From Monocercomonoides exilis PA203 (lineage: Eukaryota > Protista > Preaxostyla): a DNA stretch of 64,000 nucleotides. The stretch lies in the NCBI GenBank assembly GCA_001643675.2, contig LSRY02000049.1, positions 186,001 to 250,000 of the forward strand. The letters are read 5' to 3'. This document shows, in pieces, positions 1-64,000 of the stretch; within the stretch, counting starts at the first letter, position 1; each line of letters starts with the position of its first letter. Both the position numbers and the translations under genes were made by a program. Under the pieces are notes generated by a model. It was given only the letters and a program-made list of their open reading frames with translations, did no database searches and was not told the origin of the DNA.

Positions 1-298
1 TATTATCTGAAGGACGGAAGCACGTGCACGGAGATTCCTCATTGGGAGTATGCAGAGAAACAGAAACAGAATCCTGAGGGCAAAAAGCACAACTACACGA
101 TGCTTTTTGTTATTCTTGGTTCGAGCATTGCTTTGATATGTGTGGTGGCGGTGGGAGTGTGTCTGCTTGTTCGGCTGAAGCGGAAGAGAGCGCCGGCAGC
201 CAACAAAAGTGTGTCTGAACAGGATGACATGTGGGACGAAGACTCAGAAGATGAGGAGCATCCGAGAGACAATTCGAGAGAGTCCAGATGGGATGGCA

Positions 299-330
<32 letters not shown>

Positions 331-1073
331 AGCAATGGATTTAATGATGATGATGATTACGATGATTACGATGATGATGATGATGATGCATACACACACA
401 ACTACAGTGGAGAAGATGGGAATGCTGGGTATGACAGCGAGGGCATTGAGCTCCACCGGCGGAAGGGGAAGAAGAGGAGGAGGGTGACTGTGAGAGACCA
501 GACAACAAATAGAGAGCGAATGAACGAGGCAGCATTCAGAACAAAGGGAAACATGAGTGGGAAGAAGAAGAAGAAGAAGAAGAAAAAGAAGAAGAATAAC
601 ACTAACACTAACACTAACAATAGTAATAGAGTAGGCATACAGCCATTGCTGAAGGAAGGCACTGTGAAGAAGAGTGGGGCAGCTGGCAATGTTCTGCTTG
701 CAGCTGATGGGATTGACACACAGCGAGTGATTGGCCTTACTCAGATTGCTTACAGCTTACCCGCATCTTCTTTGTCTGACTTGCAGTCTCTCTCTAATTT
801 CTCTGCTTCTTCTGCTGTTTCTTCTCCTTCTCCTTCTTCTGCCACTCGACGCTCTCTTTCTCCTTCGTCTTCTGTTTCAGCTGGATCTTCCCTTTCCACT
901 TCACATAACACAACTTTGTCTTCCTCTTCTCCCTCTTCTCCCTCTTCTTCTTCTTCTTCTTCTGTTTCCACATCGTGTGATGCGTCTGCTCTTTCCTCTC
1001 TCAACACACAAAACATGACATTCAGAACAATCACAACTGAAAGCGGAAAGCAGGTTGTTGTTGCAACAATTAT

Positions 1074-1105
<32 letters not shown>

Positions 1106-1173
1106 TAACAGTTGCACAGGAAAGTTCAAATAAAGAAGAAGTCGCTTCAACTACTCCTATCTCTGTTGAATGA
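1..1173 (+). CDS. 3' part of a single-pass (type I) membrane protein with acidic/basic/Ser-rich low-complexity tail; 5'-truncated by window edge
   Basis: Frame is open from base 1 (YYLKDGSTCTEIPHWEY...KHNYT) into the tracked ORF at 100. Hydrophobic helix LFVILGSSIALICVVAVGVCLLV is followed by the basic stop-transfer RLKRKR. Stop TGA at 1171-1173. Confidence 0.75.
299..389 (+). repeat. (GAT)n trinucleotide tract encoding poly-Asp
   Basis: Directly visible gatgatgat runs with a few interruptions inside the CDS. Confidence 0.9.
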
Positions 1174-1419
1174 TGATGTACAAATGCGTTAATGCATTGC
1201 TATTTTTTGTTCAGCTTATTAATTTTTATATTTTGTTGTTATATATTTTTATGTTTCACAAAATATTATTTTTTTCAAAATTTTCTTTATAAAATTTAAT
1301 TTTTTAAATAGATATATTTTAATTTTTAAAAATTATAATTAAAAATTTTAAGTAGGAATGATTTAATTTTTCGATTCGAATAAAGGTTTATATCCCATTT
1401 TTAAAAGGGATCCAAAATA

Positions 1420-3429
1420 ATGTTGATTCTTCTTGACACTCCGGCAGGCTTTGGGCTTTACCAAATCGATGACAAAACGCAAATACAACAATTAAATGCT
1501 TCAAATATTAGTTCATTGTATGTAGAAATAAATTACAATTTTTATAACATAAATTTTTAAATGAAGATCAAAATTTGTCGGGTTCACCAAATTTGAGAAT
1601 ATGAACGATGCCCTTAGCGCAGCTACACACATCACAGAAGGTAAGCTGCCTTCACAATTGAAAAAGTTTTTGGAAGTTGAAGTGAAACAACATCATCTTA
1701 CTGGAGATCTTGGAGTTGCAGATCTTAGAATTGGAAGTGCAATAAAAAAGAAACTTGAAATCAACTGCGTTTTTGATAATGACTTGCTAGAGCTTATGAA
1801 GCTACTGAGAGGAGAGTTGGAAAAAGTTGTAAGTTCAGATGATCTGCGCAAAATGTCAATTGGTTTATCCCATTCCCTTTCCAGATTCAAGTTGAAGTTC
1901 TCACCAGAAAAAATTGATGTGATGATTGTGCAAGCTGTTGGTTTGCTTTATTAATCAAATTGCAATGTGGACAAAACTTCAAAATCTTCAAAAAATTGAA
2001 TTTATTTTATTCGCAGGTCTGTTGGACGATATTGATAAAGAAATCAACACATACGCAATGCGTGTTCGGTTTGTGACCGGTTATATATATATAAAAAAAT
2101 TTAAAGCGATTGTCATTATTTTTATTAGTGAATGGTACGGATGGCATTTCCCTGAACTTAGCAAGTTAATAGAAAGCAACATCCAATATGCTCAAACAGT
2201 AAAGAAAATGGGTAGGACAATTCAACAATTTTATTTTTATTTCGAGAAATACTTTCTTTTCGACTTTAATCACAGGTCAAAGATACAATGCCTTGACGAT
2301 GGAATTTGGAGATATTCTTTCAGAAGAAGTTGAAACGAAGATGAAAGAGGCAGCCCATGTGTCCATGGGAGTTGCAGCTAGCGATGATGATATTGCAAAC
2401 ATCAAAGCGTTGTGCGAACAAGTGATTGATCTTTATGCATCTCGTCAACAGTTGGCTGATTATCTTCACAACAGAATGACTGCCATTGCACCAAATCTCA
2501 CTCTCCTTGCAGGGGATCTTGTTGGAGCAAAGCTTATTGCCAATGCAGGAACACTTCTCACACTTGCAAAACATCCTTCTTCTACTGTTCAGATTCTTGG
2601 TGCAGAAAAAGCACTTTTCAGAGCACTGAAGACTGCACACGCCACTCCAAAATATGGTCTTATCTATAGAGGTTTGTACGAAATTGATGAATTTACATGA
2701 TATTCACATCTTATTTCATTTTATTATGAAACATTTCATTTTAATTTTTATTTTCTTTCGAATGAATCACCATTGTCCAAAAATGTGTTCAGCATCTATT
2801 GTTGGAAAGACCTCGGCCAAGAACAAAGGTAAGATGGCACGTGTTCTTGCCAACAAGCTTTCACTTACAGCGCGTGTGGATGCACTCGGAGAAGCACCTG
2901 CATCAGGCGAGACAGGAGTAGACACATCAATTGGACAGCGCTGCCTTGACCAAGTAGAGAGAAGGCAGATGCAGCTTGACGGAATTGCACCTCCTCCCAT
3001 GTTGCCAAAGAAGGGAAACATCGAAAAAGCACCACAATATGTGTATGTTATCACATCTTATATTTTTTCCCACTGTATTAATTTGATTTTAACTATTTTG
3101 GATTCTTGTTCTCATTGAATGCTATCCAATGAAACATTATAAATAGTCCTCAACCATCATACAACACAACAACTGATGCAGTCGTGACTTCATCTGCAGA
3201 TGAAAAAGCAGAAAAAGCAGAAAAAGAAGAAAAGAAAGAAAAGAAAGAAAAGAAGAAGGAAAAGAAAGAAAAAGACGAGGATGAAGACGATATTAAAGCC
3301 GAAAAGAAGAAGAAGAAGCATAAAGATGATGATGAAAAGAAAAAAGATAAAGAAGAAAAGAAGAAGGAGAAAAAAGAAAAGAAGAAGGAAAAGAAGGAAA
3401 AGAAGGAAAAGAAAGAGAAGAAGGAGTAA
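1420..3429 (+). CDS. NOP58: Nucleolar protein 58 (box C/D snoRNP core), 7 exons: 1420-1517, 1567-1940, 2017-2068, 2129-2211, 2276-2671, 2793-3042, 3147-3429
   Basis: Spliced product: [68 protein letters not shown], Nop domain [22 protein letters not shown]...[35 protein letters not shown], and a KKE-repeat tail. All six GT-AG introns are phase compatible. [10 protein letters not shown] and EWYGWHFPE favour NOP58 over NOP56. Confidence 0.93.
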
Positions 3430-3676
3430 GTGGGGTTTAAATTATTGTTGTGTAATTTATGAGAAGGTTTGAATTCCAAGTCACACTTCACATTTTTTAA
3501 AGTATTTTAGTGCAATATTAGCAATGCTAAAACATTTGCTATTACTTTTTTTTCAATGGACGTCAGAGTGTATCTTGATTAAAAAAGTGATGCGTACCTG
3601 TTTAAAGAATATTTTTAATGAGAAATTGAGTTTATTTTGATGAGATCAATAATAACATAATATTCGAAAAAAGTGT

Positions 3677-6600
3677 ATGTCATATGCGCTTAGCAGGTCA
3701 ACAAGAACTCATTCATGCGACAATTGCAGATTAAAGTGTGCAATTTTATTTTTCTTTTAAAATATCAGAAGCTTTTTAATTGTTTCCTTTTATTTAAAAA
3801 GAAAAACGAGATGCGATGGGTTTGTTCATTATTTTAATAAATTTTATTTTAAACATTTCAAAAAACAAAAGAGGATATCCTTGTTCGACATGCAAAGCGA
3901 GGTATTTAGAATGCACATATGACATGCCCGTTAAGAGACGAGGTCCGCGTTCAAGAAGTGTGAATGTATTTTTTTAAATGAAATGTTGAATTAAATGACA
4001 GCTCCTCCAAAACTCTTACAACGATTTTCTCTTGCACCAGCGTTTGAAGGAACGTCTCCTTCTCCAACATCTACAATCGATTCAAATTTTATTACGTCTT
4101 CACTCTTTGGAAATCCTCCGGTTCATTTCCCTCCACCACCTGCACCAAAAGAGGCATCCAAGCCTCCATTACAAGTATCATCAATTCCGTTTGCTCCATC
4201 TTCACTTCTTCAACCATCTTTGCATACTTCAACAATTCAAAAAGAAACATCTTCAACAGAAAAAAATTCTTCACCAAAAATAGAGGCTGGATCCAATTCC
4301 ACATCTTCATATCCTACACAAGTCCCTCCTTTAAAAGCAAATAAATCATCTTCCCAATCTTTTTCGATGCAATGTAAGTCACTAACTTCTTCAGCTATTG
4401 TGGCAACAGAACGATTTTTTGACAATGTTGTGCCATTTTTAAGAATTGGAGAGGAAAAATATGCTTATTTGGAAATATTCCAAAGATATATTAATCCTCA
4501 CTTCTGCTTATTTGGGAAGGATATGACATTTTTTTCACATTTTCCATTTAAAGCAAAAGAGTTATTAATAACATTGAAACGAAAAGAACTAGAACAGAAA
4601 TTTAGGACAGATCAACAAAAAAATCACGGACAGCGGGCAGACTCCAATAAAGGCCATTCTTCAGGACCGCTTTCATTCGCATCAGGACAACTTTCCACTT
4701 CAAGAGTTATTCGGTCCTTCACACGTGTTGAGCATCTGCTGCTGTATTATTGCGATGCTTTGCACATGGAGTTCTACGCTGTGATTGCGCTTGCTGCACA
4801 GCTCGTGGGCCATCAGAACTTGTCTGCCATGTGCATTCGGCAAGCGCGCCTTTACTCGTCCATCCTGCAGGATACAGCAGGCTCTGTAGTTGGCGTTAAA
4901 ATGAGCCTTCCGTTCAGAGTGATGCACACGCTCTCGCACACCGGAAGACTTGGGCAAAGCATCTGGGAGAAGATCCAGCAGATTGACGAGCTCAGCAAAC
5001 AAACGAAAAGAGCTGGAACATCTCCAGAGGGAAAAGCAAATCCTCAGCATTCACAAATATATGCAAATGATCTGAAGAAAGCATCAAAGCTGTCTGTCAC
5101 AACTCTTCTTCCTCCGCCACAGCCACAGACAGATCTTCAGTGTTTGCAATCCGTTTTCCCGCTTCTTCCACCACTGCGCCCAGGAGAACCTGCACCATTT
5201 CTGTTTCCATGTCGAGAGAACACAGAAAAAGGATTGAAAGGTGGAGGAATGGACAACATCTCATCACGGAACTCATCCTCTTCATCGTCTCCACCATATT
5301 CTTCTGATAGCGCTGCAACTTCTCAAAATTCATCGTCTTCTTCGTCTTCATCTTCGTCGTCTTCGTCATCATCATCCTCATCATCTTCGGCTGCTGCTGA
5401 AGACACAGAACTTTCACTCGACCTTTTGGCTTTCAGAGATTTCCTGCGGACTCTCACGATCGATGCAACATGTGCGTGTGCTGTCCCGTTTCGAACGAGT
5501 GAGATTGTCGAAGGCACTTTTGTGCTGGAGTATTTGAAAGGAATCGCTCTGATTTCTTTCTATTTTTACCAGCAAAACGAGCGGCGATCAAAACAGACGC
5601 TGTCTCTTGCATTCGATTTGCTGACATCGGAATATCTGCACAACATCATTTTTACACCATTTCCTCCGTTTCACAACCGAATCGTCCATCCAAACTCCAC
5701 CATCCAACTGGACGGGAGGCATTTCCGACTGTTCCAGTTCTACGAGTACATCAAGAGCTCCTTCAACATTGACCCGCTGAACAAAGCGAAGGAGAATAAA
5801 GAAGAAGCCAATTCGACCTCAAAACTGCAAGAGAGCACAAACACCACTGCCCCGTTCTTGCCTCAAATAAGCTCTCCACCGACGATCCCTCTTCCAAACA
5901 TTCCTGTCATCCAGACATCTGCATCCTACAACAAGATGCTGAAAGAGGCGCCGGCTGCTCCGTCTTCAGCGGAGAAGTGGGAAATGCGCTCAAGCGGTGT
6001 TTCTCCTTCGCTAAAGAGGTTGTTTGCAGTCATGTCGAACGATCCGGCTAACTCGCCCACACTTTTCATTTCTCCATTCGAAATATTCATCCTTGCCTCA
6101 AAGGAGCTGGAGGCATTCCGCTGCAAACAGTGCCACAGCTCAGGCAAGCCAGTCTCTCTGTCGCGCTTCGGGCCGCTTGTGTGGACACCATCAGCACCTC
6201 ACAGCCAGAATATCCTCTCTGCTGTCTCACCTGAAGTCGAAAAGAGCCACGAAAACATCTTCTGGCAAAGAGGCGCCAAGCTGAATCCGTACAAAAGCAT
6301 GTCGTTCTTCAACGACCTGTTTCCGTCGGTGCAGCTTCCGGGACAGAAACACAGAAGAAAGAAATTCTTCACTCAGAGTCAGATGGCCACACCGTCTGCC
6401 TCAAACACGCCGATGCCTGCTTCTTCTCCTGTGCCACCGAGGTTGTACACAGAGGCCACCATCAACATTGAGTCTCTAAATAACTCTAATGCTATTTCGT
6501 GTATTCGCTCATTGGCTGACCATGTGCTGCACCTCAGCCTCACAACGCGCGAGGGAGAGTTCATCCAGCAGGCATTTCTGGACGACTTCAACAGGTTTTC

Positions 6601-9600
6601 CGAGTTGATGAGCTCAGACATCTTCCCTTCTTTGAAGGCTGCTTCTGCTTCGCAGCTGCAGAACGAGCAACAGTCGCCGCTGCAGCAGGATGTTCAGGAA
6701 GAAATGGTCCTTTCACCGTTGTGGAAACCAAGAAGCGTGTTCCAATATTCTTCTTCTTCTTCCTCTTCCTCTTCTTCTTCCTCTTCTTCTTCCTCTTCTT
6801 CTTCCTCTTCTTCTTCCTCTTCTTCCTCCTCTTCCTCTTCCTCTTCTTCTTCCTCCTCCTCCTCTTCTTCTTCTGAACAAAAACAACACCCTGAGAAACT
6901 TCCAGACTTAAAAACTCCGTTAACTTTATCTCCATCTGCTCGATTGCCCAGTCCTCTTTCTCAATCGTCTTCTTCAAATATACTTCATTCTCCTGTTCCA
7001 TCTTATGCACCGCAATCTTCCATTAGAGCAGATGATGGTAAGTCATTCATTTCTTCTTCTTTAATAACAACATCCCAAGCACCAACAAGCACTGCTTCTA
7101 TTTCCACTTCTACTTCAAATTCAACATCAACTTCTTCGTTATCTTCTTCTGGACCCAAACTTATCCCATCTACAAATCCATCAAAGGAGTCTTCTTCCGC
7201 ATCAAAGACTAACGACTCAGTTATGAAGCAAGTGCAGAAAGTGAAGGAGATCTTTTTTTCTTACATCGAACAGAAGCTCAGCTCGCAAAGTACAGCTGGG
7301 AAATCAGCCTTCCGCTCTGCACAGTTGATGTATTATCTTTCCAACTGCATCGATGTGACTCCACAGATGCGCATGATCGATGCTGGACACGTGTTCCATT
7401 TCTTAACATGGGGATTTTTCCCGTACTTGCCAATGGCTGCCAAGCCGTGGATGCGCTTGAAGAGGCCGAAAAAGGAAAAGGCGAATGCAAATGAAACACA
7501 ACAGATGAAAGGGAAATTTTCGACAGAAGAAATCGAAGAAGATTTGACAAACCCATTTGATCAGTTTGGATCGAGCAATATAATTCCTTCAAAGGTGGAA
7601 GAAATAGCACTTCTGAGATCTGTTGCCCACCTCCAGCGGGTTATTCTGCAATGCGGTGGAGCAGAGGCGTTCACTTTAGTATCCATCAACGATCCTATTG
7701 AATCACCCGAAAAAGAGGACAATGGGTCACAACAACAATGCCAACAGACAACCGATTCCGACAAAGAAAGTGCCAAAGCTGCTCAACAAACTGACAAATC
7801 TCAGCTCAATTCAAATGAAGGATCACAGCCGTCTGTTCCGTTCAACATGATTTCAACGACTGCATTGTTCGAAAACGCGATGGATCAAATTCGGAACCCA
7901 GGCAAGCTTCATCCTCAGACAGTGATTGTCGAGAACATACGAGGGACAAGCAGCGAAGAGCCAGTCGAAGATCCTTTGGACGCAAACTCTTACTTGTCAG
8001 ATATCGATTCGCTCTTTTACACAGAGACACCGTTTGAGCATCTCGAAAAGCCGCCTTCTATCGTATTTAACAATGCTATTCCTGATGGATATCAGAAAAC
8101 AGCAGAGATCATCATATTCAAACCAGTGGCATCAGAAAATCAGTATAAAATAGCCACGAGCCAAGTTCCGCTTTCATCGCATTATTTCAAATGCTCCTGC
8201 GGTGCCAAAGTTACAAATGATTGCGGAGTTGACCCTACCTTACTTATTGGACAGTCGAAGGTTTTTAACAGCAAATCTGTATCTCCTGTAAAAGATGAGA
8301 ATGATACATCTTTACTGTCTGAATCAGTGCCAGGTGCAAATCCATCATCTTCATCTTCACCATCATCTTCATCTTCACCATCATCCGCATCAGCATCTGA
8401 ATCAAGCTCCACTTTTGCTGAATCATCTTTTTACACAACATCACAGCCTATAAATTTGACTTCGCTCAAAGCTAAATGGAAACCAACGCCAGCTACTCCT
8501 CGTGAATTCCTTCTTGACATTCTTAAAACTCATACAAATGTTAAAAGTTATGTTACCCCACCTCTTCAATTTTTACAGCACTTGGATATTCTTCTCACAA
8601 ACATTATCAACAGGCAAACTCAGATGTCTGATACAAATGGATATAGCTCCTCAGGAGAGCCTTCAATATTCATGATGCTAATGGAAGGGATAAACCTGAT
8701 TCTTCTCAGAATGCGAAATGACATGCCACCTGAGCCTCCTGTGATGTCCACTCTGCCCACAATGACACCAGCTGCTCTTGTTGGACCATCTGTCAGTCCT
8801 TCTCTAGACATTGGGATTTTGAACTCGATGACGTTCAGCTTGCTTACACTGCCATATGTTGGCCTGCACGCTGCGGCACTAGCCTGCGCAATTCGGAGTA
8901 CACATATAATAATAAGCATCTTCATGGAAAGCAGCGTGTTTCGCTTTTTAACAGGTGGAATGTCATTTTTCATAATTGTACTTCCATCTTTTTTCTTTCA
9001 ACATCTTCTAAGTAGAAGAACAACAAGTAACAAGCACTCTCATTTTCCTCGTTCGAACGAGCAATACTATGGCATTAAAAATGTTTACTTACTCAGAGAG
9101 GCGTATATCTGCTACTTTAAACTTATTCAAGTTATTCATTTCTTTTCACATGACGAAATTCCAAAACAATTGCATCGCCAGCACATCAAATTCTTCAAAA
9201 AACTTTCAATTGATTATGAATACGAGATGATGCACAAGCACGCAATGAAGTTGGAGGAAGATCCATTTCTTGTTCCAGAAAGAAGCGAAGGTCTCTTACT
9301 GAGCGATATTATCACACCAAATTATATTGCAACTGTTCGATTTTACCTTGATCACAATGAACATTACACTTTCATTTCTTCGCATTTCCCAAAGGAACCA
9401 CCATTACACGAACTTATCCGTCGAGGCGACACAGTATCAATTCACACAAGTCGAATGAATGTGTTTGACGAAAATGGCGAAGACGATCGACCTCTTAATG
9501 GAGCATCAACGGACTCCTCTGAAGAGGAATTAACAGAGACGGATACTGTGGGGTTGACTCATTCTCCAAAAGACGAAAGCAAACGCATGCAAGACAAAAG

Positions 9601-10705
9601 CGATTCAGAAGAAGGAGATGAACTAACCGTTGTTTATGGCATGGCAGCTTCATCGCATCCACGATCATCCTTAAAATACTCAGAAACATGCTGCTCAGAT
9701 GATGATGAAACAAGCGAAGACAGATCATCAATCAAGCTAAGCAGCAAGGGGAAGGGAAAAGGAAAAGGAAAAGGAAAAGGAAAAGGGAAAGGTAAAGACA
9801 GAAGCACAGGAAAGAGGAAAGAGAAAGAGAAAGAGCAGTTTAGCGACGACGAAGAAGAAGATTCTGAAGACGAAGATGATTCCAGCACAACTTATGATGA
9901 CGAAGAGGAGGAAGACAAAGAATTAGGAATGAAGATGAAAAGAAAGATGAATCATCATTCAAAGAAAAGGAAAAAATCGCTTCAGCCAAATCAAGTTGAA
10001 ACGTTGCCTTCAACAATTTTACCAGCAGAGAAGAAACCTTTGACCACAGAAGGCGCACCTGCTGATGTATTCGGCAAATCTTCGAGCATTCTGTTTCAGA
10101 ATCACATACCGCCGCACCCACTTTCTGTTAGTCTTCCTATTTTCAAGAGCCAAATTTCACAGCAAACGAACTTCGAGCCTCAGCGTTTTAGTACCAATCC
10201 TTCAGTAATGCCAACACCTTATATAACTCCCACTCAAACAATTCCAACAACTCCTATTCAAACTGTTCCTCCTGCACCAACTGTACCAATTGTACCAACT
10301 GCTTCAGTAGCACCAACAGTTCCAACAACTCCAGCAGCTTCAGCACCTTTCGATTCAATGCAACAGGCACAGCAAAACTACATGATAGATTCAACTTTGC
10401 AGTTTGGTGCGCTTAATTCATCTTCTATAAAGCCAATGTGGATACCAAAAGAAAATTCATTGATGGAAACTCAATCGCCAACTCTTCAATCAATTTACCC
10501 ACCTTTTACACCAAACTTTTACGATTCTTCTTTTGACCCACTTGCAAATCGTTCCGATCTCAATGAATTTGATTCAATGTTTTTGCAGTCATCTTCCAGC
10601 AAATTACCTTCAATTGGACTCGGATCTTTTGACTCTCACATCGCAACAGATCTAATGACAGATGATTTTGCCGATATGCTTAGTTCTTCATTTTTATCTT
10701 ATTGA
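3677..10705 (+). CDS. Zn(II)2Cys6 (GAL4-like) binuclear-cluster transcription factor, ~2288 aa; exons 3677-3735, 3802-3819, 3872-3957, 4002-10705
   Basis: Splicing three GT-AG introns (3736-3801, 3820-3871, 3958-4001) gives MSYALSRSTRTHSCDNCRLKKTRCDGGYPCSTCKARYLECTYDMPVKRRGPRSRTPPK, an exact C-X2-C-X6-C-X5-C-X2-C-X6-C motif plus KRRGP linker, in frame with the 2236-aa ORF. Confidence 0.9.
6749..6874 (+). repeat. (TCT/TCC)n tract encoding ~42 consecutive Ser
   Basis: Directly visible; the longest of many poly-Ser tracts in the window. Confidence 0.9.
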
Positions 10706-10874
10706 CATCGTATTTTCTGAATTTTTTGTTTTTGTTATTATGATCATGTGTGTATATATTCTTTAAAACACTAAAAATTATAAAATCCAAAAAACACAAA
10801 TAAATCATTAATGAAAAACAATAACAAAAGAAAAAGCTAAAAATTAACATAAAATTATAAGCCAAAAATTATGT

Positions 10875-13800
10875 TCATTGAAGCGGAATGGTAGTTAATT
10901 TTTTCCAGTCATCCACAGCAGATGAGCAAGACAAACGAATTAACTCAATTAAAGATCTTGCAGTTTGCTCGGGATCACATTCGGAAATTTTTGAGATCGT
11001 GTTTTCAAATTCTGATAATCTGTTTTCGCAAACTTTACCCAAAATTTCAATTGTCAATTTATGACATTCTTTAAGTCCTATAAGTATATTTGAAATATCA
11101 GCAAGTCTATCAATACATCTTGCAAATAGCCAGAGGCTTCCATCTTTTGAGCAATGAAGATAAGGGTTCTTTCCGCTTACCTCATCCGCATGTAAAGAAA
11201 GCAATTCAAGCAGAGAGAAAAGATCATTCACACACGTTTCATATGCACGAATTATACATCTTTTCCACGATTTGCTTGAAATGTTTTCTACTGGTCGCAT
11301 GCTGTCGTCAACATCAATGCTTTCCAAGAGAGCACCAACGATAGTTGCACACGCATGACCCTGCACTGATGTGATGAAGGAAGGATGGAAAAACATTGCA
11401 AAGAAGCAATAAAAGGGGGTTGGGCCAAGTGAAGTGGGTTGGATCTTAATCGGGAAGTGAGATTGGTCGCTTGAATTATTATTAAAAAGTAGATTCCTTT
11501 CGGAAAATGAGGGAGAAAGAATATTTGATGATTTGAGTTCTTTTTCAGTCGTTGGCTTTCCTTTACGGCTGAGCATGGCTGAAGGATTCGAGTCAAAATT
11601 CAACGGTTGTGGAAGTGAGGAGAGATTCGTGCATTCATGTACAGAAACATATTGAATTATCATTCTCAAATTTGCGCTTGAAATTAAAGAAGGCGAAGAC
11701 CTTATATAATTGTCATAACGATTGCAAAGAAGGAATGGATAGTCTTTACAAAGATCAGCAAATAAAATTTTCTTTCTGTTTAACACGTGGAGCTCTTTCT
11801 GAAGAGCTATCTGGATTTTATCGCGTTCCTCTGCTTCTTTTACTGTTGAAAAGATGTCTTTCAGAATTTCTCTTTTGTTAAGATCAGAAACAGTTGGAGG
11901 AATAAACTGTGGATGAAGGCAAAAAGCAAAGTAATGTCCACAACATTTGAAAAGCAAGCTGTTCAAAAGTTCTGCATCCTTCGAATCTTTATTAACATTT
12001 TCACTGCTATATTGTAGATATAAAAACAAAACGTGAGAAATTGTTTCCAAATAGCAATTTCCTAATTTCTCTTTGATTGCAGGGTGCCATCTCGGAGAGT
12101 CCATTGCCACAGATAAAGGTGGTGAGAACATGTACTGTTTTTGTGGAACATACAATGCATCAATAAGTCGAGCACTTGGCGTTTTTTTAGATGGTTTGAC
12201 TTTCGCTAACGCAGTTGCAGAAGCAAGCTTTTTAAGATCTTCTTCAACAGTTGGCAATGATAAAAATGATGGGATTACGGAATCATTGAGTGATACAATA
12301 GGTGGTATAACAAGAGAATCGATATCAATATGATTACTTGAACTCTCTGGAACATTGCAAGTGACAGTCAGTGATTCAGTTATTGGACTGATATAATTAT
12401 TATCTTTTGAAGTTGAATTAGCCGAAGAAGAGGATAATGAAGTAGAAGAAGGAGTAGAAGGAGAAGATGAAGAAGAAGAAGAAGAAGAAGAAGCAGAAGA
12501 AGGAACAGAAGAAGACGAGGCAACATCATCAGTTTCAGTTTTTAGTAATTGATGCTCTTCCTCGCCACCATCGCATTGAGGCAATTGATTCTCTGCTTCA
12601 AATCCAGCAAGCAGTGCATCGAAAAGCGCAACTCCAGCATTCAATAACGGAAGCAGAAGCGATAGCACAACGAGTGCAGGCTGGCGAACAAGTAGAGGGA
12701 ATCGTGGCCTGGTTAAGACAAAGAATACGGAAAGGTTTCGAGGTGTTTCGTCATTCAAAGAGAAACCAAATGGATGCCTTTGATCGTCTGAAGTTTGAGT
12801 CGAATTTGACTCCGAATTTGCTGTATCGTTTGCTTGATGTGCATTCTGCGACGATTGGACTGGAGGAGGTTCTTTCAGAGCTGTTTTGAGCACTTTAACC
12901 ATCGTGCTAAATGAATTGACACTTGATTGATATAGAATATTTGCAAGCATTGCAGTTGCCAGAAGCGGAATAAATGCAGAATCATGATCTGAAAAATCTT
13001 CATCCCATGCAACTTTATGAAAGCCTGCTGTCCGCGCTGGAGTGTTGATCTCAACAAGAAGCCATTTGAGAAGGTACGAAGCAATCTCTGTTCTTTCTTT
13101 TTGATCTGGTGAGATTATTAAGAAAGGAGAAAATGGAATCAGCCCCGATATATTTTGATTCTCATGAGCTGGATCAGATTCAACAAGAAGCATCAGTGGA
13201 TTCCAAACCCTGTCTTCTCGGAGAGCCTCACGACTGATAAAGACAGTCATTATCAAATGAAGAGCAGTTTCTCGTCTCAGACTTCTAATATCCCTTCTGA
13301 GGAAGATGGCACACGAACGACGAAGTGCCTGAGAAACTGGAGAGAACGTTCTCAATACACGATAAAACAATGAAGTTGAACGAGGAAAGAATCCATAGAA
13401 TTGCAGGCAGCAATTGAGGCACCATTTGAAATGTTCGGAGCAAAAGACGTTTTCTAATATTCTATCCCGTACTTCTAATCGGTGGGTCGATGAATTTTGC
13501 GGTTGATACATAAGTTCAGATAGGACTGAAGCAAAGAATGAGTATGAATAACGCATGATTTCGTCTTGATAGGAGAGCGCAACAGATGGAGGTGGATTCA
13601 TATGAATGAAAATGCAGAAATTATGGAAGCATTCAATATTCTGTATTTTAACGAAAATATCAACAATGCTTTGCCTCAAATTTTTGTCGGAGGCTTTTCT
13701 TAGAAAGACGTCCAAAAGATGCATCGCTGCAAGAAGAGTAAAATCATAATCGCAACGATTCTCTTCTTTTAATCTGATATTAATCACATTGCATGCTGCT

Positions 13801-16800
13801 GATAGAGCCTTTGCTGCAATACGCACTTCATTAGACGACCGAATAAACCATGAAATCAAATTTATCAGCTGTTCGGGATTGTGAACATCCCTCACAGAAT
13901 TAGTCAATTTTGTTGGATCCAAAAACTCTTTGACTGTGTCATCCTGTTCTTCAACCTGGACATGAGTAAGATGTTCAATATCAGCAAATTTTGCTACAAG
14001 TAATAAAAGTACTTCATGAAAGCGTTCAGGATCAACAGAGTAATACAAAGGCAGAGCAAGATACGATGGAACAACAGTTGATTTATGTGTTCTTCGGAAT
14101 AAGCGATCTTCATTTCTTCCAACTGCGTCGCAATGTCCCTCAAAGAATGTAAATACTGGACGAGATGGATAGAAACATTCTGGAGTGTTGTACTCCCCTC
14201 CTCTGAGTCCATCGTCTGAGAATCCTTCGTATGTATCATACGTGGAATCGGCAAAGTGAGATACTGATGCTTCCCACTCGCAGTTGTAGTAAATAGAATA
14301 TTGTGCTTCAGAAGCTGGCAATTGTGGAATTAATGCAAATGATCCATCATTCGACGATGCCAATACAGATTTTTCAGCGATCTGAGGGATACATTCACCT
14401 TTTCGGCAATGGCAAGAATCTTCGTCTTTAAGACTGTTGGTATTAGCAAGCTGACTGTACATGTTTTGTTTGCTTATTCCAGCTGATGCAAAGCAACCAC
14501 AAGAGCACACTCTGTCTGCAACAATTCTTCGAACCCATCTCAATTCTTGAATTCGAGGAGTTGTTTCAAGAGTAGTTTCTGTGGCCTCAAGAATATGATT
14601 AGTATCGACCTGCTGAGTGTATGACGTATTTGCTGCATCAGTAACTGGCTTGTTGGCTTCATATACTGATTGATCCAATGGGATGGTTGGAGGTATTGCA
14701 GTTGCAGGATGGACAACTGTATGATGCTCAGCAGACGATGATGACATTGACTCTGATGAAGATGACGACACAGCAGATGCAGAAGCACTTGAAGAAGTTG
14801 CATTCTCCATTTTCTCATTGGACATAGAAAAGCCCCAACGCCATTTTGCTTGTTCTGCTCTGAGAACAGCTTTGTTACGGAGTTGTGCAGCCAGCCAATA
14901 TGGCCCAGCTATCAGTTTTTCATCAAAAGACACAAATACTCCCGAAGGTTGAATTGAATCAGCCTCTTCATCGATTTCAATTTCATGTTTCATTTTCCCC
15001 GTTTCCTCATGTGACACAATTGCAAGCATTTCGGAGGATGTGCACTTTTTCTTGCTTTCTTTAATTTGCCACATCTCGTCCCCTTTCTGTTTTAAGACAA
15101 GATCACGGTCCCATTTCTTGCTGAACACAGCGGCATCTTTCAGGTTATCGCTTTCCTTCCAATCTTGCTTCATTCGGCTGATAAATAGTTCGTTACGCTC
15201 TTTAATACGCTGTTTTTCTTCTTCTCCATTTAAGACATCATCCCCAATCACACACATTCGAAGCAACATGGATGCAGCTTCTCTTGTTTTCCATTGTTTC
15301 GCTTCGCACAACACTAACATAATATCTGAGATGCACGAATTGATAATGAAACGTCTCAAAGGAGGGCTAACACGAGCAAATGCAGCAAGAGACGACATCA
15401 CATACATCAGAGGAATTCGAGATTTCTTTCGTTCAAGAGTTTTCTTTAATAAATGTTTAACCAACATCAAAACGTTATTTGGAATTTCAACAAATTCTTT
15501 TGGTTTTAAGGGATATATTGATTCTGTTTCAACATAATATGAAGACGTATTTGAAAGATGGTTAACAGGAAATCTTGAATTATCAAATATGTTGTTGCAG
15601 CTAAGCATCATATTCGGGTGAGAGAACATTGCAATAGCATGCAAAAGCACGTTTAGCCAGCGTGCAAGTTCGTCTCTTAATGATGTTGCGCATAATTGAA
15701 GTGTACATTCCATGAGTTCTAAAAAGAATGTTGCTCCAACATAAGACACAGAATACATTGCTGAAGCTACAACATTGTCTGCCATGCCCTCTTCAACTAA
15801 CCGAGTGAAAAATTTGGTGCATCTAATGGCCATCCAAATGGAACCAAAAATGTTAACCTTTGCACCGCGAATTAGTAATGGAGACACAAAACGCGCGTAG
15901 CAGCAATATGCATTATCAGGATAATATGGTGGGAGAAGTGCAGGAAATGGTGTGTTTTTAATAAAGCTTGGATTAGCACATGGAAGATTCGCAAAGTTCG
16001 GCTGCTGTGGCAGTCGTTCTTTTGGGAATTGATCTTCATTCATGTTTCGCTTGACATATGGCAAAATAGCTGCAATGATTGATTCTGTTGATTCAGAGGA
16101 CAGTTTTTGAGCATTTCCCCAGTCAATTCCATCCCACTCAAAGCATGAGCACATCTCTGACTCTCTCACAGCAGCATCCACTTCAAATCGGAAAGTACGA
16201 CTTAGACGGAAGCGATTCTCTTTTGTTAACGTAATGCCTTTTAACAGTTCGTTCAATTCAAGTTCTTCTTCATCTGTGAGCTTATCATCTGCTTCATCCA
16301 ATTGGGTCTCGCCGTCAGATTCTTGTTCTGTTTTTGCTTCCTTTTCTTTAGCCCTTTTGTTTTTAATTTCATTCATGAATTTTGCTTTTGCCTGCCTTCT
16401 CGCATCATCCAATAAAGCCTTTGAAACTTTGTTGCATCGGGCTTTGCATCTTTCTTTTTCTTCAGCTATCATTCCTTCAACCTCACTGCAAGCACTCAGC
16501 AATGGCAAAGCGAGATACATCGTGTACATGACTGATGTTATAAGCACTTTGATTCCAGCCTTTGATGATGCAGTCGAAACTTGCGGTGCTTTCTTCTTTC
16601 CAAATTGCTCTTCGTCTTTTTCTCGTGCATATTTGTTGTATTCAAATTCGCTATCTTCCTCTCCCACAATAAAATCTGCAATACGTCTCGGATAATCAAG
16701 AGAAAGAAGTAACAACGATGCAAATGTTCCCATTGAAGCGAAATCTCGAAGGATTAGGTACAGTGGAAGCATGGAAGCATATTTTGTTTGACGACACGGA

Positions 16801-19800
16801 AGCAGCGAAAGAAGGGAATAAAGAAGAGATTGGCAGAGTGACAATGATGGAGAGAGAATGAAAGAATTATTATTCAGACACTCATCGATGAGCTGAGAAG
16901 AAGGAAACGGAGGCAATGGAGGAAGATATGGATGCTCTTCCGGTGGATATTCTAATTGTGCCGACGATGAATTAGAGAAAACTGTATATAGTGAAGAAGA
17001 AAACGAAGATTCTGGAGTTAATGCAGATGATGAGGAAGAAGATGACGACGGTCCATTTGAATGTTGCTGCTGCTTTTCGATTTCTTCATCTTCCAAATCT
17101 TTCCAGTCTTCTTCTTGTTGTGATTCTGAGTCGTACGCTTCGTCATAAGATCCTTCAATCGTAAATCCGGATGTTGCTTTCCCTCGGTGCTCCGCTTTTA
17201 TCTGCATCGCTCGCTGTCTGCGAAGCTCAGCTTCTTCCCATGCACCTCTAACAAGCAGAACACGCAGAACAGCCAGAACAAGTTTTGCAAAAGCCATTTT
17301 GGCAACATCATCTGTGCAGTCAACAAGAATAGCTTTAAGCCAAGGTGTTTGCAACTGTGGAGGAGAATATTCCTCTTCATCCGAATCAAAATCCATTGAC
17401 CCAACAGGTGCTGGTGGATTAAGCTGATAGCAGCATTCTGCAGCAAATAGAGAGGCAATGCGTATATCGATTGAAGCAAGCCCTTCAAACTGCCTGATCC
17501 AATAAGCCAGCAGAGGTCGCTCGCTTGAGTGAATGTAAGTATCAAATAAGAAATACATCCACACCCTGATGAAGTCCGTTGATGATGTCAAATGATTCAG
17601 TTCCAACGCATTCGGAGTTGGTAAGCACAAAGATGAGATTGCATGATATGCTAAGGCCACAACCTGCGGACGAGCAGCGAACTGTCGAGCAAATGAAGAA
17701 TGAATCAAGTATGAGTCCATCGTTTCCATTCCTTTTCTGATGTCCAATGGAACAGGGAATAATGTTGAGGATGCGCAAAGTGCTCGAGATGTTATTGGGC
17801 ATACTGATAAGGAGTTCTCGTCTTTAAAAGCAGGGCACTCAACGTTCATGCGATATTTCATCATGTAATCAAATAATGATGCAATCATTCGGAAATGGTT
17901 GTGATTGTAAATATGTGTTTCGTGTGTGAATTCTCTGTTTTCGGACTGAATCTGCTGAAGTGTGCCTATTGGCACATATTTCCTAATTTCCTCTGCTGAA
18001 GGCATTTCCTGTGTCAGCGAGTAAAATGGTATCTTTTGTTCTGGCTCATCTCTTTCCATCGATTCAGATGATTGTGCATCGGATGAAACTTCGTTTTCTT
18101 CTTTTTCATCAAAAGGCAGGATTCTGTCATAAACAAGCAAATATGCTGAATATGGCTTGTCTTCTTCAGCATCAACCCATTTTTTCTGTTTCCAGTCATA
18201 TTTGCGTGTCGTCTGCTTACCTCCAAAGCATTGCTCCTTTAAGCGGAGAGGATCAACTTCCTCAACTGATGAGTCATTGAAGCAGAGCCATCTGTGCGGA
18301 GGGCGTCGTTCACGGATGTATGAATAGTAATGGCCAGATTCAGAAGAACCCGTGTGAACCACAACACCTGCAAGACGATACAAATATCTCTGCGCAGGAG
18401 GAACAGAAGAGTAAGTAACTGTTGCATGGGAAGAAGAAGATGACGATGAGGAAGAGGAAGAGGAAGAGGAAGAGGATGCTGAAGAAGATGATGGTGAAGC
18501 TGCTTTCAATTCTTCAAGTGCCTCTTCAATGGACAGCGGACGAGGCTCCTCCATCAAATCAAGTGGTGTTTTTTTCTGCTGCACCATCTGGAATAGAGAC
18601 TCAATTGTGGTTTCTCTCTCTCTTTCATCAAATGTTTCTGATGTAAACGGTGTCAAATCGAGCACCTCTCCTTCCACTGGAAACTCAAAATAGTCATTCA
18701 CTTTATATTTCAAGAATGTTTCAAAGTTGAACTCAAAACGCTTCAGATGGAATATCAGGGTGTTCGGTAATTTGCCAAGCAGCGTGCGCTTAACGCTCGT
18801 AACAAGTCCGTTGCATTCAGTACATTGGTACTTGTTATCTCCATCAAGCACTTCACCCTGAACAAATAGCTTCAGAGACGAAAATAAGGATCCTTTCGAT
18901 TTAACGTCAACGGGAAGCACGTAGAACGGATCTCTTCTTTCGCTTCTGTGCCCAGCCTCGCAAATAATCTGATTGACAAATTCGCCTTGGAACATGCGCT
19001 TCAGCACATTCTCCTGTTTGTTCGATTTCAGTGTCTTCTCTAAATTATCAAAAAGCTGTCCAAGAAATTCATCTGCATCCATTTGAATGTATATTGACAT
19101 TTTCGTCCCATTTGGATTTCTATAAGCATCACAAAATGGACGCGTTTCTGCTGCTTTGTGAGAATTTTCCTGCATGTTTGCAAACAATGTCTGAAGTTCG
19201 TCCCAAGAAGACTCTGGAATTTCCTCTTGTTCCTCTGTCTCTCCTCTTTCAGCAAGTATCATTTGTTCAACTTCTTTCTCTTGCTTAACTTTTTCGTATG
19301 CTGCATCTTTAAGCGAAAACAGAGATAGTCTGAAAGGATAATGCATATACAATTGTTGCATAAATGATAGCATGTAGCAGATAGTACCAAGGTTATTCAT
19401 TCCAGAATACCCACTCTTTCCTCTCTTCATCTGTGCTGGCCAGTGCCTGAATCCATTCACAGAGCTTCGATGACGCTCTCTCAGCTGTAATCTTCCAAAT
19501 AGCCATCCTGCTCTAAGCGAGCACGGAGGGCATTCATTGCACAGAGAAAGCAAAAGATCCACAGCCGCCATTCGAGTGCCTTCTCGCTTGCATTGTGGCT
19601 CTTCCTGCGAGATTGGTGCTATCTGAAGTGGAAATGATGGAGACTGCTGATTTGTGAGCTTGGCAGGTGATAAAAGTGCAATAGATGAGGATGACAAAGG
19701 AAGAGTCTCCCAAACTGTCTTATTTTGTGCAATGTCCATTTGCAGTGTTTCTGGTGTTGTTATGTTTGTAAGCATGTGGTGGAATATGTGCGAAACAAGG

Positions 19801-22800
19801 TTAAATTCTTGTGAAGTACCCAGAATAGATTTGAGCGACATTGAGCTGCTTTTGGTTGTGCATTCTAAATGTTCTGGAGTTAATTTAGAAGATGAAGAAG
19901 CATTTATGCTCGCCTGGCTTTCGTCCTGATGAAAATCAGACGAAAGTTCAATGATGTTCTTTAGCAGACGTAGCCAGCCAATCAACACATCGTCACTTTG
20001 TGTTGTGAAAGGTGACTCGGATGGATCTCCGTCGAATTCAATTGTTGGCCTATGGACGATGATGGAAGACACCACACTTGCCAGAGACGGAAGATCATGC
20101 ACAAGCGAATATGGCTGAGCAGGAATGACTTGTATCTTGTGTAGTGCCAATACTCCGATGAGTTTTGAGAAAAACGAAAAGAAGTTTTCACAGTTGGATA
20201 GAGGGCTTAGATAATCAAGCTCGTCAGCTGTGTTGATCACACAGTGAAGGAGCTTGGAGCAGACCGGAGACAATGTTTGACTTTCAGTATCTGAAAGAGA
20301 CTTTTGCTCTGCCAGTGTCACAACTTTTGTCAAAAACTTTTCAAAAGAAATGCGCACAGATGCAACTGTCGAGTGGAGAAGAAGAGCAGAAAAGAAGACG
20401 TCAAATGAAGGCGACGATATTTCTTTCAGCATTGAATCTGTTGATTGTTTAGACGAGCACAGAGCAAAAAGAATGGATAAAAGTGATTCAACTCCCTTTG
20501 AGGACTCCACAGCTGTTGGATCAAGTGAAGAGGAGAAAGATTGCTTGCCATCTGACTCCAACATTTTCAAAGGAGGCATTGTTTCTTCTACTAATGAAGT
20601 TATATCTGGAATGCATTGAGTTAACCATAGAAGATTGGCATCTGACTTCTTTCCAGATTCGAAAACAGCTTCTTCTGAAACATAGCACCCGCCAGGACCA
20701 TATCCAAACTGTTCGCCCTGTGAACTGTAGATTGATTTGTGCGAAATCTGTTCTGTGTCCATCTTTCCGATTTGACTTGAATTATCTTTGGAGCTTAGCT
20801 CAATTCTCATCAGACGCGTTTTCTCCAATGCTTTCATAATTACTCCATCTTTTTGCTCTCCCAACATCTTTGACGAGGCTCCTCCTGAAAACTTCCAGCC
20901 AAATTCATTTGCTCCAGTTGAAATAGATGGTAGTAGGTGTTTCGAAGCAAAATACTGAAGATGCTGCGAAGATAAAGAAAACAGAGAAGCCAACGAAAGC
21001 AGTTGGTAGAATAATGATTTAGAAAGAGTTGTTGCCGAATCTTCTTGCAATTCTGCCATTTGATTGAAAATGGTCCGAATATGCTTCTGGGATTGATTAA
21101 CGTTGATTTCATCTTCATTGTCATTTAAGATTATACTTGTTTCTATGTCCATAGCTGAGGTGTTGGATGATAGACTTTCTTTGGCTTCTTCTGATTGTTG
21201 TGATGATGTTGTTGTTTCAGATGAATCGACAATGAATGATGAAATTACTGCCATCAGCTGAGAAAATATAGAAGATCTCAGCGAAGCTGGAGTTGCCTCA
21301 TCTGTAAAGTCTATTGTGAAAAGAAGCGAAAATAGTGTTAAAAGTCCACCAGAAAGACAAAAGTGATCCTTCCATTCAGAAATAGCGTGCTGAATTGAGG
21401 ATTTTCCTTGTTTGTTCTCATCTTCATTGTTTTTCTGTTCGTCTTTTTGGCTTGCAGTGGAGCATGATGACCAATAATTGTTTGATTCATCGAGCATTGA
21501 AAGAACAACCCCAAGTGAATACTCCAACTTGTTGAGAGAAGATGAATCGAACACTTCACGCCATGAAATTATCCTCTGCTGAATAGTCTCCTTTGATAAA
21601 GCCGAAGAAAAAGCATTTGACGATAACAATGACGACGACGACGATGATGATGATTCTCCATAAATAGAAGTTGCTGATTGTTCAGAGTCTCTCATTCGCT
21701 CAGAAGGATTGCAAGTGATGATAGCATCCTGAATAGATTTGTTTGTTGGCGCCTCAGCCAGAAGTGACTTTACCAAGTATGTAATTGAAGGAGATGCACC
21801 CAATGCACTGAACAGAAGTGGATGATGACTGAGGAGCAGCTGAGATGGATACAGATAAGGAGGAATGGCAGAAAATGGATAAGCATAACACACAGGTCGA
21901 AGAAGGGGATCTGCTTCCGTCATTGTAGAGACATTAATTACTGATTCGTCATACAACTTTGAGTTTGCTTCTTCGTCTGTAGCAGTCCCTCCCAGAGTAG
22001 AAAAGGAGAGCGTATAAGCTTTGTGCGGATCACGTAGCATCTCTCTCAAAACAGCTGGCTGTGCAGCAGATTTGAGTACTTCCTTCTCCTTTTCCAGTTG
22101 ATACTCGCTTCCCTTGTTCTCTGCCCCAATGCTTCGAATGTGCTGCTTCAGCGCAACATCCAGCTTTGGCTCTTGCTTCTTTGCAAGTGATAAAAGTGAG
22201 CTTTTGTCCTGTGTGTAATCAGCCATTCCGTTGTACAGCCAGACATCGCTAATTTGTTTCATTGCTTTCCAGTTCGGTCTGCTGATAAAGTTCCGCATGT
22301 TTTCTGCTTCTTCTATTTCTGCCTCCATCATTCCAGGTTCATGCACCGTTATTTCTCCATCCATCGCTTCGAGTCCCTGCCCCAGCATCGCATCGAGCTG
22401 GCTGCGCGTAATTGCTCCAGTTTTCTCAGCGTACAGTATTCGAAGAAGCTGCGGACATGCTTTCTCTGTTGTTGTGATTGCCGTCTTGACATCGCCAGTG
22501 GCACCAGCTTCCAATGTTACTTCCACTTTCATCATTGGGCCGTGCCTTTGGTGAGAGCGGGCACGAGAGCATCTGATGAGCGGATGCACTTGCATGTCAA
22601 ACTGGTCGATCATCTCTTTGATGATGAGAAGGGCATTTTCTGCTCGTATGTACAAGAGCTGCGATATCTCCTCTGCATCACGCTGCTTCTTATTTATCGC
22701 ATCGACAAGATTCTTCACTTCTCTCATAGCCTTGTTGAGGCAGGCATTTATTGCCTCCTCAAACTGGATGAGTGCAATTGTTTCGTCGCACATCTCTTCT

Positions 22801-25800
22801 TCACTCATCGCTCGCTCGCTCTGAAGCATCTGTGACTGTGGCGACTGAATAAACTTTGTCAGCTCCGGAAACGCATTCGGAGCAAATGACTGCATCAAGC
22901 AGGAACGGGCGTTGGATCCGATATTTGCATAATGTGCAGGAGAAGAGAAAGAAGAGGACGAAGATGAGGAAGACGATTTTGATGACTTAGATGTGCGAGC
23001 AGTCTTCTGCTTGTTGAGCGTCTGAAGCTCTGCTTCGATGTTGCGCGAAGAACCGTTCATCAGAGCTATTTCCCAGATCGTCTCGTCTGCCACTCGAAGC
23101 GCTTCTTCAATCGCTTTCAGGTTTTGCTTTGTCTGCTCACAGTTTTCAGCATATGAAAGCACAGATAATTTGTTCTTTTCAATAAGTCTCCGTTTATTTT
23201 CTAGAGCTTTCTCTTGTTGCTCGTTTTGTTCCTGTTCTTCTTTCTCAAATGAAGCTGAGATCTCTTTGAAGACTTCCTCAAACTGTGCATCATCTGCTTC
23301 TTCAGAACTTTCCCCTTCACTTGTTTTCTCCTCACGAGCCTGCTTTAGCATTGCCTCCAGCTCCATTTGTTTTTCTTCGTGTCTCTTTCGTTTCTCTTCC
23401 TCAAATTCCTTTTCTTCGACTTTGAGCTCTTCCTCTGCTGACTTTATCTTCGCGTTAATCCTCGCAATGCCATCTGTCCATCTGTTGATTCTGATTGAGT
23501 GCTTTGTCTTAGCAATCGATGCTTGTGTCAAGATTGACTTAAACAGATTGAATTCTGTTGCCGAAAGGCTTCCTTTGTCCATCGTGTGGCACATCTGAAT
23601 GAAGAATGGAATGAACACCTTGGGAAACATGTTGTCGTATTGCAGAACCAACTTCTGAAATTCGGGTGTCGGCTGCACATGCGGCGGAGTCTGCGGAGGA
23701 GTGATAAGCTTCCGTATCAAGTCAACGCCTTGCTCTTTCTCGTCAGCTGTCTGCGCGTCGAGTGTCATCGTGCTCCACACTCGGTCGAGCATCTCCTGTG
23801 TGAGCGGCTGCCGCGACGTCTGAAGAATCTTCAGCAAAAACAGAGCAAGCGAGGACGTGTGCTCAGAGTAAGTGAAGGAGCCTATCTGAGCCGAATCGAT
23901 CTTTAAGCCAGATGTTGCTAAAGACAAAGATGAGCCTATTGAGCTCAAGGAATGCAAAGAAGAAGAGGAATCTGTCAGCATATTCGCTTTGGAGTTCGCC
24001 ATTTTGTTCATCTTCATCATCTCATGCAGCTCTTCAACTTCTGATAGAACAAGCTCAGCAATGTTGTGTTGCATTTGCAGATACGTGAAATACTCTCTTT
24101 CGCTCATCATGTGATTGTCTTGTGTCAATAAAGACCTGTTCTTTTCTTCCTGTTCTTTCTCTTTGAGCAAACGCTGTTTCTTCTCTTCAGTTGTCTCATT
24201 GTCGTGTGCTCCTTTCTTTTCCTGCTGCTGCAATTGTTCTGTTATGATCGCATTTTGTAGGATTCGAATGCTCTGAACAACAGAGTTGTGGCAGTGAAGC
24301 AGCGCAACACAAATCGGGATGAAGTGCTCACGATGAGCCAGAGGAAGCATTGAGACAAGCGGAATGAGATGGAGCAGCGCCTCCTGGAGAACAGGAGGAG
24401 TGCAAGAAAAAGCAGACAAGAAAGGAAATTGTGTGTGGCGTACGAGTGATGGAGAAAATATGAGGTATTGAGGAGTGGTAAAAGAGAAGCTTGACAATGA
24501 CGAGGATGAGGAAGAGGATGAGGAAGAGGAGGAAGAAGAAGAAGACGCAGATGCAGATTCATCTGAAGCGGAAGATGTAGAAGCTGCACAGAAACTAATG
24601 CAAAGCTCTGACAGTTTCTTCACTTCTTCTTCACTTATTTTCTTTTTCTCTTCTTCGCTAAGCGGATCAAGAACGACAGAAAGGAAGAAATCCAATCCTT
24701 TTTCAGAAAGCTGTGGGAATGAGCGAATTATGGATTGCTCCACAATTCCTCTAAGAAGGCGAATAGAATGGACATCGCTGATGAGAATATTGGAAGCATC
24801 TGCTTGTTGAAGAGAAATAGAAGAGGAGCTTGGCAATGATGGCAAGGACGAAGATGAAGAAGGTAAAAAAGAAGATGATGATGATGCGAATTGTTTTTGC
24901 TTTCTTGAATGGAGCTTGGATGTTGTGTTGACGCAAATCGAGTTCACAATCATGTCAAACAGAACTGTCAGATCGCCTTCAGAGCAGACTTTTATCAAAT
25001 CCATGAAAAAGGCATTCATTTCCTTTTCCTCGCTTTCGTGTTTTCCTCTTGCCGCCTTCCACAGAATGCTCAGTACTTGCTCGCCAAGTCCGCCTTTCAG
25101 TTGGCACAACCGCAGCGGCAGCGCAAACGCCCTCTTTGCGACTTCCATGTGCATTCTCTCTCCAAATATTGCTTCGATCACATGATACTCCGCCAGCATT
25201 GCAAGGAAGGTTCGCGGACGCATTGCTGATGCGCACACAATTGAACGTGATTCAATGACACTTCGAGGCAAACGAGGAGTAACAGTCTTCAATGGATCAC
25301 TTTCAATCTTCGCAATCAAAGCAAGTGCATCTTTTATTTTACTGTCGAGCAGAAGTTGTTGTGCATCTCGATTGTTATTTCCTCCTTCAACGTGCTGTTG
25401 GTTTCTGTTAAGTGCTTCTTCTCTTTCTGCTTCTAATTTTGCTTTCAATTCTTTAGCTTGCCTTAATTGGCTCTTTCGCTCCATAATTTCAGCCCTTCTT
25501 TCTCTCACCTCCTTCTCTCTTGCTTCGTCTTCGTCTTCCACCGACTGTGACACAGTCGATGATTGCGACTTGCAAAATGACTCAACAAACTGAATGGCAG
25601 CTGCAATACGCTTTTCCAGCGACGAAGCGCTCATCTGGCGCACGCAGATGTGGAACAGGAGCTCCTCCATCGCTTCCTTCACATTTCGCTTTCTGCCTTT
25701 CCCCAACGGAAGAGCAGCGGAATCGCTTATTTGTGCTATGCGAATAAGCACAGACTCTATCGAGTTCAATATGCGAAAAGCAGATTTCTTTTCAGATGGG

Positions 25801-26895
25801 GGCATCATTGTGTCGTAATTGATACCTTCTGCAAGAAAATATGCTAACTCAACAAACAGTGACTGGAATGGCAGAAGTGAATTAGCTGTGAATATGTTGG
25901 ATGCCCTCTCAAATGGCCGTATTAAGTACTTCAGCCTGTTTAGAGATGCATCGGATTTGAATTGGTAATGGTGTTCAGACAAGAATATTGATGATTTTTC
26001 ATTTTGTGAAGTTATAGATGACGATGATGATTCACTTGCGCTATCTTGTTCTGTTTCAATACGATGTGCTTGAAGCTCTTGCTCTATTACATCTGACAAC
26101 AACTGAAATCCTTGATAGTCAACTAAAACGCTCAGCATGGACAATGGGTATGCTGGCAGTCCTTCCATATTCAGATCATCATCAACATATTGACTGATAA
26201 TCTCGTCGATTTCAGGTAAGTTGTGTGAGTCAAATTCGTAGCTTTGCCAATAAGAATTAACTTTGCAACTGAACAAAACTCCTATGGCATGGGCAAGAGC
26301 ATCAGAATGTTCAAACTGATTTAATGATCGAACCAAAAAGATAACAATATCTTTGGTATAGCACATTATACTCTCCCAGCATCCTCTTGAAAATGTTCTG
26401 TTAAATAAAAATAAAAAGGTTAAAATGCAATTTGCTTTTAAAATTCAACAAAAATATTTTGAGTTAACAGACGCAAAAGATTTTATCACTCTAAATATTC
26501 TAATAACTGATTGAAATAGTTGTTCATTAATCTCTTGCATGCGAAGAGCTTCATCTAATTCATCAAGTGCAGTGCAATAAGCTGAAAGAGTAATAACACT
26601 GTTTTTTATTTCGGATTCTACGTGAAATAGGATTTCAAAAGATGATATTAATTATTTTTCATCAAATAAAGAAGAAAAAAAGAAAAATAAAGAAATTTAA
26701 AGGAAATGCAGAATGTGTTAATCTCAACCTCGAATTGAAGATCGCCGTAAATCAATGCTACGAAGCGAATTATTTAATTCTTTTTCACTTGTAAATATCT
26801 CCAAAAATTCTAATAATTCCTCGAATATTGATTATAATAAAATATAAAATTTGCACGCCTTCCTTTTTCTTGGAGAAATAGTCCTCTTCACTCAT
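10875..26895 (-). CDS. Giant ubiquitin C-terminal hydrolase (peptidase C19, USP9X/USP24/USP34-like), ~5250 aa; exons 26895-26857, 26819-26729, 26581-26473, 26397-10875
   Basis: Cys box GYSGMNNLGTICYMLSFMQQLY (~19345-19410), QMDADEF, LDGDNKYQCTEC, LPNTLIFHLKRFEFNFETFLKYKVNDYFEFP, His box YRLAGVVVHTGSSESGHYYSYIRER..WLCFNDSSV (~18270-18385) and SAYLLVYDR. Three small upstream exons join in phase to the 5163-aa ORF; the 5' model is less certain than the domain call. Confidence 0.9.
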
Positions 26896-27081
26896 ATTTC
26901 AATTGGTAAAATATTTGATCTGAGCCATCATAAAGTTATCAGACACAGTTCTGTTCCTTTGAGTGTATTTTGATATATTCATTCCTCAGTTGAAAACGCA
27001 ATTGCAAGTCCGAAATTCCGATAACAAATAAATATTTTCAACTAGATTAAATAAACTTTTCAAAAAAACTGAAATAATCAC

Positions 27082-27112
<31 letters not shown>

Positions 27113-27199
27113 AAAAAAAACCATTTTAAACATAATGAAAAAAGGTTGTTATAATTAATTTTTACAATGATTCGTGCAATTGTTTCCATTTACGCAAAA

Positions 27200-29419
27200 T
27201 CATGACTTTTGCAAGGGCGGGAAAAACCCAACAATCGAATAAAATAGCGGAGATCCCAAGGAGAAAGAGTATTTTAAATTCTTTTTCGGTTTAATATTCC
27301 TTTTCTGCCCGCAATCATCGAAAGTCCAGAGATACTGGCGCCGAGAAGGGGTTGGCATGAACTGACAGTTAAAGCGATGCTTCTTTGATTCTCTGACCTT
27401 ATCCTGATCGGTTTGCCTCAATAATTTTGTTGATTCTGAAAGAATAGAAGAATGAGTTCCAGCTTCCTTCAAGCAAAGAGGAAAGATAAGAACTTCTTCA
27501 AGAGGAGGTTGTGATAAATCGTCTGTTTTTTCCAATAAATTGCTTGAAATCATATCTGTCTCAACGAAAGAGTCATTAAATGCACAAAGATAATTTGTCT
27601 CATCACATTTTTGATGAGATTCCATCATTGTTGATTTCATAGAATTTCTCGAATTCGTTTTCTTTAAGAAAAGTGATGGTGATCGTTTGTGAGTTGATAA
27701 TCGGGGTGATGTATCTGCGTTAATGGAGGACAGATCTGCAAAAAGATTTGTAGGCGTATTTCTTGAGACTGTTGTTTGAAGGTTATTAGGAAATGAAGAG
27801 AGAGAGAGCTTTTGCGAAATTGTTGAGCATGAAAAGTTAGAAGACGAAGGTGAAGGTTCAAATGACGATGGTTGTGCTTCATCATAATAAGGAAAACTTT
27901 GATTACTTGAGAATATTGGTGAATGCTTAGATTTCATTGTCAGGGGAATTGACCCCATTTCATGAAGTGGTAATTCTGAATTGCATATCATTTTTTCTGT
28001 GCTTAACATGTTTTCACTGTCTTTTTGAGCATTTGGCTCGGATTTGGAGTGGTTTGTTGCTTTTCGCACTGCCTTTCTATATTTCCTAAGTCTTTCATCA
28101 AAGAACACCTCCAAGTTGGTCATTTCTTGTTTTTTATTCATCTTCTGCATCTTCTTCTCTTTTCTCTCGATGATCCTTTCCAAATGTTTGCGCTCCTCTT
28201 CAGCCACTTCAAAGCTTGCTGCATTGCTTAATCGTGCATGCAACTCTTCCAGTGTGTACCCACTATACGAAGAACCTTTCTTGGAACATTCATTGTCTTC
28301 TTCTTCTCTCTCTCTTTCAGCCTCGTCCCACATCTTTTTGATCTCTTCGTCGTTTTCGTCGATCCACTCTTTTCTGTTCCATTCGCTAAACAATTCATAA
28401 AACTGTTTTGATTCTCTTATTTGTCTTTTGTTTTCTTCAATAACTTTCAATCTCAAATCTCTTTCCTCTCCTTTTTCCAGAAAACAGGCATCACCATAAC
28501 CATCACCTCTTATCGTGTTTGCATCGCCTCTGAGTTCTAAATCACGTTTCATCCATTTGTGATTCATCTTTCTCTTCAGATATGACAAAATGTTTGAGTC
28601 GTCTTTCGTTCCAGTTGCAGCTGCCATGTCATCTGCATAGTTGACTTTTGATATCTTGACTGTATTTTGACTAATAATTCCATCCATAATCATCTGTTCC
28701 AGTGAAGATGACGATACCCATGAGCCAGCTGAAGAGCAGGAGCCAACGGAATTTGTTCTATGGAAAGTTGTTTTGTCTTTATCATTTTGTTCCGGTTCTG
28801 TTTGTTTTTCAACTTCACTGCATTCTTTCGTTTGTGTTTCTTTTGTGATTTGATTTTGAGAATTTTTGATATTTTTAAGTTCTTCCGTTTTTTGTTTGTG
28901 ACTGAGCATCTGAGCATAAAAGTCATCAAGCAATTCGACTTGCGTTAGTCCATACTCCGGGAAAATATAACTTTCGCTGATATGATTTTTTTGAACTTCT
29001 TCTGCTGTTGGACGAAGAGAAAGAACGGCTTCATTATGTTCTCTCAATGTAACGTAAGGCTTCCTGTGAGAAAAATCGAAGCGATCTTTATTTTCTTTGT
29101 GTTGATTCGCTTCACCATATTGTACTTGAGAAATATCAAAAGAAAAGTCTTTGACGTAATTATCTTTACTCATTGATGAAGAAATGCTTGGATACTCTGA
29201 AGAAAATTGAACGGTCGGATAATACCAAGCACTTTGAGAAGACGCCTCTAGATTGAATTGAGAAAAAGATTGTAAAGGATAAAATGATTGAATGGGCAAT
29301 GGATTTTGCAGTATCTCCTCCTTTTCATTGAATAAAAACGTATTTTGCTGTGAAGGTGATTGTTGCGTGGATTTGTTACTAATTGTCACGCTTTCTGTTG
29401 TAGTGGAATGCAATTGCAT
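27200..29419 (-). CDS. Unassigned six-member family ('GEWxRKEW' domain), member 1, 739 aa
   Basis: Long ORF with core KRQIRESKQFYELFSEWNRKEWIDENDEEIKKMWDEAE...GYTLEELHARLSNA, shared with five other ORFs in this window. Confidence 0.85.
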   Translation of the reverse strand: MQLHSTTTESVTISNKSTQQSPSQQNTFLFNEKEEILQNPLPIQSFYPLQSFSQFNLEASSQSAWYYPTVQFSSEYPSISSSMSKDNYVKDFSFDISQVQYGEANQHKENKDRFDFSHRKPYVTLREHNEAVLSLRPTAEEVQKNHISESYIFPEYGLTQVELLDDFYAQMLSHKQKTEELKNIKNSQNQITKETQTKECSEVEKQTEPEQNDKDKTTFHRTNSVGSCSSAGSWVSSSSLEQMIMDGIISQNTVKISKVNYADDMAAATGTKDDSNILSYLKRKMNHKWMKRDLELRGDANTIRGDGYGDACFLEKGEERDLRLKVIEENKRQIRESKQFYELFSEWNRKEWIDENDEEIKKMWDEAEREREEEDNECSKKGSSYSGYTLEELHARLSNAASFEVAEEERKHLERIIERKEKKMQKMNKKQEMTNLEVFFDERLRKYRKAVRKATNHSKSEPNAQKDSENMLSTEKMICNSELPLHEMGSIPLTMKSKHSPIFSSNQSFPYYDEAQPSSFEPSPSSSNFSCSTISQKLSLSSFPNNLQTTVSRNTPTNLFADLSSINADTSPRLSTHKRSPSLFLKKTNSRNSMKSTMMESHQKCDETNYLCAFNDSFVETDMISSNLLEKTDDLSQPPLEEVLIFPLCLKEAGTHSSILSESTKLLRQTDQDKVRESKKHRFNCQFMPTPSRRQYLWTFDDCGQKRNIKPKKNLKYSFSLGSPLFYSIVGFFPPLQKS

Positions 29420-29809
29420 TCTTGAAAAAGACGAATATGCTTCTATGAATCGAATTCAAAAAATGATTTTAAAAAAGGAATAAAGTTATTTTAAAAAAAC
29501 AAATGCAAAACCATGATTCATCACAATTTCTTGATTCAATAAGTTGTTCTTTCTCGAATGAAATTCGATTATGAATTGTGAAATTTTCAATTCTTTCAAG
29601 GAAATATATAGAAAATAGTAAATATGACAATTAAAAGTGAAACAAACAAATAACAGTATTCCAATAACACAGTTGACATACAAAATTAATTTATCCAATA
29701 AATCAAGTTTAAAATTCAAAAAATAGAAGAGTTCTGAAAAAACAATTTTGATGAAAAAATAATTACTCATACATGATCAATTTTTCGGAAAATAATACAA
29801 ATAATAAAC

Positions 29810-32458
29810 TCAAGAACATTTACGAGGATTATATAAAAATTGTGAATATTTAATGTCTTCTGGTTTAACTTCTGGTGCGGGTGTAAAAAATGAAAGATCA
29901 AGTTTCTTTTTAGAAGTATCCGCCAAATCATCCATTGAAAATAGAACAGGACCGAATTTCGCTGGCTTAACTGTATCGTTGTAATTCTGTGATGAATCTT
30001 TTTTTTTGTTGTCAAAAGCAAATAAAGATTGGACATTTGGTTGTAACGTTAATACAAAATCTTTCTTGAAATTTGATTGTGACTCCGTTTGTTCTCCAGC
30101 ATTATTTATTTGGGAAATAGCAGAAATATTGCTAACATCAAAACTCTCTCCCTCAAAAGGAATGGAAGCTGGGTACTCACACTGTTGCTGCTTTTGCGGA
30201 GATAGCAAAGGTGATGGCGGATGAGGGGTGGAAGGCGGTGTTGGGGGAGCTGTTGAAGGCAAAGAGAGGCACTCTCCATCTGCCTCTTCATTTGTGTCTA
30301 TTGAAAATATATGCTTTTCAAATTTTACTGTTTCATTTTGACCCAACTGTGATTTAGGCTGTAACTTTTCTGTTGCTTCAAAAAATGAACTGTTGTATTT
30401 ATCTGAAATAGAAGGAGATAAAGGCTGTGGCATCGTCAATGATGAAAAAGAGTTTGAATGCAGAGGGAATGCATTTGAAGAGAATAGTTCATGAGAAGCA
30501 TCTGGATGAATGAACTGTGGCATCATTGTGTTTGGAGGATGATGCATACTTGATTCAAAATATGTTTGTGATTCAGTCGGAGTTTGAGATGCTGCTGGAA
30601 TAGGAGTCACTTCATAACATACTGGCATCAGTGTGTTATTTGCTTGGATATCTACAGCATCCGAATCAAATGGCACAACATTATCACTTTGAATAGTTTG
30701 TATGGAAGAATAAATATCTAACTTTGGAGTTTTTGAAGGAGAAACATCATCTAAAGCAAATTCTTTGGTGGTTTCAATTTCAGATGGAAGCGCTTTCTTC
30801 CTTTTCTTCCTTCCTTTTTCCTTCCTTCTCCGCTCATCAAAGTATTGCATCAGTTTATATCTTTGCAGCGATGTTAATGTTTGATTCTTTTCTTCTGTTT
30901 CCTTCAGCTTCAGTAGTTTTGCCATCTTTCTTCTCAGCACTTCTATTTCTGACTCTGGCAGCCCCAGTTCTTCTGCTTCATTCAGTCGATTCCTCACTTC
31001 TTCCAACGTCATTCCGCCTTTCTCCTTTTCGCCTCCTTCGAAAGAATATGCTTTCTTCATCACTTTCGCTTCGGCCTCGTCCCACATCCTCTTCTCTTCC
31101 TCGTCTGTCACCCACTCTTTTCTGATCCATTCCCCAAACACTTTAAAATGGTCAGTGGCCTGTTTTATTTCGCGTCTAATTTCCTTAATCCGCCTCTTTT
31201 TCGCTTTCTCCAAATCCAAAAGGCTTTGTGATGATAAATCTTGCTCCTCATAGCAACTATCTTCATTGAAAGCGCTCTTTGAAGTGCTAACTAGCTTTGA
31301 AGAAGGCCTGTCTCCTTCAGACAAACGCATCTCATCGGCCGTTCTCCACCTGTGAGTCAAGACTCCTCGCCTGAATTCTGTGATTCCTGAAACTTTTGTA
31401 TTTTTCCACACAAAGTCATCATCATGTGCTAATTGCGATTCAGCAGTAACTGTTGGATGCCAATGATCAAAATTATCAATAATTTCCACATCCGCATCAG
31501 AAAATGAATTCAAAGAAGATGTAGATAAAGAGTAGCGATCTGAGTCACAAAAAATATCTTCCTGTTTTTCTTGTAACGTATCATTCAACACTATCTCTTG
31601 TTCTGAACGCTTCAATCGATTCTTCCTTTTTTCCTTTTGAGTCAAGTGAATTTGTTGTTCAACCTCATTAAGGAGATCACAAGGTCTGCAATCGCATACG
31701 TGTTTTGTGATGCGACCTGACATTATTGCTTGCAATTTCGGATCGATCGGCTGTTCTGTTGATGTGGTTGCATTATCTATATTTTCGCTTAAAAGTACAT
31801 TCGGACAAAATTCAGAAGAATTCGACAGAGGCTTTGCTGTTTCGATCGGTTTGCTTTTGCTGTTTTTATAGTTTTCCTTTTCTGCTTGCATCTTTAGCAA
31901 GATTTCTATGTTGGTATCAGAATCGTTAAATCCTGTAAATGAAGTTTGACAGTTTGTTGACGAATTTGTTTGCGTGAATCTAGATGAAATTACGCTTCGC
32001 ACGGTTCTTGCTTTCTTCGAATGGGCAGCGATGATTGTTTTCATTGTCTCTTCATCTCCATTTTGTTCATTTGCTTTGGATCCTTTCGGAACTGGATCAG
32101 AAAGAGTAATAAATGGTAAAGAAGATCGAACTGAATAATCTGTAATAAAATAATTTGTCTCATTGCCTTCGGTGGTATTTGATGTTTGAGTAGTAAGTGA
32201 TAAAATTGGAAAAGTTCTTCCAGAAAATGATGAATTCGCAACTAAAAACGGTATATGTGTTGATGCATAATTATCACAAAGATTTGCTTTTGTATTTTCA
32301 AGTGACGGATAGATATCCTGTTATAAACAGTATTTTTCATACAATTTAAAATGCAATAATTGAAAAATAGAGAATATTTCCAATAATAGGTTAAAAAATG
32401 TCATTGACAAAACAAAAAATTTTTAAACATGTTTCCCGCAAATATGTTCAAGTGTCAT
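29810..32458 (-). CDS. Unassigned six-member family, member 2; main exon 32317-29810, probable small first exon 32458-32429
   Basis: Core RREIKQATDHFKVFGEWIRKEWVTDEEEKRMWDEAE...GGMTLEEVRNRLNEA. The frame stays open ~90 codons upstream of the tracked ATG (32044) to a CAG acceptor ending at 32318 and includes the family SSLPF motif. The first exon (MTLEHICGKH) is tentative. Confidence 0.8.
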
Positions 32459-32663
32459 TTACTCTTTCATCCGAAATTTTGTAAAAACAACAGAAATAAA
32501 AATAAATAGAATAAATTATGGCAAAAGTTCATCAAGTAAAATTTTGTAAAAACGAAAGTGAGAAAGAAAAAACATACAAATGAAAAGTTAAGTCATTGCA
32601 AAAAAACAACTTTAATAATTATTCAATAAGAAATGATTAAACTGTTGAGAATTGGTTTAGCAT

Positions 32664-34924
32664 TCAAAAAGAAGTAAATGAAATCTCTTTCTCGATGTTC
32701 ATGTTCTTTGATGTGCTTTCTATCATGGCTTTAATCTTTTCTTTTTGTTCGCTTGAAGCCTCGTCATTTATAAGTGGTTCGGAGTATTTGAAAAATATTT
32801 CAGCTAATTGTTTCTTTGGCATGCTGCGATAGTGTCTTCCTTTTAGCTGGAACCATTTTTTCCACTGTTTCTGAAGACTTGGAATGAATTCGTCAAAACA
32901 CCATAAGAATTTTCTTTGAGGTGGCGTTAAGTGCAACAAGCGTTGCTTTATGGTCTTTGTAGATGCTCTCTCTTTTTGTTGCAAAACTTCACGTTGCAGT
33001 TGGTTGTTAGCATCATTCTCATTTCCATTTGAATAATTCAACCAGCACAATGAGACAACAATAGGAATTTCGTTATTTGATGTGTTTTCATTAATACCAA
33101 AAGAGCAGTCTGTATTATTATCTTCTGCTGCTTGGAAGCGAAATGGATCTCTCAACTCTTCTAGAAAATGTTGAACGTTTTGATTGCACGAATGATCTGA
33201 AGATAATTGCTGTTTATGCAATAAACTTGGTGCTGATGAAGCTGGATGTTCTAGGAAAGAATAGAAACTGGTGCGATCGGGATTCAAAAGGAGTGAATGA
33301 TACGAAAATCCATCTGATACAAAGGGCTGTTGCATTTGTGAAGATACAAAAGGAAATTTTGAAGATGCGTCTTGATGTTTGTGAAAGATTAATGAATTTG
33401 AAAAATCATCGATGTTCGAAATTGAATGGGAATGAATTGATGAAAGCGTATCATCAGCAACAAATGGAAACTCGACTTGAGTGAAAGTTGATTTTTTGTT
33501 GTGCTCTTGTTGGAGTAATGGTGAATGTTGATCAAAAATAAGTGAAGAAATTGAAGTACTGGGATCTTTTTCGCCTTCTTGTTCCTCTTCTTGAAGTGCT
33601 TCGTCTTTTCTCTGAGAAGAGTGGTTTCCAGCGGTTGCAATGAACCTGTTGTAAGTCTTCTGTCTTATAAACCCGTATTTTTTGAAAGGCGTGACTATTT
33701 TGTTATCCAAATCCTCTTCTGTGATCCGTTCACATTTTTGGAGTTGGTGCCGTATCAAAACTTGCTCATTTTCTGTTATTCCATTTTTGTCAGCATCTTT
33801 GAGAAGTGACTTCATCTCTTCAATTGTTGCCAAAGAAAACTTGCATTGCCCGTGCTGCCGATTCCATTTTGCTTTTTTTTCTGTTTTGTTCCACAAATCT
33901 AATTCTCTCTTGTCAAACATCCACGGCTTTCTTATCCATTCTCCATAGAGATAATAAAATATCTTCGCTTCGTTCAGCTGCCGATTAACTTCTGATAATC
34001 TCCTCTTCCATGCCTTTTCTTCCACATTTTTTGTGTATTGCTCAAAATTCGTATCCTTTTCTCCATCTTCATCTTTAACAATATCATCAATTCTTTCTAA
34101 TTTATTTCTGTCCAATTTCTTCGAAATAAATATATCTGATGATTTTAGTAGCCCCATTGCATTTAGCATTTTCGCATCTGCTTCCTCCCATTTCTTTAGC
34201 AACAAAGTCTTTTGCTCTTCAGCGAATTCTGGGCGCTTTGTAATCTCTTCGATATTATTAGCATCGGCACATTGAGCTTTATTTATTTCGCAAATCGGTT
34301 CCCAACCTCTTTCGTTTTCTTTCAATAATTGTGCAAATGAATCAATTGATGAAAGGGTATTTGATGAATGTGAAGAAATCGATGACGATATCGAACTTGT
34401 TTCGGCTGTTTGAATGTCGAAATTTTTCCCAATAATTGGTTGATTTTCATTCTTTGAACCAAAAACTTTTTCAGCAACTGGACCTTTCTCATTGTTGCAC
34501 ATATCTTAAATTTATAAATATAGTTCTTCGTTATATTGTTGATATATTATGATTTGAGCATACCAAATTTTGTGATATCTTTTGAGCGAAATGCAAATGC
34601 TTGTTTCTCTTTCATGTGAGAACTTTCTTTCTTGAAACATTGTGAAGAAATTTTACCGCGATTACAGTTTGATGAATTGTTTGGAGAGGACTGAAACTTT
34701 TTTGGAACAAAAACATCTGGAGTTCTGAGAGTAAAAGGCAGTGAAGATTGCTCGTGTGAAATTGTTGGAAATGTGTGTCGAGGTGATGTGCATGATGATT
34801 CTGTTGTTCTAGAAGAAAAAAATGCTAAATTTAACATAGAAGGTTGTTGAATTTGGCTTTCGATGGTTCTGTCAATGTAATTTTTCTTTTCCAAAATTTT
34901 TGATTCTTTCTCTTTTTCTAGCAT
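32664..34924 (-). CDS. Unassigned six-member family, member 3, 733 aa; exons 34924-34564 and 34504-32664
   Basis: Core NRQLNEAKIFYYLYGEWIRKPWMFDKRELDLWNKTE...ATIEEMKSLLKDA. The 125-aa ORF 34547-34924 (contains SSLPF) joins in phase via a 59-nt GTATGC..AAG intron (34563-34505). Confidence 0.85.
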
Positions 34925-35253
34925 AACGAATTTTTTAAATATGTTAAGAAGCGTTAAGCATATTTAAAATAGTAGTTATCCATCCATCATACCCTGTTCC
35001 ACAAACTGTAATTGTGAATAACTTGAAAAAAACCAAGGAGCATTATGAGAAAATGTGAAAAATGATTGCTTTGCATCATTAGAATTAATTTCGTAAATGT
35101 CTCGTACCCTTCTATTTTGAAGGTCGAGATTAAAGCTCATTTATTTGGAAAAATCCTTTGAGAAATATGAAATTTTTATAATTTATTTTCAGATCAAATA
35201 AAACTGTCCTGTATCTTTGTTGAAACCTTCTATCGCTAGATCATTTTAGCATA

Positions 35254-38200
35254 TTGTCGTATATGATAGAATCTATAAAACATTTTGTGGAAGAAATTGA
35301 AAATGAGGTCGTACACTTTACGCAGCTTGACGATATACTAAAACATTCGATTGTACTCTCCTCAATCAACCAAAAAGCAACTTATACAGATACTGAAAAA
35401 CGCCGTGAGCGTGCTATGCGAAATATTGTGGAAAATAGTTCGAATGAAAGCTCTTTTTGTTGTGTTTCTTCAAAGCAAATAGAAAATGAAAATTTTACAA
35501 ATCCAATACATAAAACAGAAGTTTTGGCAACAAAAGACGAAGAAGAAGATATCCTGTCTACAATTTTAGATTGTACTAATTCAATTTCCACTCTTACTAT
35601 CGCTCCAAAGCATGAAAAGTCAGAATCGAATAAGTCCATTCATGAATCAAATTTTCAGGAACAACAATATAAAGTGCTTTCGCAATGCCAACAAGATGCG
35701 GAGAGTGGACTTTCACTTTTTCAAAGTTCAACTCCTCAAGAAGCATTTGTTAGTTCATTCTTATCTTCGACGTATAAATCTTTTCCTTTTTCAACTGTTT
35801 TGCCAGATTACTCTTCGTATTTTTCTGAATCCAACATTGAATCATCATCAAGCAAATTCTCTGTTCCTCCTCAAATTGAAACTTCATTAAATTCTTCGGA
35901 ACAACAACAAATCTCATTTATAAAGGAAAACGATCCTTTTTCTCACTTAGCATCACTTCTTCATCCAACTCCAATTGTGTTATCTTCGTCCGAAGAAAAT
36001 ACGCAAGCTACAGTAGACGCGCTAAAAAGCGGTAAACAATCTTGTGACACTTGCGAGCCAAAAAGTGATTCTTCTTTATCAAAAACTACTTCTTCTATAT
36101 CAAAAAGTTCACTTTTGTTTGAGCGGTTGAAAATTGAAGCAGTTGTATTCGTTTTAATTGCATTGCAACAACAAGAATCATGGAATTTAAAGAAGCAATC
36201 TTCTTCGTCATCAGCTTCAGCCTCTTCTAGTGAAGATTTCTTATTGAAATTGGCATCACTTCGAGATCTTGTTGTTCGTTTTTGCTGTATTCGTGGAATT
36301 GTGATGGCTCATGAATTGATAAAAGAGAATGAAAATGCTTCAAGTTCAAGTTCTTCACCGTCATGTTCAAGCTCTGAAGCATCACCTGCAGCATCAAATG
36401 ATTTGTTCAATCCTCAGAAACATCCTGACTTGTTCCAAAAAGTGTCTCAGTGGATGGATCTTTTGTATTTGCGCTATGTTCCTCGGTCTGTTCTTCCGCG
36501 TCCGTTTTCGGCTATTGACTTCAACCAGCTAAGAAAGATTGATGAGCAGAAGAGGCAGTGGTTTCAGGCAAAAGTGGAGGAAGGAGACGAGTTTGCAGTA
36601 CTGTCTGATAAGCGGATTCCGGAATGGGCAAAGATGAAGTTTCAGAAAATGGCCGAAAAGAAGAGGGAAATGGACGAGCTGAAGAAAGAAAGAGACGAAA
36701 GAGAACTGCACAAACATAATGCTTCCACGCAAAAAGCGAAAAGTTCAAATTCAAAACATAAAAATGCTTCGGATAAATCAAAAAATTCAATGAAAGAATC
36801 CCAGTCAAAAATGATGAAAGTGTTTAATTCAATTAAATCTACACTTTCGTTCTCTCAGCAGCCAAAAACAGTGCAGCATTCATATTTGAACATGATCTCA
36901 AGTTCAAATGCATTTTTAGACGCAAAGGGCAGTCCTTCTCATCCATCTGCTGATTCCATTTCACAAAACTCTGAAGCTTTAGCTTTAACTCATTCTTCAA
37001 GTTCTGATTTATCTTCTTCTTCAGTAACTTCATCGTCTTCTCCCTCAATTCCACCATTTCATTTCTTGAACCAATCGCTTCCTCCAAATGCTTTCCTTTT
37101 CCAGCCGCCTTTTGATAGCCCTATTGTCGAATTGTCAAATATTCCTCTTACAAAAAGGAAGATGCAATGTCTGATTGAAGGAGAATGGCTGAATGACGAA
37201 GTCATCAACTTTACGATTGAATTGATGAAGCGGAGGATGGTGCGAACAATACATGCACACGGTTCAGCCGAAGAAAAACAGCGTCTGAAGATCAGCGGAG
37301 TGGATGTGGAAATGAGGGAAGAGAAAAACGGAGCAGAAATTGAGAAAAGAAAGGCTATGGGAGAACCAGGATATGAGGAATGGGATGTAGAAAAGGACTT
37401 GCTGAGTTGTGGATCGTCAGGATGGAATCCAGAAAATTGTTGTCAAATTTCGCTTTCTCTTCATAAGGAAGAGCCTGTCGCTCTTCAGTCGTATGATGAA
37501 TCTTCTACAAAAACAGCAGAACTGCCAAGTCTTGATTCTTTGTGGAGTTCAAAGGAAGAATTCTTACAAGATCCGATCACCAAAATTCTAAAAGTTAATC
37601 CGTTTGAAATGTACAGATCAACAGTGTATTCTTTAGACACTCCAACAGCCTTATCTCAGTCATCGCCTGTTGTTGCTTCTTCTCCATCTGCAGCTAAATT
37701 CTCACAGTTTCCTCATTTCATCACTCCTTTTTGGAGGGACACTTCACTTCCTCTTTGTTACGCAACAAACACTTTCTTCTATGGAAAAGTAAGTGAAGGA
37801 GGTGTTGGATACAACTACGATATGGTCAAAAGATGGACAAGAAGGCGAAAAGCATTTGTTTTCTATGAAAGAGAAGTACTGATAAATAACTCATCTTTCA
37901 TTTCAAAAATATCATTATCATCATCTTCTTCTTCTTCTTCCATTTCACATTCAAATGTCCCAAACAAAATCAAATTACTTCTTCCTTTGTTCGACAAAAT
38001 TGTCGTTCCTATTCATCGCTTTTCTCACTGGACTTTGTGTGTGATAAATTTGAGGCTGCGACGCTTTGAATATTATGATTCTCTCAAAGGATCTGGAGAG
38101 AATGTTGTTGCGACACTGCGGAGGTGGGTAAAGGATGAGATTAACGACAAGGGAATTAAAATATGGAGGCTGCAGGAATCCTCAGCAGCTTCATTGTCGG

Positions 38201-38472
38201 GTGCTGGAAAAGGAGGAAGTGATGTGCGTGTTGAAGAGGAGATGTCTCGGGAAGAGAAAGAGGCATATGCAGCAGAAATTGAAAGGTGGCCGTTATATCG
38301 ACCTGCGCAGATGCCTGTACAAGAGAATGGATGTGATTGCGGAATGTTTATGTTGTTAAGCTGTGATTGCGTTATGAGAAACTCTTCACTCAACTTCAGC
38401 CAATCGGCAATCAATTACGTAAGAAATTCGCTTGTTGAAGTGCTTCGCAATTCAGGAGGAGACGGTTTCTGA
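35254..38472 (+). CDS. Ulp1/SENP-family SUMO protease (peptidase C48); true start codon uncertain
   Basis: Motifs CLIEGEWLNDEVINF, NTFFY..YDMVKRWTRR, KIVVPIHRFSHWTLCVIN..FEYYDSL (His, Asp) and PVQENGCDCGMFML (Gln, Cys). Catalytic triad is intact. Confidence 0.92.
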   Translation: MSYMIESIKHFVEEIENEVVHFTQLDDILKHSIVLSSINQKATYTDTEKRRERAMRNIVENSSNESSFCCVSSKQIENENFTNPIHKTEVLATKDEEEDILSTILDCTNSISTLTIAPKHEKSESNKSIHESNFQEQQYKVLSQCQQDAESGLSLFQSSTPQEAFVSSFLSSTYKSFPFSTVLPDYSSYFSESNIESSSSKFSVPPQIETSLNSSEQQQISFIKENDPFSHLASLLHPTPIVLSSSEENTQATVDALKSGKQSCDTCEPKSDSSLSKTTSSISKSSLLFERLKIEAVVFVLIALQQQESWNLKKQSSSSSASASSSEDFLLKLASLRDLVVRFCCIRGIVMAHELIKENENASSSSSSPSCSSSEASPAASNDLFNPQKHPDLFQKVSQWMDLLYLRYVPRSVLPRPFSAIDFNQLRKIDEQKRQWFQAKVEEGDEFAVLSDKRIPEWAKMKFQKMAEKKREMDELKKERDERELHKHNASTQKAKSSNSKHKNASDKSKNSMKESQSKMMKVFNSIKSTLSFSQQPKTVQHSYLNMISSSNAFLDAKGSPSHPSADSISQNSEALALTHSSSSDLSSSSVTSSSSPSIPPFHFLNQSLPPNAFLFQPPFDSPIVELSNIPLTKRKMQCLIEGEWLNDEVINFTIELMKRRMVRTIHAHGSAEEKQRLKISGVDVEMREEKNGAEIEKRKAMGEPGYEEWDVEKDLLSCGSSGWNPENCCQISLSLHKEEPVALQSYDESSTKTAELPSLDSLWSSKEEFLQDPITKILKVNPFEMYRSTVYSLDTPTALSQSSPVVASSPSAAKFSQFPHFITPFWRDTSLPLCYATNTFFYGKVSEGGVGYNYDMVKRWTRRRKAFVFYEREVLINNSSFISKISLSSSSSSSSISHSNVPNKIKLLLPLFDKIVVPIHRFSHWTLCVINLRLRRFEYYDSLKGSGENVVATLRRWVKDEINDKGIKIWRLQESSAASLSGAGKGGSDVRVEEEMSREEKEAYAAEIERWPLYRPAQMPVQENGCDCGMFMLLSCDCVMRNSSLNFSQSAINYVRNSLVEVLRNSGGDGF

Positions 38473-39549
38473 AAAGTTGCTGTTTTAAATGCATTTCATT
38501 TTCATTTCATTTTTCATGAAAGACTTTTTTGTTTATATTCCTTCCTAACGATGAATACAATGCAAAATAATATTTTTTCTGTCACGGTTATTTCAACGGG
38601 ATTGAAGCTAAAAAACCATTACTCATGACAAATCAAATTTGAACAAAATATGTGTGTGAATAATTACCAAGAATACAAATGATATTCTCAATAACATCCT
38701 TAAATGAAAACTGAACATTTCATGAACAAAATTATTATACCATAACAAAAAACCTACGAGAAATTAATAACGACTTTTTCTGCTTTATTTTTTCACAAGT
38801 TTGGGGTGAAATGTGTGTTAAATTTCGAAATCATATTTTTATCTAAAAAAAAAATAGCAATTTGAGAATTAGCATCGAATATTCATAAAATATTCATAAC
38901 TAAATAATTACACAAAAAAGAATAATCCAACCTTGTATTCATCTTCAAAATTGATTTTGATAACAATTGGCAATATCAAATAAAATTTATTAAAATTTTT
39001 TAGTCGAAAACACAACACTTTTTCATTATTAACACCCCGGATAAGGTTTTAATTTCAAAAATTATCACCCATGCATTGATAACAAATACGAAATGAAAAA
39101 AAGCATGAACTCTCAAAAGGAATGAACCTCACAATTTTTTTCTTTATGTTTGACTTATTATTTCGGTTGTTTGATGGAATGTTGAATAATCTATTTCCAA
39201 TTAATTTTTAAGGATCTACACAAAGATGTGTTTATTAATGGAATAGTCGAAAATGTTAATATACTGGGACAGATAAATTGGAACTTATTTTATCAATTTT
39301 TACTGAAATTTTATCAAATTTCACCATAGTGCAAATATTCTCACATCGCACAGGTTTTAATGCTCAAATTTTCAAATTAAAAAAAAAATGATGAATTAAA
39401 TTTGAAAAAATGACCGATCATGGTCAAATTGACTTTTATTCAAAATTTTTCATTAGCAACTTTTCAAAAAGAATAACTCAGATTGATAATTTGACGTGTT
39501 CTTTTTCACACTGTCAAACAATTCAAATTGAACAATAAAGATGAAATTC

Positions 39550-40090
39550 GGAAAAATTCGGACTTTTAAGCACTTTTGCAAAAGACATAAAAATGTTTTG
39601 TTTTTCTCACATATTTTATGTAACTTTTTCATTTTTGAAGTTCAAATGAATTTTTTTTCCGTGAGCATACATTAAGGATATTATTCTGTAATGTTTTGTA
39701 GCATTGAATAAATTCAAAAAAATTATCCTTTTTTTAAAAATTTTATGATTACACACACAGTTAATTAATGGGACAATTATATTCTATCATAAAGTTTGAA
39801 GTTTCACATTCTATTCCAAATGAAGGAAAATACGGACTTTCAAGCTTTTTTTGCACAAAGCATTAAAAAATTGTTTCATTTATAACATTTTTAAACTTTA
39901 TCAGATTTCAAGTAAATTAGATTATTAAATCTTAAAGCAAACATCATTGGCATAATAACATTATGTTTTGTGACCTCACATGTATTTCAAAAGATGAACC
40001 CATTATTTTAAAATTTTTTGATCACAAAAAGATCATCTTTGGTGCATAATTTTTCAATGAAAATGCCTGAAGCCATATATATTGTCCCAA
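39550..40090. repeat. Degenerate ~273-bp tandem duplication in a 2.4-kb AT-rich intergenic region
   Basis: aaattcggacttttaagcacttttgca (~39554) vs aaatacggactttcaagctttttttgca (~39828). Also atgttttgt...aaaattttatgattac...ccaaatg (~39691) vs atgttttgt...aaaattttttgatcac...ccaaatg (~39963). Offset is a constant 272-274. Confidence 0.55.
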
Positions 40091-40845
40091 ATGTTGAATG
40101 AACAATTTCATTATTTTGAGTTCAATGTGAAGTTCTCATCATCTGAGGATAATTAAAACTTTTGAATTCAAATTAATATGTGCGTCTCTTTTTTTTGAAA
40201 ATTTCATGTGAAATTTTCTAACAAAAAATTTTGTAATCAAATATCTTTTCCCACTCTCGAAATTTCTTAAAAGAAAAAATAATAAAAAACAAATAACTTT
40301 GATATGCATTAAATGCAAATATCTTGAAATTGAATAAGTTGAAAATAAAACAAAATGAAAATTTCTTATTGTTATTCCGACGAAAATAGTTTCAAATATG
40401 ACTCTTCGAGGAAAATATTTCACGTTATGTTATTTTCATTTCTCCTTTGTTTTTTCTTTTCTTTTCTTTTATTTCATTTTTAACATTTTTATAAAACTAT
40501 TATTTTTTTATTTTGCGAAAAAATCTTTTCGAAATTTCCGTTTTATTATAAATTTCATAAACTACAAAATAAAACGAAATAAACAGAGTGATTATCAAAT
40601 TAACAAATCGTATTATAATTATTATTGGTGGGGCAAATACTGAATGATTTCAAGTTTTGTGTTGATTCGATGAAATATTCTTCTCAAAAGAGATCTTTCC
40701 ATTGCTTTAGAATAAAAATCATTAATTGACAAAATGCATATAAACTGGGCAATAATATAAATAAAAACGATAAATGAAATATAAATTGACAGTTCGTTTT
40801 TTCCTATATCCATATTAATTATTATATAGTGAAAGATCAATAAAA

Positions 40846-42841
40846 ATGGATCCTCTTTGGCTGGCTTTATCTTACCTTCAAAGAAGAAAATTCGATCAAT
40901 GTTTAAAATTATGTGTACAGATGCTTACTAAGAACCCACTGGACCAGGTGAATTTAATTTAGTTGTTATTATTTGAATTTTTGAAACGGCTTCTTCTTTT
41001 TGTTTAATAAAGGCCGCATGGTTTTTGAAAGTTCGTTGCTTAACTGAAAAGAATTACATTGATGACACAGAACTTGAAGAACAAGCGATTGGAGATATCC
41101 TTATGGATAGTAATGCAACCGCAGACAATCCAAGGTTTTATTCATATCCATTTTTCTATTTAAAATATGTTTTTTTTCGTATTTTTTTGTACGATGAATT
41201 TAGACCCGGAACATCACTATCAAAGCCAAAGACTGCACGCCCAGGAACTTCTTCATTTGGTGGAGCACGTCCAATGTCATCAACTGGACGTCCAATAACT
41301 GGATTTGCTCGTCCAGGTACTCAATCAATTCGCCCAACCACTGGGGCAACTTCAGTTGGTTCGTTACAGCGAATTTTAACAGCATCTCGAGGATCAACTG
41401 CTCGTCCAACAACGGCTCAAGGACGGTTTGAATACTTTGTGAAAGATTTATACACATAAAATTATTTCCATATCAAAATTTCAATTGCAACATCTTTCAA
41501 TTATTTTTAATATTTTTATATAGTCTTGTTCGTCTTGCAACAGCCTCCATTCAATCGCTTCCCCCAGATGCAAATATTGATGTTTCTCGTCTTGATTTAA
41601 AGAAATATAGTCGACGTCCAGCTTTAGCAAAGGCTCTTTGCGATTATCTGCTATTTGTTGATCAAAATCCTCGTCAGGCTTTGTCTTTATGCTCGATGGT
41701 ATTAGAAGATGAGGATTCAGCTCGAGATGGTAGCATTGGAAGTGGAAACGCTTCAGCTTCAAGTGCTAGTTCATCTTCTGTTGATTCTGAACGAGAACGA
41801 ATGTTGGAAGCAAAAAGAGATGTACAAAAGGATTGGTGGTGGTGGGAGCGAATGGGGAAAAGCTTCTATCGAATGGGGCTTTTACGAGAAGCCGAGCAGC
41901 GCCTCAAAACGTCTTTACAGAAACAGGAAATGCTGCTTCCTTATTTAGAACTGGGGAAAGTTTATATTCGATTGGATGACCCAAAATCTGCTCTTGATGT
42001 TTATGAATGTGGTGAAAATGTCTGCCCATCCAATCCAATGTTGATATGCGCCTCTGCTCGTATCTATGACGAAATGGGCGATTCTGATAAGGCGAAGGAC
42101 AAATATTGCGAAGTGCTCGCAGTGGATGCATCAAATGTTGAAGCCATTGCATCTTTGGGAGCCTTCTATTTCTATGATGGGAAGCCCGAATTGGCTATGC
42201 GTTTTTACAAGCGGCTGCTTCATCTGTCAACCACAGCTGCAACTGATGGAGATGCGAATGCTGACGATGAAGATGAACTGCCGAACTATGGTTCATCAAC
42301 TTCTACTGAGGACCACAACCTGAAGAAAGGCGCTGTCTCCTCTCCATCAATTGCACTGGCTGCATCGTGTGAAATGTGGAACAACATTGCCCTGTGCTGC
42401 ATGGAAACTGGGCAGATCGATCTTGTTTTGCCAAACTTCAGCCGAGCTCTGCAACACGCAACAGAGTCTGCGCAGACAAGCGATATATGGCACAACATCG
42501 CATTGTTCTACGTGAAAATGGGAGATTTGACACTCGCATACCAAGCATTCCGAATCTCAGCTGCTGCAAATCCAGACAATGCCGAGTCTTTGAATGCATT
42601 GGGAGTGCTGGATATGCGTCGTGGTAATCTGGATTCAGCGAAAGTATTCCTGGCTTCAGCAAGAGAAAAGCAGCCGTTTATGCACGAACCGTGCTTCAAC
42701 GGTGCACTGCTTGCTAGAAGGATGGGGGATATTGAAGAAGCGAGTAAACTGATCAAAAAAGCGAAAGAGCTTTCAGGCGGAGCAATCTCAGATATTGATG
42801 AAATCCAGGCAGAAATCGATAAAGAACTGATGTGCATTTGA
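40846..42841 (+). CDS. BBS8: BBSome subunit BBS8/TTC8 (TPR protein); exons 40846-40947, 41013-41134, 41204-41425, 41524-42841
   Basis: MDPLWLALSYLQRRKFDQCLKLCVQMLTKNPLDQAAWFLKVRCLTEKNYIDD, RPGTSL, RPMSSTGRPITGFARPGT, GRLVRLATAS, DWWWWERMGKSFYRMGL and successive TPRs match TTC8 hallmarks. Introns are phase compatible. Confidence 0.95.
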
Positions 42842-43191
42842 AACATTTCACAGAATTTCTCCATAACCTTCTTTTTTAACAATTTTATCTGAATTAACTT
42901 TCATTTAATATTTGTACTATCATTTAGATAAATTTTTGACTCCTTCAATTTTCACTTTCTGTTTAAAAGTATTTTTCATTTTTCACCTCGTCTTCTAATT
43001 CTTCAGCACTTCATAAGATAAATGTGAACATTATGAAATATATCAACATTTTTTTCAACATTTATAAAGAAAAACAAAGTTATAAAACGCAATTTGGAAA
43101 TGAAAGAGATACAAAAGTAATTTTAAAAAAATTGCCTTAAACAATTTTTCGCTTTGAATAAAAAACATTAAAACAAGAAGAATTGAATCAA

Positions 43192-44888
43192 TCACTCTCT
43201 TTTTGAAGAGTGCTTTGTGCTATTTTGTTGCTTATCTTTCTTGCTTGATTCTCCTTGTTTACTTCTTTTGCCTGCTAATTTCTCAATTTCGATGTTGATT
43301 TTATCTCCGAACTGCTGTAAAGAGAAAAGAGTCTTTGCTCTTTCGATTCCTCTTTCTCCCATTTCTAACAGTTCGTTCGGATCCTTTGCTGCTAAAGCAA
43401 CCATCCATCCTGCAAACTCCTGAGGATTTGACTGGCATAAATATCCTGTCTTCCCGTTATCAATCGATTCTTTGGGGCCTCCAGAATCAACAGCAATGAC
43501 AGGCAAGCCAAACGACATTGCTTCAACTCTGAAAAAAATAAAATATTCAATAAAACATACAAACCAAACGTAAGACAAAAAAAGTTGAAATCGTTAGGGA
43601 CCGAAAGAAACATTTAAAATTTTACACTTGAAGAAAAAATAATACAAACGGAACAATCCCGAAATGCTCATTGGTTGGAGTGTAAAGAAGGCACCCTGCA
43701 TTTCCCAACAGCTCCTCTTTTTGCTCGTTGCTGAAAGAAGTCAAAAACAACACGCGACCTTCGGCCTCAAGTTGTGCAGCTTCTTTTTTGAGTGCCTTCA
43801 AACAGGCTGCATTGTCAACGTTTTTGGGGTCGTAACCTCCAGCAAGAATCAGAATTGACCTGCGGTGGAATCCTGGTGCCATAAACTCGCCCGCCTTGTA
43901 AGCATCAAGTGCAAGCTTGATGTTCTTTTTGGTCTCAAAACGGTTGATGGATAGAAATACAAATGGTGGCTGACTATCCATCATATCTTCATTTTTGGTT
44001 GATGAGGAAGAGGATGATGCAGAGGGGGAGCTAGAAGCACCAAGAATGGCATTTTTAATATTCTCTGGTAGAGCTGTAATCTTTCCTTTCCTCCTATCTT
44101 TTAAGAAGTTTTGGCCTGAAGACGTATTTACTGGAGGATATAAAACCAATGGACTTGAAGTGAATGCAGGAAACGCTTCTTTGAATCGAGATTGAGTAAA
44201 ACAACTGTTCACTGCCACTCCATCAGCCATGTTCATTGTCCAAACTTCCAAATGATCTATCACATATCTATAAGCTTTTTTAAGAATATTATTGCTTGGT
44301 TTGCTTTGAAGGCTATCTGGAAAGTGACAGTAGAAGAAGATCTATAAATTTTCAACAAAAAATTGTGAATTTATTCTCAAAAAACACATCAAAAAATACC
44401 GGTTTTCGAAGTAATTTTAATATTGGAATGCAGATGGACACTTGATCACATATTATCACATCAATTTTTTGTCGTGTGAACAGCGTCTCAATACAAAGAA
44501 GCAACGAAACATAAATCATCCTAAAAATGCTAAGAAATGCATGAAATTTTCCGAAAATGGTCTTTGGAATCCAATGTCCTCTTCTTTTCACATTGATTGT
44601 TCCTTGAACATCAGGTTTATTTTTGAAAATATGAGTAAAAATATAAAAATGAAAAGAAACCATCTATTGTCTCAGCAAAGCAATTATTCCGATTATGATA
44701 ACCCACATAAAAAGTGCATCGATGCTTATGACGTTGAAGTCCAAGCGCTATGTCCAGCATTAATCTTTCGGCTCCTCCTGAAATATTTCATTTCTGTTAT
44801 TTTTTGACAAGTAAAGAAACTCTTGTTGCAAACCTATTATCATTTCTGGATGCACAAGCACCACATTTAAAGATGACTTATCAGACAT
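43192..44888 (-). CDS. ALG2: Alpha-1,3/1,6-mannosyltransferase ALG2 (GT4), 5 exons
   Basis: Spliced product VVLVHPEMIIGGAERLMLDIALGLQ, CFAETIDGT, ICDQVSICIP, IFFYCHFPD, VAVNSCFT, FLSINRFETKKNIKLAL, LLYTPTNEHFGIVPVEAM, VDSGGPKESI: the ALG2 signature series. Confidence 0.95.
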
Positions 44889-45223
44889 ACTCCAATTAAA
44901 CTTATTAAATCTTCGAGATGAAAAACAAAAGAAAAAAAAAAATAATATGTCTCAAAAAATGTTTTCGAATGATGAATTTGTTCACTTTTTAATTTAAAGG
45001 TATATATTTATATAAAAAAATTTGTTGTCCCTAAATGATAATTTTTCAGAATGTTCTGTTAAAAGACTTTGTGTAAAGATTACAATGAAGAATGTCGAAG
45101 AAAACATGATAAAAGTTTGTGCAAATGCATTAAATTATTGATATATCTATTTTGAAAATAATATAAATTGTGATAAATTGAATAATTTTTATATTTTATG
45201 AGAATTGCTTCGAAAATAATGAA

Positions 45224-47386
45224 ATGTCGCACTTTGAAGAATCACACGAACCTTCAAGATTTCCACATTCTTCGTTATGCTATACGTCGCAACCATCATA
45301 TTTCATTTTTTCGAAAACAAATCATTTTCCAGAAACGACTTCATTAAGTCAATATCCTTTAACTTCAAATAAAAAACAAGTTTCAACATATGAGGCAACT
45401 TGCGCATCATCACTTCCGTTTACACTCAAGGATTTCGAAGCTCAAAAACGAAAAAGTACTGAACAATCAACGAATTATCGGTCTGTTGCGACCGAATTAG
45501 AAAAGATTTCCGTACAAGCTTCACGCAATTGTGATTCACAATCTTGTAATCAATGCTTAGTTCGAGAATTATCAGAAACTACATCACCAACAACGCAAAT
45601 GAAGAAACACTCATTTTGCAAAACAAATCATGCTTCATTGAACATGACGAATGATCAAGTATTAAAGTATGATCCACAACATGACAATCAACAAATAGAA
45701 AAAGAAGATGCCGAAATAAGATCTTCTTTCCCAATTAAAGAACAACAGTCTTCTTTATCAGTTATCGATCAGGTCAAACATTCTCAATTACTTAGCTTTG
45801 CTTCGACAATTCCTCTTGCTCTTTCAAAAACAACATTTGAGTTCTATTCAGAAATGTGCAATGAGTTCAAAAAAAGTCAAGCAAGGATTGTGGAATCAAA
45901 AACGAAAAACATAAATCCAATTGAAATAACTGTAGACAGTGTTGAAGCAGTAGATTCAGTTACAAGATCACAAGGTCGCTGTTCTCCTTCACTTTCATCT
46001 TTGTCCGAGAATTCAATTGATCAACTACTTGAAGAAAACATCACACACTGGAAGCCTCAACCAGAGACACAAGCGGCTATGTGCTATGACTTTGACTTCA
46101 AGGTTGATGGAGTGAGCCAATCTTCAGTGGCGATGCACCGCAAAAGTGAGATGATCGAGCGTTGGAAAAGTGCAGACGCCGAGTTCATCAAAGAATATAC
46201 TCCAACATTGTCATCATCTATGTTCGTGAGAGGAAATTTGGAAGGCGTTGATCTTGATGAGGAGTCCAGGCGGTTGAGAAAGGAGATTGTTAAGCGGCAG
46301 ATTAAAGAAGCCAAACAACACAAGAAGCTATTTGGAGAGTGGGTGAGAAAGCAATGGATTCAGGACGAGAGCGAAAGGAGAATGTGGCAAGAAGCAGAAA
46401 AGAAGATGAGAATCAAAATAGAAAGAACTGAACAGGAAATAACAGAAGGGAAAGTGGAGAAGACACTTGAGGAGTTAATAAGCGAGCTCAAGGAAGCTGA
46501 ATGCGTTGGGGCTACAGAAGAAATCCTGCAAAATCTGAAATCAGAAATTAAGAAGAGAGAACAGAAACTTTACAAGAAAATACAAAAAGATGAATTAACC
46601 TTTTTTCAGAGGGATTGGATTTGGGCTGCAAGGCATAACAGACGAGATATTTCCTCAGGAGAAATGAAAAAGATACTAAGAAATGAAGAAGATTCCGCAT
46701 GTACTGTTGGCTTCACCAACAATGAATGCAGTTCATCATTTGAATTATCGAAAAATAGTGAGAAAACATTATCTTCCGTTGAACCAGAATCTGTTTTTGA
46801 TCCTAATTTACAAACACCTTGTAATAAAATTTCTTCAGTTGGGAGCACATTTACTACTGCAATGCATTTCTCAAAACAACCAAATAATAAGATCCTTAAA
46901 GCACAAGCTTCTAACCTATCTTTTAAAATACCTTCGTCTGAACAAAGAGTTTCTTCTGCAAATTCAGAGATTTTAGCAAAGCTTCATTTTCTCCAAAGCG
47001 AAAAAATTCATGTTTCCGATTTTGAAGAGTTGCTCAGCCCATACTCTGTGTTAAATGATTGCATAGAAGAAGAAGAAATACCAACAACAGAGGAAGTGGT
47101 CTTGCTTGATCGTGATGAGTGGTTCGATCGGTTTAGCGATCCTTTTCTCAATCCAAAGATAAAGAGAAGAATGAAAAGAAGAGGAGAAGATGTTCAGGCC
47201 TTTGTTGAACAAGAATCGCAGGTTAGAATCGAAATTATTTCGAACCCTCCAATCATTGTTCCATTGAGATTATTAAGTGAACTGGCCAATCATTTAAGTT
47301 CTTTAAAGAAAGCTTTGCACCCTAAACCTCGCCAAAAACAATTTTATTTTCACAAATCAAAATATTCAAGAACCCTATTTTTTTAA
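45224..47386 (+). CDS. Unassigned six-member family, member 4, 720 aa
   Basis: SSLPF; LLEENITHWKPQP; MIERWKSADAE; KRQIKEAKQHKKLFGEWVRKQWIQDESERRMWQEAE...KTLEELISELKEA. Confidence 0.87.
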   Translation: MSHFEESHEPSRFPHSSLCYTSQPSYFIFSKTNHFPETTSLSQYPLTSNKKQVSTYEATCASSLPFTLKDFEAQKRKSTEQSTNYRSVATELEKISVQASRNCDSQSCNQCLVRELSETTSPTTQMKKHSFCKTNHASLNMTNDQVLKYDPQHDNQQIEKEDAEIRSSFPIKEQQSSLSVIDQVKHSQLLSFASTIPLALSKTTFEFYSEMCNEFKKSQARIVESKTKNINPIEITVDSVEAVDSVTRSQGRCSPSLSSLSENSIDQLLEENITHWKPQPETQAAMCYDFDFKVDGVSQSSVAMHRKSEMIERWKSADAEFIKEYTPTLSSSMFVRGNLEGVDLDEESRRLRKEIVKRQIKEAKQHKKLFGEWVRKQWIQDESERRMWQEAEKKMRIKIERTEQEITEGKVEKTLEELISELKEAECVGATEEILQNLKSEIKKREQKLYKKIQKDELTFFQRDWIWAARHNRRDISSGEMKKILRNEEDSACTVGFTNNECSSSFELSKNSEKTLSSVEPESVFDPNLQTPCNKISSVGSTFTTAMHFSKQPNNKILKAQASNLSFKIPSSEQRVSSANSEILAKLHFLQSEKIHVSDFEELLSPYSVLNDCIEEEEIPTTEEVVLLDRDEWFDRFSDPFLNPKIKRRMKRRGEDVQAFVEQESQVRIEIISNPPIIVPLRLLSELANHLSSLKKALHPKPRQKQFYFHKSKYSRTLFF

Positions 47387-47869
47387 CAGTTATCACAATA
47401 CGACAAGCAAAGAATTTTTCACATTGAGTATGTAGAATAACATTTTATCTGTTGGTAAATGAAGGGTTTCTTCTTCTTCTTTTTTTGAAAGGTAATTTTA
47501 CTATCAACATTTATTGTTCAGTCATCCAAACAAAGTTAATTTTCAAAAAAAAAAAAAAAATGAAAATTTCAATTTAAAATGAATTCAAAACCAATTTTTT
47601 CATTTCAAGCAATTTTGATTAATCAAAGTATAATAATTTTTCTAATCCATATGAATTACTAAGAAAAAGCGTTGGAATTGATTTGATGAACAGTACAAAT
47701 TGCATTGTATGCACCTTTTGTTGTTAAAAGCAATGTGCAAGCTTATTTTTTTAATTCAACTTCTAAAATTAAATTTGAATGAAATTAATTTTCTTCTTTT
47801 TATTGAATTATATTTCAATAAAAGCACCCTCAAGATGCTTATTCAATCGAACAAATTAGCAATGAAAGC

Positions 47870-50308
47870 ATGAGAATATTAACTGATCCTTCTATTTTGA
47901 TGCAGCAACGCTTATCCCAAACAGGATTCAAGAATAAATTAGATAAACACCGCAAAGAGCAAACTGTTGCATCAAAACCTATTATTCACCATCAAGCAAC
48001 TCAGCGTCGTCCAACTATTACAACTGCCAAAAATTCAACGTTATCACGCTTTCCCTTTTCATCAACCTATATCTCTTCAGGATATGTTCAAAACACAGAA
48101 ATGACAGTTTCAGCAGTATCTTCTTTACCATTTAGCTTTCAATCTTCTGTTGGACAACAAGATGTAACAACCTTACATGAAAAAATTGCTGAAGAACCTT
48201 CCTTGTCTCATTCCGAGAAAAACTGCGAATTATCCGAAGCATCAGGTTTACCTGTGATTCAGGAGACTCCAACAAGTTTTAATACAAATACTGATCAAGC
48301 AACAGAAGACCAGGAGGCCATACAACCATTAATCTATCAAGCAAACGAAAAAGAAAGAATAGAAACAAAAGAATTTGATAAACAAAAGAAAAATGCTGAA
48401 TTGGAAAATAAAAGTCAATTTGATAAAGACATCAACATAAAAGAAGAAGAAAGATACACTTCACTTCACCTCATCTCGGATATTGGGAAAGAGTATTTAA
48501 GACTTGTTAACGAAGCAAATCAAAAACAAAGACAAGGATCACCAATTACGAATCAACAGGAAAATTACGAGGAACTTTTGAAATCATTAAAAATTACAGA
48601 CACAACAGCTGCCAATTCTTTGACAATCTCACTACCTTCTGGGTCCACCTCGGAATCATCGTCGTTGCTTAACTCACAAAACTTATCTTTTGCTCGCAAA
48701 GAAACATCGAAATCTCCTCCTTCTCCGTTATTATCCCTTTCTTCACTTTCTCAACCATCATCTCCATCAACAACTTCGTGTGAGCTTGATGCGCAACTTG
48801 AGGAGAACATCACGCGCTGGCAGCCACAGCCAAGGCACAAGGTTGCGTTGAGTCGTGATGTGGACTTTGAAGTGGAAGGAAGGCATCAGTCAGCTATTCT
48901 GACATCTTCGAAGAAGCACATGATAAAGCAGTGGGAAGAACAGGACGCAGAGTTTGCTCAACAGACACAGGAATACTCCTCTTTGGCTGAGGTCAATAGA
49001 ACGAAGCAGGAAAAAGGCACAAGAAGTGATTTTGATATTAAGGAGAAGATTAGGAAAAAGAAGAGATCACTTATTAAAAGACAGATCAAAGATGCGAGAA
49101 TGTTTATGAAAGTGTATGGAGTTTGGGTGAGGAAGGAGTGGATTTCAGATCAAGAAGAGAAAGAGATGTGGAATGAAGCAGAGAAAAAGATACACATCAA
49201 ACAAGAGGCAATTGAAAACGAGGACATTTTACATGGAAAAGAGCATGAGACTTTGGAAGAAATGAAAAACAAGCTCCGCGATGCTGATATTAATGCAATG
49301 AAAAATGAAGAAAAAGAAGCTCTCGAAGCAGCAATTTTGAAGAGAGAACGGAAATTACAGGAAAAAAAGCTGAAATCTGAGCAAACAGATTTGCAACGAT
49401 TTCTGAAAACACTACCAAAAAACGAGGATTCAGACCTTGTTCCAAAGAATCATTCAAACCCATCTGCTTTTCAAGTAACTGAAATATCTGCATCTTCGCC
49501 TTTAACAGCGAAATTTGAAAAACCTGCTCCGTTAATGGTCGAACAGCAAGACGGCGACCTGACCCCAACGCAACCGTCTCTCGTAGTCACGCCAGTCTCA
49601 AACGACCAAGCAGAGTCTCGCTCGCTTTCGAAACACCACTCAAAATATCAAATATCACATAAATTTTTAAACGGCTCACTTGTGTCATCTCCTTCGTCTC
49701 ATCGTGGCTCTTCTCTGCATTCACATGTTAGCGACCGTTCTTCAACAATATCTACGCAATCTGCACACTCACTTAGTTCTTCTCAAACCTGTTTGTCATC
49801 TTCTGCTGGTAACTCCTCTTTAAGCTCTCAATTAAATAAATTATCCTCAAAATCAGAGAGACACTCATTTTATTCTTCTTCATTTGTGTTAATACAACAA
49901 AAGGATCATTTTTTGCTTTCTTATTCAAAATGGTCTTTGCTGCATGGGGATCATTTTGACTTTGATGATACAGTTCAACATCTGGTCGAAACAGTTCCTT
50001 ATTTTGTTGTTCTTCGGAATTCTGGTTCATCAACCGATATTCATTTTGCGAAAAATGTGGTAATAGATCAAAATGAAATTCTTCCACGGTATTATGACCA
50101 TTTGCTTAACTATAGAAAAATTAAGAGAATGAGAAAAAAAGGATGCGATGTTCCTTCGACTCCTTTGGAGCTAAGCATTCATTTTGATATTCAACCTGAT
50201 CAGGCTATTGTACAACCAATTTTTGCCGGAATCCGTCCTTTAAAAGCAAACAAACGATTAAAGATTCGTACGCTCCTTTCGGCCATGCGCATAATGATTC
50301 TTAATTGA
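47870..50308 (+). CDS. Unassigned six-member family, member 5, 812 aa
   Basis: SSLPF; QLEENITRWQPQP; MIKQWEEQDAE; KRQIKDARMFMKVYGVWVRKEWISDQEEKEMWNEAE...ETLEEMKNKLRDA. Confidence 0.87.
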   Translation: MRILTDPSILMQQRLSQTGFKNKLDKHRKEQTVASKPIIHHQATQRRPTITTAKNSTLSRFPFSSTYISSGYVQNTEMTVSAVSSLPFSFQSSVGQQDVTTLHEKIAEEPSLSHSEKNCELSEASGLPVIQETPTSFNTNTDQATEDQEAIQPLIYQANEKERIETKEFDKQKKNAELENKSQFDKDINIKEEERYTSLHLISDIGKEYLRLVNEANQKQRQGSPITNQQENYEELLKSLKITDTTAANSLTISLPSGSTSESSSLLNSQNLSFARKETSKSPPSPLLSLSSLSQPSSPSTTSCELDAQLEENITRWQPQPRHKVALSRDVDFEVEGRHQSAILTSSKKHMIKQWEEQDAEFAQQTQEYSSLAEVNRTKQEKGTRSDFDIKEKIRKKKRSLIKRQIKDARMFMKVYGVWVRKEWISDQEEKEMWNEAEKKIHIKQEAIENEDILHGKEHETLEEMKNKLRDADINAMKNEEKEALEAAILKRERKLQEKKLKSEQTDLQRFLKTLPKNEDSDLVPKNHSNPSAFQVTEISASSPLTAKFEKPAPLMVEQQDGDLTPTQPSLVVTPVSNDQAESRSLSKHHSKYQISHKFLNGSLVSSPSSHRGSSLHSHVSDRSSTISTQSAHSLSSSQTCLSSSAGNSSLSSQLNKLSSKSERHSFYSSSFVLIQQKDHFLLSYSKWSLLHGDHFDFDDTVQHLVETVPYFVVLRNSGSSTDIHFAKNVVIDQNEILPRYYDHLLNYRKIKRMRKKGCDVPSTPLELSIHFDIQPDQAIVQPIFAGIRPLKANKRLKIRTLLSAMRIMILN

Positions 50309-50393
50309 TCCCATATTAAATATAGTTTTAATTTTATTTTTTGTATTGTGAATGTCTGACTTGTTTTCCAGAGACAATGCATCAAAGTAATGT

Positions 50394-52913
50394 TTGCATA
50401 GTACACAACATATTAATTTTTATTTATTTTTTCGGGATTTGCCTTTTAACTTTTGGTGCCACCTCATTTCAAATTTGTTCTTCAAAATTTTAAAGACTGA
50501 TAACACCGACAATTCTAATTATTTCGAGCATTGGATAAAAAACGATGAAAGCATTATTGGCTCGTCTGTCGCATTTGAACTCAGTATTTTGTCGCATATC
50601 CCAAAAAATAGTGAAAGTCATATTTATGAGAGTGTATTACCAAAATACAAACAAACAAAATCAAACGCAAACGAAACATTTATTTGTGATTCTTCACAAA
50701 CCGATTTTCCTTCACTATATTCATCGCAATTTTATTCAGTTCAACCAATGCTGATTGGAAAGACTTTTTGCAAAATGGACGGATGCTTTCCACCATCAGA
50801 GAATAAAGAAGATTCCTATACTAAAACATATTACCAAGAGTTAAAAATTCCGTCTCATTTCACTTCAACAGAGTTTTCATCCTTCCGCAAATCAATTCTT
50901 GAAAACGAAGAGGCAAAGTGTTTTCATCTTCAGAATAGCAAAAGTCACGAAACTGAAGCTGCATTATCAAAGAAAACACAAACGAGATCAAAAAATAATA
51001 ATTTACAAACGGAAAGTTTGGATACTGAAAACGATTTTGCAATTAAGAAAGAAAGAATTATTTCTGATTTATTTTGTTCGTTCGAAAATTTTGCACCAAA
51101 ATCAGGAGGATATCATTCAGTTGCATCACCACAGCTTAAAGAATCATTTCGAAAAGATTCTGAATCTTCAGTGCAACTACATAAATCGGATCAAGTTATG
51201 TTAGAATCATCTGACAATCTCACAAATTGGCAGTTGCTCGATGGAAGAAACATCGAAGAAGAACTAAACAGAGTTCCAGATGGTTCAAGAGAATCTGCGC
51301 TACACGTTGTTCGCGAACGTAGCATGCAAAGCCGATGGATGCTTGCTGACAAAGTGGAAGATGAAATGATGTTGAAGCAAAGAGAACACTTACTCGAGCA
51401 GTTTCAAGAAAAAACGAATCAACCAAAGGAAAACTTATACAAGGAATATTCTCAAACACGAGAAAATGAACAAAAATCGCAACAATCTATTGAGGAAGCA
51501 AGTTCAATAAATCCAGAGACGGAGAAGCGGATTGATGAACTGATTACCAAAAGAAGGAAAAAACATATTCAAAAGCAAATCGACGAAGCGAAGCAATTTA
51601 AGAAAGATTTCGGCTATTGGGTGAGGAAGGAAGGGCCGATGAATCCAGATGAAAGCAGCATGTGGGACGATGCAGAGGAGAGTATGCAATTGAAAGAACA
51701 GGAACAAGCAGAGAAAAGCGGAGATGATAAAAGCGGAATGACACTTGAAGAAATGAAAAATCGGCTGAAAAATGCCTCTTCACTTAATCTTTCAGAAGGA
51801 GAGCAGCTTCATTTGCAAAAGGCTATTAACAAACAAGAACTAAAAATTGAACTTCAGGTGCGGCTTTCCAAAATGACTCAATTGGAGAAGGGAAGATGGC
51901 AGCTCCAAAAAGAGTTGTATGAACAATCAGCATATCGGAATCATTTACCAAGGAAAATAAAAAGGGAAATGGAAATTGAACTTGCTGATAAAATTTTAAC
52001 ACAATCTGGAGTTTTGAATTCTTTTCGGTCAGATGACCAGTCGAATCTTTCATTGAATGATACAGATAAAACCATCAATAAGGAAGATTTTCTTGGAGCT
52101 TCTCTCTCACAAACAACTCAATCCTTTGGATCATCTTTCATGGAGGAACGAAGTGCCAACCAATCTTATTCTTCTTTCATCCCGGCTTCATTTTCAACAA
52201 AGTCTCAAAGACCACCGATCCATTACCAACAAAATTCACAAAACTTTTTAAAATATGATTCTAATTCTTCTTCGAATAATTTCAAATCACCTCATTATAC
52301 CTTACCAAAACGATCTCGATTCACATTTTATGAAGCTCATCCAACTTGTTCAGATGAAGTTTTGCCTTCAAGTGCAATTTCAAAAACCGCTAAAGTTAAC
52401 AAGAATACTTTGAAAGGAAAATTTGCAAATCATTTTGAGTCAATCTTTTTACCAACATTACAGCTTCTTTGGAATTACCCCTTTCCAGAGAATTCATATT
52501 TTTCATCTTCAGATGCACTAAATTTTAATGGAGATGTTTTCACAGGAGAAAGTTTGTTTCTCACTCCTTTAATAAAAACAATTTCTCCATCAGATCAGGA
52601 AACTTTTCCGGTTTACGATCAAATGACTTTTTTTCAACAACAGCATCATGATTTCGTAGAACCTTTCGAACTTCCTGTTTCAGTAATCTTGAAAAGGAGA
52701 CATTGCGCTATCCCTTTGATACTACCTTCGTCACTTAATTTGTCATATTTCAGTCAGCCTACTTATCGTCGCGCGATGCGTGCTTTTAGATCCGAGCGGC
52801 GATCAGGATGCATCAGTACAAAGGCACTTTATGCCATGCTTCAATTCAGGCCACCACGTCCTGAACAAGTTAATCTCTTTAGCTTGGGCCACAAAAGATA
52901 TAATTACAAATGA
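50394..52913 (+). CDS. Unassigned six-member family, member 6; the tracked start is a non-ATG codon in AT-rich sequence, so the true start is probably downstream or spliced
   Basis: DNLTNWQL; MQSRWMLADK; QKQIDEAKQFKKDFGYWVRKEGPMNPDESSMWDDAE...SGMTLEEMKNRLKNA. Confidence 0.8.
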   Translation: MHSTQHINFYLFFRDLPFNFWCHLISNLFFKILKTDNTDNSNYFEHWIKNDESIIGSSVAFELSILSHIPKNSESHIYESVLPKYKQTKSNANETFICDSSQTDFPSLYSSQFYSVQPMLIGKTFCKMDGCFPPSENKEDSYTKTYYQELKIPSHFTSTEFSSFRKSILENEEAKCFHLQNSKSHETEAALSKKTQTRSKNNNLQTESLDTENDFAIKKERIISDLFCSFENFAPKSGGYHSVASPQLKESFRKDSESSVQLHKSDQVMLESSDNLTNWQLLDGRNIEEELNRVPDGSRESALHVVRERSMQSRWMLADKVEDEMMLKQREHLLEQFQEKTNQPKENLYKEYSQTRENEQKSQQSIEEASSINPETEKRIDELITKRRKKHIQKQIDEAKQFKKDFGYWVRKEGPMNPDESSMWDDAEESMQLKEQEQAEKSGDDKSGMTLEEMKNRLKNASSLNLSEGEQLHLQKAINKQELKIELQVRLSKMTQLEKGRWQLQKELYEQSAYRNHLPRKIKREMEIELADKILTQSGVLNSFRSDDQSNLSLNDTDKTINKEDFLGASLSQTTQSFGSSFMEERSANQSYSSFIPASFSTKSQRPPIHYQQNSQNFLKYDSNSSSNNFKSPHYTLPKRSRFTFYEAHPTCSDEVLPSSAISKTAKVNKNTLKGKFANHFESIFLPTLQLLWNYPFPENSYFSSSDALNFNGDVFTGESLFLTPLIKTISPSDQETFPVYDQMTFFQQQHHDFVEPFELPVSVILKRRHCAIPLILPSSLNLSYFSQPTYRRAMRAFRSERRSGCISTKALYAMLQFRPPRPEQVNLFSLGHKRYNYK

Positions 52914-53310
52914 ATAAGGCTCAATAAATTAATAAATAAAAGTATTTCTCATCTCCAACAAAATTTTCTTCGCAACTATTGGACGTAATGAATAAAATTG
53001 AACAGACATTTCCAATAATTACTGCTTATTTTCAAAATCATCGAAGTTTGAACGATTATCAATTTTCTCTTTCTTTTTTAAATTGTGATAAAAAAACAAA
53101 AAATAAACATTATTTTATGAAATTTCTTTTGGATAATTAAAAAAAAATGCAATTGTCAAAACGAAAAGAATAAATGCAACTCGCACAACAGCAACATTTT
53201 TTCGATTTCTCAGTAATTGGTCTTTTTTAATTTTAAAAACGCTTTAAGCAACACTTCTCAATGCAAACATTTAATTAATTAATTTATTTTTGAATTATCA
53301 TGTAAAGTCT

Positions 53311-56300
53311 CTAATCCATTTCCTCATCAGCATCAACCTCATACCCGCCACTTGCAGTGAAGTCAGTATCAATGGACACACAATTGGTGATTGCATAGAT
53401 CAGTCTTTCTTTAAGAATATCCTTTGATGAATAGCGAGGTAATTCAAGATGCTGACTGCACGTGTGACTTTCAGGCATTGTACCATCAACATTTGAACGA
53501 GATGAAGAATAACCCATAATTGTAACTTTAATTTCAAGTCCGCGTGGAATATGTCCTTCAACGATTGGTGGAAGTCTGCTTCTTCCTGTCACAAATCGAA
53601 GGTACAATTGTCTCTGCAAATTGCTAAGTTCAGAAAGTGCATCCCAGAAGTATCTCACCAGCTGTGGAGTTGAATCGAAGCCGGACATAACAGTGATCTT
53701 CTTCAAATCTTCCACTGTCACCCTTCCGTCACCACAGGTGAGGAATTCCAACTCTTTTCCTGTCGCAAGCATAAGAATTTCTTCTGGCACAACAGCCAGC
53801 AACCCACGTCGTATTTCTGCAGCTTCTGCAGCACCTTCTCTGAGACGGTAAGCTTCAGCTGCAGCGCAATACGCTTCTCTATCTTCAAATGCAACTTCTT
53901 CAAAAGCACCTCCGCTGCTGCCTCCAACTTGAGGAGAGGAGTGGGCACGCAATGGTTTATGCTGTGAAAGATCGATAGTAGTCTTTCCATCAGTAGACAG
54001 CACATTCCACTCCAAGCCATAATATGCAAATTCTTTTGGATTGGTACAGCGCTTCACAGAACGCATCAAACGCACGAACATCTCATCTACGCTCTCCAAA
54101 TCATTCAGAGTTGGCTGTTCATCAGCAATGTGCTTCCACACTGTTTTGCCCAACATCACATTCATTGGGTTGCGTGTAACAATGTGTATTCCCATCAATG
54201 ATCCGAGGAAACGCAACATTTCCACTTTCCTAAGAGGCATTGCTTCTGAATCCAAATCGCTTTCTCTAACAACACGCCCACCTGATCCACCTATGGCTGT
54301 AGTTTTATCTTCCTCTCCCTTCTTTCCTTTGCCTTTCTTCTTCTTTTTATCTCCTCCCAGCATCTTCTCAACTTTATTTTCAGTTCCCTTCGACCATTCA
54401 TCTTCGTCGTTTGAAACGTTCATAACAAAACATTCCCGATCAGTTCCCACATCTCCGGCTCTGTTTGCTGAAGGACGAAGAAGAGGAAGCTTGCACGAAG
54501 TGCCTCCTTTCACATTGCTCATGTCAATCATTCCACGCCCTCCTTTCTTTCTTCCGCTTTCTCCATCAGATCCTGTTGAACTCTCCTGGACTTGTTGCAA
54601 TTCAGATGCCATATCAGATAAGCATTCACGATATGGCCCACCAGCATCAGTACTTCCTTCTCCTATGAAATCAACTCTGAATGCGTAGTCGCGAGATCCA
54701 ATGGTACCAGCTGCAATGTGCGAGCGGAGCGCTTCCATCACCTGCACAAACAAGGAGTTCTTGATGATAGTTCCACCTTTCGCACTCGCTCCTCGAAGTG
54801 TTCTGTTCACACGGATATGGGGTGCTGATTTAGATGAATAGCAGGCATTTAATCGTTCTTCCCATATTTTCTCTTTAATAGCAACGAACAGCAAACTTCG
54901 GAACGACTTTAGCATTCCCATGAATTGCAGAGATGAGCTTAAAGATGCCAATGGAAGAGTCTCAAAGATCTCTGAAACAACGTTGTTCAAATTGAACAGA
55001 AGTGAAAGCCTGACAGAGAGTGGGTGAATACACAATGGATCGCGTATTAACTCATCGCTTTCACCTTCCTTTGCTGAGGATTCTAATCCATCTGATAAAG
55101 ATGAAGATGTAGAGGAGGCTGAGGACTCAAAAGCAAATGCTTCAAATGATTGAGGTGTAAGATCCTGCTCAACTTTTGTGCATGTGTCCAAATTCAAATG
55201 AGCATATGGAGTTGTGGATGGATTGTGAGATGTGAGTTGGGTAAGAACAAGAGATGGATCAACTGTACGTGTCTTGAATGAAGGGAAGCTTTTAGCGCTA
55301 ACAGGGATTGGAGATGGTGATGCAGGTGCTGGCGATGTTCCAGAACCGTAGAACCCGAAAGCACTTGGTGCAGGTGACACAGAAGCCAATCCTCTGGCAA
55401 ATGGAGGAGGCGACACTGATCTTCCAGGGGGAGGTGATTGTGAGCGGCGCTTCTCTGAATCTGCAGAAGCCGGAGGAGGAGAAAGCGAAAGAGGCCCAGG
55501 TGAAGCAGATCGGCCTGTTCTCTTGTCTTTCTCTTGCTTCCGCGTATCTGTTGCTGAAAATCCAGTGTTGACACTTTGACTTCCAGTCTGGAAAACTTCC
55601 ATTGCTTCTTCAATCACATCTTTCATTCCAATTTCTTCCCACGAAACTTTCAATCTTCTCACAGCTCTGTTTACAAGATCCACAATGCAGCTGTCCAGCT
55701 CAATGTTCCACAGATGCCTGTCTGCAAAGATGCCGTGAATTCTCCTCATGCATGGGATAAGAGTCCTTCCAAACGATCTTTCAGCTTTTTCAGGGAACTT
55801 AGCTGTCACCCAGCCTTTCACACCGTAGTTGCGTTCGCTGCTTTTCGGTTCTCTGTTGTGTGTCTCCAAACGGAGGTAGATTTCTGATCCGTTCACCTTC
55901 AGCTCGAACGGTCCTTCGCTGTGCTTCCCTTTCTCCGACATTCCGAAGCCGGTGCTGCTGACCACTACGCAGTGGCCTCTCGATTTGTCGACTTTGGTGG
56001 ATTGGTCAAATGAAGCAGTGATCTTTTTGGCACCAGGGAACACAACTTTCATCTTCCACCCATTTTGCGAATAAGGATGCTCTGATTCAGCACGAATTCT
56101 CTTGGCAGCATCGAGAACTCCTTCCCACACAAGATCAGGCTGCACACCGCGTGTGTTCAGGAAGAAAGACATGTACTCTTCCAGCCTCTGGAAAAGTCCA
56201 ATGTTCGATGATGGAGAGAATAGAGCAGTTGTGTCAAGTGGTTCGTATTCTTCGTCCCTTACTCGGCCAGTTCCAGTCAGTCTGCCAAGGTTTCCTCCGT

Positions 56301-59300
56301 AATTCTGCAATGACAAAGGCGCCTCTGATTCTGCTGGAGCTTCGACACTCATCGCGCCTTCAATCGCTGCTGTAGGTTTCTCTTCGACTCCCATCAATCC
56401 TTTGGTCACTTCACTTTCTTTTAATACCTTCTCTTCCTCTGAAGATCTCAATTTCAGAATCAGCTTTCGCACTTTATATGCCCTAATCATAACTGCCTTC
56501 AGTTCCAAAAGTGTAACAGCATGAGGCAAAGATAAGTCAACGTCTCTTTTTGAACCTTCATCATCATCTTCCTCTGAGTCAGAATCAGAAGAATCGCTGT
56601 CATCGTCGTCGTCTTCTTCTTCCTCCATTCCGACTTCTGAAATAAATTCCTCGATTTGACGAGTTGGGAATCCCTTTAATGAAAGGCATGGAGCTCTAAC
56701 TTGCTCAGCTTTCTGATTGTCAATTTCATCTTCACTCACAACGCTTCCAGCACGGCATTCGCACCATCTGAGAAGAAGATGGTTGAGAAGTAGAGCAAAC
56801 ACTTTGTAAAGTGGATGCTTTCCGTTCATAACAGTCACTACGCTCATCAATGGGCTTATCAACGGAGCCAAATCTATCCACACACCATCCATGGCTTCTG
56901 CTGCTGAAGACGACGATGACGAACATGCAGACGATTCGCGTGGTTTTTCGCATCCACGCAATGGCAATGAAAGAAGGAGCTGGATGATCCAAATGGCAAG
57001 CTCAAGAGAGCCTTTATGCTTGTCATTTGACTCATCTGCATCTGATCCTTCGTCATCACCTTCTTCGTTCATTCCGCATCCTTCCCCAAGCTCACTCACA
57101 AATCTCTTCCATCGAAGAGGTTTACCTGCCCCTCCACTTTCCTCAACAGCCTCTCCGCTTCCAATCCCTCCTTCTCCCTCTGCGTCCGTGACAAAGAACT
57201 TGTATCCCCATTCATCGCTTCCACCAGAGCTCTCAAACTTGAATAGCACACGATCCACATCAGCAATCACAAATGACTGGAATCCTTCTGTTCCGTGTAG
57301 TACTTTCAGCTCCTTCCCATCAGAAACATTGATGAATCGCAATTTATCTTTGCCTTGTTCAGTGCTGCATCTCCTATCAAACTTAATCTTCAGGCCGCTA
57401 GCACCAGTGACACGCAGCTCTTCACTCACATTGACTTTGTCCTTTAGAGGATGCCGACTTTCCATCACAACCATATTCTTCAGCAGGTGAGTTCCTGAAG
57501 TAAACACTCCACCTTCTTTCATTCCTTTCCCTTTGGAAACAATGCTCGTGCTGAATGAAGGAATTGGAATCAATCTTTGTCTTTCATGAGAATTTTCGGA
57601 TTGATTCTTATCATCGATTTTTGTTGATGAACTCATAGATGAAGAAGCAGAAGAAGAAAGCGAACTGTCTTCTTCCAAAGTGTCGTCTTTCCAGGTGTCT
57701 CCCTTTGGAATTATTCCTTTCAATTCAGCAGTTTCTGTTGTTGTAATTGCCTCTGAAATAGCAGCAGGAGATCGCAAGATGGTCAGCAGACATCTCAGCA
57801 AAAATGACAGACATCCATCGCCCCATCCATCAACAAGCTCTGCGGCAGCATTAACTTGTTCATTTGGTAGAGATCCATACAACTTCTTCGCTGCTGTAAT
57901 TTCTGCTTTTCTGGCAACGGCAAATTCGCGTCCCTCGGATGAAATGGTCTGAAGCACTTTTCCAGCAACGCACCCGCTGGTGATTTCATCTGCCATCCAC
58001 CATCCAACACGCCTTGTTAAAGCCATGATGCTCTCTTCGTCTGTTGCTGGCTGTACAAAAAGATTTCTCTCTCTTTGTTTCTTGCTGCTATCACCCACTT
58101 CCATTGCACGCATGCTGTCACCACACAAAGTCTTCCTTCCAACAATTTGATGCAATGTTCGCGATAGGTCAATAAACACCACACCAGAAAAGTTGTGCCT
58201 TAAAAAGGCGTAAAGCGTGGCTTCGTCGCAAATTTCTCCACAGCGAAACGGCTTCGTACGAGGAGAGTTTGCAAGCACAGCCACAACAATTCCCTTTGCA
58301 ATGCGCTGATTAAGAGCATGCTCTGCAAGAAGTAGCTGTATCGAACGGGTCATAAAAGCAGATGCACCATCGGTTGAAGGATCTCCTGCACGGGTTAGAG
58401 GAGGAATGGACATATCTGAATTTTCGTCTGCTGCACCGACTGATGCGTCAATTGGGAGTGCAAAGGCACGCAGATCCTCGGCACCTACCCACTCACACAC
58501 GCTTAGCCCTCTTTCGTTATTACGTCCTGAAACAAATACTCTTTCTGGTGAACCTGGCGCATCTTTTCCACTAAGCCCAATCACACGGCACAAGCAACCA
58601 ACAGTACCGTCTTTGCAGCGCAGGCCAACAACGCCAGTAAGAGGTGAAGTAAATTCGCCTGATGAAGACGATGATTGACTGTTTGCTGATTTGGGTAAAG
58701 ACATGGAAGAGCTTAAAACATGCGCTGAAAGACGCTGCGATGGTGAAGATACCAAAAGATAAACGTCACCAACATGAATGTCTTTGAACGCAACTCGTTT
58801 CAGCCCAGCAGCTGACTCTTCCATCATTCGCATCAGTTGTGTAGCAATTGTAGCAAGCGATCCGCCTTCCACCCCAACTCCTCCAACTGCTCCCTTTGCT
58901 CCTTTCTTCTTTTTCGATTTTCCTTCTCCAAGCTCTTCTCCAAACAAATCTTTGTCTTCATTATCACTTTCGGATTCACTTTCTTCTTCTGAGCTCTCAA
59001 GAGAATCAGACTCGGAATCGCTATGCTTCTTCTTTCCGCGCTTCTTCTTCCTCTTTTTAAGAATAGAGACAATGGCCTTCTTTCTTTTTTTGAAAGCAGA
59101 TTCTTCCTCTTTCTTCAAAACTTCTGAATCTGTTGATGCAACCACATCATCTTTTAGCATTTCGGAATCTGCTGATTTATTTTCATCTCTTTTAACACCT
59201 TTATCTTTTTCAAGAAATTCTCCAGTTACAAACTCCTCTCCTAATAAATTTTCATCAAGCAAACTATCAATAAATGTCAATTCTTCAATTACCATTTTCT

Positions 59301-59808
59301 TTGTTCTTGGCTCTTTTTTGCTTCGTTTTGAATCCTTTCCTTTCTTCTTCTTCTTCTTCTCTCCATCTTTATCTTTTTCATCATCTTCTTTATCTTCGTC
59401 ATATTCCCACTTTTTCATTTCAAGTTTCTCTAATTCAGAAAGAGCTTTTTCTTTCTTTTTCGCCTCCTTTGCTTGCTGTTTTTTCATTGTTTTCATATTC
59501 TTTTTGTCTTTCTTCCCTTTTCCTTTTTCTGATTCCGAATCGCTCGTTTCAGAATCCGAAGTTCCTTGTACCTTTTCTTCTTCGTGCTTGTCTGTACTTA
59601 TTCGCTTAAAAATTGCCATGGCAACCTTTTTTTCTTCTTCTTCATTTCCTCCTGCTCCTTGGCTCAAGTATGGCAATTTTCCACCAAATATTTGAAGATC
59701 ATTTTCAAGATTAACAGTAAAATTCTGAGTTTTTGCAAGTTTCAAAAGTGGATCTTCTGGCTTCTCCTTTTTGTCTTTTTTCTGCTTAGATTTTGAATGA
59801 CTAGGCAT
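53311..59808 (-). CDS. HECT-domain E3 ubiquitin ligase, HERC2/HECTD4-like, 2165 aa
   Basis: C-terminal HECT: FRVDFIGEGSTDAGGPYRE, YLRFVTGRSRLP, MPESHTCSQHLELPRYSSKDILKERLIYAITNCVSIDTD (catalytic Cys). Two ESxHP..G(A)..FD beta-sandwich repeats resemble the CUB-like segment of HERC2. Confidence 0.92.
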   Translation of the reverse strand: MPSHSKSKQKKDKKEKPEDPLLKLAKTQNFTVNLENDLQIFGGKLPYLSQGAGGNEEEEKKVAMAIFKRISTDKHEEEKVQGTSDSETSDSESEKGKGKKDKKNMKTMKKQQAKEAKKKEKALSELEKLEMKKWEYDEDKEDDEKDKDGEKKKKKKGKDSKRSKKEPRTKKMVIEELTFIDSLLDENLLGEEFVTGEFLEKDKGVKRDENKSADSEMLKDDVVASTDSEVLKKEEESAFKKRKKAIVSILKKRKKKRGKKKHSDSESDSLESSEEESESESDNEDKDLFGEELGEGKSKKKKGAKGAVGGVGVEGGSLATIATQLMRMMEESAAGLKRVAFKDIHVGDVYLLVSSPSQRLSAHVLSSSMSLPKSANSQSSSSSGEFTSPLTGVVGLRCKDGTVGCLCRVIGLSGKDAPGSPERVFVSGRNNERGLSVCEWVGAEDLRAFALPIDASVGAADENSDMSIPPLTRAGDPSTDGASAFMTRSIQLLLAEHALNQRIAKGIVVAVLANSPRTKPFRCGEICDEATLYAFLRHNFSGVVFIDLSRTLHQIVGRKTLCGDSMRAMEVGDSSKKQRERNLFVQPATDEESIMALTRRVGWWMADEITSGCVAGKVLQTISSEGREFAVARKAEITAAKKLYGSLPNEQVNAAAELVDGWGDGCLSFLLRCLLTILRSPAAISEAITTTETAELKGIIPKGDTWKDDTLEEDSSLSSSASSSMSSSTKIDDKNQSENSHERQRLIPIPSFSTSIVSKGKGMKEGGVFTSGTHLLKNMVVMESRHPLKDKVNVSEELRVTGASGLKIKFDRRCSTEQGKDKLRFINVSDGKELKVLHGTEGFQSFVIADVDRVLFKFESSGGSDEWGYKFFVTDAEGEGGIGSGEAVEESGGAGKPLRWKRFVSELGEGCGMNEEGDDEGSDADESNDKHKGSLELAIWIIQLLLSLPLRGCEKPRESSACSSSSSSAAEAMDGVWIDLAPLISPLMSVVTVMNGKHPLYKVFALLLNHLLLRWCECRAGSVVSEDEIDNQKAEQVRAPCLSLKGFPTRQIEEFISEVGMEEEEDDDDDSDSSDSDSEEDDDEGSKRDVDLSLPHAVTLLELKAVMIRAYKVRKLILKLRSSEEEKVLKESEVTKGLMGVEEKPTAAIEGAMSVEAPAESEAPLSLQNYGGNLGRLTGTGRVRDEEYEPLDTTALFSPSSNIGLFQRLEEYMSFFLNTRGVQPDLVWEGVLDAAKRIRAESEHPYSQNGWKMKVVFPGAKKITASFDQSTKVDKSRGHCVVVSSTGFGMSEKGKHSEGPFELKVNGSEIYLRLETHNREPKSSERNYGVKGWVTAKFPEKAERSFGRTLIPCMRRIHGIFADRHLWNIELDSCIVDLVNRAVRRLKVSWEEIGMKDVIEEAMEVFQTGSQSVNTGFSATDTRKQEKDKRTGRSASPGPLSLSPPPASADSEKRRSQSPPPGRSVSPPPFARGLASVSPAPSAFGFYGSGTSPAPASPSPIPVSAKSFPSFKTRTVDPSLVLTQLTSHNPSTTPYAHLNLDTCTKVEQDLTPQSFEAFAFESSASSTSSSLSDGLESSAKEGESDELIRDPLCIHPLSVRLSLLFNLNNVVSEIFETLPLASLSSSLQFMGMLKSFRSLLFVAIKEKIWEERLNACYSSKSAPHIRVNRTLRGASAKGGTIIKNSLFVQVMEALRSHIAAGTIGSRDYAFRVDFIGEGSTDAGGPYRECLSDMASELQQVQESSTGSDGESGRKKGGRGMIDMSNVKGGTSCKLPLLRPSANRAGDVGTDRECFVMNVSNDEDEWSKGTENKVEKMLGGDKKKKKGKGKKGEEDKTTAIGGSGGRVVRESDLDSEAMPLRKVEMLRFLGSLMGIHIVTRNPMNVMLGKTVWKHIADEQPTLNDLESVDEMFVRLMRSVKRCTNPKEFAYYGLEWNVLSTDGKTTIDLSQHKPLRAHSSPQVGGSSGGAFEEVAFEDREAYCAAAEAYRLREGAAEAAEIRRGLLAVVPEEILMLATGKELEFLTCGDGRVTVEDLKKITVMSGFDSTPQLVRYFWDALSELSNLQRQLYLRFVTGRSRLPPIVEGHIPRGLEIKVTIMGYSSSRSNVDGTMPESHTCSQHLELPRYSSKDILKERLIYAITNCVSIDTDFTASGGYEVDADEEMD

Positions 59809-60408
59809 TTAATTGTAACAAAACTTTGGAATTGTCAAATAACTCCAAGGTTATTGATCACAATCCTAATATTTGTTTCATGTCAATTTTGATCTTTTTA
59901 CTATTGCGAGATTAAGTGAGATAATAACAGGTTTAAAAATGCTGCAATTAAGATGTGTATAAAAGAGAAATGAAATTTGAAAGAAATACTCTTGATTATA
60001 ATATTTCTGTTAAAAAATTGTAAAAATTTTAAATTATTTACAAAATTTAATAAAAACAAAAAATTATTTTGATTTTATTTCAAATGAATGATGCTTGGTA
60101 TTGGTATATTATGAATATATAGCATATTGCTCATCATTTTTTTTAAAAATCGTTCAAAATCTTTGAAGTAATATCTTTTCTATTTGTCACAAGAAATAAA
60201 AAAAAATACAAATCAAAGTAAAAAATCACAATTTACCATGAACTTTGAAGGAGTTAATCTATCTTCAAATAAATTTGAGATTTTGGATCGCATCATCAGA
60301 AAGTTACTGTTCTTTTTCCATTAGGAATACATTTCTGAATCGAAATTGGAGATTCATATAACATTTTGTTATGAAAAGAGAAATTTCAAGAAATTCATTA
60401 GTGATTTT

Positions 60409-61240
60409 TCATTTAAGCTTCTTGATTGATTTGCTCTCTCTACTTTTAATTTTTATTAATTTGTCGTCTTTATCATTTTTTTCGTTTCTTTCATCTTTAT
60501 CCTTATGCTTTTTATGAACAGGTGGTTCTCTAAAGTTTAATGAAGAATAAAACGACGATATTTGCGCTCCATGACCACATGAAACGCAAGCAACTTCCAT
60601 TTCCATAGGTGGTGTCGACTTACGATAATATAGAAGCGATTTTTGTTTCAGTGACAATTTTTTCTTGTTGAGCATTGACGAAGAGGATGTGTTTCGAATT
60701 TTAAGAATTCTAGAAAAGCAACGAGGGCATGAGTATTCAACCATAGGAACTTTGAAAAAATATTTTTATAATAATGAAATTTAATTGAGACACACTTTGA
60801 CGCCTTGAAGCAAACAAGATGTCAGCTGCATATTCCTGAATGAGTAAGCCAATAAAAAGCAGCTCTGGACCAGTAAATTTCATTTTTAATTGCAAGATAT
60901 TCTTTTCGTTCAGTTTTTCGCTTGCCTTTTCATGAATATAATGGAATAGGGACTGAAATATTGAATTGATCAATAAATTTTAAAAATCAAATTATTTTGT
61001 AAACAAACAGTTGGTGGAAAAGAAAGTCCAACTAAAGTTAAATTATTGTTCAAAAAATTAAAGATTTTATTTATTCAAACGAGTTGGAATTGTAGGACAA
61101 GCAATAAGAGAAAGATTTGTAAAAAAGGCATCTTCAGTTATTGTTCGATGCTTTTTTTCTTTCTGATGAGATACATATTCCAGATCATTATATTCGAATA
61201 ATTCTGAAGGGAAGGTGAGGCTCGAAGGCTGACAATCCAT
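60409..61240 (-). CDS. 226-aa protein with Rrn10-like motifs plus CxxC..CxxC zinc ribbon and basic tail; exons 61240-61081, 61031-61009, 60952-60796, 60749-60409
   Basis: Three phase-compatible GT-AG introns (49, 56, 46 nt) join the tracked ORFs 60737-60973 and 60409-60744 with two upstream exons into one 681-nt frame. Contains FPPTSLFHYIHEKAS, FTGPELLFIGLLIQEY, CPRC and CVSC. Confidence 0.7.
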
Positions 61241-61417
61241 GAATTATTTTTTTGAAGCACTTTTGAGATTAATTTTGGGAGGCAAAAAAAAAAAATCTCT
61301 CCAACATCCAAATTTTTATTTCACATAAAGAATATGACAGTTCAACGAAAAGGTAATACCAAATATACAAAACAAAACAAAGCAAAGCAAAATAAAATAA
61401 AATAAAAATAGAAAAGG

Positions 61418-64000
61418 CTACACAATTGCAGCTCTTCCAGAAAGAGAAGCTTCTTCTTCAAAATGCCTTGAAGATGGACGGAATCTGGCAGGCGCCTCAC
61501 CTTCAGGTGGAACAGGGCGCGATAAATCACTGTATTGTTGAGAGGTGGGAGTCTCAGGCGATAATAGAGAAGAATGAACAAACAGAGGCGGTGAAAGAGA
61601 TTGAGGTGAAGAATCGTTATCATCAGCATTCTCAAATTGGCTCTGAGGGTATAACGTGTGTGAAAGAGGCCGAGGGCGCGAGCCATGGCTGTGCGGACGC
61701 AAGTCGAGTGGCGGCACAGCCGCGTTTGTGGGAGACGTTCCAAAGGAGCCTGAAGCAGGAGGCTGCTGAGAGGGAGAAGTGAGTGCAGAGGAAGGAGGCA
61801 GTGGAGGCAGTCTTGTTCCTGAGTGGACAGACCCTGTCGACACTGCTCGCACAGTCCTGCCAGCCTGTTTACCTCGCTCTGTCTCACTGCCACTCCACAG
61901 CTTGTCTTCGAGCTCGTTCAGATCAGACGCATTGGACGTGCTCCCGTATGCATTCCACTTGTACCTCTGCCTCTTCAGCAGCTCCAGCTCTGCACGATGA
62001 TGCACCTCTGCCTCCTTCACCAGGCTCCGCAGGTGGCTCAGCTCTCTTTCCTGCTCCAGGAGCTCCCGCTGGACAGACGACAGAAGCACAAGCTGGTCAG
62101 CGCCGGAAGAACTGGGAGAGGCAAGGGAAGAAGAAGACGACGATGATGATAAACTGGAAGGTTCTCCATTGTTGGCATGTGGACGAAGGTTGGATCGCGA
62201 TCTAGTGGATAAATTCTTCGATAAGCGTAAAGAGGAAGTGGAAGCAGAAAGAGAAGAAGAAGAAGAAGAAGAAGAAGAAGAAGAAGAAGCAGGAGAACGC
62301 GGTGTGTGGTTTTCGTTTGTCCCGACAGAATCTCTTCGGCTGATTGCGCTTTTCAGCTCTTCTTCCATCATCTCGTCGCTTTTCTCCGCCAAAAGCCGCT
62401 TCTCTGCCTCTTCCTGGTCGAAGATGTCTCTCCTCAGCTCGTTGATCTCCTTCACCAGCGTCATGTTCTCCTTGATCAGCTGCGCAATCTCCCCCTGCTG
62501 CACCATCCGCCCTTCCACCAGCCGCTGCTGCAGCTGCTTGATGTTCTTCTCCACATGGCTCCTCGCCCGCTCGTGCTCCCTCATCTCCGCACTCGTCCCT
62601 TGCAGCACCGACCCTTCGGTGCCTATCATCAGCTCTGCTCTGGCATCGCCCCTCCCAAACGCAATGGACTGCCGCTGGAACACCCCACGCTGGCCAGGAC
62701 GCGGACGCGACGTGGCTGCACTGAAAGTGGATGAAAGCGACGGGCGAGGGCCAGATTTGCCAAACTGACTGCTGCTGCTGCGCCCTTCGCTCGTCGACCG
62801 CTCTGTTAAGGCGCCTCTTTTGGACAGAGGCAAACCAGAAAGCTTCTCCTTCCTCAGTGATTGTGATAGCATGGCACGACCATTGCTGCTGCTGTCTGAA
62901 TCAAGCTGCCTTCCTCTCTCCGTCATGCTTCCCCTGCTGTTGTACTGCCCCACACTCCAACTGGCTCTCAGTGACATCCCCTCGCGACTGGTGAATGAGC
63001 CGCGCTTTTCAGCGTCTTCCATCATCTTCGCAATGCGCTCGCGCTCTTTCGCCTCTTTCTCCTTCTTCTTCCTCTCGTTCAGCATGCTCCGTGTGGCAGC
63101 AACAGTCTTTGCCATCGGTGGGGGAAGAGAGAACGTCTGCGAGGTGCTGCCGACAATCTCCTCTCCTTTCTTCATCTGCCCCTGCGCATTGCGCCCGACA
63201 TACTCTGTGTAGATGCGGATGAAGTCTGCCTTCAGCTGCTTCGGGTCGTCCAGGTGTGGCAGGCATTCGTTCAGCTCGCCTTCCAATTTGCGCTGATAGT
63301 CGGCCGTCGTCTGCAGGCGCCGCTGCTGCACCGACAGCTCCTGCACAAGCCCTGTCAGCGACAGCTGGCTCTCCAAAATGTCCATTGAAAGACGCGTCTT
63401 CTTCTGCTCGTAGTCGCTCAGCTCTTCTTTCATCGCAATGATCTGGTTCGTCAGATTCTGAGGGAAGAAGAAGAAAGAAATAAACAGAAAAAATAAATAA
63501 AGAAAGAAATAAATAAAAATAAATAAAATAAAAAATGAATGTATCAAATAAATTATAGTATTAATGTTTCATCAAATTTAATAAATTATCATTTTTCCTT
63601 TTCAAATAATAAAAAACTATTCAACCAAACCTCAATTTCATTTTCTCTGGGTGTAATTTTCGTGTTCAGCTCCTGTATCTTCCAATCCAGAACGAACTTG
63701 AATTTCTCGAGCTCCTGGTTCTTCTCCTTCAGATCAGCAATTCTGAATGCCTTGTCCTTCACCGTCTCCTCCCTCTCCACTTTCTCCTTGTTCAGCGCTG
63801 CTATTTCTGCCTCAATCTCCTCTGCCACATCTGACAAGTGCCCATGCTCCCTCACCTGCTCCTCCCACCGCTCCTTCGCCTCCGCCAGCTTCTGCTTCTT
63901 CGCCGCCACAACCGCCATCGCCTCTGCCCTCTCCGCTCGCCGCATCTCTGCTCTCTGCTTTTCATTGTACAGACGCGCCTCCAGCTCCGTCTGGCACTTC
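61418..64000 (-). CDS. CFAP57: Cilia- and flagella-associated protein 57 (WDR65), C-terminal coiled-coil part; intron 63630-63458; 5' part lies outside the window
   Basis: REETVKDKAFRIADLKEKNQELEKFKFVLDWKIQELNTKITPRENEIE|NLTNQIIAMKEEL and IKENMTLVKEINELRR match conserved CFAP57 C-terminal motifs. The tracked N-terminus MIHSFFILF... is intron sequence. Confidence 0.88.

Follow-up and report, generated by a model that had tools for sequence, protein, structure and literature searches.

Zinc cluster proteins in fungi and beyond

The zinc binuclear cluster, or Zn(II)2Cys6 domain (Pfam PF00172, Zn_clus), is recognized by the cysteine spacing C-X2-C-X6-C-X5-12-C-X2-C-X6-8-C. A linker and a coiled coil follow the cluster in many members of the class, but not in all of them. 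Gal4 of Saccharomyces cerevisiae (PDB 1d66) carries the domain at its N-terminus with the spacing C-X2-C-X6-C-X5/6-C-X2-C-X6-C, whereas in Upc2, with its ligand-binding domain, and in Cep3 the cluster is of interest here for the all-helical domain that lies downstream of it. In Trichoderma virens Xlr2, a micro-exon inside the Zn2Cys6 coding region encodes PCRRCE and thereby two of the zinc-ligand cysteines, and RNA-seq showed that its inclusion depends on glucose, the micro-exon being included only when glucose is low (PMC11121469).

The domain is not confined to fungi. Canonical Zn2Cys6 clusters are present in protists far from fungi, with 71 in Naegleria gruberi, 24 in Ectocarpus, 22 in Acanthamoeba and 3 in Dictyostelium (PMC5611559, PMC4053784, PMC5415576), and the Naegleria proteins have varied, non-fungal architectures. 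Whether this distribution reflects an ancient origin or transfer is an open question (PMC5415576, PMC5611559). In the literature, we found no relevant paper on zinc clusters in Monocercomonoides, in oxymonads or in Metamonada as a whole.

A four-exon gene with an 18-nt micro-exon

The window, that is, the whole stretch of 64,000 nucleotides analyzed here (Monocercomonoides exilis PA203, contig LSRY02000049.1, positions 186,001 to 250,000), contains at 3677-10705 on the + strand what we read, with a probability of about 0.8, as a four-exon gene for a GAL4-type zinc binuclear cluster protein of 2288 residues, a transcription regulator and one of eight paralogues. The predicted features, numbered from the first nucleotide of the window, are as follows.

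3677..3735, + strand: exon 1 (59 nt), with the start codon, Cys1 and Cys2; its peptide ends in ..SCDNCRL followed by AA of a Lys codon (phase 2 end)
3736..3801, + strand: intron 1 (66 nt), GTGTGC...AG, GC 0.20; its retention would introduce a stop
3802..3819, + strand: exon 2, the micro-exon (18 nt); A completes Lys, K-T-R-C-D follows (Cys3), and GG begins Gly
3820..3871, + strand: intron 2 (52 nt), GTTTGT...AG, GC 0.13
3872..3957, + strand: exon 3 (86 nt); A, then GYPCSTCKARYLECTY..KRRGPRSR, then A; Cys4 to Cys6 and the basic tail ..CTYDMPVKRRGPRSR
3958..4001, + strand: intron 3 (44 nt), GTGTGA...AG; no other pair of donor and acceptor leads into the long frame
4002..10705, + strand: exon 4, which codes for the rest of the 2288-codon protein and contains the stop, in the frame of the ORF at 3995-10705
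4409..5833, + strand: block A, a conserved helical region (ORF residues 139-613) that contains two low-complexity inserts and is a candidate for a regulatory domain similar to those of Upc2 and Cep3 (paralogue BLASTP, alignment, profile search, model, VIA-align)
7298..7717, + strand: conserved block B (ORF residues 1102-1241; paralogue BLASTP)
8441..9475, + strand: conserved block C (ORF residues 1483-1827), present also in Blattamonas proteins
9815..9940, + strand: acidic stretch in which the content of Asp+Glu is highest, at 55% over 40 residues
10649..10702, + strand: C-terminal acidic-hydrophobic motif ..DDFADMLSSSFLSY, found likewise at the C-terminus of paralogues and of Blattamonas relatives

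A preliminary description of this DNA had proposed that three GT-AG introns join exons of 59, 18 and 86 nt in phase with an ORF of 2236 amino acids, and that the 18-nt exon supplies the third cysteine. Exon-by-exon translation agrees with both proposals: exons 1-3 run in phase into the 2236-codon frame, giving a CDS of 6864 nt or 2288 codons, and Cys3 is read in the translation of exon 2. The start codon of exon 1 is the first ATG downstream of in-frame stops. All three introns have GT..AG ends with GTNTGN donors and a GC content of 0.13-0.23, as against 0.39-0.45 in the exons, and the end of exon 1 falls at the identical position in all eight paralogues. Comparative evidence of this kind is what predicts the start at 3677 and the junctions 3735/3802, 3819/3872 and 3957/4002. 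The ATG at 3995, with which the long ORF opens, lies inside intron 3 of this spliced model.

As in Xlr2, a micro-exon bearing a zinc ligand is thus found within the coding region of the cluster; the one in the window, however, encodes Cys3 in place of two cysteines, and it is predicted from the genome sequence.

The zinc cluster domain

Exons 1-3 together encode the spacing C-X2-C-X6-C-X5-C-X2-C-X6-C at the N-terminus of the protein, which falls within the Zn(II)2Cys6 pattern. Between Cys2 and Cys3 the protein has RLKK, so that the CRLKK of Gal4 is matched identically, and 'C.Y' follows Cys6 in both proteins. In the structure of Gal4 with DNA, the basic residues of this stretch contact the DNA. 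The domain ends with a basic KRRGP tail. Unlike Gal4, the window gene has two introns that split the coding sequence of the domain, one of its exons there is only 18 nt long, the protein is about 2.6 times as long, no coiled coil is obvious after the cluster, and the host is a metamonad. By eye, the 90 residues after the cluster are rich in Pro and Ser, and no coiled-coil dimerization element was obvious there.

Exon 3 by itself scored 19.3 bits with Pfam Zn_clus (profile positions 18-38), 1.7 bits under the gathering score of 21 bits, exon 1 by itself gave no Zn_clus match in Pfam, and a phmmer search of PDB with exon 3 alone found nothing. The corresponding exon 3 of one paralogue scored 22.4 bits by itself, over the cut-off. 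The presence of a GAL4-type Zn2Cys6 domain at the head of the giant ORF, as put forward in the preliminary description, is borne out by the six-cysteine spacing, the Gal4-like RLKK, the paralogues and the Zn_clus match of a Streblomastix relative (see below). By analogy with Gal4, the cluster would bind two zinc ions and CGG-containing DNA.

Eight paralogues in the M. exilis genome

The ONT assembly of M. exilis, which has 101 contigs and 82.3 Mb, was searched for the micro-exon pattern with AG/GT flanks, which occurred at 8 places in 82 Mb and at none in the reversed control. At every one of the eight, the micro-exon lies between an exon with ATG-CxxC and an exon with PCxxC...C, and at the six loci that were read far enough, frames of more than 2000 codons are open downstream. 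The window gene, with its ATG-CxxC exon, 18-nt exon, PCxxC..C exon and giant ORF with block A, is one of these eight paralogues. Among them, the micro-exon has a mean pairwise identity of 0.86 and the flanking introns one of 0.38-0.41, and BLASTP revealed four conserved blocks common to their bodies. Since the pattern was counted eight times against none, the layout is shared and the exon is far more conserved than the introns, the three-exon motif is not due to chance; eight conserved copies speak against this. The genome scan with Zn_clus gave a seventh place (C7), which is flanked by stops, has neither a micro-exon nor a giant ORF, and is rejected as a chance match. A word-index protein search recovered a single paralogue.

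Relatives in other oxymonads and their deposited models

An exhaustive profile HMM search with the body of the protein retrieved 22 proteins, and every named one is from an oxymonad (Monocercomonoides, Blattamonas or Streblomastix). The family is therefore conserved across oxymonad genera. In Streblomastix strix EZS28_006260 (UniProt A0A5J4WT38), a Zn_clus domain of 76.5 bits is joined to block A, and the best solved match of this domain is GAL4 (1d66, E 6e-8); exon 3 of the window gene is 60% identical to the Streblomastix domain. Blattamonas nauphoetae BLNAU_19003 (A0ABQ9X309) likewise resembles the window gene in combining Zn2Cys6 with block A and in the codon position of intron 1, which is common to all three genera. 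Both relatives are far shorter than the window protein. Streblomastix differs from the window gene in that intron 2 is absent, the micro-exon and exon 3 being contiguous in the DNA, and in that TAA is read as a sense codon. In one Blattamonas locus (L014) the micro-exon is found at 1592-1609 in the same phase.

That gene callers would easily miss the domain, as the preliminary description foresaw, is apparent from the deposited models. The model of MONOS_13268 starts inside exon 3, those of MONOS_7235 and MONOS_12918 are without the zinc cluster, and that of BLNAU_19003 omits the micro-exon even though the DNA has it. In a model without the micro-exon (P0007), the Zn_clus match is lost (13.3 bits). 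The relatives in Streblomastix and Blattamonas are automatically labeled in UniProt as 'Zn(2)-C6 fungal-type domain-containing protein'.

The names of these relatives (MONOS_, BLNAU_ and Streblomastix) also indicate that the host is a non-fungal flagellate, so that the reservation that the contig might belong to a zoosporic fungus does not apply. Fungal contamination is rejected in view of the megabase contigs, the host-type short AT-rich introns and the presence of the gene in three oxymonad genera.

The body of the protein

In the part of the protein encoded by exon 4, Ser accounts for 16.5% of the residues and forms long runs, and sequence searches gave little for this part. Pfam gave nothing relevant for the body with the 2236-residue ORF and seven family members, including no match to Fungal_trans (PF04082) at E<=1 for the ORF or at E<=10 for the seven family members. 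A genome scan with Fungal_trans likewise found none in the eight loci, its single sub-threshold match (16.2 bits, on C49) being outside the family, and a sequence search of PDB with the block A profile returned chance-level matches only.

The model of block A was compared with 48,161 chains by VIA-align. Upc2 (4n9n_B) ranked first with Z 9.9, rmsd 2.8 and 118 aligned residues, and Cep3 (6f07_A) second with Z 9.8, rmsd 3.8 and 147 aligned residues, although a Z of 9-10 is below the level (about 13) that the tool trusts for helical matches. Orthologues of the two ranked fourth and seventh, so that the four chains (4n9n and 7vpr for Upc2, 6f07 and 6p7v for Cep3) took ranks 1, 2, 4 and 7 of the 48,161, with Z 8.6-9.9. 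The model of a compact Blattamonas homologue gave the same four chains at the same ranks, the two models sharing one alignment and hence not being independent. Foldseek found no match in PDB for either model, and a shape search of the ESM Atlas found none for the body model; the feature search of the ESM Atlas gave scores below 0.9 to helical repeats of the FAT/TPR type, with low recognition, which are leads only. Like the domains of Upc2 and Cep3, block A is predicted to be helical and lies downstream of the cluster, while it has no detectable sequence similarity to them, aligns over about 115-150 residues and contains long Ser-rich inserts. From the model, its fold may be that of a regulatory domain (the middle-homology or ligand-binding domain) of the Upc2/Cep3 type. 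In contrast to the architectures in Naegleria, the body in M. exilis may retain a fungal-type regulatory fold. The C-terminal acidic-hydrophobic motif is a putative activation or docking motif.

Possible function and alternative explanations

If exons 1-3 are spliced constitutively, the product would have an N-terminal Zn2Cys6 DNA-binding domain, followed in the giant last exon by the Pro/Ser-rich linker, the helical body, the acidic stretch and the C-terminal motif that is conserved in the family. Such a protein would most likely act as a sequence-specific transcription regulator, in which the zinc cluster would read CGG-like half-sites, the helical body may dimerize, sense a signal or both, and the acidic tail may recruit co-activators. 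Cep3, one of the two best fold matches, is a kinetochore protein and not a transcription factor, which counts against this reading. It is conceivable, if improbable, that the cluster binds DNA in a structural protein of chromatin or the centromere, like Cep3 in the yeast CBF3 complex, or that it serves another ligand in a large scaffold. The high rank of Cep3 in the fold comparison, the unusual size (2288 residues), the conserved helical blocks far from the DNA-binding domain and the weak FAT and TPR leads of the ESM Atlas would suit such a protein. However, the scores of Cep3 are equalled by those of the transcription factor Upc2, both the acidic stretch and the acidic-hydrophobic motif conserved at the C-terminus look like activation domains, and eight diverged paralogues are better suited to a family of regulators than to a single structural component.

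Another possibility, put forward in the preliminary description and in our view also having little chance of being correct, is that the 18-nt micro-exon is alternatively skipped, giving an isoform that does not bind DNA and is inactive or dominant-negative. The skipped product would be in frame, would be without Cys3 and would be without the Lys that aligns with Lys18 of Gal4. Owing to the length of the exon, skipping is in frame in all eight paralogues, the Pfam match disappears when the micro-exon is left out of the model, and glucose-dependent inclusion in Xlr2 (PMC11121469) is a precedent. However, coding constraint on the domain accounts in full for the length of 18 nt and for its conservation, and the sole 'skipped' sequence, BLNAU_19003, is a gene model of a deposited annotation. 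In Streblomastix, which has no intron 2, there is no separate micro-exon to skip. Furthermore, the short AT-rich introns of 44-112 nt suggest splicing by intron definition, a mode in which exons are rarely skipped. Less credible still is translation from the ATG at 3995 only, with the mini-exons as a decayed, non-functional remnant or as 5' UTR. The long ORF does open at this ATG, and three deposited M. exilis models of paralogues begin downstream of the cluster. Nevertheless, this ATG is intronic in the spliced model, an exact look-up in the protein collection found no protein starting there, and eight paralogues and two other genera have preserved the six Cys codons along with phases and splice sites, while the introns have drifted to background. 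A constitutively spliced transcription regulator is therefore the reading we prefer.

Origin and implications

The preliminary description regarded a zinc cluster in a flagellated protist as a taxonomic surprise. The part that holds is the occurrence of the domain in a mitochondrion-less gut flagellate; the surprise itself is moderate, as zinc clusters have long been documented outside fungi and the relatives had already been labeled by UniProt. The family enlarges, to a modest degree and without a new mechanism, a class of regulators that was known from non-fungal organisms before, and it extends to Metamonada the patchy distribution of a domain that is still routinely called fungal. One explanation, rather unlikely in our view, is that the combination of Zn2Cys6 with a helical domain of the Upc2/Cep3 type was kept in oxymonads by vertical descent and is not a fungal invention spread by transfer. 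If so, the two-part design would predate the split between the metamonad and fungal lineages and would have been lost many times elsewhere. The hint that cluster and regulatory domain travel together bears on the question of ancient or transferred origin (PMC5415576, PMC5611559).

For the oxymonads themselves, the deposited protein sets that we inspected lack a whole class of putative DNA-binding regulators or have it in truncated form, because an 18-nt exon defeats the gene callers. As a consequence of the missed micro-exon, at least eight genes are absent from the catalogues of transcription factors for these amitochondriate model eukaryotes. These genes also provide eight natural test cases for a micro-exon in a zinc cluster as a splice switch, comparable to that of Trichoderma Xlr2.

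Gene structure

The preliminary description had proposed a hidden GAL4-type Zn(II)2Cys6 domain split over three small exons. We read positions 3300-4400, translated each proposed exon separately and examined the spliced model exon by exon; the coordinates were borne out.

3677-3735, + strand: exon 1, 59 nt; ATG start with in-frame stops upstream; ends in ..SCDNCRL and two bases of a Lys codon
3802-3819, + strand: exon 2 (micro-exon), 18 nt; finishes Lys, then K-T-R-C-D and the first part of Gly
3872-3957, + strand: exon 3, 86 nt; finishes Gly, then ..YPCSTC......C.Y and a KRRGP tail

Joining the donor at 3958 to the acceptor at 4001 leads from exon 3 into the reading frame of the 2236-codon ORF (3995-10705), as had been claimed, and the total coding sequence is 6864 nt (2288 codons). 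All three introns (66, 52 and 44 nt) have GT..AG ends with donors GTNTGN, and their GC content is 0.13-0.23, compared with 0.39-0.45 in the exons. The cysteine spacing is C-X2-C-X6-C-X5-C-X2-C-X6-C, and the third cysteine is indeed encoded by the micro-exon. In the Pfam Zn_clus scan suggested for the spliced N-terminus, exon 3 by itself matched profile positions 18-38 with 19.3 bits (cut-off 21). As for the neighbouring sequences, the end of a Lys/Glu-rich ORF (3184-3429, + strand) lies 247 nt before the start codon, and a 5163-codon ORF on the opposite strand (10875-26366, - strand) ends 170 nt past the stop codon.

A family of zinc-cluster genes in M. exilis

The ONT assembly of M. exilis PA203 has 101 contigs, approximately 82.3 Mbp and an intron G+C of 27.6% (PMC8767320); we searched 82,301,135 bases in 101 contigs. 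A six-frame scan with PF00172 found seven places, and because six of these match the second half of the domain and not the first, a shared intron was suggested. Six loci, including the window gene, have a common layout: a short exon 1 from ATG to CxxCR.+2 nt, intron 1 (49-73 nt), an 18-nt exon encoding K-[IT]-[KR]-C-[DN], intron 2 (49-112 nt), and an exon encoding PCxxC......CTY..P.KKRGP. Averaged over pairs of loci, nucleotide identity falls from 0.86 in the micro-exon to 0.70 where exon 1 ends, 0.60 in exon 3 and only 0.38-0.41 in the adjoining introns. A degenerate micro-exon pattern flanked by AG and GT has exactly eight occurrences in the 82 Mb (contigs C8, C10, C11, C23, C24, C28, C36 and C46) and its reversed control has none. 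The flanking Cys exons are present at both places beyond the first six loci, and a chance origin of the arrangement is rejected. The seventh place of the PF00172 scan, a weak Zn_clus match at C7:272374-272448 (18.9 bits) with stops on both sides and neither a micro-exon nor a long ORF, is probably due to chance.

Each of the five other loci that were read further downstream is followed by an open frame longer than 2000 codons (2283 to over 3184). Four blocks are common to the paralogue bodies (ORF residues 139-341, 479-613, 1102-1241 and 1483-1827). Serine makes up 16.5% of the residues encoded by 4002-10705; unbroken Ser runs, some 20 to more than 50 residues long, lie between the conserved blocks, and the paralogues have similar inserts at matching places.

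Relatives in other oxymonads

A word-index protein search with block A, the conserved helical part of the body (ORF residues 139-613 with two inserts), matched one paralogue. An exhaustive search of 1.84 billion representatives with a HMMER profile from seven paralogues yielded no more than 22 proteins at E<=0.001, and no fungal protein was among them; all the named ones belong to M. exilis, Blattamonas nauphoetae or Streblomastix strix, and the rest are short unnamed metagenomic fragments. The possibility that the contig belongs to a zoosporic fungus was not upheld: the host is a mitochondrion-less flagellate of the oxymonads (Metamonada), and MONOS_-tagged relatives were found.

In the Streblomastix protein EZS28_006260, block A comes after a complete zinc cluster; its Zn_clus score is 76.5 bits, and its best match among solved structures is GAL4 (1d66; E 6e-8). 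In the Streblomastix DNA, intron 1 lies at the codon position of the family and intron 2 is absent; a single exon there spans the micro-exon and exon 3, which is natural evidence in favour of the proposed joining of exons 2 and 3. The deposited protein has Gln for a TAA within the zinc cluster (SNRW01001006.1 locus, L015:1501-1720), consistent with a non-standard code in this organism. Two stretches of EZS28_006260 (residues 101-201 and 368-465) match the start of block A, and Pfam gives two Zn_clus stretches; this 556-residue model may be a fusion of two tandem family genes or a mis-assembly.

At the Blattamonas BLNAU_19003 locus, positions 1592-1609 (L014, JARBJD010000238.1) are an 18-nt exon encoding K-I-K-C-S, flanked by AG and GT and equal in phase. 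The deposited BLNAU_19003 model joins exon 1 straight to exon 3, omits this exon and with it the third cysteine, and reaches only 13.3 bits on Zn_clus. Nor does any of the three M. exilis models found have the full cluster: the start of MONOS_13268 is a Met within exon 3, and those of MONOS_7235 and MONOS_12918 are further downstream. The remark that the domain is easily missed by ORF callers thus holds in both genera. Neither protein library contains a block A-containing model for the window gene or four other paralogues (together on C10, C11, C23, C24 and C46), and the exact ORF-only protein of the window gene is not in the protein collection searched; the other three paralogues have a block A protein. 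The five genes may be unannotated or mis-split.

It had also been suggested that skipping of the micro-exon could switch the DNA-binding domain off. Skipping would keep the frame and remove the third cysteine, and there is a precedent in Trichoderma virens Xlr2, whose micro-exon (PCRRCE, in the Zn2Cys6 domain) is included only at low glucose (PMC11121469). However, the sole exon-skipped form encountered is a gene model deposited with a genome annotation, Streblomastix lacks intron 2, and the zinc-cluster domain itself accounts for the conservation of the 18 nt; we consider such a switch very improbable.

Body and C-terminus

The body has no match to a Pfam family or in a PDB sequence search. 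An AlphaFold2 model of ORF residues 130-620 (23-row alignment) is all-helical, with a mean pLDDT of 68.9, 263 residues at 70 or above, and disordered Ser-rich inserts. A Foldseek search against the PDB and an ESM-Atlas shape search with this model gave no match. VIA-align was run exhaustively over 48,161 chains.

Fungal chains matched by the block A model in VIA-align (Z values below the level trusted by the tool for helical matches)
Rank, chain, protein, Z, rmsd, aligned residues
1, 4n9n_B, S. cerevisiae Upc2, 9.9, 2.8, 118
2, 6f07_A, Cep3 in CBF3, 9.8, 3.8, 147
4, 7vpr_A, C. glabrata Upc2, 9.3, 3.6, 124
7, 6p7v_B, K. lactis Cep3, 8.6, 3.9, 136

A model of a compact Blattamonas homologue (pLDDT 75.6), built on the same alignment as that of the window gene, reproduced these four chains and their ranks (Z 8.3-9.6). 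The chains are regulatory domains from fungal proteins whose own N-terminus is a Zn2Cys6 cluster, and that they head the list for another Zn2Cys6-first protein is unlikely to be accidental. Block A is thus probably an Upc2/Cep3-like regulatory fold, judging from the predicted models; PF04082 is absent from the eight zinc-cluster loci, and no sequence-based method recovers the relationship. Genome-wide, Fungal_trans (PF04082) gave a single signal (C49:209379-209504, - strand; 16.2 bits, below cut-off), which lies outside the family. The C-terminus has an acidic stretch and an acidic-hydrophobic end motif, which recurs in paralogues and Blattamonas proteins and may, by its resemblance to many activation domains, have a similar role.

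Distribution and origin

Zinc clusters outside fungi are well documented (71 in Naegleria, 24 in Ectocarpus, 22 in Acanthamoeba and 3 in Dictyostelium), and whether they are ancient or transferred is explicitly an open question (PMC5611559, PMC4053784, PMC5415576). Our literature searches gave no report of such clusters from oxymonads or other metamonads; in UniProt, the label 'Zn(2)-C6 fungal-type' is already attached to the Streblomastix and Blattamonas proteins. The lack of any detectable sequence similarity of the body to fungal proteins, and the one intron common to three oxymonad genera, argue against a recent transfer. The window gene adds one member to a known protein class; the consequences for annotation are useful, and the evolutionary interest is modest.
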